DNA of 64,000 bases, from assembly GCA_947259585.1 (NCBI GenBank), contig CAMYMV010000018.1:15415-79414 (forward strand). Direction: 5' to 3'. Under the pieces are notes generated by a model. It saw only the letters and a program-made list of their open reading frames with translations, was not told the origin of the DNA and ran no database searches. Position numbers and translations under genes: made by a program. This DNA is from an uncultured Gemmatimonadales bacterium (GTDB lineage Bacteria > Gemmatimonadota > Gemmatimonadetes > Palauibacterales > Palauibacteraceae). Numbering within the stretch: position 1 is the first letter of the stretch; every line of letters starts with the position of its first letter. Shown in pieces: positions 1 through 64,000 of the stretch.

Positions 1-196
1 CCTCTGAGATCGGCATGGCCGATCGGATGCCGTATTGGCGGGCCTCGTAACCGGCTGCCGCCACGACGCCCCGCCCACGTCCCCCCTTCGGATCCGAGCC
101 TACCACGACAGGCCGACCGGCCAGATCGGGATTCTCCCGCACCTCGATCGCCGCGTAGAAGGCGTCCATGTCGACGTGGAGGATCGTCCTCGACAC
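1..196 (-). CDS. dinB: DNA polymerase IV, N-terminal part (runs off the window)
   Basis: Manual translation from GTG at 196: [33 protein letters not shown]...[21 protein letters not shown], the Y-family signature. Confidence 0.93.
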
Positions 197-198
197 GT

Positions 199-999
199 TC
201 AACCCTCGACTCCCGCCGCGATCCTTTCCCTCAGGATGCGGAGCGCCCGGCCCGGCTCGTCCGATATCAAACCGTCGACGCCCCAGTCCCACAAACGACG
301 CATCGCGTCCGGCCGGTTGACCGTCCAGACGAAGACGCCGAGCCCGTCGCGGTGGGCCCGGCGCACGAATCTGGGGGTGACGATCCGGATCCCGCGGAAT
401 CGCTCGGGCACCATCACGGCATCGGCGTCCGGCACGGAGGAGCCGGCGAGACCGACCTTGCCGAGCAACACGTAGGAGCGGAGCTCCCCCTCGCTCGCGC
501 ATCGCCAGGATGCGTACGGCGCCGCCGGCTCCAGGGCGCTACGCGAGAAGGAGCCGACCAGCGTCCGTGCGGCGACGTCGTGCTCGGACAGCCAGCCGGG
601 AAGCCGGTCCCCGGCGCGCTGCGACTTGATCTCCATCACGACGGGGACGTCCTCGCCGATCTCCGCGAACGCCTCCGTCAGAGTGGGGATCCGAACGCCG
701 CGAGCCCGGAACGGGAATTTGCCGCCGCCGTTCGGCGTGAAGCGGTATCCGGCGTCGAGCCGTCGCGCCTCCTCCAGACTCATGTCGTCGATCCGACCGG
801 AGCCGTCCGTCGTCCGATCGACCGTTGAATCGTGTAGGAGGACAAGTCGGCCGTCGCTCGTACATTGAAGGTCGAACTCCACCGCGTGCGCCCCGGCGCG
901 AACGGCATGACGCAGTGAGGGTAGGGTGTTCTCCGGTGCCACACCTGCCGCGCCGCGGTGCCCGACGACTCGAATGGAGGATCCGGGCCCGAAAGTCAT
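199..999 (-). CDS. Glycerophosphodiester phosphodiesterase
   Basis: [21 protein letters not shown] and WTVN...DGLISD motifs of the GDPD family. Confidence 0.92.
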
Positions 1000-1118
1000 C
1001 CGAGGAAGTTAAGCGCGGCCGTGTGTTGCCGCCCGGAGCAGCCGTACGCTACCATTTCGGGCCCGAACACTCCTCGACGAGACCACGTATCCGACGGATA
1101 GACTCAGACAGAACCGGA

Positions 1119-2459
1119 ATGACGAACGGCGAAAGCGCGGGCGGACATCCGCCGGACCTGATGAACAAGCTCACGTCGCTGAGCAAGCGGCGCGGATTCA
1201 TCTTTCAGTCCTCCGAGATCTACGGGGGCGTGGGATCCGTGTACGACTACGGTCCGCTAGGGGTCGAGCTCAAGAACAACATCCGCGCCGCCTGGTGGCA
1301 AGAGATGGTGCACCGCAGGCCCGACGTAGAGGGTGTGGATGCCGGAATCCTCATGAACCCTCGCGTGTGGGAAGCCAGCGGCCACGTCGAAGGCTTCACG
1401 GATCCGCTCGTCGAGTGCCGCAACTGCCACCGCCGCTTCCGCGCCGAAGACCTCGATGGCGTGCAGTGCCCCTCCTGCGGGATGTCCGGGACGTTCACGG
1501 AGCCGCGCCAATTCAACCTGATGTTCCACACCTTCATGGGGCCGGTCCAGGACGAGGCATCCACCGTCTACCTGAGGCCCGAGACCGCCCAGGGGATATA
1601 CGTCAACTTCCGCAACATCCAGGAGACGGCGCGGCAGAAGGTCCCCTTCGGGATCGCCCAGATCGGGAAGGCGTTCAGGAACGAGATCACTCCAGGCAAC
1701 TTCATCTTCCGGATGCGCGAGTTCGAGCAGATGGAGATGCAGTACTTCGTCGAGCCGAGCGCCGACGCGGAGTGGTTCGAGACGTGGAAGCAGCGCCGCA
1801 TGGAGTGGGTTCGCGGCCTGGGCGTGACCCCGGAGCGGCTTCGCTTTCACGAGCACGGGCCCGACGAGCTGGCCCATTACGCGAAGACCGCGTTCGACAT
1901 CCAGTACCTCTTCCCCTTCGGGTGGCAGGAGATCGAGGGGATCCACAACCGGACCGATTTCGACCTGTCGCGCCACCAGGAGTACTCGGGCAAGAAACTG
2001 GAGTACTTCGACCCCGCGAGCGGCGACCGCTTCATTCCGTTCGTCATCGAGACATCCGCGGGGCTCGATCGCACGCTGCTCGTCGTGCTCGCCGATGCGT
2101 ATACGGAAGAGGAGATCGAAGGCGAGCAGCGCGTACTCCTCCGGCTTCACCCCCGCCTGGCTCCGATCAAGGCGGCCGTCTTCCCGCTCGTGAAGAAAGA
2201 CGGAATGCCGGATGTGGCAAAACGGGTGGCCGATGAGCTCCGCGAGGAGGTCACCGTCTTCTACGACGAAGCCGGGTCCATCGGCAGACGCTATCGTCGG
2301 CAGGACGAGGCCGGCACGCCGTACTGCATCACGATCGACGGCCAGACGCTCGAGGACGAGACGGTCACCGTTCGCGACCGGGATTCGCTCCAGCAGGAGC
2401 GGGTCGCCATCGACCGCCTGCCGGGCCACCTGCAGGCCTTGCTCGAAGCCGCCGCTTGA
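1119..2459 (+). CDS. glyQS: Glycine--tRNA ligase (alpha2 type)
   Basis: KRRGFIFQSSEIYGG, LRPETAQG, FRNEITPGNFIFRMREFEQME, anticodon-binding GSIGRRYRRQDE; start taken at ATG 1119. Confidence 0.97.
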   Translation: MTNGESAGGHPPDLMNKLTSLSKRRGFIFQSSEIYGGVGSVYDYGPLGVELKNNIRAAWWQEMVHRRPDVEGVDAGILMNPRVWEASGHVEGFTDPLVECRNCHRRFRAEDLDGVQCPSCGMSGTFTEPRQFNLMFHTFMGPVQDEASTVYLRPETAQGIYVNFRNIQETARQKVPFGIAQIGKAFRNEITPGNFIFRMREFEQMEMQYFVEPSADAEWFETWKQRRMEWVRGLGVTPERLRFHEHGPDELAHYAKTAFDIQYLFPFGWQEIEGIHNRTDFDLSRHQEYSGKKLEYFDPASGDRFIPFVIETSAGLDRTLLVVLADAYTEEEIEGEQRVLLRLHPRLAPIKAAVFPLVKKDGMPDVAKRVADELREEVTVFYDEAGSIGRRYRRQDEAGTPYCITIDGQTLEDETVTVRDRDSLQQERVAIDRLPGHLQALLEAAA

Positions 2460-3943
2460 GCCTCACCCTGGACGAGCTTCGCCTGAGGGCGGAGCGATTC
2501 CTCGCGCGCGCCCGCGAGGAACGGTACCTCTCCGAGGCCGGCCTGAAGACCAGGCCGCAGCTCGAAGAGCTTTACGACTCGGACCCGCTGCTGGACATCT
2601 CGGTCTCGATGCCGGTCGTCGAGAGAGCTCTGGCCGAGTCCTCGGGCGGAGAGGAGCGGCGGCTCCGGTTACTGCTCGAGTGGTTGGGCACCCGGCACCT
2701 GCAGCGGGTTCGCGCGCCGCTGGACGACGAGCTCTACGCCTGGGAGAGCACGACGACGTTCGACGTCGACGGCCACGAGCGACCGCTCACCGGCGTCCTC
2801 GATCTGTTGCGAAATTCCGAGCGCGGTCTCGCGCTGGCATTAGAGGAGCGCAGGAACCGGGAGCTCGAAGAGGTCGCCACCGTTCTCATGGACCGGAACT
2901 TCAGAGTACGGCAGGCAGCCGAGGGGTTGGGATACGGTGGGTACGTCGACGCGAGCTCCCGGCTGGCCGGTTTCAGCCTCAGGGTCGCTGGACGGCAGGC
3001 CCGCCAGGTCCTGGATCAGACCGAGGCGGTCTTTCGCGAACAGCTCGTCTACCATTTGCGGACCTGGCTCGACCTCTCCCCGGACGAAGCGGAGAGATCC
3101 GACACGCGAAGGCTGCGCCGCATGGCGTGGCTGGACGACGCGTTCAGGCCGCGAGAGGTCCTGGAATCGACCGCCCGTGACCTCGCTGCTCTCTCCATTC
3201 CCCTGGAGGCGAAGGGTCGGCTCAGGCTGGATCGCGAAGCTCGTCCGCTGAAGCGCGGCCGTGCCTTCTTCGCGGCGCTGCGCGTACCCGACGATGTCGT
3301 GATCTGCATCGCTCCGGTGGGTGGACGGGCTGGTTGCCAGGGGGTGCTCAGGGCGGTCGGGGGAGGCCTCCACGCTGCCTACACGGACCCTGATTTGCCC
3401 TTCGAATACCGATCTCTCGGGGACACTTCCGTCGCGCGGGGATTCGGCCGGACATTCGCGCGCCTGACGAGCAGCGGAGCGTGGGTGGAGCGTACCACCG
3501 GGCTGTCGGGCGAGGCCCTCGCGGACTATCTGCGCCTCGCGGCCTTCGTGGATCTGCAGGCGCTTCGTCGCGACGCGGCGACCCTGGTCTACGAGCTCGA
3601 GCTGGCCGAGGCCGAGCGTCCAAGCGAGCTTCGGCTTCGCTATGCACAGCTGATGCGCCACGCCACCGGCGTCCGCTATGATCCGCGCTCCTTTCTGGAG
3701 CATGCCGAGGGAGATTTCACGAGTGCCCGCAGGCTCCGAGCCTGGATGCTCAGCGCCATCCTCTCGAACGAGCTGCGGGAGCGATACGATGCGGACTGGC
3801 CGACCAACCCGCGCGCAGGATCGTCCCTGCGGGAGCTCTGTGCGTTGGGCCGCATGGAAGATGCGTCCGACCTCGCGAAGCGGTTCGGGGAGCGCTTGGA
3901 GCCCGAGACACTCCTCGCCCACCTGGGCGAAGAGTACGGCTGA
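2456..3943 (+). CDS. Peptidase M3/M32-like fold protein lacking a canonical HExxH
   Basis: 495 aa coupled to glyQS; K.GRAF...RVPDDV and LH.A...PDLPFEYRSLGD.SV segments resemble M3-like oligopeptidases. Confidence 0.5.
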   Translation: MSLTLDELRLRAERFLARAREERYLSEAGLKTRPQLEELYDSDPLLDISVSMPVVERALAESSGGEERRLRLLLEWLGTRHLQRVRAPLDDELYAWESTTTFDVDGHERPLTGVLDLLRNSERGLALALEERRNRELEEVATVLMDRNFRVRQAAEGLGYGGYVDASSRLAGFSLRVAGRQARQVLDQTEAVFREQLVYHLRTWLDLSPDEAERSDTRRLRRMAWLDDAFRPREVLESTARDLAALSIPLEAKGRLRLDREARPLKRGRAFFAALRVPDDVVICIAPVGGRAGCQGVLRAVGGGLHAAYTDPDLPFEYRSLGDTSVARGFGRTFARLTSSGAWVERTTGLSGEALADYLRLAAFVDLQALRRDAATLVYELELAEAERPSELRLRYAQLMRHATGVRYDPRSFLEHAEGDFTSARRLRAWMLSAILSNELRERYDADWPTNPRAGSSLRELCALGRMEDASDLAKRFGERLEPETLLAHLGEEYG

Positions 3944-3949
3944 GGTCGC

Positions 3950-4954
3950 GTGGAGATGAACCCTCCGCAGCGTATGTCCGCCGCCCGGACCGCGGCCGGC
4001 TTGGCCCTCCTCGTCGGTGGATACGCCGCCTGGGTTCGCCGGCGGAACCGCCGCCTTCGCCGTCCACCGATCCGAGGCCCGGACGGCCTCGCCTACCCCT
4101 CACGCCGGCTCGTCTACTCCGACGGGGTCGAGGTGACGTACCTGGACGCCGGGAGCGGGAGTCCGATCGTGATGATCCCGGGTGCGGACGGAATGAAGGA
4201 GACCTTCCGATACCAGGTACCCGCTCTCGCCGACCTGCATCGCGTCATCGCCGCCGACATGCGCGCTCGGCACGCGCCCGACGCCTCGTTCGATCGCCTG
4301 GCGGACGATGTCGCCGAGCTCATGGACGAATGCGGCCTCGAGAGCGCCCTCGTCGTGGGTCAGAGCCTCGGGGGTGCCGTCGCCCTCCGCTTCGCGACGC
4401 GCTACCCGGAGCGGGCCGCGGGGCTCGTCATCGCGAACTCGCTCACCCGCATCACGCTGGAACACCTGGGGCTGAATCGAACCGGGCTCATCCCGCTGGC
4501 GCGCTTTACGACCCGGTACCTGCCGACGGCCGCCTCGCGCGGCTTGGCTCGCCTCTGGAGCCGGGCCGAGGTCTGGGTGTTCGACGACTCTCCCGGATGG
4601 GCCAATATCGTGGACTACGTGCTCTGGACCGGCCCGCGCACCGTGCCGGCCGCGGTTTCGAAGGGGAGGGTGGACCTGTTTCGCGAGGTGGATCTCCGGG
4701 CGGAGCTTAGTCACGTACGTGCCCCCACGCTGGTCGTTCGAGGGGATCGGGACTTCTACATGCCTCCGCACTGGTGGGACGACATCCTGGAGCTCGTCCC
4801 GAGCTCGCGGAGTACGGAGGTCCCCGAGGCCGGGCACTGCTCCCACATCTCGATGCCCGGCACCTTCAACCAGACAATCCTCGAGTGGATCCGTGAGATC
4901 GACGCGACCGGCGCGGCCGGTTCCCCCGGGCAGCCGAGCGGGGAGTCCCCGTGA
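3950..4954 (+). CDS. Alpha/beta hydrolase with N-terminal membrane anchor
   Basis: GQSLGG nucleophile elbow, GDRD acid, AGH catalytic His. Confidence 0.88.
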   Translation: MEMNPPQRMSAARTAAGLALLVGGYAAWVRRRNRRLRRPPIRGPDGLAYPSRRLVYSDGVEVTYLDAGSGSPIVMIPGADGMKETFRYQVPALADLHRVIAADMRARHAPDASFDRLADDVAELMDECGLESALVVGQSLGGAVALRFATRYPERAAGLVIANSLTRITLEHLGLNRTGLIPLARFTTRYLPTAASRGLARLWSRAEVWVFDDSPGWANIVDYVLWTGPRTVPAAVSKGRVDLFREVDLRAELSHVRAPTLVVRGDRDFYMPPHWWDDILELVPSSRSTEVPEAGHCSHISMPGTFNQTILEWIREIDATGAAGSPGQPSGESP

Positions 4955-6426
4955 CGGATCGCGGAGCCGTGTTCTCCTCTCGCTGGGGGACGATGCTCGC
5001 CATGCTCGGGATGGCGGTCGGAACCGGGAACATCTGGCGATTCCCGCGTGTCGCGGCTTCGAACGGAGGAGGCGCCTTCCTCGTCGCCTGGGTCGTCTTT
5101 CTCCTCCTCTGGTCGGTCCCGCTCATCCTCGTCGAGTTCGCGATGGGAAAGAACACGCGCCGTGGGCCGATCGGGGCGTTCGTGAAGGTCGCCGGCCCAC
5201 GCTTCGCCTGGATGGGCGCCTGGGTGGCGTTCACCGCCACGGCGATCATGTGCTACTACTCGGTGGTGATGGGGTGGACCGTCCGCTACCTGTGGGGGTC
5301 GCTGACCCGCGCCGTGCCGATGGATTCGCCCGAGGCGGCGGACGCGTTCTGGTCCGTCTACGTGGGTTCCGGCGCCGCGGTGGCGACGCACGCGGTCGCC
5401 ATCACGCTGGGCGCCCTGGTCGTGGCCCGGGGGGTGATGGGGATCGAACGGGCGGCGCGGGTTCTGATCCCGAGCCTCCTCATCCTGGTCGTCGTCCTCG
5501 TCATCCGGGCGGTGACTCTCCCGGGAGCCTCCGCCGGTCTCGAGTTCCTCTTCAGTCCCGACTGGAGCGACCTGCTCACGGCTCGCCTGTGGCTGGAGGC
5601 TCTCACGCAGAACGCCTGGGACACGGGGGCGGGCTGGGGGCTGATCGTCGCGTATGCGGTCTACCTGAGGAGGCGCGAGGACACGACCCTGAACGCCTTT
5701 CTTCTTGGCTTCGGCAACAACTCCGTCTCGCTCCTCGCCGGCATCATGGTGCTCTGCACCGTGTTCGCGATCATGCCGGATTCAGCGGGGCAGATCGTTG
5801 GAGCCGGCAACGAGGGTCTGACCTTCGTCTGGGTACCGCAGCTGTTCGGACAGATGCCGGCCGGACGCTTCTTCATGGTGCTCTTCTTCCTGGCCCTGGT
5901 CTTCGCGGCCTGGAGCAGTCTGATTGCCATGATCGAGCTGGCATCGCGTGTGCTGCGGGACGCGGGCGTAGAGCGCACTCGAGCGATCATCGCGGTCGGT
6001 GCGCTCGGCTTCCTCGTCGGGCTCCCCTCCGCTCTCTCCATCGACATATTCAGGAATCAGGACTGGGTGTGGGGCGTCGGGCTCATGCTCTCCGGCTTCT
6101 TCTTCGCCTTCTCCGTCCTTCGCTTCGGCGTGGACCGTTTCCGCTCGGTGATGGTTAATACGGAGGGCTGCGACCTCGTGATCGGCCGCTGGTGGAACGT
6201 CGCGATTCGTCTCGTGGCGGTTCAGGCCGTCGTGCTCATGGGGTGGTGGCTGTGGCAGGCAGTCGACCCGTCCGACCTCGCGGCTACGTTCACGCCCTTT
6301 TCCACCTTCAACGTGGGTAGCGTGCTGGTCCAGTGGATCGTGGCGATCACCGCCTTCCTGCTCCTGAACCGATGGCTAGTGAAGATCTCCGGCGCGGCTT
6401 CCGCGCCGGAGCAGGACGGCCCATGA
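4951..6426 (+). CDS. Sodium-dependent transporter, NSS (SNF) family
   Basis: AVGTGNIWRFP, NGGGAFL, multiple TM helices. Confidence 0.93.
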   Translation: MTDRGAVFSSRWGTMLAMLGMAVGTGNIWRFPRVAASNGGGAFLVAWVVFLLLWSVPLILVEFAMGKNTRRGPIGAFVKVAGPRFAWMGAWVAFTATAIMCYYSVVMGWTVRYLWGSLTRAVPMDSPEAADAFWSVYVGSGAAVATHAVAITLGALVVARGVMGIERAARVLIPSLLILVVVLVIRAVTLPGASAGLEFLFSPDWSDLLTARLWLEALTQNAWDTGAGWGLIVAYAVYLRRREDTTLNAFLLGFGNNSVSLLAGIMVLCTVFAIMPDSAGQIVGAGNEGLTFVWVPQLFGQMPAGRFFMVLFFLALVFAAWSSLIAMIELASRVLRDAGVERTRAIIAVGALGFLVGLPSALSIDIFRNQDWVWGVGLMLSGFFFAFSVLRFGVDRFRSVMVNTEGCDLVIGRWWNVAIRLVAVQAVVLMGWWLWQAVDPSDLAATFTPFSTFNVGSVLVQWIVAITAFLLLNRWLVKISGAASAPEQDGP

Positions 6427-6968
6427 CCGTATCCACCGAGCGCTTCCGAGACGTCCTGGGATGTCTGGCCGGCGGCGTGTGCGTGATAGCGACGCGTGAT
6501 CCGCAAGGCCTACCGCGAGGCCTCACCGCCACCGCGGTGTGCTCGGTGTCGCTGGATCCGCCGCTCGTGCTGGTCTGTCTGGACTCCGGCTCGCACACGC
6601 ACGCCGCGATCACGACCTCGGGCTTCTTTGCCGTGACCTTCCTCGGCGCCGACGACTCGTCGGTCGCGGATCGATTCGCGGGCGACGACGAAAACAAGTT
6701 CCAGGGTGTTCCGACACGCGAGATGATTACCGGGGCGCCGGTGCTGGAGGCCGGCCTGGGTTACTGCGACTGTGCGGTGGTGAAAGAGGTGGCGGCGGGG
6801 GACCACACGGTGTTCATCGGGCGGGTCGAGGCTGCCGACCTCTCGGAACGGGTGGGGGGATCTCTTGCGCCGCTCCTTCATTACCGTGGGGCATACCTGG
6901 TGCCGGCCGGCGCCGAACGGAAGTCGGCGCGGGGACCCGGCCCGAATCCGGACCCGCCGCGGGACTGA
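6423..6968 (+). CDS. Flavin reductase family protein
   Basis: GLTATAVCSVSLDPPLVLV, GDHTVFIG motifs; ATG at 6423 overlaps the upstream stop. Confidence 0.92.
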   Translation: MTVSTERFRDVLGCLAGGVCVIATRDPQGLPRGLTATAVCSVSLDPPLVLVCLDSGSHTHAAITTSGFFAVTFLGADDSSVADRFAGDDENKFQGVPTREMITGAPVLEAGLGYCDCAVVKEVAAGDHTVFIGRVEAADLSERVGGSLAPLLHYRGAYLVPAGAERKSARGPGPNPDPPRD

Positions 6969-6989
6969 GTCGAGGTCGAGGAGGAGGAC

Positions 6990-7709
6990 GTGTCCGCCCC
7001 GGCAGAGATGGCGCTGGACGATTTCGAGGCACTGGCAGCCCGGCTCTGGCAGCGCATCCCGGAGGCGCTGAAGGAGGGTGTGAACGCGCTGGTTATCGAG
7101 GAGAAGGAGCTCGGCCATCCCACGCTCGGCGGGATCTATACCCTCGGCGAGTGCGTCACGGAGAGCTGGCCTTCGGGATACGGCGACGCCGGCGATGTGC
7201 GCTCGGAGCTGGTGCTCTACCACGGCTCCTTTCTGGCGCTGTCATACGAAGACGACGCTCTGGAGTGGGAGGAGGAGATCTGGGAGACTATCACCCACGA
7301 GCTGCTCCACCACCGCGAGGCGGCGGCCGGCGAATCGGCGCTGGACGACATGGATTGGGCGACCGATCAGAACTTCCTCCGCCTGGCGGAGCGGCCCTTC
7401 GACCCGACCTTCTACCGCGCGATACCGGCGGATGCGGATGGAATCGTGAGGTTGGACTCCGAGACCTTCGCCGAGGGCAGCATAGAGGGCGGATCCTCCA
7501 CCGCCACCTTCACGTGGAGGGGCCGGAGCTTCGGCGTCCGCGTCCCGGCGGCGGCTGTGACGCTCTTCGTGAGCGTCCGAAACCTGGCGGGCGGCCGCCT
7601 GACGGTCGTCGTGCCTCCGAGAGTGCCGCTTCTTCGGCGGATCCTCGGCAGAGGGGGCGACGGCGTCCAGGTGCTCTCGCGGCGGGCGCTCCCCGTTCCC
7701 CACTCGTAG
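6990..7709 (+). CDS. Zincin-like metallopeptidase domain protein
   Basis: ETITHELLHH HExxH motif in a minimal zincin context. Confidence 0.7.
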   Translation: MSAPAEMALDDFEALAARLWQRIPEALKEGVNALVIEEKELGHPTLGGIYTLGECVTESWPSGYGDAGDVRSELVLYHGSFLALSYEDDALEWEEEIWETITHELLHHREAAAGESALDDMDWATDQNFLRLAERPFDPTFYRAIPADADGIVRLDSETFAEGSIEGGSSTATFTWRGRSFGVRVPAAAVTLFVSVRNLAGGRLTVVVPPRVPLLRRILGRGGDGVQVLSRRALPVPHS

Positions 7710-7716
7710 GCCGGAT

Positions 7717-8901
7717 GTGATGCCGCTTTTCGGAGGGTTCAACATCGGCCGCTGGTTCGGCTTCCCGATCCGGATCGACTACTCCTGGTTCGTGCTGATC
7801 GCCCTGATCGTCTGGGTCTTCAGCACGGTCGAGTTCCCCCGGCAGCTTCCCGGCTACGACGGCGAGGCGTATCTGCTCATGGGGGTCGCCGCGGCGCTCT
7901 TCTTCTTCATGTCGCTCCTCCTGCACGAGCTCGCGCACTCGGTGGTGGCCCGCTCACGCGGCATACACGTACAGGGGATCACGCTCTTCATCTTCGGCGG
8001 CGTGGCGCAGACCACGATGGAAGCCAAGCGGCCGGTCGACGAGTTCCTCCTCACCGTCGTGGGTCCGCTCGCCAGCTTCACGCTGGCCGGGATCTTCTGG
8101 TCTCTCGGAGCCCTGACCGACGAGCTCGGGATCATGGCGCCGGCCGGACAGGTTTCCCGCTATCTGGGCTGGCTCAACTTCGTTCTCGCGGTCTTCAACC
8201 TCGTGCCGGGCTTTCCGCTGGACGGAGGTCGGATCTTCAGGGCGGCGGTCTGGCAGGTCACGGGAGACCTCCGCCGTGCCACGCGCTGGGCCACGGCCGG
8301 AGGCCGCGCCTTCGGTTACGTGCTCATCGCCGGCGGGGCGTTCCTGATCATGCGCGGGCCGCTGCTCAGCGGCCTCTGGCTGGCGTTCATCGGGTGGTTC
8401 CTCGCGAGCGCTGCCGCCTCGAGCTATCGGCAGTTCGTCTTGATGCGCGCGATCTCCGATGTGCCCGTGACTCGCGTCGCACGTCTGGCGCCGGCCGTGC
8501 CCGCCGCCATGTCCGCGCGCGACCTCGCGGATCTATACGTTTCGGGCCTCCCGCCGGCGCTCCCCGTGATACGCGACGGCCGGATGGTGGGGGTCGTGGC
8601 TCTGGACGACGTGGCGGCTGTTCCGCCGGAGCGTCGGGCCGAAACGACGGCTGCCGAGCTCATGAGCGACGTGGCCGACACGCCCGTCGTGTCGCCCGAC
8701 GCGACTCTCGACCAGGTGATCGGGCAACTTCAATCGAGTGATTCGGAGCGCGTGATCGTCGCGGAGGCAGGCCACATCCACGGGATCCTGACGTTGCAGG
8801 AGATCGGTGATTGGGTGGGGCGAGCCAACAAACTGGGTCTCGATCAGCTCCCGCCGTCGCTCGACGGGGGCGGCTCGGAGCCGGACGTAGGGGATGGCTG
8901 A
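7717..8901 (+). CDS. Site-2 protease (M50) with CBS domains
   Basis: HELAH, FNLVPGFPLDGGR, C-terminal CBS pair. Confidence 0.93.
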   Translation: MMPLFGGFNIGRWFGFPIRIDYSWFVLIALIVWVFSTVEFPRQLPGYDGEAYLLMGVAAALFFFMSLLLHELAHSVVARSRGIHVQGITLFIFGGVAQTTMEAKRPVDEFLLTVVGPLASFTLAGIFWSLGALTDELGIMAPAGQVSRYLGWLNFVLAVFNLVPGFPLDGGRIFRAAVWQVTGDLRRATRWATAGGRAFGYVLIAGGAFLIMRGPLLSGLWLAFIGWFLASAAASSYRQFVLMRAISDVPVTRVARLAPAVPAAMSARDLADLYVSGLPPALPVIRDGRMVGVVALDDVAAVPPERRAETTAAELMSDVADTPVVSPDATLDQVIGQLQSSDSERVIVAEAGHIHGILTLQEIGDWVGRANKLGLDQLPPSLDGGGSEPDVGDG

Positions 8902-9559
8902 GGATATGGCTGAGGATGTCGGGAGGAGCGACCCACGCCTGGGGGAGCTGGGGTCGAGGCTCGCCGATCGCTACCCGGACCTGACGGTGACGCTGGACCA
9001 CTCGTCCGCGCTCGAGCTGCTGGTGGCGACGATCCTCTCGGCGCAGTGCACGGACGCGCGCGTCAACGAGGTCACGCCCGCCCTGTTCCAGCGCTTCCCG
9101 ACGGCCGAGGATTACGCCGGAGCCGACCGGGAGGAGCTCGAGGAGTACGTCCGAAGCACGGGTTTCTTCCGGAACAAGGCCAAGCACATCCAGCAGATGT
9201 CGGCCCGGCTGGTGGCCGATCATGGCGGTGAGATCCCGGGCACGATGGAGGCGCTGGTCGAGCTGCCCGGTGTGGCTCGGAAGACCGCCAACGTGATCCT
9301 CAGCAACTGGTTCGGCGTGCACGAGGGCGTGGTCGTGGACACGCACGTGAAGCGCGTCGCCGGGCGCCTCGGCCTCACGGAGGAGACCGACCCCGCAAAG
9401 GTCGAGCGCGACCTGATGGAGCTGCTTCCGACGGATCAGTGGAGGCCCTTTGCGTGGCGCCTCATCCTTCATGGTCGCTCGACCTGCGCCGCCCGCCGCC
9501 CGAATTGCTCGGGCTGTGAGCTCGCGGATCTGTGCCCGAGCTCCCGGGCCTTCGACTGA
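8894..9559 (+). CDS. nth: Endonuclease III
   Basis: LSAQCTD, HhH LPGVARKTAN, VDTHV, C-x6-C-x2-C-x5-C 4Fe-4S motif. Confidence 0.96.
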   Translation: MAEDMAEDVGRSDPRLGELGSRLADRYPDLTVTLDHSSALELLVATILSAQCTDARVNEVTPALFQRFPTAEDYAGADREELEEYVRSTGFFRNKAKHIQQMSARLVADHGGEIPGTMEALVELPGVARKTANVILSNWFGVHEGVVVDTHVKRVAGRLGLTEETDPAKVERDLMELLPTDQWRPFAWRLILHGRSTCAARRPNCSGCELADLCPSSRAFD

Positions 9560-9581
9560 TGCGCCTCGAGGACGCGCAGAG

Positions 9582-11051
9582 GTGAACGCCAGAGACCGCG
9601 TTGTCCGGCTCTACGAGCGCCACTACGGGGTCCGTCCGGCCCATGTCCACGATGTCGCGGCGGACGGCTCGGCGCGTCGCTACTATCGTCTCCCGACGCC
9701 CGAATCGGGCACGGTTATCGGCGGATACGGCCCCGACCGGGGCGAGAACCGCGCGTTCCTCTCCTTCTCCGCGACGTTGCACGAGGCCGGGCTTCCCGTC
9801 CCCGGGATCCTGGCGGTGAACCGCCGGCAGGGTACGTGGCTGGAAGACGACCTGGGAGACACGACGTTGTTCGACCTGCTCGCCGAGGCGCGCAGGGCCG
9901 GGGCACAGGGGCCCGATACGGAGGAGGCGTTCCCGGAGGAGGCGCTTGCCGTCTACCGGCGGGTGATCGAGCTGTTACCGCGGTTCCAGGTCGAGGGTGG
10001 GCGCATCCTCAACTTCCGCGTCGCGTATCCTCGCCGGGCCTTCGACCGCCAGTCGATGCTCTGGGACCTGAACTACTTCAAGTACCATTTTCTCAAGCTG
10101 GCCCACGTGCCCTTCGATGAGGCCAGGCTGGAGCGCGACTTCGGGAAGCTCGTGCGGTTCCTGCTCGAGGCGCCGCGGGATCATTTCATGTACCGCGACT
10201 TCCAATCCCGGAACATCATGGTGGTGGAGGGCGAGCCCTGGTTCATCGACTACCAGGGCGGCCGGCGCGGTGCGCTGCAGTATGATCTGGCCTCGCTGCT
10301 CTACGATGCGAAGGCCGATCTGCCGCCCGCGGTGCGTGCCGAGCTTCTCGAGTGCTACCTGGGCACGCTCGAGGGAATGGTGCCGGTGGATCGCGAGGCG
10401 TTCCACGGCTACTACCGGGGTTTCGTTCTCATCCGGATCATGCAGGCGCTCGGCGCCTACGGGTACAGGGGCTTCTTCGAGCGCAAGCCTCGCTTTCTGC
10501 AGAGCGTTCCCTTCGCGGCCCGTAATCTCGATGCGCTTCTCGAGGAAGGCTTGCCCCTCGCGCTCCCCGAGATCGAATCGACGTTCTCGCGCATCGTGGA
10601 GCGCTGGGCGGGACCGGAGTCGTCGACCCAGGAGGCGCCCGGGCTCTCGCTCCGGGTGGCCAGCTTCAGCTACCGGAACGGGTATCCCGAGGATACAAGC
10701 AGCCACGGGGGCGGCTACGTCTTCGATTGTCGCGGGATCCCGAACCCGGGGCGGCTGGCCGAGTTCGTGGGCCAGACCGGGCTGGATGAGCCGGTGGTCG
10801 AGTTCTTGGCAGCTCGCCCCGAGACGGGAGCGTTCTGGGACGGAGTGAGGCGGCTGGTGGAGGTCCACATCGACGCCTACCGGCAGCGCGGCTTCACCAG
10901 CCTCAGCATCAGCTTCGGCTGCACGGGAGGACAGCACCGGTCGGTCTACTTTGCCGAGAGGCTGGCCCGACACGTTCGAGAGATCAACCCGGATGTGAAC
11001 GTCATCCTGCGGCACCGGGAGAGGCACGGCTGGCCCGGGGCCGGGCCCTGA
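9582..11051 (+). CDS. AmgK-like aminoglycoside phosphotransferase-family kinase fused to a RapZ C-terminal domain
   Basis: DGSARRYYR, YRDFQSRNIM, IDYQ; C-terminal SFSY...FDCRGIPNP...GCTGGQHRSV; start GTG 9582 inferred. Confidence 0.85.
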   Translation: MNARDRVVRLYERHYGVRPAHVHDVAADGSARRYYRLPTPESGTVIGGYGPDRGENRAFLSFSATLHEAGLPVPGILAVNRRQGTWLEDDLGDTTLFDLLAEARRAGAQGPDTEEAFPEEALAVYRRVIELLPRFQVEGGRILNFRVAYPRRAFDRQSMLWDLNYFKYHFLKLAHVPFDEARLERDFGKLVRFLLEAPRDHFMYRDFQSRNIMVVEGEPWFIDYQGGRRGALQYDLASLLYDAKADLPPAVRAELLECYLGTLEGMVPVDREAFHGYYRGFVLIRIMQALGAYGYRGFFERKPRFLQSVPFAARNLDALLEEGLPLALPEIESTFSRIVERWAGPESSTQEAPGLSLRVASFSYRNGYPEDTSSHGGGYVFDCRGIPNPGRLAEFVGQTGLDEPVVEFLAARPETGAFWDGVRRLVEVHIDAYRQRGFTSLSISFGCTGGQHRSVYFAERLARHVREINPDVNVILRHRERHGWPGAGP

Positions 11052-11081
11052 GCAGCCGCGTGCCTCGCCGTCCATGATGCC

Positions 11082-11773
11082 ATGATGGAGGCGATGATCC
11101 TCGCCGCGGGCGTCGGCGAACGGCTCAGACCGCTCACCCAACACGCTCCGAAAGCGCTGGTGGAGGTTGCCGGCGTTCCCATGCTCGAGAGGGTGGCTCG
11201 CCGGTTGATCGATGCCGGGGCCGATCGGCTGGTCATCAACGTCCACCACCACGCCGACCAGATCGAGGAGTACGTCAGGCGAAAGGGGAGCTTCGGCGTG
11301 GAGATACGGTTCTCCCCGGAGGAAGGAGCGCCTCTCGAGACCGGCGGGGGGCTGTTGGCGGCCGCGCCGCTCTTCGAGCAGGACCAGCCGTTCCTGCTGC
11401 ACAACGTCGACGTCATCTCGGATGGACCCTCGCCGTCAACCGCCGCGAGACCACCCGGCCCCTGCTCGTCGACGAACACGGCTTCCGTGGACTGGCGAAC
11501 TTGCGGACCGGGTGGCGAGCCGAAGCTCGCTCGGAGGCCGGACGCACCGAGGAGATCGGCTTCGCGGGCATCCACGTCCTTTCGCCGGAGATCTTCGAGC
11601 TGATGACGGAGCGTGGACGGTTCTCGATCATGGACGTCTATCTCAGGCTGGCCGAAGAGGGCCATGCCATCGAGACGTTCGACATGAGCGACGCCCTGTG
11701 GCTGGAGGTGGGCGACCCCGTTCGCCTCGCGAACGCCAACGCGGTCATGATGCGCCTCCCGCCTCACCGGTGA
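11082..11773 (+). pseudogene. MurU-like nucleotidyltransferase with internal deletion and frameshift near 11424
   Basis: AMILAAGVGERLRP...HNVDVISD in one frame; TLAVNRRETTRPLL...FAGIHVLSP...WLEVG continues in another frame. Confidence 0.75.
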
Positions 11774-12876
11774 GCCCTAACGATCTCCAGCGCCGGCTCC
11801 GTGCCGCGGCGCTCGGCCTGGGCTTCGACCAGGTCGGCTTCGCGCCCGCGTCCGAGCCGCCCAACGCCGCCGCTTATCTGGCCTGGCTGGAGAGAGGCTG
11901 GCACGGCGAGATGTCCTACATGGCCCGGGAGGATGCCGTGCGCCGCCGGCTCGATCCCGGGCAGGCGCTGCCCGGCTGCAGAACGATCGTCGTCGTCAGC
12001 CTCAGCTACGCGCGCCTCGATCCGGGGATTCCCGAGGGCACGGAGAAACCGGTCGTCGCACGCTACGCCCGTGGTCGGGATTACCACGGCCTGTTCGAGG
12101 AGAGGTTGGCGGCTCTGGCGGAGCTCGTGGAAGAGCTGGAGCCGGATGCGCGCACGCGGCCATACGTGGACTACGGCCCCGTCCTGGAGCGCGACCACGC
12201 CCAACGCGCGGGTCTCGGCTGGATCGGCAAGAACACGTTGCTCATCGATCCGACCCTCGGGTCGTACCTTCTGCTCGGAGCCCTGCTCACCACCCTCGAG
12301 GTCCCGCCGGACGACGCGTTCACGGAGGATCGCTGCGGCAGCTGCGCCCGTTGCATCGACGCCTGTCCGACCCGCGCCATCCGGTGGCCGCGCGGCCTCG
12401 ATGCTCGCCTCTGCATCAGCTACCTGACCATCGAGCTGCGCGGCTCGATTCCCGTCGAGCTCCGCCCGCTCATCGGGAACCGGATCTTCGGCTGCGACAT
12501 CTGCCAGGAGGTATGCCCCTGGAACGACGGCGCGCCGGCGGGCAGCACGGAGGAGTTGGGAGCCGCACGTCCGGGCGGAGCGGACACCGCGGCTCGAGGG
12601 GCGATGCCCGGGCGCCCGGTTCCGCCGGAACGGATGCTCGAGTGGGCGGAGGAGCTTCTCGAGCTCTCCGATGAGGCATATCGAAGCCGCTACCGTGAAA
12701 CGGCCTTTGCGCGGCCCGGCCGGAGCGGCATGCTCCGCAACCTGTGCGTCGGTCTCGGGAACAGCGGTCGCCCGGAGGCGGTCCCTCTTCTTCACCGCTG
12801 CCTCGAGGATCGCTCGGAGCTCGTCGGGGAACACGCGGCCTGGGCGCTGCAGCGCCTGGAGGCCACGTCGGCGTGA
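11770..12876 (+). CDS. queG: Epoxyqueuosine reductase
   Basis: RYARGRDYH, GWIGKN, CGSCARCIDACPT, CISYLTIE, GCDICQEVCPWN. Confidence 0.95.
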   Translation: MSPNDLQRRLRAAALGLGFDQVGFAPASEPPNAAAYLAWLERGWHGEMSYMAREDAVRRRLDPGQALPGCRTIVVVSLSYARLDPGIPEGTEKPVVARYARGRDYHGLFEERLAALAELVEELEPDARTRPYVDYGPVLERDHAQRAGLGWIGKNTLLIDPTLGSYLLLGALLTTLEVPPDDAFTEDRCGSCARCIDACPTRAIRWPRGLDARLCISYLTIELRGSIPVELRPLIGNRIFGCDICQEVCPWNDGAPAGSTEELGAARPGGADTAARGAMPGRPVPPERMLEWAEELLELSDEAYRSRYRETAFARPGRSGMLRNLCVGLGNSGRPEAVPLLHRCLEDRSELVGEHAAWALQRLEATSA

Positions 12877-12907
12877 CCCGCGCGCGCCCTGTCGACCCAA
12901 TTGCCAC

Positions 12908-12936
12908 TTGACCCTATGCCCTTACCTGCCTAGCTT
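12908..12936 (+). promoter_or_regulatory. Sigma70-type promoter of the oxidase/ZIP operon
   Basis: TTGACC-17 bp-TAGCTT. Confidence 0.55.
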
Positions 12937-12946
12937 GGAACCCAGG

Positions 12947-12962
12947 TTTAGTCTAATCTAAA
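12947..12962. promoter_or_regulatory. DtxR/MntR-family operator-like palindrome
   Basis: TTTAG-TCTAAT-CTAAA, AT-rich, just downstream of the putative -10. Confidence 0.6.
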
Positions 12963-13028
12963 AATGAGCCTCAGGGTGCCGCAGTAGCCTCGAGCGGGTG
13001 CTGACGGCGGGAACGAGGCGGGTAAGAG

Positions 13029-14108
13029 ATGATGGGTCCGAAAACGATGAGCCGGCGGGACTGGCTGAAGCTGGGTGGGGTCGGAGTGGCCGGGCTCTCG
13101 GGCACATCGGTCCTGGCCCTGGCGCGGCGCGGAGGCGCTGCAGCCGCCCTGGAGCACGCCGGCGTCCAGGAGGCGATCCATTCGCCGACGGAACTGGCTC
13201 AGCTCAGGATGGGTGTCTTCGGGGATCACCCTCCGGCCGACGGGTTCGACCCCGACGCCTTCCTGTTCGATTTCGACTACGGGGACGTATCCCGCGACGA
13301 GGCCGGTCGCACGGTCCGCGAGTACGAGATCGTCGCGGTGGATCGCGAGATCGAGGTGGCTCCGGGCGTCTGGTTTCCCGCCTGGACGTACAACGGCCGC
13401 GTTCCGGGCCCCACGCTCCGGTGCACCGAGGGCGACCTGCTTCGAATCCGTTTCTCCAACGCCGGTTCACACCCCCACACGATCCACTTCCACGGCACCC
13501 ACCCACCCGCCATGGATGGGGTGTTCCCGATCGTCGAGCCGGGTGAGCGGTTCACGTACGAGTTTCCGGCGAAGCCGTTCGGCGTCCACCCGTATCACTG
13601 TCATGCGATCCCGCTGAAGAGGCACATCCACAAGGGACTCTACGGGACGCTGATCGTGGATCCTCCCGGTGGACGCTCGCCCGCCCGCGAGCTCGTCATG
13701 GTGATGAACGGCTTCGACACCAACTTCGACGGGGAGAACGAGGTCTACGCCGTCAACACGGCCGCCTTCTACTACCAAACGCACCCGATCCGCGTCGGCG
13801 TCGGCGAGCCCGTCCGCATCTATCTGGTGAACCTGACCGAGTTCGATCCGATCAACTCGCTGCACCTGCACGCCGGGATGTTCCGGTACTACCGGACCGG
13901 GACGCGCCCGGATCAGTACGAGCTCACCGACACGATCATGCTCTGTCAGGGGGAGAGGGGCATCGTCGAGCTGGAGCTGGAGAACCCCGGGTTGCACATG
14001 GTCCACGCCCACCAGAGCGAGTTCGCCGAGCTCGGCTGGATGAGCTTTATCGACGCCGTGCCGCACCTCGCGGCCGAGGACGGCGTCCCGGTCCACCGGT
14101 ATGTCTGA
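13029..14108 (+). CDS. Tat-exported two-domain multicopper oxidase
   Basis: SRRDWLK Tat motif; HTIHFH, YHCH, LHLH, HAH copper motifs. Confidence 0.88.
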   Translation: MMGPKTMSRRDWLKLGGVGVAGLSGTSVLALARRGGAAAALEHAGVQEAIHSPTELAQLRMGVFGDHPPADGFDPDAFLFDFDYGDVSRDEAGRTVREYEIVAVDREIEVAPGVWFPAWTYNGRVPGPTLRCTEGDLLRIRFSNAGSHPHTIHFHGTHPPAMDGVFPIVEPGERFTYEFPAKPFGVHPYHCHAIPLKRHIHKGLYGTLIVDPPGGRSPARELVMVMNGFDTNFDGENEVYAVNTAAFYYQTHPIRVGVGEPVRIYLVNLTEFDPINSLHLHAGMFRYYRTGTRPDQYELTDTIMLCQGERGIVELELENPGLHMVHAHQSEFAELGWMSFIDAVPHLAAEDGVPVHRYV

Positions 14109-15336
14109 CGCGCCGAGATCTCCCGGTTCGGCTCCGGGCTCGGAACCGGGGAGGGGGCGCAGCGGACGCCGCGTCCTGCTCGGACTCGCTCCCCTCCTCC
14201 TGCTGGGGGCCCTCGTCGCCGTCTTCGTGTTCGCAGATCCGGCCAGCGTGCTCCGGGCGGGCTTCCCTCCGATCGAGGAGCTGACGATCGAGCGGGTGAC
14301 GCTGCCGGAGCCGGGCCTCATGCGGATCCACGTCGTGAACGGGGGGCCCGAAGCGGTGACCGTGGCCCAGGTCATGGTCGACGACGCCTACTGGCAGCAC
14401 GAGATCGACGGAGAGCGAACGATCCCGCGGCTCGGCAGGGCTACGATCGCGCTGAACTACCCATGGGTGGAGGGTGAGCCGCACGAGGTCGTGCTCGTGA
14501 GCTCTACCGGGCTCACGTTCGCTCACGAGGTGGAGGTCGCCACCCAGACGCCGCGCCCATCCGCCCGCTTCTTCGGGATCTTCGCCCTGTTGGGAATCTA
14601 CGTGGGGCTGGTGCCGGTGCTCATCGGCCTGCTCTGGTACCCGTTCCTGCGTGACGTCAGCAGACGATGGCTCCACTTCTTCCTCAGCCTGACGATCGGG
14701 CTTCTCGTCTTCCTCGGGGCCGACGCCCTGAACGAGGCTCTGGAGACGGCCGACGTGGTTCCGGAGGCCTTTCAGGGGGTGGGCCTCGTCGTGCTCGGCG
14801 CGCTGGGCAGCTTTCTCGCGCTTCGAGCCCTGTCCAGCGCTCGGCGGGGGCGCCGGGGTCCCGAGGCGGAAGACGATGCGACCGACAGGCTCGGGATCGC
14901 CTACCTGATCGCTCTCGGCATCGGTCTGCACAACCTCGGGGAGGGCCTGGCGATCGGCTCGGCGTACGCGCTGGGCGAGATCGCCCTGGGCAGCTTCCTG
15001 GTGATCGGGTTCGCGCTTCACAACACGACGGAGGGGCTCGCGATCGTTGCCCCGGTCGCGGCGGACCGTCCACCGATCCGGCACCTCCTGGCGATGGGCG
15101 CGATCGCCGGGCTGCCGACGATCGCGGGAACATGGATCGGGGGCTTCTCCTACTCTCCGATCGCCGCCACGCTGTTCCTCGCCGTCGGCGCCGGCGCCAT
15201 TCTGGAGGTCGTGTACGAGATCGCGGCGATGATGCGGCGCCAGCAGCCCGCCGGGCTCTTCGCCCCCCTGAACGCCACCGGTCTGGCCTTGGGCATGCTC
15301 GTGATGTACGGAACGGCCCTGCTCGTCGTGGCCTGA
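14101..15336 (+). CDS. ZIP-family metal transporter with N-terminal extracytoplasmic domain
   Basis: HNLGEGLAIG and HNTTEGLAI ZIP signatures. Confidence 0.88.
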   Translation: MSDAPRSPGSAPGSEPGRGRSGRRVLLGLAPLLLLGALVAVFVFADPASVLRAGFPPIEELTIERVTLPEPGLMRIHVVNGGPEAVTVAQVMVDDAYWQHEIDGERTIPRLGRATIALNYPWVEGEPHEVVLVSSTGLTFAHEVEVATQTPRPSARFFGIFALLGIYVGLVPVLIGLLWYPFLRDVSRRWLHFFLSLTIGLLVFLGADALNEALETADVVPEAFQGVGLVVLGALGSFLALRALSSARRGRRGPEAEDDATDRLGIAYLIALGIGLHNLGEGLAIGSAYALGEIALGSFLVIGFALHNTTEGLAIVAPVAADRPPIRHLLAMGAIAGLPTIAGTWIGGFSYSPIAATLFLAVGAGAILEVVYEIAAMMRRQQPAGLFAPLNATGLALGMLVMYGTALLVVA

Positions 15337-15366
15337 GGCCACGCGAGGCCAACCCGGTTTACCTCG

Positions 15367-15834
15367 TCAGAAGAGGCGGCCGAGCCAATCCGCCACCCGC
15401 CTCAGCTCCCGCTCATCCTCGGGGGTGAAGGCGCCGGGCCTGTCGCTGTCGAGGTCAATCTGGCCGTGGATCCGCCCTGACACGGGGTCCGAGATCAGTA
15501 CCACGAGCTCGGCGCGGGTCTCCACCGAACAGGCCAGGTAGTTCTCGAGCTCGCGGACGTCCGGCACGTTGATATCGCGTCGCTCGGCGACGGCCGAGCC
15601 GCAGACCCCCACGCCGACCGGAATCCGTGAGTGCTCCGTCGGCCGCCCGACGTAGTTGTGCAGGGTGAGCATGTCGCCGTCCAGCAGGTAGATCCCCACC
15701 CAGTCGTATCGCGGCTCGGAGGCCTCGATCGCTCGGACCGCCGCCTCGAGCAGCTCGTCCTGCGACGCCCCCCGTGCCTGCGCCGCCTCGAGGTCGCCAA
15801 TCACCGTCGCGACGGAGGTGGGCTCACTACCCAC
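15367..15834 (-). CDS. GAF domain protein (free methionine-R-sulfoxide reductase-like)
   Basis: DWVGIY, GVGVCG, YLACS.ETRAELVV, DLDS; start GTG 15834 inferred. Confidence 0.8.
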   Translation of the reverse strand: MGSEPTSVATVIGDLEAAQARGASQDELLEAAVRAIEASEPRYDWVGIYLLDGDMLTLHNYVGRPTEHSRIPVGVGVCGSAVAERRDINVPDVRELENYLACSVETRAELVVLISDPVSGRIHGQIDLDSDRPGAFTPEDERELRRVADWLGRLF

Positions 15835-16426
15835 CGGCACGCTCGTCTCCCGGCTCCCCGCCGGCTTCGCCCTCCGGAGACCACGGTTCGGAATCAACCG
15901 CCGATTCTGGCTCGAGGGTCGATTCCGGCTCCGGCGCCGCCTCCGGCTCCGGCTCAGGCTCGGGCTCCGGTACGGCTACCGGCTCTGGTTGCGGAGGAGG
16001 CTGGGCCGCGGCGAGGCGCTGCATCCGGCTGTCGACGGCGGCGAGCCCGGGTCCACCCAGGAGCATTGAGAGCAGGCCGGCGATCAGAAGGAGATTGAAC
16101 TCATAGCCGCCGGCGGCGTTCGGACCGAGGACGAAGAAGCCATTCGGGATGTGGACGAGGATGATGCCGACCAACATGTGCACGGCAAGCAGGACCGCCG
16201 TCGGCACTACAAACAGGCCCACGATGAGGAACATCCCCCCGACGAACTCGAGCAGAGTGATCACCCACCCGGCCAGAAGGGGAAGTGGGATGCCGAGGCT
16301 ACCGAAGAACTCCACCGTTCCGCCCACGCCACCGAACAACTTGATGCCGCCGTGAGCCACGAAGATGAGGCCGAGCACTATCCGCAGGATCATCTGCCCC
16401 AGCCCTGGATTTAATGGCTTCTTCAT
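15827..16426 (-). CDS. DoxX family membrane protein with Pro-Glu-rich tail
   Basis: LRIVLGLIFVAHG..K, GYEFNLLL, GPG; (PE)n tail. Confidence 0.88.
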   Translation of the reverse strand: MKKPLNPGLGQMILRIVLGLIFVAHGGIKLFGGVGGTVEFFGSLGIPLPLLAGWVITLLEFVGGMFLIVGLFVVPTAVLLAVHMLVGIILVHIPNGFFVLGPNAAGGYEFNLLLIAGLLSMLLGGPGLAAVDSRMQRLAAAQPPPQPEPVAVPEPEPEPEPEAAPEPESTLEPESAVDSEPWSPEGEAGGEPGDERAGG

Positions 16427-16482
16427 TCCGGAACCTCCATCGTGTGAACCGTATTGAGCGCACTCGGCGACGCGCCCGAGCT

Positions 16483-17001
16483 CTACACGTCGATGACACG
16501 CCCTCGTCGAGGCTCATGCTCGGCCCCGCCCGCTCCAGGCCACTCGGCAGCATCGGACAACTCATCCGGACCGGCCCCTTGCGTCCCGCTGCCCGGTTGT
16601 GAGGAGGTCTCGTGCACCCAGAAACGCATGTCACCCGACTGAATGCCACGGTCGATCCTGCTCCTCACCCTGCGGATCATGGCCGCTCGAACCGGACGGA
16701 TCAACAGCAGGAGCCCGAACGCATCGGTAAAAACGCCCGGGGTGACGAGGAGCACGCCGGCAATGACGACCACGAGGGCATGCAGCAGCTCTTCGGCCGG
16801 CAGGCGGCCGGCGGCGAGCTCGGATTGGACGGCGCTCCAGCTGCGAAACCCCTCTCGCCGGGCGAGCCACGCTCCCGCGGCGCCGGTCCCGAGGACGAGG
16901 AGAATCGTGGGTCCCGCTCCGATCAGGCTTCCCAGGCGGATGAGCGCGTAGAGCTCGAGCAGCGGGACGAGCGTGAAGAGCAGAAAAAGCCGCAGGAACA
17001 A
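16483..17001 (-). CDS. fxsA: FxsA family protein
   Basis: VPLLE, GVLLVTPGVFTDAFG. Confidence 0.88.
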   Translation of the reverse strand: MFLRLFLLFTLVPLLELYALIRLGSLIGAGPTILLVLGTGAAGAWLARREGFRSWSAVQSELAAGRLPAEELLHALVVVIAGVLLVTPGVFTDAFGLLLLIRPVRAAMIRRVRSRIDRGIQSGDMRFWVHETSSQPGSGTQGAGPDELSDAAEWPGAGGAEHEPRRGRVIDV

Positions 17002-17063
17002 GCTACCGCCCGGCCGGAGAGTGCGGAGCGTGCGGAGTTATCGGGTGCAGCGCGGTCACCGTG

Positions 17064-17411
17064 TCAGTATCCGAGTGCCGCGCGGACCTTGGGGTCGATG
17101 CGGTCGGCCGTCCAGAAGGGTTTCCAGACGAGGTTGACCGTGGCGGACTCCACGCCCTCCACGGACTCGGCCGCAGTCTTGGCGCCTTCCATGATCTGCC
17201 CGCCCGCCGGGCAGCCCGGACTCGTGAGGGTCATCGTGACCGTCACCGCGCCAGCCTCCTCGTCGACGCCGTAGATGAGGCCCAGGTCGACGATATTCAG
17301 GCCGAGCTCCGGGTCCTTGACCGTCCGGAGCGCGTCGTTCACGAGGTCCGCTATCCCGGCGTCGCCGGTCGAAGCCTCGTTCGTGTCCATCGGGGTCTCG
17401 CCCGTATCCAT
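17064..17411 (-). CDS. Metal-sulfur cluster assembly factor (DUF59/SufT-like)
   Basis: VKDPELGLNIVDLGLIY, MTLTSPGCP. Confidence 0.9.
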   Translation of the reverse strand: MDTGETPMDTNEASTGDAGIADLVNDALRTVKDPELGLNIVDLGLIYGVDEEAGAVTVTMTLTSPGCPAGGQIMEGAKTAAESVEGVESATVNLVWKPFWTADRIDPKVRAALGY

Positions 17412-17479
17412 CGTTGAATGCCTCCGCTCAGGGTCTGCTGTCCCGGACTCTACATGTACAGGTGTACATGCAGAGATGT

Positions 17480-18724
17480 TCAGGCATGGGTCTGGGATGT
17501 CACGTTTTCCAGCTCGCGCTCCATCTCCTCGAGCTTTTCGTACGCCGAATCCATGACGGGGCGTTCCCGAACGAGCTCCCGGCACGCCTCCAGGCGATCG
17601 GTGGCGTTGATCAGAACCAGGCCCGCCAGTTTCCCGTTCTGGCCGCACACCACGATGCTCCGTTCTGAGCTTAGCTCTCCCAGCACGCGAACGTCATCGG
17701 CGTCCGCCGGACGGCCGAGCACGCTGAAGCCGAGGTCGAACACATCCGAGTAGAAGTACGAGACGTGGTCGAAGGGCTCACCAGCCCCGGCCATGTTCCG
17801 CCCGACCACCTTTCCGTGGGTCCTGGCGTGATCCCAATGCTCGAGGCGCGGCGTGTCGCCGAAGACCGAGTCCGGAAAGCGCGCCAGATCACCCGTCGCG
17901 TAGATGTGGCCATGGCTGGTTTCGCCGAACCGATCCACGATCACACCGTCCAGCACAGCCAGGCCCGCTTCTCCGGCAAGCTCCTCGTTCGGGCGGAGGC
18001 CCACTCCGATTACCGCGAGGTCACAGGCCACCTGGGTACCGTTCGCGAGTCGAGCCCCCTCCAGACGCTCCGAGCCCAGGAGCTCCTCCACCTCTGCATC
18101 GAGCTCGAAGCGGATGCCCCTCTCCTCGAAGTATCCCTGCACGAAGTACGAGAGGACCGGCGGCAGCATCTCCGACCAGACGCGGCTCTCGCGCTCGACG
18201 ATCGTGGATGCGACGTCGAATCGGGTGAGCGAGGCGGCCAGTTCCATTCCAATGAAACCGGCGCCGATCAGAAGCGCCGAATCGGCCTCCGCGGCGCGAT
18301 CACGGAGTCTCTCGGCGTCCGCGACCGTGCGAAAGCTGGACACGCCGTCCAGCTCCGTGCCGGGAATTGCGAGGGAGCGAGGCCGCCCGCCCGTGGCCAG
18401 CAGAATCCTCGCCCCGTGATAGGTCTCATCCGCCGCCGTGCCGATCGCCATCTCCTTCGGATCCAGCGACGTGGCCCGCACGCCGTTGAGCAGGGTGACC
18501 TTCGCGTCCTTCTCGAACCAGCCTTCCGGCTTGACGTGCAGGAGGTCTCGGGTCGCTTCCGGCGTTTGGAGGAACTCCTTGGAGAGAGGCGGACGGTGAT
18601 ACGGCGGTTCGCTCTCGTTGGCCAGAATGGCGATGCTGCCCTCGGCGTCCAGGCTGCGTATGCCGTCGACGGCCGAAGCGGCGGCGAGCCCGCCGCCCAC
18701 GATCAGGTAATCGAAACTCTGCAA
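17480..18724 (-). CDS. FAD-dependent NAD(P)H ferredoxin reductase-like oxidoreductase
   Basis: GGGLAA, PYHRPPLSK, GAGFIGMELA, EHW, YFYSD; start uncertain (TTG 18724 or 18790). Confidence 0.88.
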   Translation of the reverse strand: MQSFDYLIVGGGLAAASAVDGIRSLDAEGSIAILANESEPPYHRPPLSKEFLQTPEATRDLLHVKPEGWFEKDAKVTLLNGVRATSLDPKEMAIGTAADETYHGARILLATGGRPRSLAIPGTELDGVSSFRTVADAERLRDRAAEADSALLIGAGFIGMELAASLTRFDVASTIVERESRVWSEMLPPVLSYFVQGYFEERGIRFELDAEVEELLGSERLEGARLANGTQVACDLAVIGVGLRPNEELAGEAGLAVLDGVIVDRFGETSHGHIYATGDLARFPDSVFGDTPRLEHWDHARTHGKVVGRNMAGAGEPFDHVSYFYSDVFDLGFSVLGRPADADDVRVLGELSSERSIVVCGQNGKLAGLVLINATDRLEACRELVRERPVMDSAYEKLEEMERELENVTSQTHA

Positions 18725-18803
18725 AGTCGGATCCTTTCGGAGTCGTTGCTCGTGTGACTCTCCTACGTACGCGCGGCCTCGCGGATCCATATTCCGTGAA
18801 GCT

Positions 18804-19517
18804 TCATGGATCGATCGGTCGTATCTCGACCTCGCTCACCGTTGCGCGGTCCGAGATGCGGATGGCCGTGAGCACCAGGTCCGCCACGTCATCGGCGTCG
18901 AGGACCTTTGCGCCCCTCGGGGTGCGGTGGCCCTCCTCCCCGAAGAACGGCGTGTCTACGGAGCCCGGGCACACGCACAGCACGCGCACGCCGTGCTCCC
19001 GCAGGTCCAACATCATGGAGGCGGACATGCCGAGGAGCGCGTGCTTCGATGCTGCGTACACCGAGCCGGTGCGGAAGGGATGTTTCCCGGCAAGGGACGC
19101 GATGTTCACCACGACTCCATCCCCGGCCTCGACCATGTCGGGGATGAAACGCTTGGAGCACAGGAATGGCCCTCTGACGTTGACGGCGAAGGTCCGGTCG
19201 TAGTCGTCCAGCGTGAGGTCCAGGAAGCTCCCGAACCGGCCCACCCCGGCGTTGTTGACCAGCACGCTGGTCCGACCGAGCTCCCGTTCCACACCTGTGG
19301 CGAATCGCTCGACCTCCTCCTCCCGGGACACGTCGGTCGGAATTGCCACCACCTTCGCTCCCGCGGCCCGCAGCTCGGTCGCCGCCTTCTCCAGGCGGGC
19401 CTTGTCGCGGGCGCAGATCCCGAGGCAGGAGCCGGCCTCGGCCAGCTTGCCGGCGATCGCTCTGCCGATTCCGGTGCTGGCTCCCGTGACGACCACCGTA
19501 CGCCCTCGGAGCTCCAC
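18804..19517 (-). CDS. Short-chain dehydrogenase/reductase
   Basis: TGASTGIG, NNAG, YAASK. Confidence 0.93.
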   Translation of the reverse strand: MELRGRTVVVTGASTGIGRAIAGKLAEAGSCLGICARDKARLEKAATELRAAGAKVVAIPTDVSREEEVERFATGVERELGRTSVLVNNAGVGRFGSFLDLTLDDYDRTFAVNVRGPFLCSKRFIPDMVEAGDGVVVNIASLAGKHPFRTGSVYAASKHALLGMSASMMLDLREHGVRVLCVCPGSVDTPFFGEEGHRTPRGAKVLDADDVADLVLTAIRISDRATVSEVEIRPIDP

Positions 19518-20864
19518 CTAGCCCGTCCCCGTCGCCGCCGTCGCTGCCGCACGGCGAAGTCCGAGGTCCAGGATCTCGACCGGATGCGCCGCGCTCGCCC
19601 GTAAGCGCTCTCTCCGCAGTCCGGCCCCGATCTGCATCATACAGCCGGGATTCCCGGTCACCACGGTATCGTATTCTCCCTCTTCGATCTCGCGGAGCTT
19701 GGTCTCCAGGATCCTGCCCGAGAGCTCGGGGTGGACCAGGGCGTAGAGTCCGGCGCCTCCGCAGCAGCGGTCCGAGGACGGGAGGCTTTCGATCTCCAGA
19801 CCCCTCACCGCCGACAACGCCTCCAGGGGTGCTTCGTCATCTCGAAGACCGAAGGAGAGATGGCAGGGAGCGTCGTGGGCGACTGCCGCCTTCAGCTCCG
19901 CGTTCAGGCCGGAGCCGCGGGCCACGAGCCGGGTGACATCGCATGTCGCGGATGCCACGTGCTCCGCCCGCTCGCGCCACTCCTCGGAACCCGCCAGCCA
20001 ATCCGGATACTCCTTGATCGCGGCGCCGCACCCAGCCGCGTTGACCACGAACCAGTCCGCGCCCGATCGTTCGAAGGCCTCGATGTTGCGCCTCGCGAGA
20101 TGCCGTGCCCCATCAGCAAGCCCGGCGTGCGCATGAAGGGCGCCACAGCAGCCCTGGCCCGCCGCCGGGCGTTCCGAGTATCCGGAAGCTCCGAGAACCC
20201 GGCGTGTGGCATCATGTACCCGTCCGAAGAGCCCCTTCATGATGCACCCCTCGAGGAGGGCGTAGGCGGGAGACGGGTCCATCTCCTCGTCCGCCGCCGC
20301 GCGAGGCGAGAGCGGAGGCGAGGTCGAAGGCGACGTCGAATGCGATGTCGAGGATGAGGATGAGGTCGAGGGCGAGGCGGACCTAGAGCGAGGTGCGGTC
20401 GCCGCGAGCCAGGCCAGCGCATGGCCGATGCGGCCCGGCAGGCGAGCGCCCGCCACCGCCGCCCCCGAGCCCCGCAGCGCCCGGAGCACGGCGTAGGCGA
20501 CAGGTGACGTCCTGCCGGTGAAGGCGCCAATCAGCCACCTCGCTCCGCCGCCGCCCTCCCCGGCCGCGCGGTCCTCGCGGGCCCGCTCCAGGAGCGAGCC
20601 GAAGCGCACTCCGGCGGGGCAGGCGGGCTCGCACGCCCGGCAGCCCAGGCACCGGTCGATGTGATGGGTGAAGGCGCCACTGGTCGACAGGCGGCCTTCG
20701 ACGGCGAGCTTCATGAGATGGATTCGGCCCCGGGGCGAGTCGTTCTCGTCCCGGGTCGCCTGATAGGTCGGGCAGGCCGGGAGGCAGAGGCCGCAGTGAA
20801 CACAAGCGGCGAGATCGGACCGGCCGTCCAGCAGTCGCGCCGGGCGCGCGAGCGCTGCCGTCAC
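19518..20864 (-). CDS. glcF: Glycolate oxidase Fe-S subunit-like protein
   Basis: CVHCGLCLPACPTY, CLGCRACEPACP, two CCG domains. Confidence 0.85.
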   Translation of the reverse strand: MTAALARPARLLDGRSDLAACVHCGLCLPACPTYQATRDENDSPRGRIHLMKLAVEGRLSTSGAFTHHIDRCLGCRACEPACPAGVRFGSLLERAREDRAAGEGGGGARWLIGAFTGRTSPVAYAVLRALRGSGAAVAGARLPGRIGHALAWLAATAPRSRSASPSTSSSSSTSHSTSPSTSPPLSPRAAADEEMDPSPAYALLEGCIMKGLFGRVHDATRRVLGASGYSERPAAGQGCCGALHAHAGLADGARHLARRNIEAFERSGADWFVVNAAGCGAAIKEYPDWLAGSEEWRERAEHVASATCDVTRLVARGSGLNAELKAAVAHDAPCHLSFGLRDDEAPLEALSAVRGLEIESLPSSDRCCGGAGLYALVHPELSGRILETKLREIEEGEYDTVVTGNPGCMMQIGAGLRRERLRASAAHPVEILDLGLRRAAATAATGTG

Positions 20865-21439
20865 CCGGAAGATCCGCCGGCGCGGCTCGTCGAATCCTCG
20901 TCGGCGGCCACGCCATCGGCCTCGCCGTTGCCAACGGGACCCTCGGTCTCTTCCTCGACCGGCGGGTCAGATGCGCTCTGGTCGTGCACGATCCTCCAGC
21001 CCTCGTCGGTCCTCCAGAGGACGAGAGTAAACGGCCCGGAACCCGTGACCTCGCCCTCCCGGAAGAGCACGTAGCGGGCGGTCGCCACCGCATAGGCGTC
21101 TCCAAGGGGCCGGGCGGCTACCCGCTCGAAGCGAAGGCTGTCCCGCAACGCACCGGCCTGGAAGAGCGGAGCGTACCTGGCCCGGATCGCCTCCCAGCCC
21201 GCGACGTGGCCCGAGCTGCCGAGGTACGTCGTCGTGGGCGAGCGCAGATAGTCGTCCATGAAGCCCTCGAGGTCTCCGCGGTTCCACGCCTCGGCCGAGC
21301 GCTCGAGCATCCGAGCCACCTGCGTCTCGACACCCGGGATCGTGTCGGTCCCCGCCACGGGGGCCCCGCCCTCGATCCGGCACGCCGCAGGCGCCGATCC
21401 CAGCGCCGCCACCAGGAGGACGAAGCCCGACGCTTTCAT
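20861..21439 (-). CDS. DUF4440/SnoaL-like lipoprotein
   Basis: Signal peptide with Cys; AWNRGDLEGFMDDY, WRIVHDQS. Confidence 0.8.
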   Translation of the reverse strand: MKASGFVLLVAALGSAPAACRIEGGAPVAGTDTIPGVETQVARMLERSAEAWNRGDLEGFMDDYLRSPTTTYLGSSGHVAGWEAIRARYAPLFQAGALRDSLRFERVAARPLGDAYAVATARYVLFREGEVTGSGPFTLVLWRTDEGWRIVHDQSASDPPVEEETEGPVGNGEADGVAADEDSTSRAGGSSG

Positions 21440-21464
21440 GCGCCCCTCTCCGACAGACTTGCCG

Positions 21465-22028
21465 TCACGATCGTGGCCGCCACTCCGGATCCTCCACTCC
21501 AGCCTCGAGGTTCGCGGCGCGGGCGAGCATGAACAGCAGGTCCGAGAGCCGGTTCATGTACGGCAGGACGACATCGCCCAGCCGCGGCTGGTCTTCCAGC
21601 AGAGTGCTGATGGCGCGCTCGGCGCGCCGGCATACGGTCCGCGCCACTTGGAGTTGAGCGCCGACAGGCGAGCCGCCCGGAAGGAGGAACGCGTCCAGCG
21701 GGGGCAGGGAGCTGTCGAGCTCGTCGATCCAAGCCTCGAGCTCGCCGACTCTCTCCGCTCGGAGATCGGGGATCACCCCCTTCTCCAGTGCGCCTCCGGG
21801 GTCCGCCGCGGCCAACCGGGCGCCGATGATGAGAAGGTCCTCCTGCAGATGAAGCGCGCGCTCGGTGACGGGCACGTCTCCCTGACGCAGCGAGAGCGCC
21901 AGCCCCACGTGGCTGTTCAGCTCATCCACGGCGCCGTACGCGTCGACCCGGGGATCGTGCTTCGGCACCCGCACGCCGCCCAGCATCACGGTCGTTCCGG
22001 CGTCACCCTTCCGCGTATAGATCTTCAT
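21465..22028 (-). CDS. Cob(I)alamin adenosyltransferase, PduO type
   Basis: MKIYTRKGDAGTT, YGAVDELNS, RTVCRRAER, NRLSD. Confidence 0.93.
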   Translation of the reverse strand: MKIYTRKGDAGTTVMLGGVRVPKHDPRVDAYGAVDELNSHVGLALSLRQGDVPVTERALHLQEDLLIIGARLAAADPGGALEKGVIPDLRAERVGELEAWIDELDSSLPPLDAFLLPGGSPVGAQLQVARTVCRRAERAISTLLEDQPRLGDVVLPYMNRLSDLLFMLARAANLEAGVEDPEWRPRS

Positions 22029-22059
22029 CAGCACCCCGTAAGCAGCGACATGGGCCCAC

Positions 22060-22764
22060 CTACGGCCCGGACTCGAGAAGGACCCACGGCTCCACCGCGT
22101 ACAGGAGCCGAGCGCTGGATCGGTCACGCGGGGAGAGACGCGACTGCTCGCTGGTCGGGAACATCATGTCCCCCGCGTCCTCGCTGTGCCCGAGGCCGAC
22201 GAGGTGGCCGACCTCGTGGAGGGAGATCCGCCGAGCCAGGTGCCGGTCCACCGGCCGCCCGTCCCTGCGGAGTAGCGTCAGCGTCACGACCGCCGAGGCG
22301 ATCCAGCCGTTCTGGTCCGTCTCCCAGGCGGTGAGGCCGCTGTGCTCCGTCGACATCTGCGTCACCCACTTCACGACTACCTGGGCCGTGCCCCTGCCCG
22401 CCGCCTCCTGGAAGCGGAGCGAGACGCCCGGAATAGAGGTCCACGTCGAGAGCGCCTGATTCACCGCCCACCGATACCCGGTGCCGAAACGAACCGGATC
22501 ATCCGGAGACTCGAAATAGATGGTGACCGTCCGCGCGCTCCCGTCCTCCCCCGTGCGCCACCGCGGCAACACCCCACCCGATGGCGACTCCACCGGTACG
22601 AGGTACGTATCGGCCCCTGGGCCCAGGATCGACTCCGTGAGCCGGGTCAGGCCCGCCTCCTCGGCGGGTGAGGTATCCGCGCGGTCGTACGTCGTCTGGG
22701 CCCCGGCGGACACGGGCTGGAGAGTCGCGAACGCGACGATCGCGGAGAGCGAGTAGCGGTTCAT
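22060..22764 (-). CDS. Secreted matrixin-family (metzincin) metalloprotease
   Basis: Signal peptide; HEVGHLVGLGH plus Met-turn. Confidence 0.85.
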   Translation of the reverse strand: MNRYSLSAIVAFATLQPVSAGAQTTYDRADTSPAEEAGLTRLTESILGPGADTYLVPVESPSGGVLPRWRTGEDGSARTVTIYFESPDDPVRFGTGYRWAVNQALSTWTSIPGVSLRFQEAAGRGTAQVVVKWVTQMSTEHSGLTAWETDQNGWIASAVVTLTLLRRDGRPVDRHLARRISLHEVGHLVGLGHSEDAGDMMFPTSEQSRLSPRDRSSARLLYAVEPWVLLESGP

Positions 22765-22778
22765 TTGCCCAAAGGTAG

Positions 22779-25457
22779 TCAGACGTAGTCGGCTTGCCAG
22801 CATCGGTCCTGACCGCCCGCGGCGAGGATGACCCGCCCCTCCAGCGCGGCGAGGTGCGTCGGCCGGCGGCTCTGCGCCGCGCTGTGCTCCTCTGGTCCGC
22901 CGCGCTCGACGGCCACGCCAGCCCCGGCCGACGCATCGAGGATGCGTTCCAAGAGCGGGGACGCTTCACCCGGATCCCTGTCGTACCCGATTCTGAGGAC
23001 CCCGGCCCCCGGAAGCAGTTCGATACGCGACCTGTTTTCTCCGAGGAGCGGCGCGAGTCGCGCCGGCATCTCCCAGCAATCGGCCGCCGGCGCGGAGACG
23101 CGGAGCGCACATCGACGCACGTCGACGGTGGACCTCCGGCGAGTCGAGGGCGCTTCGCCTTCGAGCTCTGGATCGGGCCGAAGATCGAGCCCGAGCCCCT
23201 GGGCCAGCTTGGCGAGCTTCTCTCGGCGCGACTCGGCCGAGCGCTCGGAGCCCAGGAGCCAGAGGACGAGCTTCTCCTCGACCGCGCCGTCCGGGTACCG
23301 CTCTCGACTCCACCGCGCCCCATCCGGTACCGCCCTCTCCGCTTCGCCGTCTGCCAGCGACCGAGCCAGCTGCAACGCCCCCGGTCCCCGCGCCACGAGC
23401 CTGGAGAAGGCGGCAGGAAGCGGCCAGAGCCGGAAGGTGGCTTCGGTGATCACCCCAAGCCGGCCAAAGCTGCCGCAGTAGAGCCGTGTGAAGTCGTAGC
23501 CGGCGACGTTCTTCATCACAGGGCGGCCCCACCGCTGCGTGACTCCCTCGAGTGATACCGTGCGAATCTCGAGAAGCTGCCGACGCAGGGGTCCGAAGGT
23601 GCCATCGAACGGCCCGGGAGGCGCGGCGGCCACGAGGCCTCCGACCGTCAGCGCCAGAGATTCTCCCGCGAGCGGGACCCACTGCCCCTCGCGCCTCAGC
23701 TCGGCCAGTACCTCACCGACCCTCCTGGCGGCGCCGACGGTGACCGTCAGGTCATCCCGTCGGTGTTCCAGCGTGCCGTCGAGCGCGGCCGTCGACACGA
23801 GGGTCGCATGCTCCGGGATCGGCGGCGCCCCGTCACGGAGCCCCTCGGCGCCCGTCGCCAGCACGGCGGAACCGGCGTCTCGTGCGGCGATGGCCGCTTG
23901 CAGATCAGCCTGCGTCGCCGGGGCATGCCAGACGGGGGCGCCGCCAGCGTCCCGGCCCTCTTCCGCACGTTCTTCCGGGGCCGAGCCGCGTTCACGGAGC
24001 CCTTCGAGACGCCGATCCTCCGTGCCAGCAGGGGGAAGCACCTTACCGGGGTTGCACAGCCCGCGCGGGTCGACGGCATCCCGCACCGAGCGGAGCGTGC
24101 GGAGCTCCGTCGCCGCCAGGACGCGCGGCACGGACTTCAGCTTGTCGAGCCCGATTCCGTGCTCACCGGTAATCGTTCCGCCGGCTTCGATGCAGAGATC
24201 CAGGATCTCGAGCCGAGCGGCTTCGACTCGTTCGGCTTCATCGGGGTCGTCCACGTCGAAGACGATGTTCGGGTGCAGGTTCCCATCGCCGGCATGAAAG
24301 AAGTTGGCCAGACGGAGACCATGCCTCTCCCCGACGGCTTCGATCCGCGGAAGCAGCTCCGGAAGCATCGTGCGCGGAACGACCGTGTCCTCGACGAGAA
24401 CGTCCGGGCCCAACTGCCCGAGTGCGCCGAAGGCGCTCTTTCGGGCACGCCAGAGTCTCTCCCGCTCCGCTTTTGATGAGGCACTCGAGATCTCGCGGGG
24501 TGCCGCGATCCGGATCGCGGCGAGGGCGGCTGACATCTCCTCCTCGGCCTCCTCCGGCGTGCCCTCACACTCGACGACGAGTGCCGCGCCGAGGTCCGTC
24601 GGCAGGCCGACGGCGAACGGCGAACGCTCGACCGTGCGGATCGTCGTTCGGTCGATGATCTCGAGTGCGACCGGGACAACGCCGGCGGAGAGGATCTCGG
24701 TTACCGCCTGCCCGGCCTCTCCGACCCGGTCGAATAGTGCGAGCGACGTAAGGATGGCTTCCGGTCGGGGTGCGAGGCGTACCGTCACCGCCGTGGCGAA
24801 GCCGAGGGTGCCCTCCGATCCGATGAACAGCCCGCCGAGATCGGGTCCGCCGGACTCGCCGCGGTCCAACGCCAGAAGCTCGCCGTCCGGGAGGATCACC
24901 TCTAGGCGCAGCACGTGGTCGCTGGTCACCCCGTGCTTCAGGCAGTGCGGTCCGCCGGCGTTCGTCGCGACGTTGCCGCCGATCGTGCAGGCCGAGGCGG
25001 AGCCGGGGTCCGGCAGGTAGCGAAGCCCGAGCGGCGCCGCGCGTCGCGAGATCTCGTCCGTAAGGACGCCCGGTTCGACCACCGCCAGACGCTCGTCGGG
25101 GTCGATCCGCAGGAACCGGTCGAGCCGGCCGGTGCCGACGATCACCGCTCCCCGGGCGACCGCTCCACCGGTCAGTCCGGTGCCGGCTCCGCGCGGAACA
25201 AAGGGGATCTCCGCTTCGTACAGCATGCGTACCGCGAGTCGCAGCTCCTCGCGCGTGGCGGGGAGCGCGACGGCGAGCGGAGTCCCGCGGATGCGGGTGA
25301 GCGCGTCGGATTCGTAGGCGAGGAGACGATCGGCTTCACGGATTAGGCCGGCAGGTCCCAGAAGGCGGCCGAGGTCGGTTGCTAGAGCGCCTGGCAAGGC
25401 GCTTGCTCTCGAGCTCGGGCGGGACACGTCGAATGCGGTACGCACGGCCGATTTCAC
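22779..25457 (-). CDS. GlcD-GlcE fusion, FAD-linked oxidase
   Basis: N half: PRGAGTGLTGG, GGNVATNAGGPHCLKHG, HAGDGNLHP, GEHGIG; C half: VMKNVAGYD, GVITEATF; start approximate. Confidence 0.85.
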   Translation of the reverse strand: MKSAVRTAFDVSRPSSRASALPGALATDLGRLLGPAGLIREADRLLAYESDALTRIRGTPLAVALPATREELRLAVRMLYEAEIPFVPRGAGTGLTGGAVARGAVIVGTGRLDRFLRIDPDERLAVVEPGVLTDEISRRAAPLGLRYLPDPGSASACTIGGNVATNAGGPHCLKHGVTSDHVLRLEVILPDGELLALDRGESGGPDLGGLFIGSEGTLGFATAVTVRLAPRPEAILTSLALFDRVGEAGQAVTEILSAGVVPVALEIIDRTTIRTVERSPFAVGLPTDLGAALVVECEGTPEEAEEEMSAALAAIRIAAPREISSASSKAERERLWRARKSAFGALGQLGPDVLVEDTVVPRTMLPELLPRIEAVGERHGLRLANFFHAGDGNLHPNIVFDVDDPDEAERVEAARLEILDLCIEAGGTITGEHGIGLDKLKSVPRVLAATELRTLRSVRDAVDPRGLCNPGKVLPPAGTEDRRLEGLRERGSAPEERAEEGRDAGGAPVWHAPATQADLQAAIAARDAGSAVLATGAEGLRDGAPPIPEHATLVSTAALDGTLEHRRDDLTVTVGAARRVGEVLAELRREGQWVPLAGESLALTVGGLVAAAPPGPFDGTFGPLRRQLLEIRTVSLEGVTQRWGRPVMKNVAGYDFTRLYCGSFGRLGVITEATFRLWPLPAAFSRLVARGPGALQLARSLADGEAERAVPDGARWSRERYPDGAVEEKLVLWLLGSERSAESRREKLAKLAQGLGLDLRPDPELEGEAPSTRRRSTVDVRRCALRVSAPAADCWEMPARLAPLLGENRSRIELLPGAGVLRIGYDRDPGEASPLLERILDASAGAGVAVERGGPEEHSAAQSRRPTHLAALEGRVILAAGGQDRCWQADYV

Positions 25458-25550
25458 GGCGCCACATTAGGCAGCTTGCCGAGAGTGGGCAAGCGGCGGA
25501 TAGGCCCGTCATACGGGCTGATCCGGGGTGTCCGGTTCAGTCGCGCAGGC

Positions 25551-25579
25551 TTGACTATCGTGAGTGCCGCGTTTACGAT
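25551..25579 (+). promoter_or_regulatory. Sigma70 promoter of the tRNA cluster
   Basis: TTGACT-17 bp-TACGAT followed by a GC-rich discriminator. Confidence 0.7.
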
Positions 25580-25590
25580 GGGCGGATCGC

Positions 25591-25664
<74 letters not shown>

Positions 25665-25669
25665 TCATA

Positions 25670-25706
25670 GGCCCTGCCGCGCGTCGCGCCTGGCGGGGCG
25701 TTTTTT
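25670..25706 (+). terminator. Intrinsic terminator-like hairpin after tRNA-fMet
   Basis: GCCCTGCC...GGCGGGGC followed by T6. Confidence 0.55.
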
Positions 25707-25763
25707 ACGTGTCGGGCGATCTCGTTCGCGGCAGAGCCGCTGACGGGAGGGGCGCTTCGACAT

Positions 25764-25836
25764 TCCGGGGTAGCTCAGTGGCCAGAGCGGGTGGCTGTTA
25801 ACCACTAGGTCGTGGGTTCGAATCCCACCCCCGGAG
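25764..25836 (+). tRNA. tRNA-Asn (GTT)
   Basis: Cloverleaf, GTT anticodon. Confidence 0.95.
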
Positions 25837-25874
25837 CTGAGGCTGTCGATGCGATCGGCGGTATCGACGATGTC

Positions 25875-25947
25875 GGCTGGGTAGCTCAGTCGGTAGAGCA
25901 CCGCGCTGAAAACGCGGGTGTCGGCGGTTCGATTCCGCCCCCAGCCA
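25875..25947 (+). tRNA. tRNA-Phe (GAA)
   Basis: Cloverleaf, GAA anticodon. Confidence 0.95.
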
Positions 25948-25952
25948 TACGA

Positions 25953-26026
25953 AGGGGCGTAGCTCAACTTGGCAGAGCACCGGTCTCCAAAACCGGCGGT
26001 TGGGGGTTCGAGTCCCTCCGCCCCTG
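25953..26026 (+). tRNA. tRNA-Trp (CCA)
   Basis: Cloverleaf, CCA anticodon. Confidence 0.95.
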
Positions 26027-26046
26027 CTGCCTTCGTCGCGGAAGGT

Positions 26047-26118
<72 letters not shown>

Positions 26119-26138
26119 CTCTGCTTTCGGGCGGAGAC

Positions 26139-26212
26139 GCGCCCGTAGCTCAGGTGGATAGAGCATCGGCCTTCTAAGCCGAGGGTCGCAGGTTCGAGTC
26201 CTGCCGGGCGCA
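26139..26212 (+). tRNA. tRNA-Arg (TCT)
   Basis: Cloverleaf, TCT anticodon. Confidence 0.95.
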
Positions 26213-26245
26213 TGCGGGCCGGATCGAGCGGTCATGACACCGAAG

Positions 26246-26317
26246 GCCCCCATCGTCTAACGGCCAGGACACCACTCTTTCAAGGTGGAGATAGGGGTTC
26301 GATTCCCCTTGGGGGCG
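26246..26317 (+). tRNA. tRNA-Glu (TTC)
   Basis: Cloverleaf, TTC anticodon. Confidence 0.93.
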
Positions 26318-26339
26318 TCAAGGAGGAGATCCGCAGCAC

Positions 26340-26412
26340 GGGGCCGTAGCTCAGCTGGGAGAGCGCTGCAATGGCATTGCAGAGGTCGCGGGTTCGAGCC
26401 CCGCCGGCTCCA
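26340..26412 (+). tRNA. tRNA-Ala (GGC)
   Basis: G3:U70 pair, GGC anticodon. Confidence 0.95.
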
Positions 26413-26459
26413 CTGTTGACACCGCTGTAGCACGAGTTTGGAACCAGACAGCACCACGA

Positions 26460-26532
26460 GCGCCGCTAGCTCAATTGGCAGAGCAACGGACTCTTAATCC
26501 GTAGGTTCGGGGTTCGATTCCCTGGCGGCGCA
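26460..26532 (+). tRNA. tRNA-Lys (CTT), integration target
   Basis: Cloverleaf, CTT anticodon; 3' part duplicated at 36985. Confidence 0.95.
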
Positions 26533-26537
26533 TTTTT
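26490..26537 (+). repeat. att site copy 1 (within tRNA-Lys)
   Basis: ACTCTTAATCCGTAGGTTCGGGGTTCGATTCCCTGGCGGCGCATTTTT. Confidence 0.92.
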
Positions 26538-26579
26538 GTAACTAGTTATCCCGCCCCACACTCCAGCGTTGTTGTCGCC

Positions 26580-26592
26580 TTCCATTATGGAA
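26580..26592. promoter_or_regulatory. Palindrome TTCCAT-T-ATGGAA, copy 1
   Basis: Identical 13-mer at 28037-28049. Confidence 0.6.
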
Positions 26593-26634
26593 CAATCGTT
26601 CGGATGTACCGCGAACTGTACCACGTTCTCGGGC

Positions 26635-27792
26635 CTAGCGGACGGCACGGAGCCCGACCTTCTGCCCCTCTAGAAGCACCCGCTCCATCGCGTCCAGGTC
26701 GGCTTGTTGGTAAAGCTCCTGGAGTACCTGGGTGCCCTTCCAGCCACCGAGCGCCGCCACATCCTGCACGCTCAACTGCTTTCGCTTCGTCGCGAACGCA
26801 CGGCGCAGTGAGTGCCAGCCGAAGCCTCGGACGTGCGGGATCTTCGCGGCCCTCTCGACCTTTCGGAACCAGTGAGAGGCGAGGGATACGGTGACGTGAC
26901 CCTCACCGCCGGGCGCTGGGAAGATCCATCCCGTAGCGCCCCCGGTCTCGTGCCGGTGCGCTTCGAGCGCGTCCCGTACGGAAGGTGTGACGGGCGTCGC
27001 GGAAGTGCGGCCGAGCTTATCGAAGTCGGCGTGCCAGACCAGCGTTCCGAACTTCCCGGCCTCAGGGTTCCAGTCCTCCCACCGGAGCGAGACGATGGCG
27101 CCAATCCTACGGCCCGTCTCGGCGGCCTCCATGAGTTTCGCCAGCATGGCATCGCCGCAGACAGGCCGTGCGGGATCCTTCGTCGTTGGCAGGTCGAGGC
27201 CCGTGGTCGGATCAAACGGCACGAGCGGGCGGCCGTCGCGACGCACGCTGAGTGCGTGACGGCAGACGTGCCGGAGGGTCTTTAAGACCTTCGCGGCCGA
27301 GCGCGGGCCTACCTTCCTGCGCTTGCCTTCGGCAACCGTCCGCCCGTGCGCGTCAATCTCACCCGACATGATCGACCGCTGGAGCCAGGTCCAATCAGGG
27401 GAGCCGATGTCGGTGGCCTTCCTCGGCCCGAGCGTTCGGCGGAGTAGCTCGACGTGACGCTTGGTCTCGACCTCATGCTTCCCGGTCATGTCGGGTAACA
27501 CGTCCCGCTCGAATCGGGTAATCAGGTCGCGGAGCGTCGGCTCGCGTGCTGGCATCCCGTGGCCTTGGATGAGTCGGTTCGAGAGCTTCGCCGCCTCCGC
27601 CTTCGCCCGCTCCACGTGCTCAGGGATTAAGTTTCCGTCCGCGTCCCGTACACGGAAGCTGAGCGAGCGCCAGCACGTGCCCCTGATCTTCGGGTCACGG
27701 GCGCCGATGCGGACGTTGCCGCCCCGCGTCCGTTCCGCGACCATGACGGTCGCGCCCCTGGGGCCGATGCTGTGCTTCCATTTCTTGGGCAT
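26635..27792 (-). CDS. Tyrosine recombinase/integrase
   Basis: TGRR (R), DK (K), HSLRR (HxxR), GGW, LY (Tyr); start ATG 27792. Confidence 0.9.
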   Translation of the reverse strand: MPKKWKHSIGPRGATVMVAERTRGGNVRIGARDPKIRGTCWRSLSFRVRDADGNLIPEHVERAKAEAAKLSNRLIQGHGMPAREPTLRDLITRFERDVLPDMTGKHEVETKRHVELLRRTLGPRKATDIGSPDWTWLQRSIMSGEIDAHGRTVAEGKRRKVGPRSAAKVLKTLRHVCRHALSVRRDGRPLVPFDPTTGLDLPTTKDPARPVCGDAMLAKLMEAAETGRRIGAIVSLRWEDWNPEAGKFGTLVWHADFDKLGRTSATPVTPSVRDALEAHRHETGGATGWIFPAPGGEGHVTVSLASHWFRKVERAAKIPHVRGFGWHSLRRAFATKRKQLSVQDVAALGGWKGTQVLQELYQQADLDAMERVLLEGQKVGLRAVR

Positions 27793-28034
27793 CACTCCTC
27801 CTCGCTCAGCGTGACGAGTGCACGACGAATGCGATCGGCCGCCTCGGAGAGCAGGCCAGCCCGGTCCTCGAACGCGACGAGGATCAGCTTCGCCGTCTGC
27901 GGCGTCGCGCGGATTCTGCCGGCCGTGATGTCGTTGAGCAGCGCGTGCGAAAGATCGAGATCGCGCGCGAGCGAGCGCCGGCTTCCGGGCCACCTCCGCA
28001 TCGCGTTGAGTACCGCTCCCGTCAACTCATCCAC
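27792..28034 (-). CDS. Small helix-turn-helix protein (repressor/excisionase-like)
   Basis: SRRSLARDLDLSHALLNDITAGR HTH; stop overlaps the integrase start. Confidence 0.7.
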   Translation of the reverse strand: MDELTGAVLNAMRRWPGSRRSLARDLDLSHALLNDITAGRIRATPQTAKLILVAFEDRAGLLSEAADRIRRALVTLSEEE

Positions 28035-28036
28035 CT

Positions 28037-28069
28037 TTCCATTATGGAAGACGCCCAGCGCACAGTCAA
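28037..28069 (-). promoter_or_regulatory. Promoter of the HTH-integrase operon overlapped by palindrome copy 2
   Basis: TTGACT (28069-28064)-17 bp-CATAAT (28046-28041); TTCCATTATGGAA at 28037-28049. Confidence 0.65.
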
Positions 28070-28109
28070 CCGCTGAGTATGCGCTCAGCTAGATCGTCCA
28101 CCGCGCTCA

Positions 28110-28835
28110 GTGCCGGTGCGCCGGGCCGGCGCGGCAAGTCGGAGCGATCTCCGGGTGGTCGTTTCGACTGAGGGTGGTGGCGTTGATCCAGACGGATACG
28201 TAGTGGCTCTGGATTCTCTCCGCCAAGCGGGGGGTGTGGACGGGTCCGTGGTTTTCATTAAGGTCACTCCCGGCAGCCACGCGGCGATGTTGCTGGACTT
28301 GGCCGACGGTTGCGAGGTCCGTGGGGGCAATCTAAAGACCGTCGCGATAGCGGAAGGTAGCACCGCAGAAACACGATTCGATGTCGTTTGTGACCAGGAG
28401 CCTATCCTTCCACCAGTTCGACGCGAACCGCCACCGGCTGCAAGGGCGGAGCTTCCGACAACCGCAGATCCGGTCCCACCAAGCGTCATTCCGATAGGCT
28501 ACTTCGCTGCTGGCTACTGGATAGGCACACTTGAGCCGCCGGGTTTCGCCTCCTATCCGGTCCACTGGACGTTCTTTTCCAAACAGGAGCTAGGCGAAGT
28601 GGTTGGCGAAGCCACGTATGAATCCCCGTCGCCCTGCTCCTACGACCTGATTCTCGAGTTCGTCGGAGACGCGGAGTTGGTTGTCGCGCAACAACTGGTG
28701 ACCGGCGGCTGCGCCAACGGCACGCGAGTCATTTTGCGCCGCGACGAGGAGAAACTCTGGGCCTACTGGTTGAAGCCGGACGAGACCCCCTGGTTTGAGG
28801 CCGAACTTTCGCGAGTCTCGCCAAACAGACCTTGA
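28110..28835 (+). CDS. Hypothetical two-domain protein, probably N-terminally truncated
   Basis: T.G..DPDGY.V...C...T.F.V.C beta-domain, Pro linker, second Cys-containing domain; no signal peptide seen. Confidence 0.6.
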   Translation: MPVRRAGAASRSDLRVVVSTEGGGVDPDGYVVALDSLRQAGGVDGSVVFIKVTPGSHAAMLLDLADGCEVRGGNLKTVAIAEGSTAETRFDVVCDQEPILPPVRREPPPAARAELPTTADPVPPSVIPIGYFAAGYWIGTLEPPGFASYPVHWTFFSKQELGEVVGEATYESPSPCSYDLILEFVGDAELVVAQQLVTGGCANGTRVILRRDEEKLWAYWLKPDETPWFEAELSRVSPNRP

Positions 28836-28853
28836 GGTATCGCCCCCCTGACC

Positions 28854-28938
28854 TGTTACTCCAGTAACATCTCGGCCCCGCCACGCTCCTGATCATCCTC
28901 CGACCATACGCCACCGAATAAAGGTTCTCCTGACTTGC
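28854..28938 (+). repeat. Inter-cassette element R1
   Basis: TGTTAC-N4-GTAACA...CCACGCTCCTGATC...CTCCGACCATACGCC...GAATAAAGGTTCTCCTGACTTGC. Confidence 0.85.
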
Positions 28939-29230
28939 ATGGCGGCTGATGCCGGGTTGATCGTGGACGGATCAAGATTGAAAGCGGGCGCTCGCCTGCT
29001 CTCTGAGGTGGTGCGATGCTATCGGCGTTGGGCAAACGCCTGGACACCTCGACTGGCCGGACACTTCGACCAGCCCTCCTCATAGCTCATCCCCGATCCA
29101 CCACTGAGACCAAGAATCCATATCGACGGCCAGGCTCCCCTGCGAGCCGCCCTGTCGTAGCTATAGATCCTCAGCGGTAAACCAAGAGATCGGAGCGTCG
29201 GGTCCGATGGACGCTCCGCAGACGAAATAA

Positions 29231-29312
29231 GCTGCCAGCCAGCGGCTCTTTACGGGAGAACACCGGCTGACAGCTACCGACACACGAAACCCGCGAGGGG
29301 TCGCGTGCTTGG
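29231..29312 (+). ncRNA. Candidate structured leader, copy 1
   Basis: Two hairpins; homologous to 30925-31004. Confidence 0.4.
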
Positions 29313-29466
29313 CCGCATAACGTAGCTACCCTAAGTGCCGCGTCAACACGTCTTCCCTTTCGAGTCACGACGTGCGAGCCGATCGGTCGTCGCGACTCTG
29401 CGCCTGCTCCGTACCCGTTACCGAGGGCGGACGCATGGCAGCCTTGATCGGTGGGAGGTTCATTCG

Positions 29467-30504
29467 ATGACACGCCATATCATTCCTTGGCTGGTCGGGC
29501 CGTTGATCGTCTTTCTTTCCGCCTGCGAGCAGACAACAGCGCTCGAGGAGGTCGTGGCTTCGCCAGCGGTGGCCGCGGCCGACGCGACCAAAAGCTACGT
29601 GCCGGTGGACCTGGGCACCTTGGGTGGCAACCGCAGCTATGCCTGGGGCATCAACGATCGAGAGCAGGTTGTCGGGTTCAGTTACACCGCGGACTGGAGG
29701 GACCACGCCTTCCTGTGGGAGGACGGGGTGATGGAAGACCTGGGGGACCTGGGTGGCGACTGGAGCAGGGCCTACGGGATCAACAACCGCGGGCAGGTGT
29801 TCGGCTACGGCTACACCGCCGATGGGAAGACCCACGCCTTCCTGTGGGAGGACGGCGTGATGGAGGATCTGGGCACCCTGGGTGGCAGCCACAGCTATGC
29901 CACGGGGATCAACGACCCGGGGCAGGTCGTTGGGAGTAGCTACAACGCCGATGGGGAGTACCATGCGTTTCTTTGGGACAGCGGGGTGATGGAGGACCTG
30001 GGCGATCTGGGTAGCGGCTGGAGCGAGGCCAGAGCGATCAACAACCTCGGGCAGGTGGTCGGCTACAGCTACGCCGCCGATGGGGAGCTCCGGGCCTTCC
30101 TGTGGCAGGACGGGGTGATGGAGGACCTAGGGGACCTGGGTGGCGACTGGAGCAGGGCCTACGGGATCAACGAACGAGGGCAGGTGGTTGGGTACGGTGA
30201 CACCGCGGACGGAAAAACCCACGCCTTCCTGTGGCAGGACGGGGTGATGGAAGACCTGGGCACCCTGGGTGGCGACCACATCCGTATCGAAGCCTACGGG
30301 ATCAACGAACGGGGGCAGGTCGTCGGCCACAGCGGCACCGCCGGGGGAGGACTCCACGCCTTCCTGTGGGAGGACGGCGTGATGGAGGATCTGGGCACCC
30401 TGGAAGGTCACATAACCTTCGCCCTGGGCATCAACCATCGGGGACAGGTGGTCGGGGGAGCTGGCACTAAAGTCACGTGGCACGCAACCCTCTGGACGCG
30501 GTGA
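29467..30504 (+). CDS. HAF-repeat extracellular lipoprotein
   Basis: LSAC lipobox; seven repeats of DLGTLGG..S.AYGIN..GQVVG...HAFLW. Confidence 0.9.
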   Translation: MTRHIIPWLVGPLIVFLSACEQTTALEEVVASPAVAAADATKSYVPVDLGTLGGNRSYAWGINDREQVVGFSYTADWRDHAFLWEDGVMEDLGDLGGDWSRAYGINNRGQVFGYGYTADGKTHAFLWEDGVMEDLGTLGGSHSYATGINDPGQVVGSSYNADGEYHAFLWDSGVMEDLGDLGSGWSEARAINNLGQVVGYSYAADGELRAFLWQDGVMEDLGDLGGDWSRAYGINERGQVVGYGDTADGKTHAFLWQDGVMEDLGTLGGDHIRIEAYGINERGQVVGHSGTAGGGLHAFLWEDGVMEDLGTLEGHITFALGINHRGQVVGGAGTKVTWHATLWTR

Positions 30505-30516
30505 CCCGGCAGATAC

Positions 30517-30648
30517 AAAGGGGCGGTTCCTTCGGGGCCGCCTCTGCCTACATCTGCGACCTTTCACGCGGTCCATCGCGGCCCTTCCAGGCTCCTGACC
30601 AGAGTCTCCGACCATACGCCGCAGAATAGAGGTTCTCCTGACTTGCGG
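30517..30648 (+). repeat. Inter-cassette element R2 with terminator-like hairpin
   Basis: GGGGCGGTTCCTTCGGGGCCGCC hairpin, then CGCGGCCCTTCCAGGCTCCTGACCAGAGTCTCCGACCATACGCCGCAGAATAGAGGTTCTCCTGACTTGCGG. Confidence 0.88.
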
Positions 30649-30924
30649 TCGGCAATGATAGGGGTCATGGTCAGCAAATAACGAAAGTGGGCCTCTTTCC
30701 GCGCCCGCTTCTGAGGTACAAAAAGATGTTCCCGGCAACGGCAGCAGTTCGACCTGCCCCGGACCCCGCCGGACTCCCGGCGCAGCCCTGCGCCATGATG
30801 CACTCCTCTGCCACTCTCGCGAACCGTAATCACTACTGTCTCACGCCCCAAGCGGAACCGTCGTAGGCAAGCGTCCGAGCGTCCGTGGGGGCGCTTTGCC
30901 GTCATAAATCAAAAAAGAAAAAGG

Positions 30925-31004
30925 GCTGCCGGCCAGCGACTCGTCGCGGAGAACACCGGCTGACAGCCCAGATACACGGAACCTGCAAGGGGCTCCGTGC
31001 TTGG
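30925..31004 (+). ncRNA. Candidate structured leader, copy 2
   Basis: Homologous to 29231-29312 with pairing-preserving changes. Confidence 0.4.
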
Positions 31005-31146
31005 TCCGGGTGGCGGGGCTGCTTTTCGCTGGTAGGCCTGCGTTAGAGCCACGACGTGTTGTGCCGGTGGCACGCCACGACTCTCCGTCTGCCACGCACT
31101 TGCGACGCGCATGCGTCAATCATCGACAGAAAGGCGAGTTGTAAGC

Positions 31147-32583
31147 ATGAGGCGTTTTGTTCTATTCGCACTGCTGTGCTGCGTGGCCGAAGGCGCCATG
31201 CTCGTGGGCTGTGGCGACGACTCCACCGGGCCCGAGCCCGAGCCCGAGCCCCAGCCCCAAATGCTCTCCTTCGCCGCGATAGCGGGCGAGTGGACGGGTA
31301 CCGTCACGCAACCGAGTCCCCCAATGGCCTATGTCACGGTGCTCACGCTGGAGACGGAGGCCCAGTTCGACTCGCCGGTGGGAACGATCGAGTACACCGA
31401 GCTGTGCGGTGGGCGCCTGTATGCCCAGCAGGCCAGTGAGCCCAACTACAGGGTCTCGGAACACCTTACGTACGGGATCGAGCGGTGCATCAATGGGGGT
31501 AAGATCACTCTGACTCACGACCCGGTGGCCGGCACGCTCAGTTATCAGTGGCGCCTGGGCGGCATCGGATCCTCGGGGGTTCTGACTCGGCCGCGAGCCC
31601 CGCTCCCGGGTGGGACTGTCGCTTACACGGCTACCGACCTCGGCACCTTGAACGGCAGCGATGGCTGGAGCGCTGCGACGGACATAAGTGACCTGACCGG
31701 AGGGACGCTGCGGATCGCCGGCACGAGCGCCGTGGGCGCAAACGTCGAGACGGTTGCCGTGCGCTGGGAGGTGAATGAGAGCGGGGATGTGGACGGGCCG
31801 CTCCTTCTACCGCTGAGCGACGGTTTCTCTGCTGCGGACGCTCGAGGCATCAGTGATGACGGTCTCATCATCGTGGGCCATGCCGAGAACCTGCCCGTCC
31901 GGTGGGATCGTGAGGCGAGCTGGGCCATGACAGAGCTCGTACCGTATGACGGTTACGAGTACGGTGGCGTGTTCGACGTCAACAACGACGGGGCAGGGGT
32001 CGGCTGGAGCACGAGCGGGTCCCAGACTCCGGTCCGCGTGGCGACTCGTTGGGACGGGCTCGAATCGCCAATCAGGCTTCCCAATCCAATCCACCCTAAC
32101 GGGGTCAGCAGGGCCCGCGGCATAAACAACAGCGGCATCGTGGCGGGTGAAGTCTGGGATGCGAACAACGTCTCGGCGCAGGCCATCCTCTGGTTGCCTG
32201 ACGACACTTGGTGCACGCTCGGTCCCGGTATTGCCCACGACCTGACCGATACGAGCGATGGAACGATTCTCGTCGCCGTTTCGGTGGACGCCACCATGGC
32301 CAAGGTCTGGAAAGTCACCGTGAGCTCGTGCGACGTCACCGAGTGGGAGCTGGGCTCCTCCCAGGTTGCCTTTGATGTCAGGGCCACGGAGGGGGGCTGG
32401 GAGGCCGTCGGGATGAAGGCCGATGCACCCATGGTGTGGGCCTACGACGGCACTGAACTTACCGCGACGCAGCTCGCGGACGACCTCAAGGCCCGTGGCA
32501 TCAACCAAGCTGGCGAGATCGTCGGGCGGTCCATGGTGAACGGAGCTTGGCACGGCATCCTGTGGACGCCGACCCAACCCTGA
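31147..32583 (+). CDS. Lipoprotein with N-terminal beta-domain and degenerate HAF-like propeller
   Basis: LVGC lipobox, PEPEP linker, DLGTLNG, ARGINNSGIVAG, WHGILWT. Confidence 0.8.
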   Translation: MRRFVLFALLCCVAEGAMLVGCGDDSTGPEPEPEPQPQMLSFAAIAGEWTGTVTQPSPPMAYVTVLTLETEAQFDSPVGTIEYTELCGGRLYAQQASEPNYRVSEHLTYGIERCINGGKITLTHDPVAGTLSYQWRLGGIGSSGVLTRPRAPLPGGTVAYTATDLGTLNGSDGWSAATDISDLTGGTLRIAGTSAVGANVETVAVRWEVNESGDVDGPLLLPLSDGFSAADARGISDDGLIIVGHAENLPVRWDREASWAMTELVPYDGYEYGGVFDVNNDGAGVGWSTSGSQTPVRVATRWDGLESPIRLPNPIHPNGVSRARGINNSGIVAGEVWDANNVSAQAILWLPDDTWCTLGPGIAHDLTDTSDGTILVAVSVDATMAKVWKVTVSSCDVTEWELGSSQVAFDVRATEGGWEAVGMKADAPMVWAYDGTELTATQLADDLKARGINQAGEIVGRSMVNGAWHGILWTPTQP

Positions 32584-32602
32584 GGTCGCCGATCCGTACA
32601 GC

Positions 32603-32734
32603 AAGGGGCGGTTCCTTCGGGGCCGCCCCCGCCCGCATCTAGGGACCTGGTTACGCGCGTAACAACGCGGCCCCTCCAGGCTCCTGACCAGAGTCTCCGA
32701 CCATACGCCGCAGAATAGAGGTTCTCCCGACTTG
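32603..32734 (+). repeat. Inter-cassette element R3 (most complete copy)
   Basis: Hairpin + GTTACGCGCGTAAC + core near-identical to R2. Confidence 0.88.
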
Positions 32735-32866
32735 GGGGGGCTCATCCTTGCGCCAGGCTTGTGACTGAGCAAACAGGCTCCGTGGAAGTCAGACCCACGT
32801 CCTCGATCACGTTTCTCAACAGCGACGGAAACGTAGTGTGGAAGGCACCGTAGCTGAGGTTTCGGC

Positions 32867-32980
32867 GTGAAGGTCTCACGCGAGACGGACCGAACCGTTC
32901 GCTGGCTGATCGTTGGGCTGCTTGCTCTCCAACTGGTCGGCGTCCTACTGTTTCTTATCTGGGTGTTCTTCTTCCAGTAG
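32867..32980 (+). CDS. 37-aa single-pass membrane microprotein
   Basis: GAGGT RBS, GTG start, MKVSRETDRTVRWLIVGLLALQLVGVLLFLIWVFFFQ. Confidence 0.5.
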   Translation: MKVSRETDRTVRWLIVGLLALQLVGVLLFLIWVFFFQ

Positions 32981-33007
32981 GTTCCAGCCGTCGAGTCCCG
33001 TCGCGCG

Positions 33008-33087
33008 CTCCACGCCCCTGATCTCGTCCTCCGACCATACGCAAGCGCATAGATACGCCGAAGAATAGAGGTTCTCCCGACTTGCGG
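33008..33087 (+). repeat. Inter-cassette element R4
   Basis: CTCCACGCCCCTGATCTCGTCCTCCGACCATACGC-[16-bp insertion ending in duplicated ATACGC]-CGAAGAATAGAGGTTCTCCCGACTTGCGG. Confidence 0.85.
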
Positions 33088-33243
33088 CGGCCCATCCGCA
33101 GTAGAAGTGTAAACAGCACGAGGGCTTACGCCCTCCAAGCTGCTCGGTGGTCGCTGACTGCGCCGAGCAGACGCCCCAGCAGGACGCCTGCCCGACCGCA
33201 CCTCCCCGAACTGCGACATACCCTGCACCTGCGGGAGGTCACG

Positions 33244-33789
33244 ATGACTATTCGGAGAAGTGCCCCTTTCGCGATAGCCCTCCTTCTGACCTTTGCCTCT
33301 GCGCTCCAAGCCTCTGACACGACGTTCGTTAGCCAGGGCGCTCGGGTAAAGCTGTTTCCCGCCCAGCCCAGCGCAAAGACGATCACCGGCAACGTCACCG
33401 ACCTCGCGTCTGACACCCTCGTTATCGTGCCAGAAGGTGGTGGGGAGGCCCTCACGTTTGATCGCCGTGACCTGCGCAAGATAGAAGTCTCGCAGGGAAG
33501 CAAGGGAAATGCGCTCCTTGGCCTTGGTGTCGGTGCCGGTGTGGGTATTGGACTCGCTCTCGCCGTGTGCTCGGCAGACGATTGGACCTATTGCGCCTAT
33601 GACGACTCCGATGGCACGGGCGCTTTTGCAGCCATCGGAGCGGCTCTGTTCGGCGCGATTGGAGCCGGTGCAGGAGCCCTGATCAAGACGGAGCGGTGGA
33701 ATGAGGCGGAGTTTCCTGCGTCACCGTCTGTAGCCCTCAACGTCGGTAAGGACGGCTCGGTCCGGCTGGCCTTCTCGCTACAACTCTGA
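33244..33789 (+). CDS. Secreted hypothetical protein with glycine-zipper hairpin
   Basis: GGAGG RBS, signal peptide, GLGVGAGVGIG and GAALFGAIGAGAGALI. Confidence 0.75.
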   Translation: MTIRRSAPFAIALLLTFASALQASDTTFVSQGARVKLFPAQPSAKTITGNVTDLASDTLVIVPEGGGEALTFDRRDLRKIEVSQGSKGNALLGLGVGAGVGIGLALAVCSADDWTYCAYDDSDGTGAFAAIGAALFGAIGAGAGALIKTERWNEAEFPASPSVALNVGKDGSVRLAFSLQL

Positions 33790-33803
33790 CTTGGGAGGTC
33801 ATC

Positions 33804-34523
33804 ATGTTCCGCATTCATCGAACGACGCCTAGCCGTAGGAAGGCAAAGCCTGTCTTGCTGATTTCTCTAATAGCGCTGATCGCCGTCTGGGCATATGCCT
33901 GTGACGGAACAGCGCCCACGGAATCCGCGGTCGTGGCTGCAGATGCAACCTTCAAGTCTCAGGGCAAGCGACCAAGGCTGAGCAGCACGTTCGACAAGGG
34001 GGCTGACGGGTGGACGATCGCCGGGGACGGCGATGACGCCATGACAGGCTGGTGGCCGTTGTCGCTTCAGCCCAGCTACGATCCGGCGGGAGGCAATCCG
34101 GGCGGTGCCGTCTACGCGGTTGATCGTGGGCGAGGTGGGGCTTGGTTCTGGCACGCGCCGCCCAAGTTCCTGGGGAATCGTCGTGGTGCCCACCGCGGAA
34201 CCCTAGAGTTCGACATCAGGATAGAGCCGGCCGGCCCGACCAACAATTACGCAGACGTTGTCCTGGCCGGCGCTGGGCTGACCCTTATGGTCGATGCCGG
34301 ACCCGAGCCTACTACGACTCAATGGACCCACTACAGTGTCCGCCTAGACGCTGGAGCCGGTTGGCGTCACAGAGACCTTTGGGGCCCGCGCGCTACTGAG
34401 GAGGAGATCCGAGCCGTCCTCAAAGATCTGACGGTCCTTCTCATCCGAGGAGAGTTCATCACTGGCGATGATACGGGATATCTGGACAACGTCAGGATCC
34501 TCCCACCGGGTAAGGGCACCTGA
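33804..34523 (+). CDS. Laminin B (domain IV)-like lipoprotein
   Basis: AYAC lipobox; WFWHAPPKFLGN...GTLEF, VL.DLT.LLIRGEF, LDNV. Confidence 0.75.
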   Translation: MFRIHRTTPSRRKAKPVLLISLIALIAVWAYACDGTAPTESAVVAADATFKSQGKRPRLSSTFDKGADGWTIAGDGDDAMTGWWPLSLQPSYDPAGGNPGGAVYAVDRGRGGAWFWHAPPKFLGNRRGAHRGTLEFDIRIEPAGPTNNYADVVLAGAGLTLMVDAGPEPTTTQWTHYSVRLDAGAGWRHRDLWGPRATEEEIRAVLKDLTVLLIRGEFITGDDTGYLDNVRILPPGKGT

Positions 34524-34540
34524 AAGAGCTATTGGGCAGC

Positions 34541-34627
34541 GGGGGCGGTTCCTTCGGGGCCGCCCCTGGCCGCATATACGAACCTACACGCGCGTAACAG
34601 CCCCTCCACGCTCCTGATCTCGTCCTC
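34541..34627 (+). repeat. Inter-cassette element R5
   Basis: Hairpin + ACGCGCGTAACA + GCCCCTCCACGCTCCTGATCTCGTCCTC. Confidence 0.85.
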
Positions 34628-34724
34628 GCTGCCTTGCAACTGGGGGTTCGGTCCACCACCCTGATCCGCAGCAGAATCGCGTGTCCGTTAGGCAGAAACA
34701 CCTCAGATAAGCAGAGCACATCCG

Positions 34725-35306
34725 ATGTGGACCGTATGGCTTATACTCGGGTTCGCCCTAGCGATCTTCGCCGCCACGATCGTGCTCCTTTGGCCTGACC
34801 TGCGCGCTGCCCCCCGTGGCTGGCAACTGCTCGCTGCATCTGGCCTCCCCCTGGCCCTCGGTGGTCTCGGATTCGCTATCCGGTTCTGGGACCCGACGCC
34901 AGGCCCGTACCTAGCTAACGAACTCTACCCGTTCGGCACCCTGCTGAATGCCTGGGCGGTGTCCTTCGGCTTTATGTGGCTCGCGTTCGGTCTGGCTCTC
35001 TTCGCCTTCGCCGTTCGAGACCGACACTCTGGCCGCACCTGGCTCGCGCTCCTGGTAGCGTGGGCGCTCGCTTGGTTGCCGCATGGGGTAATCGGTATCG
35101 CCTTTGCGGTGGCCGGCTCCAACCAACCCAGCATTGACCTGTACCGCGGGTGGGGCTCCGAGTGGGGTGGTTTCCTCACCCTCGTCGGCGGCAGTGTCGT
35201 CCTCCTGGCCCACTTCGTCATGAGCGTGCTCGGTTTTGCCCTGAGCGGCCTTGATCTGCGGCGTCCCGGCACAGGCGTCTCCGAGAAGCCGGAGGTTTCT
35301 GCCTAG
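34725..35306 (+). CDS. Hypothetical multi-pass membrane protein
   Basis: About five hydrophobic segments. Confidence 0.7.
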   Translation: MWTVWLILGFALAIFAATIVLLWPDLRAAPRGWQLLAASGLPLALGGLGFAIRFWDPTPGPYLANELYPFGTLLNAWAVSFGFMWLAFGLALFAFAVRDRHSGRTWLALLVAWALAWLPHGVIGIAFAVAGSNQPSIDLYRGWGSEWGGFLTLVGGSVVLLAHFVMSVLGFALSGLDLRRPGTGVSEKPEVSA

Positions 35307-35379
35307 GGGCCGCCCCATCCACAGCCACGAACCTGTTACGCGCGCAACAACGCGGCCCCTCCACGCTCCTGATCTCGTC
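35306..35379 (+). repeat. Inter-cassette element R6
   Basis: Right arm of the hairpin (GGGGCCGCCCC) + TGTTACGCGCGCAACAACGCGGCCCCTCCACGCTCCTGATCTCGT. Confidence 0.85.
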
Positions 35380-35517
35380 TCCTTGTGCCAACTCAACAGA
35401 AGGTTCCGCCCAGGTTGCTTATTGGCAGGGCCGACGAACGGACTCTTGACGCTCCTCCATGGCCAGAGGAGCTTCAGTCTGCCAATTACGATGAGCTTTT
35501 CATCAAGGGAGGTATCT

Positions 35518-35717
35518 ATGCGTCGCTCCACGCCCTTCATCTACTCGTCTTTGCTGCTCTAATTGCAGCGCCCGCAGCCGCCCAAACGAATCAGGAAGTG
35601 GCTGATCAAGTGATCGCGCTTGCCAAAGCCCAATGGGCCGCCGAGATGGCCAATGCTTCTGCCGCCGAAATACTCAAAGACATGGCCGCCGCCGAGAGCT
35701 TTCGCGGAGACGGTTGA
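35518..35717 (+). pseudogene. Frameshifted, truncated secreted-protein remnant
   Basis: Strong RBS + ATG 35518; signal peptide continues in another frame (LIAAPAAAQTNQEVADQVIALAKAQWAAEM) then breaks off. Confidence 0.55.
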
Positions 35718-35818
35718 GCAGGTTCGTCGCGGTCACGACAACAGGCCGTGCTTGAAATGGGAGCATCGGGCGCGTCGTTGAGCGTGGGGCGAGCGCGATT
35801 GGCGACCGGGAACGCGCC

Positions 35819-36895
35819 ATGACTACGTCCTCCCTTGAAGCTTTCATTCGAACCGCAAGGAGCATCGTTGGCCGGGATGCGTGTAATCCACTCTCTCTTG
35901 AAGATATTTACTCCCTCGCCTACCAACTTGGATTGAGTGGTGTGCTGTTTCTTGAGAAGTTGGAGGACAGCCGACATGTGACCGTCCTGTTGGGTCTGGA
36001 TGAGAGCAGCGTGGTACTCTATGATCCGCTGTCCGGGGTTAGAGTCAAAGCCTGCAACGAGACGCAGTTAGGAATGTACTCCAAGCCGGTAGGATCGCTT
36101 CGGGACGAGTTCCGGGAATATGAGCAGCAATTCGCGCCAGAAGAATGCTCGGATGTCTGGGCACAGCATAGGCACACGGGGAAGCTGCTATCGAGCTTCC
36201 TCGGGCAACATAGTGAGTTCAGGCTCGCCTGTTCCGCAGGCGCGTCAACCGTTGCCAGTCCTGTTGATCTTCCGGCTCTTCAAGACGAATCACGGCGTTC
36301 AGACTGTGCACCGATTTGTCTATTCGTCATGTCTCTTATGCACCCCACCACAGGAGACGCAGCGAAGGAATCCGCTATGGCTATCCAGATACTTGTCACC
36401 GGAGGAACATTCGACAAGGAGTATGACGAGTTGGGAGGAAGGCTTGTCTTCAGGGAGACGCATGTACAGGAGATGCTCAAGCTGGGTCGATGCAAACAGA
36501 AGGTAGACATTCGTACGTTGATGATGGTTGACAGTCTCCAAATGACCAGTGCCGAGCGAGAAGTGCTCGCGGAGAGTTGCCGGGAGTGCAAAGGGGAGCG
36601 GATCGTCATCACCCACGGCACAGATTCCATGGAGGTGACAGCCAGCGTTCTGGGGCGAGCCATCAAGAACAAGACAATCGTTCTCACCGGGGCGATGGTG
36701 CCCTACAAGTTTGGGAGTTCCGACGGCCTCTTCAATCTGGGTAGTGCGCTGGCATTCGCGCAGAGTCTACCGGCGGGCGTGTATATCGCGATGAACGGTA
36801 GGTGTCTCGCATGGAACAAGGTCCGGAAGAACAAGGAAACCGGCGAGTTTGAAGAGATCACATCGACTATCCGCCGATCACAGGCGGGAACGTGA
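35819..36895 (+). CDS. Putative cysteine-protease-like domain fused to an asparaginase N-terminal domain
   Basis: From 36377: TGGTFDK, HGTDSM, LTGAM, SSDGLFN asparaginase motifs; N part has H...D...Q...DC motif order. Confidence 0.75.
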   Translation: MTTSSLEAFIRTARSIVGRDACNPLSLEDIYSLAYQLGLSGVLFLEKLEDSRHVTVLLGLDESSVVLYDPLSGVRVKACNETQLGMYSKPVGSLRDEFREYEQQFAPEECSDVWAQHRHTGKLLSSFLGQHSEFRLACSAGASTVASPVDLPALQDESRRSDCAPICLFVMSLMHPTTGDAAKESAMAIQILVTGGTFDKEYDELGGRLVFRETHVQEMLKLGRCKQKVDIRTLMMVDSLQMTSAEREVLAESCRECKGERIVITHGTDSMEVTASVLGRAIKNKTIVLTGAMVPYKFGSSDGLFNLGSALAFAQSLPAGVYIAMNGRCLAWNKVRKNKETGEFEEITSTIRRSQAGT

Positions 36896-36984
36896 CCTAT
36901 AAGCGGGCACCAAGCACGCATAAGCGGCGTACAAGTTGTCCCGTGTTTGCTGGGTATGAACGAGGTGTGCCAAGCCCGGAACGA

Positions 36985-37032
36985 ACTCTTAATCCGTAGG
37001 TTCGGGGTTCGATTCCCTGGCGGCGCATTTTT
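36985..37032 (+). repeat. att site copy 2 (duplicated tRNA-Lys 3' end)
   Basis: Identical to 26490-26537. Confidence 0.92.
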
Positions 37033-37221
37033 CCCTCCAGCGGCTTACCGCGTTTCCCACATCGCTTCTCAACTGGTCGCCGACTTAGCCGTCGGGCTCA
37101 AGCGGGCCGACGCTCTTAACACTCGCGGCAGGTGAAAACTCTGCCGGTCTTCGCAAGTAATGGTGAACTGCACCTCAACTCCCAAGCCTGCAAGTGAGCA
37201 TTCGCGCCCAAGTTCGGTAAC

Positions 37222-37237
37222 TGGCACACCTCTGGCT
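37222..37237 (+). promoter_or_regulatory. Possible sigma54 promoter
   Basis: TGGCAC-ACCTC-TGGCT, GG-N10-GC spacing. Confidence 0.4.
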
Positions 37238-37295
37238 CAGTCTTAGGAGTAGGGCCGCCGAGATCGGCAGCCGGACCGAGAAGCCAGGGGGATCG

Positions 37296-37715
37296 ATGCG
37301 ACCGAGAACCGTGATGTTAATGGCCGCCCTAACGGCAGCCACCGCGTGTTCGAGTAGCTCCAGCAACAGTCCTCCAGAGCCAAAGCCGTCAGCCCGCAGC
37401 GCGCCTGTCTCATCGGGCACCGTGCGGACTTCGACCTCTACAGCGGCCACGCTCGGCATTCCACCGGGTCATCTCCCTCCGCCTGGAGAGTGTCGTATTT
37501 GGGTGCCCGGAACACCACCGGGGCACCAGCGAGACGCTGGAGCCTGCTCGACTCTTGAACGGCAGGTACCGCAGGGCGCATGGTTGATTCACCGACCCTC
37601 CAAGGACAAGAAAGTGGTGAATGTGTGGGTCTACGACTCCCAGGGTTCGCTGCCCACGGTGATGCGCATCTTCGATGTGGTGACCGGAGCGTTGATTGGC
37701 GAGGAGCTACTCTAG
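37296..37715 (+). CDS. Hypothetical lipoprotein
   Basis: ATAC lipobox; GIPPGHLPPPGECRIW.PG.PPGHQ motif. Confidence 0.75.
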   Translation: MRPRTVMLMAALTAATACSSSSSNSPPEPKPSARSAPVSSGTVRTSTSTAATLGIPPGHLPPPGECRIWVPGTPPGHQRDAGACSTLERQVPQGAWLIHRPSKDKKVVNVWVYDSQGSLPTVMRIFDVVTGALIGEELL

Positions 37716-37957
37716 CTGGGAGGAGTGCGAAATGGATTGAGACTCCCCGGTAAGTCCACGGACGGGAATGATCATAAAGGTGGGGCTGGCGTATGTGCTC
37801 TGGATCTGGCTCTTCGCCCTCGTCAAGCTGACTTTGATCGTCTTCTAAGAAGTGCCCTAGATTGTGGCGGTCACGGTGTGCCCCGACGCCGAACGCCACT
37901 CCCGCAGCGCCTCCAGCTTCCCGCGCTCGATATGCAGACCGATCCTTGCCGACGGCG

Positions 37958-37978
37958 ACGCTCCTGATCTCGTCCTCG
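37958..37978 (+). repeat. Partial element copy R7 outside the att repeat
   Basis: ACGCTCCTGATCTCGTCCTCG, identical to the R5 core. Confidence 0.7.
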
Positions 37979-38221
37979 TAGAGCGGCCTTCTGGTCTCGT
38001 TTCGCCTGCAATCCTCCGTTCGCAGCCTCCCAATCTGCTATCCGTACTCTCCGGCAGTCCCTCCCAAGCGGTGAGGAATTCGCGTGAACGCCCGGAATCC
38101 TCTCAAAATGCCGATCTACGCCTGTGGCGCTCGAGCCACTTGCCTTCGCCATCCCTCCATTGAGTGGCCATAAACGACTATGGTGTATGGCGTTACTGTT
38201 CTTCTCAGCAAATCGTGAGCA

Positions 38222-38237
38222 TGGCGCCGACTTTGCT
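38222..38237 (+). promoter_or_regulatory. Sigma54 promoter of pilin operon 1
   Basis: TGGCGC-CGACT-TTGCT. Confidence 0.7.
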
Positions 38238-38310
38238 CCTTCCCGAGGCGTTCGAACCGGCCCAACCGATGGGGGATTGCGTGAGTGAAGAGCACCTTCG
38301 CGGGTCGCCG

Positions 38311-38976
38311 ATGACCCGAACGCAGAAGCGATGCACGACGGACGCCCGTCGAAAGACCAACCCGCGCTGGTGCCGGCAGACGGGCGGCTTCACGCTGGTC
38401 GAGGTGCTTATCGTCATCCTCATGATAGGCGTGCTGAGTGCCCTCGTCGCTCCGACCCTGGCTCGTGTGACGCCGGCGGAGCTCGCCAGCGAAGGAGCCG
38501 AGGACCTCGCCCAGGCGATGCGTCTCGCCCGTTATAGGGCGGTCGCGATGAATCGGCGGGTCTACTTCGACTTTCAGCCCTCCGGGACGCCGAACTTCTA
38601 CACGGCCTACGTCAACCTGGGCGACCCAGCCGACGTGCCGACCGGCACGCCGGCGGAGATCACCGCGGCGAACATCCCGGTGCTCAACGACACGCAGGGT
38701 TCCATGCGCGGCGCCGACCTTCCGGAAGCGATCGTGTTCGCGACCGGCCACGCGGCTTCCGGCCCGGGCGGAGCGCCGGCGACGAGTGCGCTCGTCCTGC
38801 CATCGAACCCGCTGATCTTCGGGCCTCGCGGCACCGTGGAGTGGCCGGACGGCAGTCTGGCTACCGGGGTAGTCTACGTGAGCCACGCCGATCACCCCTC
38901 CCGCGTCCGGGCCATAACCGTCGCACGCAGCGGGATGATCAAGGTCTGGTACCTCAACGCCGGTAGCTGGGAATGA
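38311..38976 (+). CDS. FimT/GspH-like prepilin
   Basis: GFTLVEVLIV cleavage motif; AR.RAV; F.PRG. Confidence 0.85.
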   Translation: MTRTQKRCTTDARRKTNPRWCRQTGGFTLVEVLIVILMIGVLSALVAPTLARVTPAELASEGAEDLAQAMRLARYRAVAMNRRVYFDFQPSGTPNFYTAYVNLGDPADVPTGTPAEITAANIPVLNDTQGSMRGADLPEAIVFATGHAASGPGGAPATSALVLPSNPLIFGPRGTVEWPDGSLATGVVYVSHADHPSRVRAITVARSGMIKVWYLNAGSWE

Positions 38977-39419
38977 GTCCGACCGAGATAACGCGCAGCG
39001 GGATTCCGCATGATCGCCGCTCGAGAAGCGGAGGGCTGTCACCCAACGGTTTCACGACGATCGAGTCGATGATCGCGCTCCTCCTGCTGACGATCGTCGG
39101 CCTGGGGATCATGTCGGAAATCGTCGTGGTGCGGTCGGCCGACAAGTTCGCCGGGGAGCAAACCCGAGGGGTCGCGCTAGCGGTTCGGAAGCTCGAGGAG
39201 CTGAAGGCGCTGCCCGCGGCGAGCGTGGTCGCCGAGGCCGTGACGGCCGTGGATGTCAATGGCAACGAAGGGTCGGGTCCCTACCGCCGCCGAGTGGACG
39301 TGGCCGAGGGCGTGGACGGCAAGGACACGAAGACCATCACGGTGGTCGTCGAATACCCGACCGGAAAGATGGGCCGCCATTCCGTCCAGCTCACCACCAT
39401 CATCTACTCGGGCAACTGA
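38973..39419 (+). CDS. PilV-like prepilin
   Basis: GFTTIESMIAL; LA..KLEELK. Confidence 0.82.
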   Translation: MSPTEITRSGIPHDRRSRSGGLSPNGFTTIESMIALLLLTIVGLGIMSEIVVVRSADKFAGEQTRGVALAVRKLEELKALPAASVVAEAVTAVDVNGNEGSGPYRRRVDVAEGVDGKDTKTITVVVEYPTGKMGRHSVQLTTIIYSGN

Positions 39420-39422
39420 TCG

Positions 39423-40406
39423 GTGGCACGCGTGAAAGGCAGAGCGCTCGTTCGCAATCGACGGGGTCTTGTGCAGTCCCTCGATCGAGACGGCTTCACG
39501 ATCGTGGAGCTGCTCGTCGTCATGCTGATCGGCGGGTTGGTCATATCCAGCGCCATCGGGCTCCTCAAGACCGTGCGGTCGACATCCCGGACCGAGAGGC
39601 TCGTGGTCGATGTTCAGGACAACGCCCGCTACGCGCTCAGCATGCTGACGCGCGACCTGATGGAGGCGGGACAGGGGATGGACCCTAGCTTGTCTTTCGG
39701 CCCTGTCGCGGTCGGCGACGGCGGTGCGGGGAAGAACGACACCCTGTACATCCTCTTCGCCGATCCGGGGACGCCGATTCACGCGGTCGACGCGCCCCCC
39801 GGCAACCCGAAGAAGAAGATCGACGTGCGGATCACCTGCTCCGACCCGGTCACGGATATCGAGAAGGGCGACTTCGTATACCTGGCGAGCGGGAGCGCAC
39901 GCGCGGTGGCCCACGTCAACCACGTGAATCGGGCTACCACCGGCACCTGTAGCGGAGACCCTAATGAGATCATCGGCACGCTCAAGCTCGACGTATCCGC
40001 GGTGGAAAGCGAGAATCACGGTTGGGTGCTAGAGGCCAACGAGGCCGGCGCGGCGCTCGAGAGGGTGAACGCGGCCGTCTACTTCGTGGATGATTCGGAC
40101 CCGACGCACCCGACCCTCAACCGCGCGACGGAATACGACGGCGGTTGGGTGGAGATGCCGATTGCCGACATGATCACCGAGTTTCGCGTCGATCTGATCT
40201 TCGCGGACGGTGATGTGCTTTCCGTCGCCGATTCGGGCGACGGCGACCTCACCAACGACTTCGACGACATCAACACCGTGCGCCTTCACCTTCGCGGATC
40301 GACGCGTCGAGCCGACAAGGATCTCGCCGGTGGCCAGCGAGTCGACCGGGACTACACGATGAGCGTGACGCCGAGGAATCAGCTGTACACGAGGAACCGT
40401 CAATGA
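39423..40406 (+). CDS. PilW-like prepilin
   Basis: GFTIVELLVV; QDNARYAL..L.RDL..AG; C-terminal PRN. Confidence 0.85.
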   Translation: MARVKGRALVRNRRGLVQSLDRDGFTIVELLVVMLIGGLVISSAIGLLKTVRSTSRTERLVVDVQDNARYALSMLTRDLMEAGQGMDPSLSFGPVAVGDGGAGKNDTLYILFADPGTPIHAVDAPPGNPKKKIDVRITCSDPVTDIEKGDFVYLASGSARAVAHVNHVNRATTGTCSGDPNEIIGTLKLDVSAVESENHGWVLEANEAGAALERVNAAVYFVDDSDPTHPTLNRATEYDGGWVEMPIADMITEFRVDLIFADGDVLSVADSGDGDLTNDFDDINTVRLHLRGSTRRADKDLAGGQRVDRDYTMSVTPRNQLYTRNRQ

Positions 40407-42184
40407 AGCGCGCTCCCACATCTCCGACGGCCCAGGGCCGACTCGACGAGGGCGGCTTCGCCCTCGTCGCGGTCCTCATCCTGTTGATCGCGATGATGGG
40501 TCTGGCCGCGGCGATGCAGCTCGCCGGGCGCACGGAGATTCGGATAGGAACGAACCACTACGTGGGAACTCAGGCGTACTACGCGGCCGAAGCGGGCGCC
40601 GAGAGGTTTCTCGCCCTGGTGAGCGAGAAGATGGCCAACGGCAACCTGACGCCGGAGATGGTGGCCGAAGCCGCGGCCGCGCCGCCGACGATTCCCGGCT
40701 ACACGTTCGTCGAATACTCGGCAGTCCTCGCTCCGAGCGTCGTGGCCCGGCAGATCCCGCAGGGCCCGTTCGCCGGCCTCACTAGCCTGGATCGAGATCT
40801 TACGGTCACGTCATCCGTGGAAGGCCCGAACGGAGCCCGGGCGACCGTCATCATGGACGCGCGTGCGCAGGCGATCCCGATCTTCCAGTTCGCCGCCTTC
40901 TACGAGGAGGATCTCGAGAACTTCCCCGGCCCTCGCATGGACATCCGAGGCCGCGTGCACACGAACGGCGATCTCTGGATCGACAGCATCACGGGTCTCT
41001 ACCTCTGGGGCATGGTGACCACCGCCAAGGACATTCACATCGAGGCGAAGGCATCGGGCGGCGACCCGGCGAGCGATGGTCGCGACGTCTACATCCGGCT
41101 GAACGACGGCACCTGGGTCGAGGTCCTACAGGACAGCCACGCCTTCGGCGCGGACCACGACCCGCTGACCTTTCCGACTCCCGCTCAGGATCAGGCGTTC
41201 GACGACTGGTCCAAGTCCACGTGGGATCACAACATCCAGACCCGGGCCAGCGGCGTTCGGCCGCTGAAGCTCCCGATCCCCGAAGGCGTCGACCCTTACG
41301 AGCTCGTCCAGCCCTGCACAGGCGCCGAGCCGGCGTCGCTCGCCGCCGTGAAATACGCCTGCAACGCGGGCCTGCAGGTTCGGGTTCAGGGTACCGCGCT
41401 CGAGGTCCTCAACGCGGGCGGCGCGCCACAGGCGATGCCGCCGGGCGCCGTGACCTACGGCATCAACAAGTTCTACGACGACCGGGAGCAGTCCTCCAGC
41501 GCCGGCAACGGAGATCCAATCGGCGCCACCAACTCGAACTCGGACCGGGAGGTGATCGAGATCGACCTGAACGTGTTCGATGTGGCCGACTACCAGAACG
41601 GCCTCATCTACGTGACGGCCGACAAGACCAACCCGGGCGGCCCGGACGCGGTGGCCGACGAGCAGCAGTACACGGTTCGGGTCCGGGGCGGCCAGATGCT
41701 GAAGGCCCCCCTGACGATCGCCACGGATCTCCCGCTCTTCGTGCTCGGTGACTACAACAACGTCCCCGGCCAGTGGCAGCCCGCGTCGTTCGCCTCCGAC
41801 GCCATTACGATTCTCTCGAACAACTGGAGCGACGGCGCCGCCGGCGAGGGCGCGGAACCGCCGGCCACGGAGACGGAGGTCCAGGCCGCGATCCTGGCCG
41901 GACACAGCCCCACGCCGTTCTTCGGCTCTCCGGACGGAGGGGGCTGGCTCAACAACTTCCCGCGCTTTCTCGAGGGGTGGGGCGGTGTCAAAGCCACGAT
42001 CAACGGATCGCTTGTCTCGCTCTGGTTCGCCCAGAAGGCCGTGGGCGCATACGACGGCCACTACTACGGCGCGCCGAACCGGGACTGGTACTTCGACCAA
42101 CGCTTCACCGACCCGGCCAATCTCCCGCCGTTCACGCCAGTCGTGGGCCAGGTCCTGCGCATGGGATTCGCCCGCCGCTACTAG
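40403..42184 (+). CDS. Large PilX-like prepilin
   Basis: GFALVAVL (no Glu5), AYYAAEAG, GRVHTNG, long C-terminal domain. Confidence 0.82.
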   Translation: MKRAPTSPTAQGRLDEGGFALVAVLILLIAMMGLAAAMQLAGRTEIRIGTNHYVGTQAYYAAEAGAERFLALVSEKMANGNLTPEMVAEAAAAPPTIPGYTFVEYSAVLAPSVVARQIPQGPFAGLTSLDRDLTVTSSVEGPNGARATVIMDARAQAIPIFQFAAFYEEDLENFPGPRMDIRGRVHTNGDLWIDSITGLYLWGMVTTAKDIHIEAKASGGDPASDGRDVYIRLNDGTWVEVLQDSHAFGADHDPLTFPTPAQDQAFDDWSKSTWDHNIQTRASGVRPLKLPIPEGVDPYELVQPCTGAEPASLAAVKYACNAGLQVRVQGTALEVLNAGGAPQAMPPGAVTYGINKFYDDREQSSSAGNGDPIGATNSNSDREVIEIDLNVFDVADYQNGLIYVTADKTNPGGPDAVADEQQYTVRVRGGQMLKAPLTIATDLPLFVLGDYNNVPGQWQPASFASDAITILSNNWSDGAAGEGAEPPATETEVQAAILAGHSPTPFFGSPDGGGWLNNFPRFLEGWGGVKATINGSLVSLWFAQKAVGAYDGHYYGAPNRDWYFDQRFTDPANLPPFTPVVGQVLRMGFARRY

Positions 42185-42452
42185 CCCCGGGGCTTGGAGG
42201 GGGGTGCGGTGGCAGCGACCCCCGCGGCTTGCTCGTCTGCCAGTTTTGCCTTGTGGACCAGGCCGAACACCCGCCACGGCAGCGCGCCAGAATCATAGCG
42301 TTCAACACGCTATCGTTGCAGCAGATACGCCGTTGCGCCCCCACGATGCACAGGCCATGTAGTATCCTCGCCACTCTTGCGCGGTCCGCTGCATAACTCA
42401 TCTTTACAGGCTCGTCGTTCCCGGATTCCGCTGTAGAACAGGAAGTAGATTT

Positions 42453-43778
42453 ATGACGTTGCCTCGTCCGCCCCTTCGACACTCCTTCGCCCGACAACTC
42501 TACCGGCGGTTGCCTCTCGCCGTCGGGTCCGACGAGCACGGCTCTGCGGCGGCGTTCGCGGCGATCGGCATGCTCATGTTGCTGGGCATGGTGGCCCTCG
42601 CCGTGGACGTCGGAATGCTGGTCGGTGCCCGTACCGACTCGCAGCGTGTGGCCGATTCCGCGGCGCTTGCAGGCGCGGCCTCCTTCATCACGGCTCCCAA
42701 CGACGCCGACCGTCCGAGGACCTGGGCGCTCGAGTACGCGGCAAAGAACACCATCCATGGCACGGTCGCGGATGTGCGAGCCGAAGACGTGGACGTCCTG
42801 ATGGCCGAGAAGAAGGTCCGCGTGCGCGTCCGGAACATCGCGGCACGCAGCAATGCGATAAGGACGGTTTTCGCGCGTGTGCTCGGATGGGACGAGGTGA
42901 ACGTAGGGACCGTCGCGGCCGCGGAGGCCTCGGCTGCGGGCGCCGGGAACTGCATGCTGCCCCTCGCCCTTCCGGATCGCTGGACCGAAACCGTCAATGA
43001 CGATCTCTTCCTCGGGCCTCCGGAGGACCTCTACATCCCGTACAGCGGGAACGGCCAACAGTGCCCGGCCGGGACCGGGCCGCCGGGGGGCGGACCTGGC
43101 TGCGACTTTACCGGCTTCTTCCACGGCGACATCAATGACATGTGGGAGCCTCTGATCGAGATCAAGGTGCAGTCAGGTCCCGCCGACCCTGAGGACCCCG
43201 ACTACGTGGCGAGCCCCTGCACCGAGGCAGCAAGCTGGCGCTGCTGGTTCCAGCCGGAGTCCGTAAACAGCGGTCCGACCGGTGGTGGCGCGAACGATCT
43301 GCGACCCTGGATCCTGGATTGTCCCGACAACACGATCACGATCGCGATCGGTGACACGATATACGCGGGCTCCGCCTCCGGTAACATGCAGAGCCTCGTC
43401 CTCCAGGACTTCAAGGACCTGGTCGACACCCAGCCCGGCGTCTGGGTCAATGACCACACTACCCACCCCTCGGGCGGTTGCGTCACGATGACCGGGGGAT
43501 CCAGCGAAGTTTGTCTCGGCTCCGCCGACAGCAAGCGCATCCGCTTCATGCCCATCGTCAAGACGGACGCCGTAACGGGCACCGGCGGTGGCGTCAAGGC
43601 GCCGATCATCGGTCTGGCATGCGTGTTCGTCGAGAAGGTGGCGACCGAGATGAGCCTGCCGCACGGCATGCTTCCGCCTCCGGGCCAGTGGAACGTCTAT
43701 GTGAGGCTCACGGACACCTGCTCCGGACTCGCAGGAGGGGAAGGCCCCATTCTGAAGGCCATCCGCCTCGTGGAGTAG
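42453..43778 (+). CDS. TadG-like protein (Tad N-terminal domain)
   Basis: E.GS, ALAVDVG...Q.VADSAALAGA; Cys-rich C-terminus. Confidence 0.8.
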   Translation: MTLPRPPLRHSFARQLYRRLPLAVGSDEHGSAAAFAAIGMLMLLGMVALAVDVGMLVGARTDSQRVADSAALAGAASFITAPNDADRPRTWALEYAAKNTIHGTVADVRAEDVDVLMAEKKVRVRVRNIAARSNAIRTVFARVLGWDEVNVGTVAAAEASAAGAGNCMLPLALPDRWTETVNDDLFLGPPEDLYIPYSGNGQQCPAGTGPPGGGPGCDFTGFFHGDINDMWEPLIEIKVQSGPADPEDPDYVASPCTEAASWRCWFQPESVNSGPTGGGANDLRPWILDCPDNTITIAIGDTIYAGSASGNMQSLVLQDFKDLVDTQPGVWVNDHTTHPSGGCVTMTGGSSEVCLGSADSKRIRFMPIVKTDAVTGTGGGVKAPIIGLACVFVEKVATEMSLPHGMLPPPGQWNVYVRLTDTCSGLAGGEGPILKAIRLVE

Positions 43779-43828
43779 GCGGTCGCCAAGCTAGCCGCAC
43801 CGCGTCCCGCGCCAAATCCCGGAATGCC

Positions 43829-43856
43829 GAAGGGGCGGCCGTTTGGCCGCCCCTTC
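43829..43856. terminator. Bidirectional terminator between convergent genes
   Basis: GAAGGGGCGGCC-GTTT-GGCCGCCCCTTC perfect stem. Confidence 0.75.
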
Positions 43857-43894
43857 TTCATGTTTGACCCGTGCGCGAGGTCCCTAAGTGGCCC

Positions 43895-45004
43895 CTAAAA
43901 GGTCTCCACCCAGGTGCTCGGCTGCTCGGCCACCACGGGGGGGAGGATGAAATTGTCCAGCATCGCGTTCGCGTAGCAGGAGTGGTAGTACATGTGCGGC
44001 GACCCGTTTCCGATAGTCACCTCGCCCGGACTGCCCCCTGTCAGGATGTTCAGGCCTGCGGTCATGGTGCCCTTGATGTTGACGCTACCCGAGATCTCGA
44101 AGGCACCACCGACGAGGATCATCCCCTTCCACACGAAGCTTCCTGAGATCTTGACGTCGCCGCCGATCACGAGGAGGCCCGCGCCGCTCTCGCCGGCGCC
44201 CAGCCGGACCTCCCCCGACCCCTCGTTGTCCACGAACTGTACCGGCCAATCCTCGATCGGAAGATCCTCCGTATCGGGCAGGTCCCTCGGGTCAGTGACC
44301 ACGTAGTCGTGCTCGAGCACCGTGCCATCCTTCGTTCCGGCCCAATCGATCCCGAGCGCCTGGGCGAGTTCCAAAGGGGTCGCCAACGCGTCGTCGACCG
44401 GGGGGTTCCCAAAGGCGATATTACCGATCTTTCCCTTGAACATCCCGGTCGGGGTGCGAACGCCCGCGATCGGAGGAGCGGCAGGACAGCCCGGAACCGT
44501 ATGATCGCCTCCGTTTGCCTTGGCCGCCGCTCCCTTCACGTTTATGCCGGCTATTGTCGTGAGGGCCGCCTGCCCGAGCAGTCCCGGAGGGGGCGCCCCC
44601 TGTTTGAATATCACGAGCTTGCTGACCGTTCGCTGCGACACGGAGCCGTCCGGCATGGTGGCGCTGCCCACCGCGCTCACCAGATACATGGTCGCGGTGG
44701 CCATGTTGACGAGAGGGCTCGCCGTCACGACGGCCGAGCCGCCCGCATACGAGAAGCCTTGACTCGATGCGACCGCCGTGTCGTTGGCGGCCAGGTAGTC
44801 GTTCAGGGCCGCGTCGGCCACGTAAAAGGCGGTCACGCTCGTCGAGTGGTTGCGGCTGACCTGGACTTCGGTCTGGGAGGTCACGAAGCCTGCCGCGGCG
44901 ATCACGGACACCACGATCAGGGTCAGCAAGCTCGCGATGAGGGCAAAGCCGCCCTCTTGAGGGTCAAGCCGCGTGTGGGCCGTTTGGCTTTGTGTGTACT
45001 GCAT
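43895..45004 (-). CDS. PilX-like prepilin
   Basis: GGFALIASLL, AFYVADA; beta-helix-like C-terminus. Confidence 0.82.
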   Translation of the reverse strand: MQYTQSQTAHTRLDPQEGGFALIASLLTLIVVSVIAAAGFVTSQTEVQVSRNHSTSVTAFYVADAALNDYLAANDTAVASSQGFSYAGGSAVVTASPLVNMATATMYLVSAVGSATMPDGSVSQRTVSKLVIFKQGAPPPGLLGQAALTTIAGINVKGAAAKANGGDHTVPGCPAAPPIAGVRTPTGMFKGKIGNIAFGNPPVDDALATPLELAQALGIDWAGTKDGTVLEHDYVVTDPRDLPDTEDLPIEDWPVQFVDNEGSGEVRLGAGESGAGLLVIGGDVKISGSFVWKGMILVGGAFEISGSVNIKGTMTAGLNILTGGSPGEVTIGNGSPHMYYHSCYANAMLDNFILPPVVAEQPSTWVETF

Positions 45005-45128
45005 CGTCAACCTCGAGTCATCAGACCGGTGGCCGCGCCTGGCCACCCGGCGGTTCGCCCACCCGACCGTCGCACGATCGGGGCGTAGCGTTCGGGACTC
45101 GTCCCAAGACCACGCACCCATCTACATG

Positions 45129-45144
45129 AGCAACTTCGGCGCCA
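45129..45144 (-). promoter_or_regulatory. Sigma54 promoter
   Basis: TGGCGC-CGAAG-TTGCT on the minus strand. Confidence 0.68.
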
Positions 45145-45294
45145 GTTCCGGCCGGCCATGCCTGGCCTCGTAACCGTATGGACCGGTTTCACTTAAGAGG
45201 ATTGCGCGGCGGCAGTTGTGGCGCCGATTCCACAGTGAGCCCCCGTTGGTCGTGCAGAATCCCGCCCCCGACGGCCGACCTCCGGAGGGAAGGG

Positions 45295-46110
45295 CTAGTT
45301 ACGAAGTGGGATGTCGAACTCCAGGCTTCGCTCGACGTCGAAGTGATCGTTCTCGTCCACCGCCGTGGCGATGATCCGGATCGCGTTCACGTCCGAGAGC
45401 TGGGGATCTGGCACCTTCCCCTTGATTTTGGTCCCATCCCGCAGCCAGTAGTTGAACTCCGAGTCCGTATCGAACGGCCCCGCGAGCTCCTGCGAGCCGC
45501 GCCAGATCGCGACCCCGTTTCCGAACACGGAGTTGGCGAACCGGTAGGTCAACCGGCGGTACTCTTGCACGATACCGCCGACCTCGGCGGCCACCTGGAA
45601 CGGGAAGGTGCCCAGCTCGATGTAGTCGGCGTCCGCACCGGTACCGGGAGCCCCGGCCGCCATGCAGACCCCCTTCGGGCCCGCTCCGCTCGAGACGACG
45701 GTGCCCGTGAGGTTATCGGCATACGCGAAGGTCGCGGCATAGGGGCCTGAGTAGGCCGTTCCGCGAAACCCGGCTGGCAGGTTGGCGTTCGTCACGTTGT
45801 CGAAGACGAAGAGGGTCGTGGTGAGACCTATGTCATCCACCTCGCACACCACGGCACGAGCAGTGGCGAAACGGACCGAAACCGAGTCGAGCTCGGCCTC
45901 GATAATGTCCAAAGGAGACGCCAACCGGAGCTCGGCCGACATGAGATCTGCCGCGGCGCGCAGGTTCTGCTGCGCAACGACGGTCGACTCGTTCCGCTCG
46001 TAGAAACGTGTCTGACCAAGGAGAATCGATATAAGGGCGCTCGCCACGAGGCCGCCCACCACGAGCCCCACCAGGACCTCGACGAGCGTGAAGCCGGCTC
46101 GGCGGGTCAT
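45295..46110 (-). CDS. PilW-like prepilin
   Basis: GFTLVEVLV; QQNLRAA...ELR; C-terminal LRN. Confidence 0.85.
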   Translation of the reverse strand: MTRRAGFTLVEVLVGLVVGGLVASALISILLGQTRFYERNESTVVAQQNLRAAADLMSAELRLASPLDIIEAELDSVSVRFATARAVVCEVDDIGLTTTLFVFDNVTNANLPAGFRGTAYSGPYAATFAYADNLTGTVVSSGAGPKGVCMAAGAPGTGADADYIELGTFPFQVAAEVGGIVQEYRRLTYRFANSVFGNGVAIWRGSQELAGPFDTDSEFNYWLRDGTKIKGKVPDPQLSDVNAIRIIATAVDENDHFDVERSLEFDIPLRN

Positions 46111-46164
46111 GGATCCGGTCTCGGATGCTTTGTCATGGTCAGCCAAGGAGCACCTCCGGGGCGC

Positions 46165-46578
46165 TCAAGGGGTCGGAAGGTCGCGGGCCGAGTAGAGACG
46201 CGTCCTGACCTCGTGAGGCCCGAGCATGTCTCTGCCACCCACCTGTACGAGCACTTCCTTCACGCCGGTTGCAGGGGAGGTGACGGTCCGCGTCACCTCG
46301 TAGGCGAACCCGCCGATCGTTACCGTGTCCTTGCCGCTGACTGCGTCCGCGAAGCCGTCCTGATGCACTTCCTCGAGGACCTGTTGAGCGGCGAAGGACT
46401 GACCTGTCTGATAGTCGGAGAGGCGGCTCTGGCTGGCCACCGACAGGCTGAGTCCGGCGACGGCCAACAGACCGACGGCAAGGAGCGCAGCGGCGATCAG
46501 CGCTTCGATCAGGCCGAAGCCGCTCTCCGCGCCCATGGCCGCGCCCGGCTGCCTTCGCTTCTCTGACGAAGAGGGCAT
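46165..46578 (-). CDS. PilV-like prepilin
   Basis: GFGLIEALIA..LLAVGLLA. Confidence 0.82.
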   Translation of the reverse strand: MPSSSEKRRQPGAAMGAESGFGLIEALIAAALLAVGLLAVAGLSLSVASQSRLSDYQTGQSFAAQQVLEEVHQDGFADAVSGKDTVTIGGFAYEVTRTVTSPATGVKEVLVQVGGRDMLGPHEVRTRLYSARDLPTP

Positions 46579-46582
46579 GCGA

Positions 46583-47095
46583 TCAACTACCTCCGGCGGA
46601 GTCAACCGTCCGATAGCGGGCCAGCGCGTTAACCACGACCCGCAGCGACTTGGTTCGGCCGAATACATCGATCTCGCCACCACCGGCTCCCAGCAGGAGT
46701 CCGCGGGAGTTGAAGGTCAGCGAGTCTCCGGTGAAACGAACATCCAGCCTGGTGAGCGGGAGGTCTGAATCCGGGGTGAACTCACGATTCTGGAACACCG
46801 TGCCTGCCCTGTCGCGGATCTCGTAGCTGATCGCCGGTTCGTTCGCGGCGAGCGACACGTTGCTCCTCGTGCGGATCGCCAGGCCGCGCGTCAGCGCGAC
46901 GTCCGAGCCGACGACCGCTGCCGCGCGATCGACGACCGTTCGCTCTCTGAGCGTCGTGATGCTCTCGGAGCCCACGAGCAGCACTAGGCTAAGGATCGAG
47001 ATAGCGATGAGCATCTCGATGAGCGTGAAGCCGCCTTCGCCGACACGCACTCGGCGTCGCTTCTTTTCCCTAACGATCGGTGTTGCAGGACACAT
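46583..47095 (-). CDS. FimT/GspH-like prepilin
   Basis: GFTLIEMLIA; TFNSRG; start approximate. Confidence 0.85.
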   Translation of the reverse strand: MCPATPIVREKKRRRVRVGEGGFTLIEMLIAISILSLVLLVGSESITTLRERTVVDRAAAVVGSDVALTRGLAIRTRSNVSLAANEPAISYEIRDRAGTVFQNREFTPDSDLPLTRLDVRFTGDSLTFNSRGLLLGAGGGEIDVFGRTKSLRVVVNALARYRTVDSAGGS

Positions 47096-47111
47096 GGCAC
47101 CACATGAATCG

Positions 47112-47127
47112 AGCAAGGATCGAGCCA
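47112..47127 (-). promoter_or_regulatory. Sigma54 promoter of pilin operon 2
   Basis: TGGCTC-GATCC-TTGCT on the minus strand. Confidence 0.65.
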
Positions 47128-47314
47128 ACTGGCGGAACGATCTCGCGCCCCAGCTCTTACATCCATATGTATCTTAACAGCAGTGGCTTACGGGTATTCT
47201 GTACCTGGCAGTCAGATCAAGCGAAGGGCGGAAGCTACGGCTGGCAACGTCAGCTCCGGCACTTTACAAGGGGGTTCTCAGAGCCTCGGGGCTCGTTTCC
47301 CCGGCCAGGGCACC

Positions 47315-47710
47315 CTAGTTGCGGAGCTCCACGTCGTACTCGTAGTCCTGTGCGAACTCGAACCGATCGTCTCCGTCATCGATCGCCGTGGCTGTGACCC
47401 GGATCGCGAGCACCTCGCCCAGCTTCGCCCCGGTGACCGTGCTCGACACGCTGCCATCGGCCATCACGTAGCTGAACGCCGCATCCTCAGCGAACGGCCC
47501 CACGAGCTCCTGGGGTCCTCGCCACAACGCGGTGCCGCTACCGAACACCGATGGCGCGAAGCGATACGTCAGCAGCTGGTAGGCGCGGACGAACGAACCG
47601 CGATCCGGCACGTTGCCGTACTCGGCCTGCCAGCCCCTCACGGAGCGGTAGGCCCAGTCCGGAAGGCTTGCCGGTGCCCCGTTGGCCGTGCAGATGGCCT
47701 TCGGCCCGGC
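47315..47710 (-). pseudogene. 5'-truncated PilW paralog (C-terminal half only)
   Basis: AGPKAIC.ANGAP...LTYRFA.SVFG.G.A.WRG.QEL.GPF...TA.D..D.F...LRN aligns with 45295-45680. Confidence 0.8.
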
Positions 47711-47901
47711 CGCAGCGCCGCGATCAAGCGAAGAGCCACGGCGCGTGAAGCTGTTTTCGACGCATTGTGCAACAACTGGCCGGCGAGGGGCCGTTTTGCT
47801 TGCGCTGAAGCGGCGTTTCGCCTATTCCTTCCCTGTCGCCAGCAGGCGTATCGGTCGGCCCCGCAGGCGCAGCCTGTTCGGGGTCGCTTTTTTCGCTGCT
47901 C

Positions 47902-47964
47902 GTGCCCGTAGCTCAGCCTGGATAGAGCGTCGGCCTCCGGAGCCGAAGGTCACAGGTTCGAATC
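47902..47964 (+). pseudogene. Truncated tRNA-Arg (CCG)
   Basis: Normal 5' acceptor, D and anticodon arms up to GGTTCGAATC; 3' T-stem and acceptor strand absent. Confidence 0.8.
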
Positions 47965-48017
47965 GCTGACGGGGCGGCTGACGACCGCCGAGCGGCGGCT
48001 TGGTCGGGCTAGAAGGG

Positions 48018-48707
48018 CTAGAAGGGCTGGAAGGTGGGTTCGGTGGCGTTCGGGTCGGGTACGAGGCTGGCGAGCGCGGAGCACACACCCAGCACGTAGC
48101 TCTCGATCTGCCAGCGGCGGAGGTCCGCCGGGCGCACATCGAGAACGGAAAAGGGCGCCATGAGGCAGAGTCCGATGTCGCGGGCGACCGCCAGGCTCCG
48201 GTCGGTCGAGTCGCCGCCCGAGGCATGAGGGCCTCGGATCCACTCCTCCCGGTGCGCTTCGTCCGCGGTAAGTCTCTCCCATGTCCGCCAGACGGCGGCC
48301 GCGGCCAGAGGCGGCAGATCGGCGAAGAATATGAACTCCTCCTGGAGCGCCTGCTTCACGCGCTGACGAAGCTCGGCCCAGTCCGCCTCCTGTCCCAACT
48401 CCTGGACCGCCGTCCAGGCGGCCGCCTCGCCCGCGTCCGCCGTAGCCTCATCTCCCGCCGCGTGGGTCCGCGTCGGCTGGCCGACGGCCTGAACCAGCCA
48501 GGCCGGATTCACATCGAGCGCTTCGGCAGTCGAGAGCAGGAACTCCAGCGGCGGGTCGGCGCGGCCGTTCAGATAGCCGTGCACGCTCGCATAGCTGCTG
48601 CCCCGGACCTTGTCGGCATGAAGCTCCAGGTGGAGCGACCGCATGCTGCGGTCGCGCAGAGACAGCGCTCTCTTCAGGCGAGCCGCAACTCCGGGTGCGG
48701 TCTTCAT
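48018..48707 (-). CDS. XRE-like helix-turn-helix regulator
   Basis: SYASVHGYLNGRADPPLEFL...AEALDVNPAWL. Confidence 0.7.
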   Translation of the reverse strand: MKTAPGVAARLKRALSLRDRSMRSLHLELHADKVRGSSYASVHGYLNGRADPPLEFLLSTAEALDVNPAWLVQAVGQPTRTHAAGDEATADAGEAAAWTAVQELGQEADWAELRQRVKQALQEEFIFFADLPPLAAAAVWRTWERLTADEAHREEWIRGPHASGGDSTDRSLAVARDIGLCLMAPFSVLDVRPADLRRWQIESYVLGVCSALASLVPDPNATEPTFQPF

Positions 48708-49097
48708 GAGATCTCCGCGTGTGAAAAACGCCCACGACAAAGGACTTTCCGAGTATATCGCAAACTAAATAGGCAATCGCTTGCCGTCAAAGCAACCGAC
48801 AGTAAGCTCGCTGGTATCGTTAAGCGATATATTGTATACGACCAATCAATGACAGGAAGACCCGGCTCACCTTCTCAGGTGATCCATGAGGACGCGACCG
48901 GACCCGCGCGTCGGAGTGCACGCCACGGTTGCGGAGCCGGGTGATCGGAATAGATTAGCCGCCCCGCTGCGATCTCCCTGAAAACGGAGACGGACCTTCG
49001 CCCCTCGTCCAAGGACGGGGGCGTTTGGTCTCGGGAACAATCGTGTCCGCCCGTGGTCCAATGGACCCGTGCCGGTGCGAGGAGCCCGACGGTGGAC

Positions 49098-49184
<87 letters not shown>

Positions 49185-49226
49185 CTCGACCGGCTGCGCG
49201 CGGCGGTGCTGCGAGCAGCATGACCA

Positions 49227-49311
49227 GCCCAGGTGGCGGAATTGGCAGACGCGCTAGCTTGAGGGGCTAGTGCCCTATACGGGCGTGGAGGTTCGAATCC
49301 TCTCCTGGGCA
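49227..49311 (+). tRNA. tRNA-Leu (GAG)
   Basis: Cloverleaf with long variable arm. Confidence 0.95.
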
Positions 49312-49378
49312 TGACCCGCCGGCGACGTCCGTCAATGACGCGCCGGCCGCCGCCTACCCGGCGTGCAGATCCGAAAAT

Positions 49379-49452
49379 GCGCCCGTAGCTCAACTGGATA
49401 GAGCACCTGACTACGGATCAGGAGGTTGGGAGTTCGAATCTCTCCGGGCGTA
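49379..49452 (+). tRNA. tRNA-Arg (ACG)
   Basis: Cloverleaf, ACG anticodon. Confidence 0.95.
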
Positions 49453-49720
49453 CTTCGCTTTTCGCCAGCGGATGCCAGTCGAGACCCTCCTTTTCCAGCG
49501 CGCCCGGATCCTGCATTCTCCTCGATACGCGAGAGTGTTGCTCCCGACGGGCACTCTCGTTACGATATAGTATTGGCGGGCTAAATGCCCTTATCCACAA
49601 GCGTTTGGCGCGATCGCGGTTGTGGCGCGCTTGGCAACGACGCGCGTGCCAGACGATGTGTCTACGCCGCAACAGACCGGTAATCGGGGCGCCCGGCTCC
49701 GAGCTTGAAGGAGCAGTAGG

Positions 49721-50989
49721 ATGTTTGGATACCGACTTTCTCCCCTCCAGCTGATCCGTTCCGATCAGGGTAGCGCCATGGCCATGACCGCGCTGGGCAT
49801 GGTCCTCTTCCTGGGCGTAGTCGCGCTGGCCGTGGATTTGGGGATGCTGTTGGGCTCCCGGACCGAGTCGCAGCGCGCGGCCGATTCGGCCGCCCTGGCG
49901 GGTGCGGCTTCCCTTATCGGCGGGCCGAACGACGAGGTCAGGGCCAAAGCGTGGGCCGACGAGTTCGCGGAAAAGCACACGGTGCACGGCGAGTCTGTAG
50001 ATCTGAGGCCCGACCAGGGATCTCCCCCCGACGTCGAAGTCTTCCTCGCAGAGAAGAAGGTGCGCGTACGCGTGAGGAACATCGCGGCGGGGCGAAACAA
50101 CGCGATCCCGACTGTATTCGCCCGGGTGCTGGGACGGAACGAGGTAAACGTGTCGACCGTGGCGGCCGCCTGGGCCGTGCCGTCGGGAGCGGCCCGCTGT
50201 CCGATACCGCTTGCGTTACCGGACAACTGGGATGACGTCGATGGCGACAACATCTTCGATCCGGGAGAGTGGTACGAACCGTTCGATCCGGGCAATCCGC
50301 AGGCGCCCCACACGGGATACGACCTCAGCGACATCGTTCTGGACGACACGGGGCTGATCGAGATCAAGACGCGCGGCGGGCCCGCCGGGGGTGGTGCCGG
50401 GAACAGCATCTGCACCGACTTCCCGAGCTGGCGCTGCTGGTTTCAGCCGTTCGCCATAGACGGTGGACCCGGCGGCGGCGGTGCCAACGCGTTGAGGCCG
50501 TGGATCAACTCGTGTCCGGACCCGGGCATCGAACTCACCGCGGGCGGCTTTGGCAACCCCCCGGAACCCGCTACCGAGATCTACGCGGCCTCCGCGTCGG
50601 GCAACATGCAGTCGCTGGTCGACGACTTCAAAGATCTCATCGACAACCTGGAATACGAAGCCCAGTGGGGGACCCACACGGGCAGTGACGGTGACAGAAT
50701 CTGCCCGGTTCTCCCCAATTCCGGGGGCTGCGCGGGACCTACGAACCTGCGAGTGCGCATCATGCCGGTCGTCAGGCCGGACCTGGTAACCGGAACGGGG
50801 TCCAACGTCCACGCCCCGGTTGCCGCACTGGTGTGTGTCTGGATCGACAAGGTGGCCGAGACCCCCGGCGGGGCTCACGGGTCCGGTCCTCCGGGCCGAC
50901 GAAACGTCTACGTCCGACTGTACGACGGCTGTGGCGGCGAGGGGGTCGGAAACAACCCGTTCGCGTATACGCTTCAGCTCATCGAGTAG
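49721..50989 (+). CDS. TadG-like protein, paralog of 42453-43778
   Basis: ALAVDLG...QRAADSAALAGA; shares SWRCWFQP and SASGNMQSLV. Confidence 0.8.
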   Translation: MFGYRLSPLQLIRSDQGSAMAMTALGMVLFLGVVALAVDLGMLLGSRTESQRAADSAALAGAASLIGGPNDEVRAKAWADEFAEKHTVHGESVDLRPDQGSPPDVEVFLAEKKVRVRVRNIAAGRNNAIPTVFARVLGRNEVNVSTVAAAWAVPSGAARCPIPLALPDNWDDVDGDNIFDPGEWYEPFDPGNPQAPHTGYDLSDIVLDDTGLIEIKTRGGPAGGGAGNSICTDFPSWRCWFQPFAIDGGPGGGGANALRPWINSCPDPGIELTAGGFGNPPEPATEIYAASASGNMQSLVDDFKDLIDNLEYEAQWGTHTGSDGDRICPVLPNSGGCAGPTNLRVRIMPVVRPDLVTGTGSNVHAPVAALVCVWIDKVAETPGGAHGSGPPGRRNVYVRLYDGCGGEGVGNNPFAYTLQLIE

Positions 50990-51046
50990 GAACCGGGGTT
51001 GGTCGCTTTCGATTAGAGGACTGGCCTGCGGGTCGAGGCGGTCCGG

Positions 51047-51337
51047 TCAGTCGAGGTCCGGCCAGTCGATCACGGCCGGATCTTCGGTTACAACTTCCTC
51101 ACCGGCCTCTTTCTGGAGATCCCTCGCAACTCGCGCGATGCGGCTCAGTGCGTCGCGCTCCTTCCTGTGTCCCGGCGGGACGCGAGAGGCGACGCTCTTC
51201 CATTGCTCGGGGGTGAGAGAGCCGATGATCCGGTCCCGTTTGAGGACCCGGTCCAGGAGGTAGCGCAGCTCAGCCTGGAGCCCGCTCGCGGTGGAGTGGC
51301 GTAGGTGCTCTCGGATGCTCTCGAGGCGGCCGTTCAT
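51047..51337 (-). CDS. Hypothetical protein
   Basis: 96-aa ORF with host-like codon usage. Confidence 0.5.
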   Translation of the reverse strand: MNGRLESIREHLRHSTASGLQAELRYLLDRVLKRDRIIGSLTPEQWKSVASRVPPGHRKERDALSRIARVARDLQKEAGEEVVTEDPAVIDWPDLD

Positions 51338-51390
51338 CTGGTGGCGGCTGGGGCGATCCCTTCGCGCTGAGCCTGGGTTGCGTTACGAAA

Positions 51391-51427
51391 AATGGGGTAA
51401 GGGCCCGGCGAGACGCCGGACCCTTAC
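51391..51427 (-). terminator. Terminator-like hairpin downstream of the CHAT module
   Basis: GTAAGGGCCCGGCG/CGCCGGACCCTTAC stem; T-run follows on the minus strand. Confidence 0.5.
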
Positions 51428-51581
51428 GGTCGGACCCCATGTGCGACGCGGACGTCGCGTGCCTGATTTCGGCTCAGGCAAGGCCGGCGCTGTCCCGCTC
51501 AATCGGTAGGTGCCTCGAGCCGGCGAAACCTTACATGTCGTCGCGAATCGGGAGAGGTTCCCGCGGTCATCTCCGCAGGAG

Positions 51582-51776
51582 CTACTCCGTGCCGATGCCC
51601 TTCTTCCTGGGACTGAAGTTGGGTGGCTCGGTGACCGGTGCGGCCGCCGTGTCAGCCACGGCCCCGCTGCCAGTGACGGCCGTGGCCGATCCTGGCTCTG
51701 CCGGCGCCGTCGGTTGCTGGGCGCAGGCGACTGCTCCTCCGAGGGCCACGAGCAGGGCGAAGGCGATCGACTTCAT
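51582..51776 (-). CDS. Small lipoprotein (64 aa)
   Basis: GAGGAG RBS, AVAC lipobox, Ala/Pro linker, PRKKGIGTE tail. Confidence 0.7.
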   Translation of the reverse strand: MKSIAFALLVALGGAVACAQQPTAPAEPGSATAVTGSGAVADTAAAPVTEPPNFSPRKKGIGTE

Positions 51777-51928
51777 GGGTTACTCCTCGTACAGGTGAAT
51801 CCGCGGGAATCCCGTCCCTTTTCTTCAATCGACGGACGGCTTTCGCTGATTTGCGGGGTTGATAGTTGCAGGGTTCGAGCCACCCGGGGCGGCGCCCGGG
51901 GCCGATCAGATCCGGAAGGCGCGTTAGT

Positions 51929-54841
51929 TCAGTGGCCGCTGCCGTTTAGGCGATAGCCGGCCCAGTAGAACGGATCGTCGAACTCGGGGTGCGCGATCAT
52001 CCTAAGCTGGGCGCGTGCAAGAGCTTGCGACGGAGGAAGGTCCCGCAGCTCCTCGTAAAAGAAGCCTGCGAGCAGAGCGGCGCTTCGATCTTCGACTCGC
52101 CAAAGCGTCGCCAACACGTTTTGCGCACCGACATACAAAAATGATTGAGCCAGAGTGGAGTAATCCTCTCCGCTGTCGAAGCGTGTCGCCGTAGCCGGCC
52201 CCAGGCCTGTATCGCAGCCTGAGAGGTAGATGAGAGGCGTCCTGATCTGGAGGTCCAGGATCTCGTGGATCTCGAGCCGGCCATCGTCGTCAGTCCTCTC
52301 CGAGCGGCCGGGAGCCAACTCGAGCCGCGAGAACAACGGATTGCGCGCGTTCATGACCGCGTGCGAGGCGAAATGCACGAGCCCGCCGCTTTCCAGCACG
52401 CTCCGGAGTCGTTCCTCGGTAGCCGTCGCTCCCCGGTAGAAGAGCGCCTCCGGCCGGAGCGGCATGACCGCCTGTGCCTCCTCGTTCGTGGCCGGAAGCT
52501 CCCTGGGGAAGGGAGCCAAGACGTACGTCGCATCCTCGGCGAAGCTGACCTCGGATCCAGCCGAGCCTCGCGAACGGAGCTCCGGCAGGGAGGCGGCGGA
52601 GGGGAGGTGAAGGAGCGGCAGGATCTCGACGAGTCGTCGCCCGCGACCGGGCTCCAGGAGCGCCGCGAACGGCAGGTACGTGAGCACGGCGTGCGGAACG
52701 ACGATCAGGAGATCGGCTTCGGAGAGCCGAATGGAGCGGGCGGCGGGGGCGATAAGCGTCTCGTACAGCGCCTCCAGGACGGGAGCGGACTCGTCCGGGC
52801 CTCCGCCGGGGCTGCCGAGTAGCTTTCGTGCGAGTCTGACCCTGCTTTCCAGATCCTCTCTCGCCGCCTTGGAGGCGACAACCAGAAATGTATCTTGCGT
52901 GACGATGAAGGCTTCGACGCGCTCGGGCATGACGAAGTACTCGAGGAGGACCTCGCCCGGCTGCAGAGCCGCCTGAACCTCGATCTCGAGCTGATCCGCG
53001 TAACGGGGGTCCGCGCTGCTCGAAGTCCTCTCCGCCACGCTGACCTGCAGGGCCTCGTAGTCGCTTCGTGCCCTGGCCAGTCGAGCCCACAGCAGGGCGG
53101 CAGCGGTGTCGACGCCGACTCCTCCCTCGGCCTGTATCGCATCCAGGGTCGCCACGAGCTGGCCGATGCGGCGAAGCAGTTCCTCGGCGCGGCCCGTCTC
53201 TTCGGTTGCTTCGCCGGCGCTACCCGAGCTGCCGCGCAGAACCACGTGCTCACGGAGCGCCTGCCCCCGAGCCTGGTCGGCGACCACGAAGGCTTCGGAG
53301 GTCATGCCGGCTCTAAGGAGTGCGGTCATCAGGTCGGCGTACGTCCTCTGACGGGCCGCCGAGAACCCGGCTCTCATCGCTCTCGACCGGAAACTCCCGC
53401 GCACACGCTCCACGGTGCTCACGGCGCGACGGCCTACGGCGAGCGCCGAATCCACCTCGCCGAGGTGCAGGAAGGCGCGCGCCCGCAGGGCTTGGGCTTC
53501 CCACTCGGTCTCGTAGTCGCCTTGAAAGAGACGGGGCCCAGCGTCGCTGATCGCCGCGATGACGCGTTCGGCCTCCGAGCGCTCGTCGGATATGCGGGCC
53601 GCCGCCAGCGCGACGGAAGCGGCTGCCGAGCGTGTCCCGAGCTCGCTCGCCAGCTCCCGAGCCTCGGCGAGGAGCGAGTCCGCCCGATCCTCGGACCCGG
53701 CTGACTCTTCGAGCTCGGAGAGCACGACCAGGCCCTCCAGCTCCTCGAAGCGAGCCCCCACGCGTCGATGGGTTTCCAACGACCCCGTGGCCAGGTCGAG
53801 CGCCCTGTCAGTGTTGCCGAGCTCGGCAAAGATCTCGGCCTGTGCGCGCAGGCTGCGGCCGAGCTCCGTCTCGAGACCCGTCCCGGCATAGATCTCCTGC
53901 GCTTCGGCGTACAGCTCGAGGGCCCTGACCCGGTTGTCGGCGGCGACATACAGCTCAGCGATCACCGCCAGGTCGTTCGCCTCCTGCTGCCTGAGCCCCT
54001 GCGATCGAGCGATCGCCAGAGCGCTGTCGTACATGACGTGCGCTCCGCCGAGATTCCCCAGCACCGCGTACGCGCTTCCCAGCTGACCCAGGGCGTTTTC
54101 GAGGCCCGTCGGGTAGTCGATCTCGCGGTACAGCCCGGCCGCCTCCTGCAGAAGAGGTATGGCGTGAAGCGGCCGGCCGACCATGATCTCCAGAGCGCCG
54201 AGGTTCGTGAGGGCGTTCCCCGCCATCACGCCGTCATCCAAAGCGCGGCCCGCTCTGAGCATGGTGGCGTAACCCTCGCGCGCCTTCGCGAACTCCCCCC
54301 ACTCGGTGGCGACGAGAGCGAGGTTGCCCGAGGCCCTCGCTGCTCCTGCCGCGTCGCCCACGTCGTTCGCCGCGTCGGAGGCCTGCCCGAACAGAGTCGC
54401 GGCATCCTCGAATCGGGACTCGTCCCATGCCACCAATCCGAGTGCGTTGTAACTGCGCGAGAGCTGGTCGTTGAGGCTCGCCTCCAGCTTGTCGGCCAGG
54501 GCTTTCTCGCCAAGCTGCTTCGCCTCCGAGTAGCGGCCCTGCCGCCACGCGGCGAGCCCCAGCCACGTCGTGGCTCGCGCCCGCGCGGCTACATCCCCAA
54601 CTGCGGCGGCATCTGCTTCGACCGATGCCAGGATGGAACGAGCGCTGTCGTACTCCCCGTCGTAGTAGATGCCGAGTGCCGTGGAGAGACGGGATTCCAG
54701 GCTGGAGGATTCGGAGATGGGTGAGGAGGCCGGGAGCTCTTCCCCGGTGGGTCGGCCGAACTCGAGCGAGTCATCGCACCCCCCCGACGCGGCCAGCGTG
54801 AATAAAACAGCCAGCCGGCAGCCGAAGGAGCGTTGGATCAG
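51929..54841 (-). CDS. Lipoprotein TPR-CHAT (caspase-like) protease
   Basis: TPR repeats; HFASHA and LSGCDT catalytic motifs; PFYWAG; frame open upstream of 54436 to a signal peptide LAASGGC; CTG start inferred. Confidence 0.85.
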   Translation of the reverse strand: MIQRSFGCRLAVLFTLAASGGCDDSLEFGRPTGEELPASSPISESSSLESRLSTALGIYYDGEYDSARSILASVEADAAAVGDVAARARATTWLGLAAWRQGRYSEAKQLGEKALADKLEASLNDQLSRSYNALGLVAWDESRFEDAATLFGQASDAANDVGDAAGAARASGNLALVATEWGEFAKAREGYATMLRAGRALDDGVMAGNALTNLGALEIMVGRPLHAIPLLQEAAGLYREIDYPTGLENALGQLGSAYAVLGNLGGAHVMYDSALAIARSQGLRQQEANDLAVIAELYVAADNRVRALELYAEAQEIYAGTGLETELGRSLRAQAEIFAELGNTDRALDLATGSLETHRRVGARFEELEGLVVLSELEESAGSEDRADSLLAEARELASELGTRSAAASVALAAARISDERSEAERVIAAISDAGPRLFQGDYETEWEAQALRARAFLHLGEVDSALAVGRRAVSTVERVRGSFRSRAMRAGFSAARQRTYADLMTALLRAGMTSEAFVVADQARGQALREHVVLRGSSGSAGEATEETGRAEELLRRIGQLVATLDAIQAEGGVGVDTAAALLWARLARARSDYEALQVSVAERTSSSADPRYADQLEIEVQAALQPGEVLLEYFVMPERVEAFIVTQDTFLVVASKAAREDLESRVRLARKLLGSPGGGPDESAPVLEALYETLIAPAARSIRLSEADLLIVVPHAVLTYLPFAALLEPGRGRRLVEILPLLHLPSAASLPELRSRGSAGSEVSFAEDATYVLAPFPRELPATNEEAQAVMPLRPEALFYRGATATEERLRSVLESGGLVHFASHAVMNARNPLFSRLELAPGRSERTDDDGRLEIHEILDLQIRTPLIYLSGCDTGLGPATATRFDSGEDYSTLAQSFLYVGAQNVLATLWRVEDRSAALLAGFFYEELRDLPPSQALARAQLRMIAHPEFDDPFYWAGYRLNGSGH

Positions 54842-55422
54842 GGTTCGGACCAGAGGCGACTCGCGTCCGTCGTGGCGGTCGTGCCGTCAGTCAGCAATGC
54901 TTCGACGAACCAAAAGTAGCGGTTGCCCGACTCTACTTCGAGGTCTGCCGGGAGCCGGAGGATGGTGTCGGTGGTCGATCCGCTCCAAACGAGGTCGCCC
55001 CGCTCGTCTGTGACGGTAAGGCTGTAGAAGGCGCCGGGCGCCACCTCACGCCAGAGGAAGACCGCGCCGGCCAGCGACTCGACCCGGGCGCCGTCGAGCG
55101 GCGCGACCGTCCCGAACTTCCGGACACCTTCTTCCACGGCCGGCCCGCCGTCGCGCAGCATGGTCTCCCTTTCCGCGAGATCTCGCTCGACGCTGGGACC
55201 GAGTAGCAGGACGCCGGTCAGCGCAGCCGCGGCCGCACCGATGCCGCCCGCCACCCGCGCTCGGCGCTGACGCCGCGAGTGACGCAACACTCCGGTTACC
55301 TGGATGAGCTCGTCGCGGCAAAGGCCGCAGCCCTCAAGATGAGTTTCCACGCCAGCCGCATCGGAGCCGCGAACGGCTCGGCTCGCGTAGGAGGCCATCT
55401 GTTCGCTTGTCAGATGTGACAC
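54838..55422 (-). CDS. Zinc-finger (zf-HC2/ZAS) anti-sigma factor with TM and extracytoplasmic domain
   Basis: HLEGCGLC, basic patch, TM helix, F.W...Y...W...Y.W.V beta-domain. Confidence 0.85.
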   Translation of the reverse strand: MSHLTSEQMASYASRAVRGSDAAGVETHLEGCGLCRDELIQVTGVLRHSRRQRRARVAGGIGAAAAALTGVLLLGPSVERDLAERETMLRDGGPAVEEGVRKFGTVAPLDGARVESLAGAVFLWREVAPGAFYSLTVTDERGDLVWSGSTTDTILRLPADLEVESGNRYFWFVEALLTDGTTATTDASRLWSEP

Positions 55423-55531
55423 GATACCAACGCTCCAAACGGGGATCTGGCTTCCTTCAGGAGTGGGATGACAGAAACGGCCAAAGTCTTTCTTCCCCTG
55501 GGAAGCCGGGCTTCACCTCGCGTATGGGTGG

Positions 55532-56248
55532 TCATGGCAGGGAGTCCGACACGCCCCGCTCCCGGAGCCGCTGGCGGAGCTCTTCGAGCACCTTCTTGAG
55601 CCTCCGGTAGACGTGGAAGGGAGAGGGAAACCCCATCGCGTCGGCGATCTCCCGCGCCGAACGTCCGTCCTCGAATCGGAAACGGAGCAAGAGTCGATCC
55701 CTGGCGGCTAGCGATCCAATCGCCTCCTGCAGCGCGACCTCGAGCTCCCGCCGGCGAACATCCGCTTCGGGGTCCACGCTCGTTCGATCGGCCGTTCGGG
55801 CGATGTCGAGCTCCTCGGTCACCAGGTCCAGAAGCCGCCTTCTCTCCCGAGCCCGATGCTCGTCGTCGGGGTCTTCTCGCCGGTCTTTTCGTTTCACACG
55901 CCCGTAGCGGCTGCGCTGGTAGTCGATGCAGAGCCGCCGGGTCACCACCACCAGCCAGGCCTCGAACCTGCCCGCATCCGCACGAGCGAAGGTTCGCAAC
56001 CGCTGATAGTCATCGCGGCTCAGTCCCTCCAGCACGAAGGCGTATTGGTCCATCGCCGCGTCGTAGTCCGAGCTCACGGACCTGACCGTCGACAGGATGA
56101 GTCTGCTGTGGTGGTCGACGAGATCCTGCCAGGCCGCGTCGCGCTCGGGGCCCTGCGGAGACTCGAGCAGACGAGCCACTTCCCGAGGCACCTGCCGCGA
56201 CACCCTGCCCGGCTCCGTTTCGCTCACTCCATCCCTCGATGATGGCAT
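55532..56248 (-). CDS. ECF RNA polymerase sigma factor
   Basis: FEAWL.VVTRRLCIDYQR region 2; L..RDRLLL.FRF.DG.S.REIA region 4. Confidence 0.88.
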   Translation of the reverse strand: MPSSRDGVSETEPGRVSRQVPREVARLLESPQGPERDAAWQDLVDHHSRLILSTVRSVSSDYDAAMDQYAFVLEGLSRDDYQRLRTFARADAGRFEAWLVVVTRRLCIDYQRSRYGRVKRKDRREDPDDEHRARERRRLLDLVTEELDIARTADRTSVDPEADVRRRELEVALQEAIGSLAARDRLLLRFRFEDGRSAREIADAMGFPSPFHVYRRLKKVLEELRQRLRERGVSDSLP

Positions 56249-56387
56249 TCGCGCGCAAAACCGACAGGTGGGTCCGTCAATAATTGATAGGGAGTTGATG
56301 CGTCTTGATAGCGCGTTGACACGCTCGCCGCGGACCCCTGAGCGCCGGCGGTCGAACTGGCGGACGCCAAACAGATCAGGTGAACAA

Positions 56388-56930
56388 ATGGCCGAACAAA
56401 GCTCACAGCAGCCGTTCGACGAAGCGGACCTGATCGCGCGGTTGCGCACCCGGTCGCCGCGTGCCCTCGAAGAGGCATACGATCGGTATGGGCCGATGGT
56501 CTACGAGACGGCATACCGCATCACGGGCTGCCCAGCTGAGGCAAGCGACATCGTTCAGGAAGTATTCCTCCGGCTTACCGCGAGCGTTCAAACGTTCAGC
56601 GGCCGTGGGAGCTTCACGGGCTGGCTGCGGAAGGTCGCCTTGCGAGCGGCCCTCATGAAGTGTCGGGCCAGGCGACGGCGCGCGGAGGTCTCCCTCGAGC
56701 AGGCGCCGCTTCCCTTTGCCCGCCGGCAGGCTCCGGCTCCCGTCGACAGCATCGCGCTCGAGCAGGCGCTTGCCACGCTTTCTCCCTCATTGCGCACGGT
56801 ATTCCTGCTCAAAGTGGTCGAGGGCTACTCGCATGACGAGATCGCCGAGTCTCTGGGCATCAGGCGAGGCACGTCGGAGGTGCGTCTCCACCGGGCGCGT
56901 CAAAGTCTCCAGCAACAGCTGAGCGCCTGA
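56388..56930 (+). CDS. ECF RNA polymerase sigma factor (divergent)
   Basis: DIVQEVF, SFTGWL, EGYSHDEIA, RLHRAR. Confidence 0.9.
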   Translation: MAEQSSQQPFDEADLIARLRTRSPRALEEAYDRYGPMVYETAYRITGCPAEASDIVQEVFLRLTASVQTFSGRGSFTGWLRKVALRAALMKCRARRRRAEVSLEQAPLPFARRQAPAPVDSIALEQALATLSPSLRTVFLLKVVEGYSHDEIAESLGIRRGTSEVRLHRARQSLQQQLSA

Positions 56931-57149
56931 GGTTCGCACCGCCGAGCCCGACACAGCACCCTCGAGCTGACCTCATCCCCCCGACAGCTCCCGAGCGTCG
57001 CACATGACGCCGGGACAACGTACGCGAGGCCCCACGAGAGCCGCCAATTTCCGGTCACCCGAGAGCGGGACTCACGGTACCCCTTTTCCTCCGGTTTCCT
57101 TATGGTATGCGAGCATGCCTCGCGTGCTCGTGCGCGGAGAAGGAGTTGT

Positions 57150-57170
57150 TATCAATAATAGTTATTGATA
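57150..57170. promoter_or_regulatory. Perfect AT-rich 9-3-9 palindrome upstream of ferritin
   Basis: TATCAATAA-TAG-TTATTGATA. Confidence 0.65.
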
Positions 57171-57248
57171 CGTTCCGCCTCTCATGTGAGCCATGCGTGT
57201 GCTGATTTCAGGATCGACGACGATTTCGAGGGAGAACGGAGAGGGTAT

Positions 57249-57743
57249 ATGAACCAGAAGGTGCAAGACGCGATCAACGAGCAGATAGCCGACGAGTTTT
57301 ACGCATCCTACCTCTATCTCTCGATGATGACGTACTTCGAGGCGGAGAGCCTCGGTGGCTACGCCCAGTGGATGCGCATGCAGGCCGAAGAGGAGCACGC
57401 TCACGCCATGAAGCTCGTCGATTTCCTGATCGAGCGCGGTGGGCGCGTGCAGCTTCAGGCGATCGACAAACCGAAAGCCGAGTTCGATTCGCCGCTGGCC
57501 GTCATGCAGGCGGCCCTTGCACACGAGCAAAAGGTCACCGAGAGCATCAACAACCTGTACGAGTTGGCTGTCGCGGAGCGGGATTACCCCGCCCAGGTGA
57601 TGCTCCAGTGGTTCGTTACCGAACAGGTGGAGGAAGAGGCCAGCGCCGGCGCGCTGGTTGATCAGCTGACCCTCGCCGGCGATTCGGGGAGCGCCCTGCT
57701 CATGCTCGACGCGAAGGTGGGGCAGCGGACGACCACTGCCTGA
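57249..57743 (+). CDS. ftnA: Non-heme ferritin
   Basis: NEQI..E...YLY, QAEEE..HA, HEQ.VT..I, LQWFV.EQVEEE. Confidence 0.93.
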   Translation: MNQKVQDAINEQIADEFYASYLYLSMMTYFEAESLGGYAQWMRMQAEEEHAHAMKLVDFLIERGGRVQLQAIDKPKAEFDSPLAVMQAALAHEQKVTESINNLYELAVAERDYPAQVMLQWFVTEQVEEEASAGALVDQLTLAGDSGSALLMLDAKVGQRTTTA

Positions 57744-57746
57744 GGT

Positions 57747-57944
57747 GTGATGGTCGCGTTGGCTCTGTCCCAGGCGGCGAGCGAATACGTCGGCACGCTC
57801 CTGCGGGGCATTCCGGCGGCGCTCGGTGCCGGAGCCCGCATGGTATCGGATTTCGTGACCGATCACCCGGTGCTCGCACTCGGCAGCCTGCTCGCCGCGC
57901 TCATGCTGTGGGCGCTGTTTTCCGGAGGCGGCCGCCGCCGGTAG
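57747..57944 (+). CDS. Small hypothetical membrane protein
   Basis: 65 aa directly after ferritin, C-terminal TM + basic tail. Confidence 0.5.
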   Translation: MMVALALSQAASEYVGTLLRGIPAALGAGARMVSDFVTDHPVLALGSLLAALMLWALFSGGGRRR

Positions 57945-58001
57945 GGATGGCCACGGCGAGGCCCCGCCGACCGGCGAGGCTCCCCGCGGATGAGGGCAGA
58001 T

Positions 58002-59321
58002 TCAGGCGGGTAGGCGGGCTCCCGCTCTGCAGGCCGCCACGTACTCCTCTTCGGCTTCGGCGCAGAGGGCGGCCCGCGTCTCGTTGTCGGCCACCAGCGT
58101 GGCGATCTCCTCGCCGAGTCCCCTGTAGCACATCGTCTTGTGGCCAGGGTCGTCGACCACCCGGCAGAACTCGAGGCCGCTCTCCGCCTCTGACGTCCAG
58201 TCTACGAACGCCTTGACGACTCCTACGTAGCACCAGCCGCGATACGGCTCGCTGCCGGCTCGGCAGTGCCGTTCCGCCTCCTTGGGATCCTTGGTTCGAG
58301 CCGTTATGTCCCGCCCGAGACTCTGATGGCAGGTGGCGCGCATGGCCGGAGGTGCGACATCGCAGCTTCGCGACGCGGCCGCGATATCGTTGCCGTTCAA
58401 CCAGAGCATGACCGATGTCTGCATCAGGTAGCACTGATGCTGATAGCGGTCGTCCATTACCGAGCACGGGTACAGCGGGTCGGTGGGATCGACCGCCTTC
58501 CAGCGCTTCTCGCCAGCCACCCCGCGATCTCCGCGGTGGTCGTGGCCGGCCGCCTCGTCCCCGTCTTCCGACGGCGCGTCCTCCTCGTCGCCGTCGGATG
58601 CCAGCATCATCGCTGGATGGTGTGGCATGGTGGCCGCCATGACGTTCTCCATGAACGCCCCGCCATAGCAGGATTGTCGGTCCCAGTTGTCGCTGAGCAG
58701 ATCACAAGCCTCGAGTGCCCGTGGCAGGTGATGGTCGAAATACATCGTCAACCCGTGGCCCATGCCGTGGATGCACTGGAAGAGGATCCACCGGCCCTCC
58801 TCGTCGTCCCGGTAGGGGTCGCAGAGGGCTCCGACGATCTCGACGTCGGCGCTCCCGCGCTCGTCGAAATAGGCCTGGATCACGCCGTGGTAGCATCCGG
58901 ACGAGAAGCTCTCGGTACAGCTCGAGAAGGTTTCGGTGACATCCGGCGACATCTGGTACGCCTCGATTCCGATGTGATGGGCGTATACATGAGCGTCGCG
59001 AGAGACGTCGCCGTCGAGGAGGACCAGGTAATCCAGCGTGGTCATCGTGGGCCGCACCCCGACTCTCCCCAGCTCGAGGGTGAGTCCGGCCTGGTAACAG
59101 TCGATCTTCTCCTGCCCCGTGAGGTCGCCGCACTCGGCGAGCAGAGCGCGCGCCTCCGGCGCCGAATCGGCCGGGATTCCGGAGTCCCCACCACCGAGAG
59201 CCGTCACGTCGAGTGTCGAAAGGAGCCGACCGCGGCCCACGACCGCGATCGTGACGACCGCCAAGACGGTTAGGAAGACGGCGCCGGCCAGAATCCGAAA
59301 GTTCCGGGATGAAGGGGTCAT
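58002..59321 (-). CDS. Membrane-anchored Cys/His-repeat hypothetical protein
   Basis: N-terminal TM; repeated C-x(7-13)-C-x-H/x-G helical units; start ATG 59321. Confidence 0.75.
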   Translation of the reverse strand: MTPSSRNFRILAGAVFLTVLAVVTIAVVGRGRLLSTLDVTALGGGDSGIPADSAPEARALLAECGDLTGQEKIDCYQAGLTLELGRVGVRPTMTTLDYLVLLDGDVSRDAHVYAHHIGIEAYQMSPDVTETFSSCTESFSSGCYHGVIQAYFDERGSADVEIVGALCDPYRDDEEGRWILFQCIHGMGHGLTMYFDHHLPRALEACDLLSDNWDRQSCYGGAFMENVMAATMPHHPAMMLASDGDEEDAPSEDGDEAAGHDHRGDRGVAGEKRWKAVDPTDPLYPCSVMDDRYQHQCYLMQTSVMLWLNGNDIAAASRSCDVAPPAMRATCHQSLGRDITARTKDPKEAERHCRAGSEPYRGWCYVGVVKAFVDWTSEAESGLEFCRVVDDPGHKTMCYRGLGEEIATLVADNETRAALCAEAEEEYVAACRAGARLPA

Positions 59322-59329
59322 GCTCGAGA

Positions 59330-60409
59330 CTATACGTCGGCCAGGAGGCCGCGGTCCACCTCGTCGCAACTCCGGCAACCGCAGAGCCCCAAAGCGACAT
59401 CGAGCTCCTTGCGGAGGATCTCCAGGACCTGTCCGACGCCCTCCTCGCCGTTCGCGGCCAGCCCCCACAGGATGGGCCGTCCCACCAGAACCGCCCTGGC
59501 GCCGAGGGCCAGAGCCTTCACGACGTCCGTTCCCCGCCGCACGCCGCCGTCGACCAGGACCGGAATGCGTCCATCGACCGCCTCCGCCGCCGCTGGAAGA
59601 GCATCGATCGTCGCGACGGACGTGTCCAGCTGTCGCCCGCCGTGGTTGGAGACGATGATGCCCGCCGCGCCGTGCTCGACGGCGAGCCTGGCGTCTTCGG
59701 GGTGCACGATGCCCTTGATGACGACGGGAAGAGTGGAGACATCGGCCAGCCACGCCAGATCGCTCCAGTCGAGCGTCGGATCGAAGAGCGAGACTACGTA
59801 GTGCGCGAGGCCGGAGTCGGACTCTGACCGGTGGATCTCGTCGAGTCCGCTGGGCATCAGGTTCGCCATCTGGAGGCCACTCGGCAGATGAAAGCGGTTC
59901 CGCACGTCCCGTTCCCGCGTCGGCCAAACCTGTGCATCCACGGTGAGGACGATCGCCGCGCATCCCGCCGCTTCGGCACGCTCGACGAGGCCGCGGGTGG
60001 CCTCTCGATCCCGGTAGACGTACAGCTGGAACCAGAGCGGCCCGTCCCCGGCGGCCGCGACCTCCTCGATGCTGCAGTTGGAGAGCGTGCTCAGCGTCAT
60101 GATGGTCCCGGCCGCGGCCGTGGCCCTCGCCGTTGCGAGCTCGCCGTCGGGGTGGGCGAGCTGGTGAAATGCCGTCGGCGCCACGAGAACCGGCATGGAG
60201 ATCCGGCTGCCGAGGACCTCCGTCGACAGGTCACGCTCGCTCACATCCCGCAGCACCCGATGGTAGAGTCGAAGGCGGTCGTACGCCGCGTCGTTCTCCG
60301 TGAGGGTGATCTCGTCGAAGGAGCCGCCTCGATAGTAGTCGTACGCCATGGCAGAGAGCTTCTCGCGCGCCGCCGACTCGAAGTCACGGATGCTGATGAA
60401 GTCCATCAT
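59330..60409 (-). CDS. FMN-dependent alpha-hydroxy acid oxidase
   Basis: WFQLY, SNHGGRQLD, DGGVRRGTD. Confidence 0.93.
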   Translation of the reverse strand: MMDFISIRDFESAAREKLSAMAYDYYRGGSFDEITLTENDAAYDRLRLYHRVLRDVSERDLSTEVLGSRISMPVLVAPTAFHQLAHPDGELATARATAAAGTIMTLSTLSNCSIEEVAAAGDGPLWFQLYVYRDREATRGLVERAEAAGCAAIVLTVDAQVWPTRERDVRNRFHLPSGLQMANLMPSGLDEIHRSESDSGLAHYVVSLFDPTLDWSDLAWLADVSTLPVVIKGIVHPEDARLAVEHGAAGIIVSNHGGRQLDTSVATIDALPAAAEAVDGRIPVLVDGGVRRGTDVVKALALGARAVLVGRPILWGLAANGEEGVGQVLEILRKELDVALGLCGCRSCDEVDRGLLADV

Positions 60410-61917
60410 CATCGTCCCCTGCCTGGTGGTTCTTCGCTCAGGACCCTGGAGACCGCGCGCTTCCAGCCCGCGCAGAGAGCTTCCCGGCGCTCCTCCTCCA
60501 TTCCGGGCTCGAACTGCCTTTCGCTCTGCCAGAGGGATTCGATCTCATCCAGGCAGCTGAAGAATCCCGCATCCAATCCGGCGAGGTAAGCGGCGCCCAG
60601 CGCGGTGGTCTCTGTCACCTTTGGCCGCTCCACGGGAAGCGCCAGAATGTCGGACAGGAACTGCATCGCCCAGTCGTTGGCCACGAGACCGCCGTCCACG
60701 CGCAGGCTGAGGAGGTCGGCACCCGAGTCGGCGGCCATCGCACCCATGAGGTCGCGCGTCTGATAGCTCACCGCCTCGAGCGCTGCGCGCGCGATGTGCG
60801 CGACGCCCGTACTGCGCGTGATCCCGAGGATGGCTCCTCTGGCGTCGGGGTCCCAGTAGGGCGCGCCCAAGCCGACGAATGCGGGGACGAGATAGACCCC
60901 GCCCGTGTCCTCGACGCCTGCCGCCAGGGCTTCGGTCTCGGCCGCTTCGTCGATGACGCCGAGCCCGTCGCGCAGCCACTGAACGGCCGCCCCGCCGACG
61001 AAGATGCTTCCCTCCAGCGCGTAGGTCACGACACCGCCGAGGCGCCAGGCGACGGTGGTGAGGAGCCGGTTGCGGGACTCGATCGGTTCCGTCCCCGTGT
61101 TGAGAAGGGCGAACGTCCCGGTCCCGAAGGTGCTCTTGATCATCCCCGGAGTGAAGGCCGTCTGGCCGAAGGTAGCGGCTTGCTGATCTCCCGCGACGCC
61201 CCGGATCGGGATCGGCCTGCCGAAGAGCTCGGAGGAAGCCTCGCCGAACGAGCCCGAGCTGTCCCTCACTTCGGGCAGGATCGACTCCGGAACGCGGAAG
61301 AGGGCGAGCAGGTCCGCGTCCCACGCCTGCTCGTGGATATCGAACAGCAGCGTTCGCGAGGCGTTCGTCGCATCCGTGGCGTGCACGCCGCCGTCGGTGA
61401 GATTCCACAATAGCCACGTGTCGATCGTTCCCGCCGCGAGCTCGCCCCGCTCCGCCGCCGCGCGCGCGCCTTCGACGTGGTCGAGAATCCAGGCGAGCTT
61501 CGTCGCCGAGAAGTACGGGTCGAGGAGAAGCCCGGTCGTCCGCCGCACCCCGTCTTCGTGCCCCTCGTCTCTGAGCCGGCGACACTCACCGGCCGTCCGT
61601 CGATCCTGCCATACGATCGCGTTGTGGACCGGCCGTCCATCCGCGCGGCGCCAGACGACCGACGTCTCCCGCTGGTTGGTGATCCCGATGGCTGCCACGT
61701 GCGACGGGTCCATTGCCGAGGCGGAGATCGCTTCGCGGCAGACCGCCAGCGTGTCCCGCCAGATGCGCTCGGCGTCGTGTTCGACCCACCCGGGATGGGG
61801 GAAGATCTGAGGAAGCTCGCGTTGGGCGCTTCCCAGCGGCTGCCCCGCCTCATCGAACACGATCGCCCGCGAGGAAGTAGTGCCCTGATCGATCGCCAGG
61901 ATGACGTGCGGGCTCAA
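60409..61917 (-). CDS. glpK: Glycerol kinase
   Basis: [33 protein letters not shown]; start TTG 61917 inferred. Confidence 0.96.
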
Positions 61918-62057
61918 GAGCGTGGGCGGCGATCGATGGCCGCCGATGGGTGATTGGCTATCTTGCTCCTCCGAATCGGATAGGTCCCGGGCAGAATAGA
62001 CCGGATCGACCCGAGATTCCACCACTGTGGGGAGAGCGACGTGAGGCGGTATCCGCG

Positions 62058-63380
62058 ATGAGCGGCGGCAGCCCGACCCGAGCCTGGCTCCAGACCTTCG
62101 GGTGCAAGGCGAACCAGTACGACACCGAGCGCATGCGGCAGGAGCTGGAGCGCTCGGGCGCCGTGGCGGTGACCTCGGCGAGCCGCGCCGACGTGGCCGT
62201 CGTCAACACCTGCACGGTCACCGCCGAGGCCGACCGCGATGCCCGCCGAACCATCCGGAAGCTGGGCCGGGAGCACCCTGGACTCCGCATCGTCGTGGCC
62301 GGTTGCTCCGCCGCTCTTCGGGAGAGCGAATACTCCGCGATGGACGAGGTCTGGCGCGTGGTCCCCGGGCAGGATGCGGCCGCCGTGGCACGAGCCGCCG
62401 GTCCGCTGGGACCTGCGGCGCCGAACGGGCCCGGGCTCGTCGAGCTCCGAGGCTCGGATCGGTCTCTCCTGACCCGCTTTCGAAGGGGCACGCGGGCGTG
62501 GCTCAAGGTGCAGGATGGCTGCGATCGGCGGTGTTCCTTCTGCGCCACCCGCCTGGCACGCGGAACGAGCCGATCGCGCGATCCCGATGAGCTCGTCCGC
62601 GAAGCGGCGCTGCTGAGCCGGGGGCATCCCGAGATCGTCATCACCGGGATCCACATCGGCCACTACGGGTCGGACCTGGCCGAGCCCGTGACGCTCTCGG
62701 GCCTCTGCCGCCGTCTGCTGGATGAGGTGCCGGACGTCAGGCTGCGGCTGGGATCGATCGAAGCAACGGAGATCGACGATCCCCTCGTCGATCTGCTCGC
62801 CGGCTCGGGCGGCCGCCTCGTCCCCCACCTGCACCTGCCCATGCAGAGCGGGAGCGACGCGGTGCTGAGGCGCATGCGGCGCTGGCATACACGGGAGGCG
62901 TATCGCTCCCGAATCCTGGAGATCGCCTCACGACTCCCCTACCTCGGTCTCGGAGCGGACATCATCACCGGCTTCCCCGGCGAGACGGATGCCGATCACG
63001 AGAGCTCCCGGCGTCTCGTCGAGGAGCTGCCCTACACCTACCTGCACGTCTTTCCGTTCTCGGCCCGGCCGGTCACGGCGGCGGGTGACCTGCCGAATCA
63101 GGTGCGTCGGCGGGTGAGGGCGATTCGAGCGCGTGACTTGAGAGAGATCGGGCTGGCCAAGGGGAGATCGTATCGAGCCTCACGCCTGGGCTCGACGGCT
63201 CACGTCGTCGTGGAGACGCTGGCGGTGCGAGGAACGGACGGGCGGGAGGCGACGGGGACGACCGAGGATTACCTGCGCGTCGAAATCCCGGCGGGAAACG
63301 GAGCGGCCGGCCAGCGGCCCGGCGTGGTGCTGAGCGGGCTCCTGACCGGCTACCCGGATCGCCTTCAGCTGCGCGCCTGA
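62058..63380 (+). CDS. mtaB: tRNA methylthiotransferase MtaB-like radical SAM protein
   Basis: [34 protein letters not shown]. Confidence 0.88.
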
Positions 63381-63429
63381 AGGAGGACCGCTCTCGGGCC
63401 CGGCGCGCGGGATCCGAACTTAGGCGCCG

Positions 63430-63966
63430 CTAGCGAAGAACCTCGAACGGCACGGACGCTCTCGTGTCGGCCCATTCCAGAAGGAGCGTCCCTTCGTCCG
63501 GGCCTCGCGGATAGAGCACGACCCGGAAACTCTCGACCGGTTCCTCCAGCTTCTCGACCTCCATCTCGACGCGAGCGAGGTCCATGTCCGGGTGGTATTC
63601 CGTGCCCCACTGTCCGGTCTGCCGATTGACGATGAGCGTCCACTCGTCAGGGCCCGGAATCGTGTAGAGCGTGTAGTCGCCGGCGGGCACCTCGGCATCT
63701 CCGATTCGGAGGTTCGCCTCCGTCGAGAACGACGTGGCTTCGTTCGCCCCCGTGCGCCATACCTGCTTCCATGGAACGAGGCCGCCGAAAATCACGCGAC
63801 CGCGCACCGAGGGGCTCGAAAACGCCACCTTGATCTGCCGGCCCGCCAGCTCGAGCTCGCTCGAATCGGGGGGGCTCAGGCGTTGCTGGGCCCCGAGGTC
63901 GGGTGCTGCCGCCAGGGCGATGATGAGGCCCAAACCGGCCGCCTGGCCAAAGCGCGCTGTCTTCAT
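63430..63966 (-). CDS. DUF2911-like secreted protein
   Basis: Signal peptide; SP.VRGR.IFG.LVP...WRTGANEAT, GQWG. Confidence 0.85.
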   Translation of the reverse strand: MKTARFGQAAGLGLIIALAAAPDLGAQQRLSPPDSSELELAGRQIKVAFSSPSVRGRVIFGGLVPWKQVWRTGANEATSFSTEANLRIGDAEVPAGDYTLYTIPGPDEWTLIVNRQTGQWGTEYHPDMDLARVEMEVEKLEEPVESFRVVLYPRGPDEGTLLLEWADTRASVPFEVLR

Positions 63967-64000
63967 CTTCGAGTCTCCTCGTTCACTGCACACCAACCTT

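Follow-up and report, generated by a model that had tools for sequence, protein, structure and literature searches.

A modular junction element with terminator-like and promoter-like parts between co-oriented gene cassettes in a Gemmatimonadota lineage

What is the repeat that recurs between the cargo genes of a small tRNA-Lys island, and does the integrase of that island act on it? A sequence-only reading of the window (the whole 64-kb stretch of DNA analysed here) had described six copies, R1 to R6, among genes divergent from an HTH-integrase operon, and had proposed that the integrase captures or shuffles cassettes at this repeat in a system distinct from integrons. The frame of this description holds: tRNA-Lys and its 53-nt direct repeat, 98% identical, bound the island (Table 1), and every cargo ORF lies on the + strand, opposite to the integrase and HTH genes. 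By comparison with the nearest relative, from which it is absent, the island is an insertion, since in G002:C34 a flank matching the window from position 38041 follows about 35 nt after tRNA-Lys.

The island integrase, which has one paralogue in the same genome, adjoining tRNA-Ile, matched none of the NCBIfam families searched, TIGR02249 included, and the HTH ORF matches HTH_3 weakly (16.3 bits, under the cut-off). Cargo ORF 1 matched no Pfam family; clustering shows its 'DPDGY' domain to be common to many lipoproteins at other repeat loci. The two HAF-repeat proteins are paralogues, whereas the Laminin_B, membrane and asparaginase-N proteins are unrelated. The asparaginase-N gene sits in a stretch of low GC content (55% in the GC profile).

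Table 1. Features of the island and its surroundings, in window coordinates (C18 contig coordinate minus 15414); repeat copies were placed by nhmmer
Feature	Position	Strand	Evidence or remark
tRNA-Lys(CTT)	26460..26532	+	ARAGORN, Rfam tRNA; ends a cluster of nine tRNA genes
Direct repeat D5, left copy	26485-26537		tRNA-Lys 3' part
Tyrosine integrase, 385 aa, not IntI	26635..27792	-	PF00589, 30.8 bits
Small HTH ORF, 80 aa	27792..28034	-	sequence; stop overlaps integrase start
Cargo ORF 1, 'DPDGY' domain	28110..28835	+	codon score, clustering
R1, modules B-C-D, no hairpin	28854..28938	+	sequence, nhmmer
Cargo, HAF-repeat lipoprotein with 129-nt tandem repeats	29467..30504	+	TIGR02913, 338.9 bits; repeat families D1-D3
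R2, A, degenerate B (no GTTAC-N4-GTAAC palindrome), C and D	30520..30648	+	
Cargo, second HAF-repeat protein (repeat C-terminal)	31111..32583	+	TIGR02913, 31 bits
R3, complete A-B-C-D	32605..32736	+	
Predicted hydrophobic ORF, 37 aa, R3-R4 mini-cassette	32867..32980 (C18 48281-48394)	+	
R4, C-D only, core 33012-33031	32978..33087	+	leader module E after, ~33140-33200
Cargo, exported protein, 181 aa	33244..33789	+	one unit with downstream Laminin_B gene
Cargo, lipoprotein with Laminin_B domain	33804..34523	+	PF00052, 73.4 bits
R5, A-B-C without D, core 34608-34627	34542..34627	+	
Cargo, membrane protein	34725..35306	+	cassette recurs in G002:C55
R6, degenerate A over stop codon, B and C (core 35363-35382), without D	35291..35406	+	
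Cargo, asparaginase N-terminal domain protein	35819..36895	+	PF00710, 99.3 bits
Direct repeat D5, right copy (attR-like)	36980..37032	+	53 nt, 98% identical to tRNA-Lys 3' end
Lone exact seventh core copy, outside the island	37958..37977	+	

All six copies were recovered by nhmmer at the places first reported, each on the + strand. At no more than three mismatches the window contains four matches to the core of the repeat, four to its D tail and three to its hairpin, all within 28916-37977, and 100 shuffles gave none. The form described as fullest is found in R3; each of the other five copies lacks some part of it, and the GAATAGAGG tail is missing from both R5 and R6. The 7-nt segment reported as variable occurs in both its variants: R2 and R3 carry CCAGAGT, whereas R4 to R6 carry TCTCGTC. 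The seventh core copy had been overlooked; the 1-kb stretch that carries it is also missing from G002:C34.

The element is built of modules that are always collinear. Module A is a 25-nt GC hairpin on the gene strand, which folds with 11-12 pairs, has no T-run and lies 15-21 nt past the stop codons of three upstream genes. It is followed by a poorly conserved variable spacer, B, often with a GTTAC-N4-GTAAC palindrome, and by an almost invariant pyrimidine-rich core of 20 nt, C (ACGCTCCTGATCTCGTCCTC), which as read from its sequence has no dyad symmetry and is strand-asymmetric. Module D, about 37 nt, ends in TTGCnn with TAGnnT 16 nt further on (TTGCnn-N16-TAGnnT), and a conserved leader, E, is often present. 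Among 147 distinct copies conservation is 97% for A, 66% for B, 90% for C and 91% for D, with the highest occupancy for C. Downstream of TTGCnn, at 15-16 nt, TAnnnT is found in 26 of 75 distinct D copies (35%), compared with 0.8% of random places; the first two positions of this box are T in 45 and A in 44 of the 75. Read by consensus, A would be terminator-like and D promoter-like.

Left and right arms alternate around the core in all combinations, and partial forms missing one end are common. Hairpin-only and D-only copies also occur outside arrays, so that the partial forms could have arisen by decay from a single ancestral intergenic region, some 330 nt long. On folding, the ends of the element do not pair, which means that it has no terminal inverted repeats, and no attC-like fold is formed. 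Nor does the repeat resemble any of the 51 tRNA genes of the genome, with which it shares only chance words of 8-9 nt.

Does the repeat belong to the island integrase? This genome holds 19 copies by nhmmer, 13 of them outside the island on 10 other contigs, and each module is present about 11-16 times per genome. The repeat is present in every one of the 11 other genus genomes, and a search of 41 relatives gave a match in 17; in the species collection 74 stretches contain the exact core, and 67 of these carry a label beginning with Gemmatimonad. Arrays are found at many loci in every genus genome, also far from tRNA genes. No integrase homologue is seen at 71 of 75 core-bearing loci, in the about 8 kb of sequence available, or at 20 array loci of relatives. 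Since it occurs throughout the genus, mostly away from any integrase, the repeat is a junction element specific to the lineage rather than a site reserved for the island integrase, and the close tie first proposed between the two does not stand.

The possibility that the adjacent tyrosine integrase, or its family acting in trans, captures, excises and shuffles cassettes at the repeat, as an integron analogue whose site and recombinase would both be new, nonetheless has several results in its favour. Repeats occur at seven of 13 integrase loci, always on the divergent (5') side and pointing away; where at least 3 kb is available on the relevant side the count is seven of nine, and all seven arrays are divergent. 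In this genome arrays accompany both of the island integrases, and in G010:C4 the full layout of tRNA, integrase and divergent array is reproduced. Integrase homologues at four of the 75 core loci, which together span 394 kb, exceed the expectation from about two homologues per 3.5-Mb genome. The alternative arms around the core also fit, as does the circular permutation described below; on this model A-B-C-D would act like an attP-type junction and C-D and A-B-C like array ends. Arrays adjoining homologous integrases, which the sequence-only reading had looked to for support, exist, but most copies have no integrase nearby.

Against this model stands, besides those loci, the genome G003 (88% complete), in which 23 repeat matches are found but no homologue of the integrase passes E≤1e-10; the closed genome G009, with 10 matches, has only a 206-aa integrase fragment, and the closest of the copies listed is some 88 kb away from it. 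At islands of this kind the integrases share only 31-53% identity and occupy different tRNA genes, yet the core stays the same whichever integrase is present, and the island already has its own tRNA-derived att repeat. The sites of tyrosine recombinases usually have inverted binding sites; the core is asymmetric and has none, and there is no attC-like fold. We regard this model as unlikely. Genome-wide scatter without integrase association, which had been named as contrary evidence, is largely what is seen, the repeat being scattered over genome and genus, but the enrichment beside integrases is clear and the integrase may matter after all.

The arrays themselves point to exchange. Adjacent cores lie on the same strand in 70 pairs and on opposite strands in one, with a median spacing of 974 nt (no pairs were dropped, and loci were not fully de-duplicated by genome). 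Window segments 33008-34624 and 35306-35686 reappear in G010:C35 in circularly permuted order, the 181-aa exported-protein gene and its Laminin_B neighbour being inherited together. Segment 34600-35277 is found at 95% identity beside tRNA-Leu in G002:C55, where homology begins exactly at the core. Among 164 sequences, 116 block starts lie near a core; 45 of them are at -20 to +19 relative to it, with a peak at -9 to 0, and 44 of 46 block ends come no later than +19. Of block end points, 8.1% are no more than 10 nt from a core, compared with 1.4% of random points. For both sets of figures pairs at least 98% identical were dropped and de-duplication of loci by genome was incomplete, and the figures partly reflect the particular modules common to two loci; within identical sequence BLAST is unable to locate a crossover. 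Of four well-resolved cassette boundaries one is off the core: on its right side the membrane-gene cassette stops within the last 10 codons of the gene, which R6 replaces relative to the 95% identical copy in G002:C55. No piece other than the core is common to the 3' flank of a unit and the 5' flank of the unit that follows it. The earlier expectation that cassette content and order vary among relatives is realised, with breakpoints at the core, and gene order is not fixed, with cassettes recurring in another order or at another locus; of the proposal that the adjacent integrase shuffles cassettes at the repeat, it is the shuffling that survives and the tie to the integrase that does not. The original observation is confirmed and its interpretation is partly supported.

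Could control of gene expression alone account for the element? Here A would be a terminator and C-D-E the promoter and operator of an envelope and exported-protein regulon with no special role in recombination, the arrays arising by tandem duplication and by selection for a shared control region. Downstream of D lie genes that are mutually unrelated, most of them envelope-protein and accessory genes, and D precedes such genes as single copies too; R2 and R3, with the leaders upstream, follow the paralogous HAF genes, as fits tandem duplication; and the modules show sequence conservation but no covariation, as expected of protein-binding sites. We nevertheless consider a purely regulatory role improbable, as it leaves unexplained why one and the same core both closes a gene's 3' flank (A-B-C, lacking a promoter after it) and opens the 5' flank of another gene, why co-orientation is 70:1, why near-identical non-coding DNA lies between unrelated genes in different species, and why core-bounded cassettes are relocated.

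REP, BIME and REPIN elements with their RAYT transposases are short, modular, intergenic, lineage-specific and hairpin-containing, and lie behind genes. The present element is similar in all these respects, and it is dispersed, contig ends often coincide with it, one HUH (Y1)-like gene is present in the genome, and R6 has displaced the end of the membrane gene, all in keeping with a selfish, non-autonomous MITE/REP/BIME-type element that inserts behind genes and is moved by a transposase encoded elsewhere. The copies are, however, in the tens per genome rather than the hundreds, the hairpin is one module among several, the HUH-like gene is flanked by its own, unrelated repeats, and IS110, rve and resolvase genes were not found in the 90% complete assembly. 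Together with the lack of terminal inverted repeats, the constant collinearity and the frequency of forms without one end, this makes such an origin very unlikely.

Comparison with other systems helps to place the element. The VCRs of Vibrio are homogeneous in sequence within a lineage, as is this element. It also recalls tandem accretion at tRNA genes, where small units, mostly without their own integrase, are stacked behind a tRNA with the same repeat bounding each; the present repeat is unlike any tRNA gene of its genome, arrays also lie far from tRNA genes, and the island as a whole is bounded by a single pair of tRNA-derived att repeats. That the system is not an integron, as first argued, is upheld: IntI was found above the cut-off in none of the 12 genus genomes, the island integrase has no NCBIfam match, the element has neither pairing R''/R' ends nor an attC-like fold, its conserved part is a 20-nt asymmetric core, and the neighbouring integrases are ordinary tRNA-site integrases. 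The layout is nonetheless similar to that of integrons, sedentary chromosomal integrons and CALIN in the part of Cury et al. 2016 (PMC4889954) drawn on here: co-oriented units of about 1 kb whose accessory genes are unrelated, a single conserved element for each unit, divergence of the arrays from the tyrosine recombinase where there is one, and, in CALIN, arrays with no recombinase nearby. Integron cassettes are mostly promoterless, whereas most units here have their own promoter-like module.

Closer in other ways are the neisserial NIME arrays of dRS3 and RS repeats. In the portion of Bentley et al. 2007 (PMC1797815) used here, these are mosaic intergenic repeats specific to the genus, in which variable segments surround a short invariant unit, and which cluster beside genes for surface-exposed variable proteins and have recombination end points in or near them, all as in the present case. 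They differ in that dRS3 is a 20-bp inverted repeat, which also serves as a phage integration site (PMC1797815, same portion), while the core has no dyad; in that they are pure repeat arrays between genes, while one composite element goes with each gene unit here; and in that terminator-like and promoter-like modules belong to this element. Reused or 'mobile' promoters and promoter-bearing Correia elements, as treated in the parts consulted of PMC3575422 and PMC1797815 respectively, likewise place the same promoter region before unrelated genes; here the promoter module is joined to the core and a terminator-like module, and marks unit boundaries in ordered arrays, and it has no bounding inverted repeats.

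We favour, with a probability of roughly 0.55, the reading that R1 to R6 are copies of a modular intergenic element, restricted to one lineage of Gemmatimonadota, that forms a terminator-promoter junction and is the place of cassette exchange. The element would separate self-contained units of about 1 kb, each equipped with a promoter and a hairpin of its own and with one or two accessory genes, which mostly encode exported or membrane proteins; A probably terminates transcription and D probably initiates it. The units form strictly co-oriented arrays, enriched in tRNA-linked integrase islands and not confined to them, and may be exchanged between arrays and genomes through recombination at the junction element. 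How might this occur? For NIMEs two mechanisms have been proposed, as a substrate for homologous recombination or as the target of a specific recombinase (PMC1797815, same portion), and we consider the same two here. About half of our expectation goes to a site-specific reaction directed by the core, which would suffice for exchange and whose recombinase need not adjoin the array, and about half to homology-driven exchange through the 100-300 nt of near-identical junction sequence, by which the units of this lineage may pass from one array or genome to another.

The modular repeat found in six copies (R1-R6) in the tRNA-Lys island is best regarded as a junction element, specific to its lineage, that separates self-contained units of accessory genes. 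The repeats noticed in the sequence-only reading are real: a profile search recovers all six, on the gene strand, and 100 shuffles of the 64-kb window give none of the module matches found in it (core four, tail four, hairpin three). Over 147 distinct copies the mean frequency of the commonest base is 0.97 for module A, 0.66 for B, 0.90 for C and 0.91 for D, and module C is the best represented of all. The core region (28876-28910, and cores generally) carries a 7-nt periodic series, CTCCACG, CTCCTGA, TCTCGTC, CTCCGAC, which on the gene strand is rich in C and poor in G; the 7-bp segment first described as variable corresponds exactly to the third of these units.

Features of the island and modules of the junction element (window coordinates)
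Feature	Position	Strand	Description
tRNA-Lys(CTT)	26460-26532		last of nine clustered tRNA genes
Small HTH ORF	between tRNA-Lys and array		stop overlaps integrase start
Tyrosine integrase	26635-27792	-	PF00589, 30.8 bits
Island cargo ORFs	within direct-repeat pair	+	run on one strand
R1	28854-28938	+	modules B-C-D
R2	30520-30648	+	modules A-(B)-C-D
R3	32605-32736	+	modules A-B-C-D; sole full copy
R4	32978-33087	+	modules C-D
R5	34542-34627	+	modules A-B-C
R6	35291-35406	+	modules (A)-B-C
Direct repeat of tRNA-Lys region, right copy (family D5)	36980-37032		53 nt, one mismatch against left copy
Seventh core, exact	37958		beyond island
Module A			hairpin GGGGCGGTTCCTTCGGGGCCGCCCC
Module B			variable spacer, often with GTTAC-N4-GTAAC
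Module C			centred on 20-nt core ACGCTCCTGATCTCGTCCTC
Module D			CGACCATACGCC...GAATAGAGGTTCTCCCGACTTGCGG

Hairpin A has 11-12 pairs in folding, lacks a T-run and begins 15-21 nt past the stop codons at 30504, 32583 and 34523. Module D ends at its 3' side in TTGCnn, and 15-16 nt further on a TAnnnT box, most commonly TAGGCT, is present in 26 of 75 distinct copies, compared with 0.8% of random positions; the first two box positions are T in 45 and A in 44 of the 75, the spacer to TTGCnn being variable. From this consensus we read module D as a putative promoter with a conserved upstream part, and four of the six window junctions (R1-R4) have such a promoter-like module of their own. Behind many D copies there follows a conserved leader, E, which includes an 8-bp hairpin and two GACGCC words; at 33140-33200 and 14 further loci the hairpin reads CTGCTCGG...CCGAGCAG, and GACGCCC-N6-GGACGCCTGCCTGACCGCAC comes after it. 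No compensatory pairs are seen in 15 aligned copies of the leader, the sequence of which is invariant, and Rfam holds no match to it; it may act as an operator or as part of the 5'-UTR. Each of the two HAF-repeat genes is preceded by another conserved leader, ~85 nt long (29226-29310 and 30912-31002), which also occurs twice on a relative's contig, G010:C35. In the arrangement that we propose, the junction would provide the upstream unit with a terminator-like hairpin and the downstream unit with a promoter-like module, and the invariant core between them would mark the point at which units are joined.

Apart from hairpin A, which alone is stable in the folding of five copies (R3 on both strands), the element shows no sign of a structured RNA. 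The whole element folds no better than shuffled sequence (z from -0.76 to +1.32) and its ends are unpaired, no Rfam family matches it (at E<=1, positions 25000-39000 of the window give tRNAs and chance hits only), and it has no likeness to any of the genome's 51 tRNA genes. The possibility that R1-R6 are pieces of one coding gene, which the sequence-only reading had itself raised against its proposal, can be set aside, since three-frame translation of their minus strand gives no shared open frame with a start; the frame is shifted by indels, and the 7-nt variant is not codon-like.

A tRNA-linked genomic island has a tyrosine integrase beside a tRNA gene and, at its other border, a direct repeat of the 3' end of that tRNA, and it is missing from a relative. 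All of these features are found in the window, which is contig C18 (15415-79414) of an assembly of 3.48 Mb (134 contigs, 66% GC). The integrase lies by tRNA-Lys, the 3' end of which is directly repeated at the far border, and the closest relative with the same flank, G002:C34, has an empty site, in which tRNA-Lys is followed by ~35 nt and then by the sequence found from window position 38041 onwards; the region is thus a classical tRNA-linked island. Across it the GC profile falls from ~0.70 to 0.55-0.65. A further 1 kb of variable DNA behind the island (37033-38040) contains a core and is missing from G002:C34, implying that the tRNA-Lys site may have been occupied more than once. This DNA is 86% identical to DNA adjoining another array, in G002:C55, and the core within it stands alone. 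Inside the island, a low-GC (55%) gene at 35819-36895 encodes an asparaginase N-terminal domain after an unmatched N-terminal part of 180 residues. It is covered by contigs in three of four metagenome runs, from different studies, with 4-7 letters differing in each, and in one of these runs its flanks are different.

The arrays are strongly oriented. Among 154 core hits, from this genome and 74 loci, two neighbouring cores separated by less than 8 kb share a strand in 70 cases and are on opposite strands in one, counts that are somewhat inflated because some loci overlap; most pairs are 358 to ~3000 nt apart, with a median of 974 nt. The genes between repeats are unrelated to one another and mostly encode exported or membrane proteins, the largest cluster among 374 ORFs from 75 loci and the window being an exported PD40/'DPDGY' protein family. 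One gene that was followed through the genus, for an M28 peptidase, is present in only two of 12 genomes. A 37-aa hydrophobic ORF at 32867-32980, with a Shine-Dalgarno-like sequence upstream, forms a mini-unit of its own between R3 and R4.

Comparison with relatives shows that units are exchanged at the junction. The segment 33008-34624 (R4 core, two genes and R5 core) recurs in G010:C35 at 78% identity, as does 35306-35686 (R6 and the 300 nt behind it) at 91%, and the two stand there in reversed relative order, a circular permutation of units. The segment 34600-35277, comprising the R5 core, a leader and a membrane-protein gene, has a 95% identical copy beside tRNA-Leu in G002:C55, among different neighbours. 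Identity with this copy starts exactly at the first bases of module C; the right boundary does not coincide with a core, since the alignment ends within the last ten codons of the gene. Gene order among relatives is not fixed; a fixed order is what the sequence-only reading had named as counting against it.

For a wider view, 164 sequences (1.04 Mb) were compared all against all, and homologous blocks of at least 300 nt and less than 98% identity were considered. Of the block end points, 8.1% are no more than 10 nt from a core, compared with 1.4% of random points. When positions are counted in the direction of the core, 116 block starts are near one, and 45 of these fall between -20 and +19, with a peak at -9 to 0; of 46 block ends, 44 are no further along than +19. 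The core is thus the last part common to upstream-linked homology and the first of downstream-linked homology, these figures marking where shared modules stop rather than points of strand exchange, because BLAST cannot locate a crossover within identical sequence.

The flanks of the core take alternative forms. On the left stands hairpin A with the palindrome spacer, hairpin A with another spacer that ends in a GCCGAG...CTCGGC hairpin, or unique sequence; on the right stands module D, GTAGAGCnG followed by unique sequence, or unique sequence directly. Every combination of left and right forms is found, which resembles the attP/attB/attL/attR logic of site-specific recombination. The resemblance is weakened by a longer form, core-GTAGAGCCGCATC-D, by the fact that the same hairpin opens both hairpin-bearing left forms, and by the existence of hairpin-only and D-only singletons; given these, the decay of an ancestral intergenic region of ~330 nt could yield part of the pattern. 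A scan of all locus pairs for filled and empty cassette sites gave whole-island insertion only, with no clean single-cassette case. Among public reads, no run contained more than 0.15 of the sampled words. Contigs from four public runs, compared with 26400-38200, pile up on the repeat modules, and their apparent joints have short sides of 20-45 nt that look like other copies of the element, so that they are uninformative on excision either way.

How does this element compare with known repeat systems? To our knowledge, no well-understood system other than the integron stacks and shuffles cassettes of single genes. Integrons are recognised by IntI, which is a tyrosine recombinase carrying an IntI-specific extra domain, and by attC sites, imperfect inverted repeats whose R''/R' and L''/L' ends pair in single strand; attI and a shared promoter, Pc, lie next to intI, and the cassettes are mostly promoterless. 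Two or more attC sites with no intI close by constitute a CALIN. The island shares with integrons a co-oriented array divergent from an integrase. The IntI model TIGR02249 gives no hit over its cut-off in any of the 12 genus genomes, the sub-threshold hits being Xer-like (model positions 11-181 and 245-302 only), and NCBIfam has no model that matches the island integrase at E<=0.01. In folding, a structural check as distinct from the standard attC-model test, the element has unpaired ends and hairpin A only; no attI is definable, and in place of promoterless cassettes with a shared Pc promoter, R1-R4 have a promoter-like D module of their own. Without IntI or an attC-like fold this is not an integron, in agreement with the sequence-only reading, nor is it a CALIN, the repeats being unlike attC. 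REP/BIME sequences occur in hundreds of copies; their palindromic unit has a conserved GTAG, and the same repeats flank a RAYT gene. The present element departs from this pattern. Its modules number 15 (A), 16 (C, a few doubtful) and 11 (D) in this genome, that is, only 11-16 copies each; GTAGAGC follows the core in many copies but is not at the hairpin foot, and the sole weak Y1_Tnp ORF has unrelated flanking repeats. This HUH-like ORF of 312 aa (G000:C51, locus L074, 1399-2337, + strand; PF01797, 22.4 bits, below the cut-off of 23) lies between copies of a 50-nt direct repeat and is also bounded by runs of a 22-nt tandem repeat. MITEs have terminal inverted repeats and target-site duplications; here the element ends are unpaired and the locus pairs gave no clean filled and empty pair. 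The nearest described parallels are integrons and CALIN (PMC4889954), from which the element is set apart by the lack of IntI and attC, and the neisserial NIME arrays (PMC1797815). A narrow search of the literature on integrons and gene cassettes in Gemmatimonadetes did not find the element, and we make no claim that it is unpublished.

Is the exchange the work of the adjacent integrase, as the sequence-only reading supposed? The layout that it had named as support, arrays beside homologous integrases, does recur. Integrase homologues (31-53% identity), each next to a tRNA gene, occur in six of the 12 genomes of the genus, and at seven of 13 mapped loci repeats lie on the integrase 5' side, all seven pointing away from it. 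Four of the six loci without repeats have less than 1.3 kb of sequence on that side, giving seven of nine informative loci; at tRNA-Arg in G010:C4 the entire layout is reproduced. Of the four tyrosine recombinases in this genome, two are Xer-like; the others are the island integrases at tRNA-Lys and tRNA-Ile, and both islands have arrays. The second island, beside tRNA-Ile (G000:C9, 97.5-107.4 kb, locus L082), has an integrase 32% identical to that of the first and, at the far end, a minus-strand array composed of three or four junction elements. Resolvase, IS110 and rve recombinases number zero in this 90% complete assembly, and when the 374 ORFs are clustered, the integrase cluster, with four members, is the only recombinase family that recurs beside arrays.

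Against this, the element is widespread where integrases are not. The profile search finds 19 copies in this genome, of which six are in the island; the remaining 13 are spread over ten further contigs. Such scatter through the genome is, for the most part, what the sequence-only reading had named first as counting against it; the layout stands, whereas the private link of repeat to integrase does not. Matches occur in all 11 other genomes of the genus, with up to 23 per genome among the matches listed, and beyond it in only five of 29 relatives. The exact 21-nt core is present in 74 stretches of a 185,579-species collection, 67 of them titled Gemmatimonad*, and in one IMG/VR contig. This contig (L159), called viral, has the core at 258-277 and 11825-11844, a tRNA-Leu with an adjoining integrase-like ORF, and a further ORF that resembles a prohead protease, judged from its N-terminal sequence alone. 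No integrase homologue is found at 20 array loci of relatives, nor in the available sequence at 71 of 75 core loci. One relative (G003) has 23 matches and no homologue at E<=1e-10, and in G009, a closed genome with 10 matches, there is no more than a 206-aa fragment, distant from the matches. The core is moreover invariant with respect to integrase or tRNA target and lacks inverted binding sites, and the island is bounded by an att repeat of its own, derived from the tRNA. We consider it unlikely that the adjacent integrase carries out the exchange of units.

A core-directed reaction and homology-driven exchange appear to us about equally probable as mechanisms, and the same two, a specific recombinase and exchange driven by homology, have been proposed for the NIME arrays (PMC1797815). 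In its strongest form the first would make the 20-nt asymmetric core the crossover site of an undescribed Gemmatimonadota cassette system, in which promoter-bearing units are excised and re-inserted by a non-IntI recombinase, the candidates being the tRNA-island integrase family, acting both in cis and in trans, or an enzyme not so far recognised. We put the probability of this reading at roughly 0.3.

Whichever mechanism holds, the element is a practical marker by which the genus's flexible gene pool can be followed in metagenomes. In a poorly studied phylum it accompanies an integron-like genomic outcome without IntI or attC: ordered, co-oriented arrays with units of ~1 kb, unrelated accessory genes, and movement between loci and genomes. 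The junction would also equip each unit with expression signals of its own. If exchange is driven by homology, this would be a clear non-neisserial case of repeat-guided turnover of surface-protein genes. If the core is a recombination site, it would offer a new cassette platform with a simple, directly testable 20-nt site, and a cassette system with its crossover at the core would mean that the integron principle was invented a second time, independently, and would be a source of exported and surface proteins for these bacteria.

Follow-up and report, generated by a model that had tools for sequence, protein, structure and literature searches.

The window, meaning the whole stretch of 64,000 nucleotides that was analyzed, carries a five-gene locus that appears to encode a peptide-gated proteolytic switch for an ECF sigma factor. 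In the preferred reading, which is tentative and given slightly less than an even chance, an exported TPR-CHAT caspase-like protease would cut a membrane anti-sigma factor at Arg90. The tail of a small lipoprotein encoded beside the protease is predicted to bind the TPR groove and would activate the enzyme. An earlier note on this DNA had described four co-oriented genes and a second, divergent ECF gene, and this observation is confirmed for all five.

55532..56227, minus strand: ECF1, 231 aa, GTG start; sigma70 r2/r4; likely the cognate sigma factor
54838..55422, minus strand: anti-sigma factor, 194 aa; ZAS domain, one membrane helix, linker and FN3-like domain
51929..54841, minus strand: TPR-CHAT caspase-like protease, 970 aa; CTG start; lipoprotein signal with Cys22
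51582..51776, minus strand: gene 4, a 64-aa mini-lipoprotein; signal peptide, Cys18, tether and conserved tail
51397..51427, minus strand: terminator-like intrinsic hairpin of 14 pairs with a T run, closing the gene-4 unit
56388..56930, plus strand: ECF2, 180 aa; divergent, a genus-specific addition

Gene layout and the exported protease

ECF1 scores 71 bits against the NCBIfam sigma70-ECF model (cut-off 42.9), matches the Pfam r2 and r4 models, and occurs together with the anti-sigma and CHAT genes in 20 of 21 close loci (L021-L041). The anti-sigma factor and the TPR-CHAT protein are encoded by separate genes in different frames with a four-base overlap, as they are in relatives. The extended protease frame, which had been expected to reach a lipoprotein signal, does so by way of a CTG start overlapping the anti-sigma stop (CTGA), with no ATG, GTG or TTG before the signal peptide. 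An in-frame NTGA overlap joins the two genes in 26 of the 36 loci of this clade (5 ATGA, 6 GTGA, 4 TTGA and 11 CTGA). The ORF at 51047-51337 was considered as a fifth gene and rejected; it is located past the terminator and has no family match. No sigma-70 promoter was found in 50900-57300.

54776..54778, minus strand: lipobox Cys22 of the protease, after a hydrophobic stretch
52361..52363, minus strand: catalytic His827, aligned to Csx29 H585
52214..52216, minus strand: catalytic Cys876, identical in all 22 aligned homologues

The CHAT domain (PF12770, 182.8 bits against a cut-off of 24, E 1.2e-53) lies C-terminal to the TPRs (TPR_12, 73.1 bits against 30.1). The structure model of the protease (pLDDT 83) folds like separase, Csx29 and DdvA (8rw5/8rot), with the separase-type proteins matching best. 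The earlier note had raised the case of a cytoplasmic CHAT protein; the present protease carries an export signal, and a crude rule made for this analysis (a Cys behind a hydrophobic stretch) finds such a signal in 34/36 clade loci, compared with 0/27 in the sister clade. The His/Cys dyad reported earlier is indeed intact, the catalytic His being the second His of HFASHA. In alignment, H827 and C876 pair up with H585 and C627, the catalytic dyad of Csx29 (PMC9729208). Both residues are retained in all 36 clade loci, and Cys876 in all 69 CHAT/anti-sigma pairs. In the sister clade the gene arrangement is wholly kept, and the catalytic His is missing from all 27 loci; this His-less clade represents one evolutionary event.

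Predicted cut site and gene-4 tail

55153..55155, minus strand: R90 codon of the anti-sigma factor, predicted site-1 residue; conserved Arg in a disordered segment
51585..51611, minus strand: conserved tail P56-E64 of gene 4, homologous to the end of the TIG-like domain in larger gene-4 lipoproteins
53963..54556, minus strand: TPR groove of the protease, residues 96-293; predicted binding site of the gene-4 tail

All 22 aligned homologues share the ZAS residues H28, C32 and C35 of the anti-sigma factor, and the alignment profile matches the N-terminus of DdvA (residues 7-95, E 1e-6). One membrane helix is followed by a disordered linker (74-96) and an FN3-like periplasmic domain (103-194). The linker is variable except at R90, which is Arg in at least 90% of the 22 aligned homologues (the remaining two are shifted by one column) and sits in a segment with pLDDT below 50. 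This conserved residue in a disordered periplasmic linker is the likely cut site. On the enzyme side, the equivalent of separase D2151 is Ala922 (register through Csx29 K670), a position with Ala in 24 of 29 proteins, Gly in 3 and Ser in 2, so the case for Arg specificity comes from the substrate side alone. D918 had been taken as a separase-type S1 Asp, and this support was dropped as the published register gives A922 instead. D918 and D893 are invariant and are candidate substitutes for the Arg-binding Asp. A His directly precedes the linker Arg in 21 of the 27 sister-clade loci that lack His827, compared with 0 of 35 loci of the present clade; the linker His is absent from the other 6 His-less loci. 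Two ideas on the ectodomain were abandoned. It was viewed as an incomplete Ig domain wanting a donor strand, and is modeled with high confidence as a complete sandwich. It was also presumed to resemble DUF928, for which there is no Pfam match in 22 members.

The 64-residue lipoprotein with an Ala/Pro tether and a short tail is as the earlier note had it, with a tether of about 37 Ala, Pro and Thr residues and a tail conserved over 10 orthologues. Of 12 genus genomes, 10 carry it, in each case downstream of the protease gene. Across the 10 orthologues, the counts of extra synonymous codons and extra residues are 6 and 2 for the last nine codons, and 11 and 15 for the nine tether codons preceding them. 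As the tail codons vary synonymously and the tether codons change residues, the small gene is under selection. The sequence [KR][KR]G[IM]GTE-stop ends 17 of 18 database homologues, the eighteenth being a 55-aa protein without the tail. In metagenomes, seven of eight matches are the same mini-lipoprotein, six of these with a CHAT gene upstream.

Gene 4 of other genera encodes a lipoprotein of 300-530 aa, in which a TIG-like domain ends in [KR][KR]G[IVM]G-x-[ED] and is followed by a cargo domain. The domain has a TIG fold (Atlas TM 0.80-0.87 to TIG/Ig clusters); Pfam TIG matches it weakly, in 4 of 14 members and below cut-off, and finds no TIG domain in the mini-lipoprotein itself. As the motif is internal to the folded domain and ahead of the cargo, it is not normally a C-terminal peptide. 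The motif is found in 107 of 113 lipoprotein-type domains and 1 of 56 generic TIG repeats, where the 113 come from the best 120 of 367 matches to a profile that itself includes the motif and, among the 56 control alignments, many end ahead of it. Its two Gly residues are the most invariant columns (112/113 and 111/113).

A motif-bearing gene 4 occurs in 34 of 36 clade loci and in none of the 27 sister-clade loci or 6 other loci; the sister clade has a different gene 4. The expected co-occurrence thus extends through the clade for the motif-bearing lipoprotein, while the 64-aa form is confined to the genus. Gene 4 stays with the locus despite changes of order, lying downstream in L080 and L087, upstream in L082 and L196, and divergently in L084. 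Among 61 genomes there are 23 strong TIG-type matches, of which 17 are in CHAT loci, 5 lie no more than 4.4 kb from the start of a contig and 1 adjoins an ECF1/anti-sigma pair broken by an assembly gap. The mini-lipoprotein is a large surface lipoprotein reduced to a membrane anchor and a seven-residue tail, and the mini form represents one evolutionary event. Independent origins were considered and rejected; a loose pattern matched 49 times in 41 of 401 genomes, close to the control level. Among the 30 pattern-matched loci examined there was no new mini-lipoprotein beside a CHAT gene, and the three matches in the genus were already known.

Complex prediction places K58-E64 in the TPR groove with a score of 0.65 (best of three controls, 0.01), a level reached by 116 of 157 solved pairs and 2 of 215 mismatched pairs under a calibration whose set-up differs from that of this job, from which the anti-sigma ectodomain was left out. 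At least 32% of contacts are shared between the runs, with a partner pLDDT of at least 37. As LGN-type TPR/peptide complexes are already solved, the pass may come from likeness to these. Of the complex suggested in the earlier note, the modeling supports the tail in the groove, and names no confident contact for the anti-sigma linker chain. Conservation of the 27 interface residues as a whole was set aside as support (0.52 compared with 0.45 at other TPR positions, p 0.12, not significant). In a contrast picked after that result, clade-specific residues make up 9 of 27 interface positions and 29 of 190 others (p 0.026). These nine residues (L96, R129, N132, A133, L136, W139, N249, G252 and Q253) are conserved at 68-97% in 29 non-genus clade loci and at 0-8% in the sister clade.

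Promoter-like sites, proposed circuit and alternatives

51832..51856, minus strand: ECF-type promoter-like site CGCAA-N12/13-GTCCGT before gene 4, found de novo
56253..56277, plus strand: second promoter-like site, facing ECF2; 18.0 bits, outside the training set

The de novo motif, derived from 13 loci, scores 202.9, compared with 165-173 in 10 shuffles. At least 10 bits are reached by 13 of 15 held-out genes and by 4.2% of 4000 random windows. The gene-4 site is the best match of the genome scan at 20.4 bits, its orthologue having been in the training set, and the ECF2-facing site scores 16.1-18.0 bits in 8 of 8 genus loci. Genome-wide, there are 32 matches and 29 in the reversed genome, which is not above control, so no further regulon targets are claimed. 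Autoregulation of ECF1 was rejected, with only 2 of 15 upstream regions reaching 10 bits. We infer that ECF1 reads the sites before gene 4 and ECF2. As both genes carry a conserved ECF-type promoter, they are likely also outputs of the system, ECF2 being a likely target of ECF1.

The sequences show that the protease, the gene-4 product and the ectodomain of the anti-sigma factor are all exported, with the catalytic dyad intact. K58-E64 is predicted to occupy the TPR groove (residues 96-293) and, as this groove is away from the active site, the tail would act allosterically. The activated CHAT domain would cut the disordered linker at R90, removing the FN3-like cap. An RseP-like protease, a gene for which lies on contig C7 of the genome, could then cut within the membrane and free ECF1, as has been proposed for DdvA. 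ECF1 would transcribe gene 4, closing a positive loop like that of MucE; in this genus it would also transcribe ECF2 as a sigma cascade. The conserved promoters suggest both steps. The earlier idea of a peptide-gated protease that frees the ECF is partly supported; it keeps its exported protease, motif-bearing gene 4 and predicted groove docking, and gains a likely output role for gene 4.

In most relatives the motif would be offered only if the protein is unfolded, unfinished or clipped, since it is buried in the TIG-like domain. In this genus the Ig and cargo domains were deleted and the likely trigger alone kept; a natural deletion leaving a seven-residue tail therefore points to the likely trigger peptide. 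An always-exposed activator under its own sigma factor would run away unless kept apart or turned over. A wider scheme, rather unlikely as a whole, may be drawn from these features. A family of TIG-like surface lipoproteins in Gemmatimonadota would hide a tethered agonist in the last strand of that domain, and unfolding or clipping would expose it to an exported separase-like site-1 protease of an ECF pathway. One genus would have been reduced to the bare tethered agonist, and the sister clade would have moved its catalytic His into the anti-sigma cleavage site, an instance of substrate-assisted catalysis.

It is unlikely that the same wiring runs with the opposite sign, in which the tail inhibits, loss of the lipoprotein frees the protease, and ECF1 restores the lipoprotein in a securin- or PCi-like negative loop. 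A constantly exposed tail is easier to tolerate as an inhibitor than as an activator, gene 4 has its own ECF-type promoter and terminator, and dedicated inhibitors of caspase-like proteases exist in securin and PCi (10.1101/2023.06.23.546230). The predicted site, however, is the TPR groove rather than the active site. Most relatives carry the motif inside a folded domain, where it would be hidden at rest, when an inhibitor is needed.

Activation also has to be weighed against two readings in which the tail has another role. It is doubtful, more so than inhibition, that gene 4 is itself the substrate, cut at K/R-G to release cargo or a pentapeptide, or that the TPR-CHAT protein is a scaffold, with some other protease or signal releasing the anti-sigma factor. 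As a basic-basic-Gly sequence, the motif could plausibly be cut by clan CD enzymes, yet it is modeled in the TPR groove, away from H827/C876. The separase Arg-binding Asp is absent, and catalysis may be dispensable since the His-less sister clade retains the whole arrangement in 27 of 27 loci. Against this, both His and Cys persist throughout the clade (36 of 36 loci). The linker of the anti-sigma factor varies around a conserved Arg, and the residue just ahead of that Arg differs with the presence or loss of the catalytic His. Very unlikely is a mini-lipoprotein that is the leftover of a cargo lipoprotein and a mere ECF1 output, its motif a folding need of the TIG domain and another ligand the trigger. 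In its favor, the mini form was seen in a single genus, generic TIG repeats often share the first Gly of the motif, and full-length TIG lipoproteins also occur elsewhere in three genus genomes. The present genome (90% complete), however, yielded no such full-length protein, and the full motif is absent from generic TIG repeats (1/56). Despite loss of the surrounding domain and a drifting tether, the tail is preserved exactly; 17 of 18 homologues end at the same final residue, and signal peptide, promoter and terminator are intact.

Comparison with known systems

TPR-CHAT proteins are widespread and little understood, and are described as inactive until ligand binding (PMC9729208, PMC11506125). 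DdvA is the one studied envelope case, for which the published account proposes a site-1 cut and does not show the trigger (PMC11506125). In literature mostly outside subscription papers, no description was found of the motif, of the split module or of CHAT catalysis with a His supplied by the substrate. The locus offers three small, separable parts. The protease is soluble, the proposed substrate is short and has a single conserved Arg, and the candidate ligand has seven residues. These are suited to asking if CHAT enzymes act as site-1 proteases, what controls their activity and with which sign.

The earlier note cited type III-E CRISPR; DdvS/DdvA of Myxococcus xanthus proves the closest system, and MucE/AlgW the closest in logic. 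The DdvS/DdvA system shares the ECF sigma factor and the ZAS anti-sigma factor with one membrane helix (PMC11506125, PMC6061681), and a periplasmic TPR-CHAT protein with a His-Cys dyad and matching fold, 8rw5/8rot (PMC11506125). Its flexible juxtamembrane linker is the proposed site-1 target, followed by an RseP step (PMC11506125, PMC6061681). The anti-sigma and TPR-CHAT parts are fused in DdvA and encoded by two genes here. The present protease is a lipoprotein, its anti-sigma factor has its own FN3-like cap, and a candidate peptide ligand is encoded next door. Fused DdvA-like proteins are reported only from Myxococcota and one Comamonas (PMC11506125). The DdvA regulon is a CBASS/CRISPR defense island, whereas the promoter-like sites here face gene 4 and ECF2; CBASS/CRISPR models gave no match among the eight window proteins scanned, a generic TPR model excepted.

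Type III-E Craspase (Csx29, Csx30 and CASP-sigma/RpoE) likewise has a ligand-activated TPR-CHAT protease that targets a sigma-binding protein (PMC9729208, PMC10028731), with an aligned dyad and matching fold. Csx29 is cytoplasmic and RNA-triggered via Cas7-11 (PMC9729208), unlike the present protease with its lipoprotein signal, which scores 27.9 bits on the NCBIfam Csx29 model (cut-off 300). In the ECF54 context of Actinobacteria, an ECF is encoded near a TPR-CHAT protein, with carboxypeptidase-regulatory-like and subtilase neighbors described (PMC7826278) that are not seen here. Separase combines a TPR-like array with a caspase-like domain and cuts after Arg in unstructured segments (PMC11506125, PMC9729208). 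It differs in that the position of its P1-Arg-binding Asp, D2151, is Ala here, and no ExxR motif is present in the anti-sigma linker.

In MucE/AlgW/MucA/AlgU of Pseudomonas aeruginosa, as with DimA, a short motif at the C-terminus of a small envelope protein activates the site-1 protease that cuts a membrane anti-sigma factor (PMC3819740, PMC12780092, PMC8545111). The mucE gene is AlgU-dependent and its product activates AlgW, closing a positive loop (PMC3819740); the promoter before gene 4 suggests that here, too, the freed sigma factor would transcribe the small protein. AlgW belongs to the HtrA serine proteases and senses through a PDZ domain, in contrast to the clan CD cysteine protease and TPR sensor of this locus, and the present motif is normally internal to an Ig-like domain. 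The comparison is one of working alike, and homology is not claimed. If the preferred reading is true, DegS/AlgW logic would have arisen twice, the second time with a TPR sensor and a separase-like cysteine protease as its components. The system is best read as a split DdvA-like site-1 protease with MucE-like peptide gating and a feedback loop.

The module and its conservation

The five genes of the module were confirmed, in existence and in position, as the earlier note had described them:

55532..56227 (-): ECF sigma factor, ECF1
54838..55422 (-): anti-sigma factor
51929..54841 (-): TPR-CHAT protease
51582..51776 (-): gene 4, a 64-aa mini-lipoprotein
56388..56930 (+): second, divergent ECF sigma factor, ECF2

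The protease frame reaches a lipoprotein signal peptide, as had been claimed, but the standard start codon expected ahead of it is replaced by CTG, which overlaps the anti-sigma stop. In 26 of the 36 loci of clade A, the group that includes the window, the start/stop overlap at the matching position is ATGA, GTGA, TTGA or CTGA. A lipobox-like Cys, called by an ad hoc rule of this analysis (a Cys behind a hydrophobic stretch) rather than by SignalP, is present in 34/36 clade A proteases; the other two are a membrane-anchored form and a split frame. The CHAT His/Cys dyad is retained, as first noted: of the two His in HFASHA the catalytic one is the second, H827, and the Cys is C876, both compared with Csx29 as numbered in PMC9729208. 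The structure model of the protease (pLDDT 83) has separase, Csx29 and DdvA as its best fold matches, and the nearest named relatives are from Gemmatimonadota. In genome G002 the orthologous protease (L058:6576-9466) lies in two frames near residue 750, through either a frameshift or an assembly error, with the mini-lipoprotein intact.

The order ECF1, anti-sigma, protease is retained in 20 of 21 close loci. At E 1e-120 or better, 29/251 genomes of the phylum sample have a match. Taken together, the fetched loci contain 85 protease/anti-sigma pairs. Without duplicates there are 69, which a tree divides into clade A, with 36 loci and a support of 0.71, clade B, with 27 loci and a support of 1.0, and six others. 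ECF2 was seen only in loci from the source genus (8 loci). In the window it is followed on the same strand by a ferritin-like gene (57249-57743 (+)), a possible ECF2 target. Flanking the module are a Tad-domain gene and pilin-like genes with N-terminal methylation-type leaders, judged by eye (45295-47128 (-) and 49721-50989 (+)); a tRNA-like sequence, also by eye, lies near 49070-49450.

Gene 4 and its promoter-like site

The 64-aa lipoprotein lies directly behind the protease in 10 of 12 genus genomes; the remaining two, with a completeness of 71% and 82%, lack both it and the orthologous protease. In other genera the same place is taken by a 300-530-aa lipoprotein composed of a signal, a Cys, a short linker, a TIG-like domain of ~95 aa and variable cargo (PQQ, PD40 or HAF propellers, or unnamed domains). 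At its end this TIG-like domain carries [KR][KR]G[IVM]G-x-[ED], which is the tail of the mini-lipoprotein. Among the best 120 of 367 database matches, the motif is found in 107/113 lipoprotein-type domains versus 1/56 generic TIG repeats, counts biased by a search profile that includes the motif and by many control alignments that end early. The stop falls exactly after the motif in 17 of 18 mini-lipoprotein homologues.

The earlier note had tied its proposal to co-occurrence of the small lipoprotein. This holds for a motif-bearing gene 4, present beside the protease in 34/36 clade A loci (26 TIG type, 7 mini, 1 via a longer fetch); the 64-aa form itself was found only in the genus. The remaining two clade A loci run out at a contig end or assembly gap. 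No motif-bearing gene 4 was found at 33 loci outside clade A, 12 clade B loci offering no more than 1.5 kb of sequence downstream. The link between gene 4 and protease persists through gene rearrangement. As the same-place relatives carry the motif at the end of the TIG domain, and the mini tail is kept as the tether drifts, sequence comparison indicates that a deletion within the genus took the TIG fold and cargo and left the motif alone. A second, independent origin of the mini form was looked for and not found.

A de novo motif search behind the protease (13 loci) returned CGCAA-N12/13-GTCCG, scoring 202.9 versus 165-173 for 10 shuffles. With a matrix built from 11 sites, 13/15 held-out TIG genes reached at least 10 bits versus 4.2% of 4000 random windows, and 6/15 reached at least 16 bits versus 0.9%. 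The site precedes ECF2 in 8/8 genus loci and ECF1 in just 2/15. When the source genome was scanned, the gene-4 site ranked first and the ECF2 site sixth; the genome-wide total of matches was not above control. Gene 4 is thus likely an output of the system as well, and co-occurrence together with the bipartite form of the site points to ECF1 as its probable reader. A 14-pair terminator-like hairpin lies 3' of gene 4, and behind it is a 96-aa ORF (51047-51337 (-)) matched in 6 genus loci and without a family in Pfam or NCBIfam.

Four TIG-type lipoprotein genes stand in tandem at a contig start (L061:115-4947; L062:6689-8152). Three of the four have their own variant promoter-like site (TCAAT ... 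CATCCGT), also present in L028, L029 and L062; the -35 element may have altered along with the sigma subclade.

The anti-sigma factor and clade B

In the anti-sigma model, a ZAS domain is followed by a membrane helix, by a linker (74-96) that is disordered and by an FN3-like cap that is complete. R90 is the sole conserved linker residue, and by eye a linker Arg is found in most related anti-sigmas. In the related ECF/anti-sigma/CHAT loci L052, L053 and L054, the ectodomain is TPR-like, not FN3-like, and the hydrophobic-Arg linker motif is retained. The anti-sigma is likely the protease substrate, and an RseP-like gene is present in the source genome. Arg specificity is counted against by Ala922, which occupies the position of separase D2151.

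Clade B loci (L042-L051, L083, L086, L090, L095, L167-L188): monophyletic sister clade

His827 is lost in 27/27 clade B loci, with the Cys retained, and a His directly precedes the linker Arg in 21/27 clade B anti-sigmas versus 0/35 in clade A. The pattern would fit an active site occupied by the linker and suggests that catalysis may be substrate-assisted, although it represents one event with six exceptions. Clade B proteases carry Sec-type rather than lipoprotein signals and differ in the TPR groove; by eye, their gene 4 is a different lipoprotein family of 480-730 aa.

Proposed gating and known systems

A complex predicted from three chains, namely protease 44-970, anti-sigma 74-110 and, as scored partner, lipoprotein 31-64, passed with a score of 0.65, the best control reaching 0.01; the same mark is met by 116/157 solved and 2/215 mismatched pairs, counts that are only rough for this job type. 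Runs shared at least 32% of contacts, with partner pLDDT of at least 37. The predicted confident contacts come from K58-E64 only, all within the TPR groove (96-293), and the anti-sigma chain has no named contact. The TPR array resembles solved LGN-type TPR/peptide complexes, so likeness may account for the pass. For nine predicted contact residues, conservation is 68-97% across 29 clade A loci outside the genus, compared with 0-8% across clade B. Conservation of the whole predicted interface was not significantly higher than at other TPR positions (p 0.12); a test of clade-specific conservation, made after that one, gave 9/27 interface positions versus 29/190 (p 0.026).

The tail probably regulates the protease, whichever the direction. 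Activation is the reading favoured, if tentatively: the tail would bind the TPR groove, an allosteric site, and switch the protease on. It is preferred because TPR-CHAT enzymes are described as inactive until ligand binds (PMC9729208, PMC11506125), the predicted site is allosteric, and MucE offers a precedent for a small activator driven by sigma (PMC3819740). The same wiring with an inhibitory tail is unlikely. That gene 4 is instead a substrate, or the protease a scaffold, appears quite unlikely alongside predicted contacts limited to the groove and a retained dyad. A vestigial mini gene is improbable, its tail codons showing mostly silent variation. Under activation, full-length relatives would show the motif only upon unfolding or clipping of the TIG-like domain, as a peptide lying extended in the groove is not free to pair as a strand at the same time.

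In E. coli, the membrane in which a lipoprotein resides is set by the residue directly following the lipid Cys. In the protease it is Asp (54773-54775), as in 6/7 genus loci and only 7/34 in the clade, and in the mini-lipoprotein Ala/Thr (51720-51722). By analogy the two could sit in different membranes, possibly keeping the tail off the resting protease.

Neither the split module nor the tail motif was found described in the literature searched, a library without most subscription papers. By membership tests, the module belongs to none of the DdvA, Csx29 and AlgW families. Its proposed gating is MucE-like, and the module would work like the DdvA/DdvS system of Myxococcus split in two.
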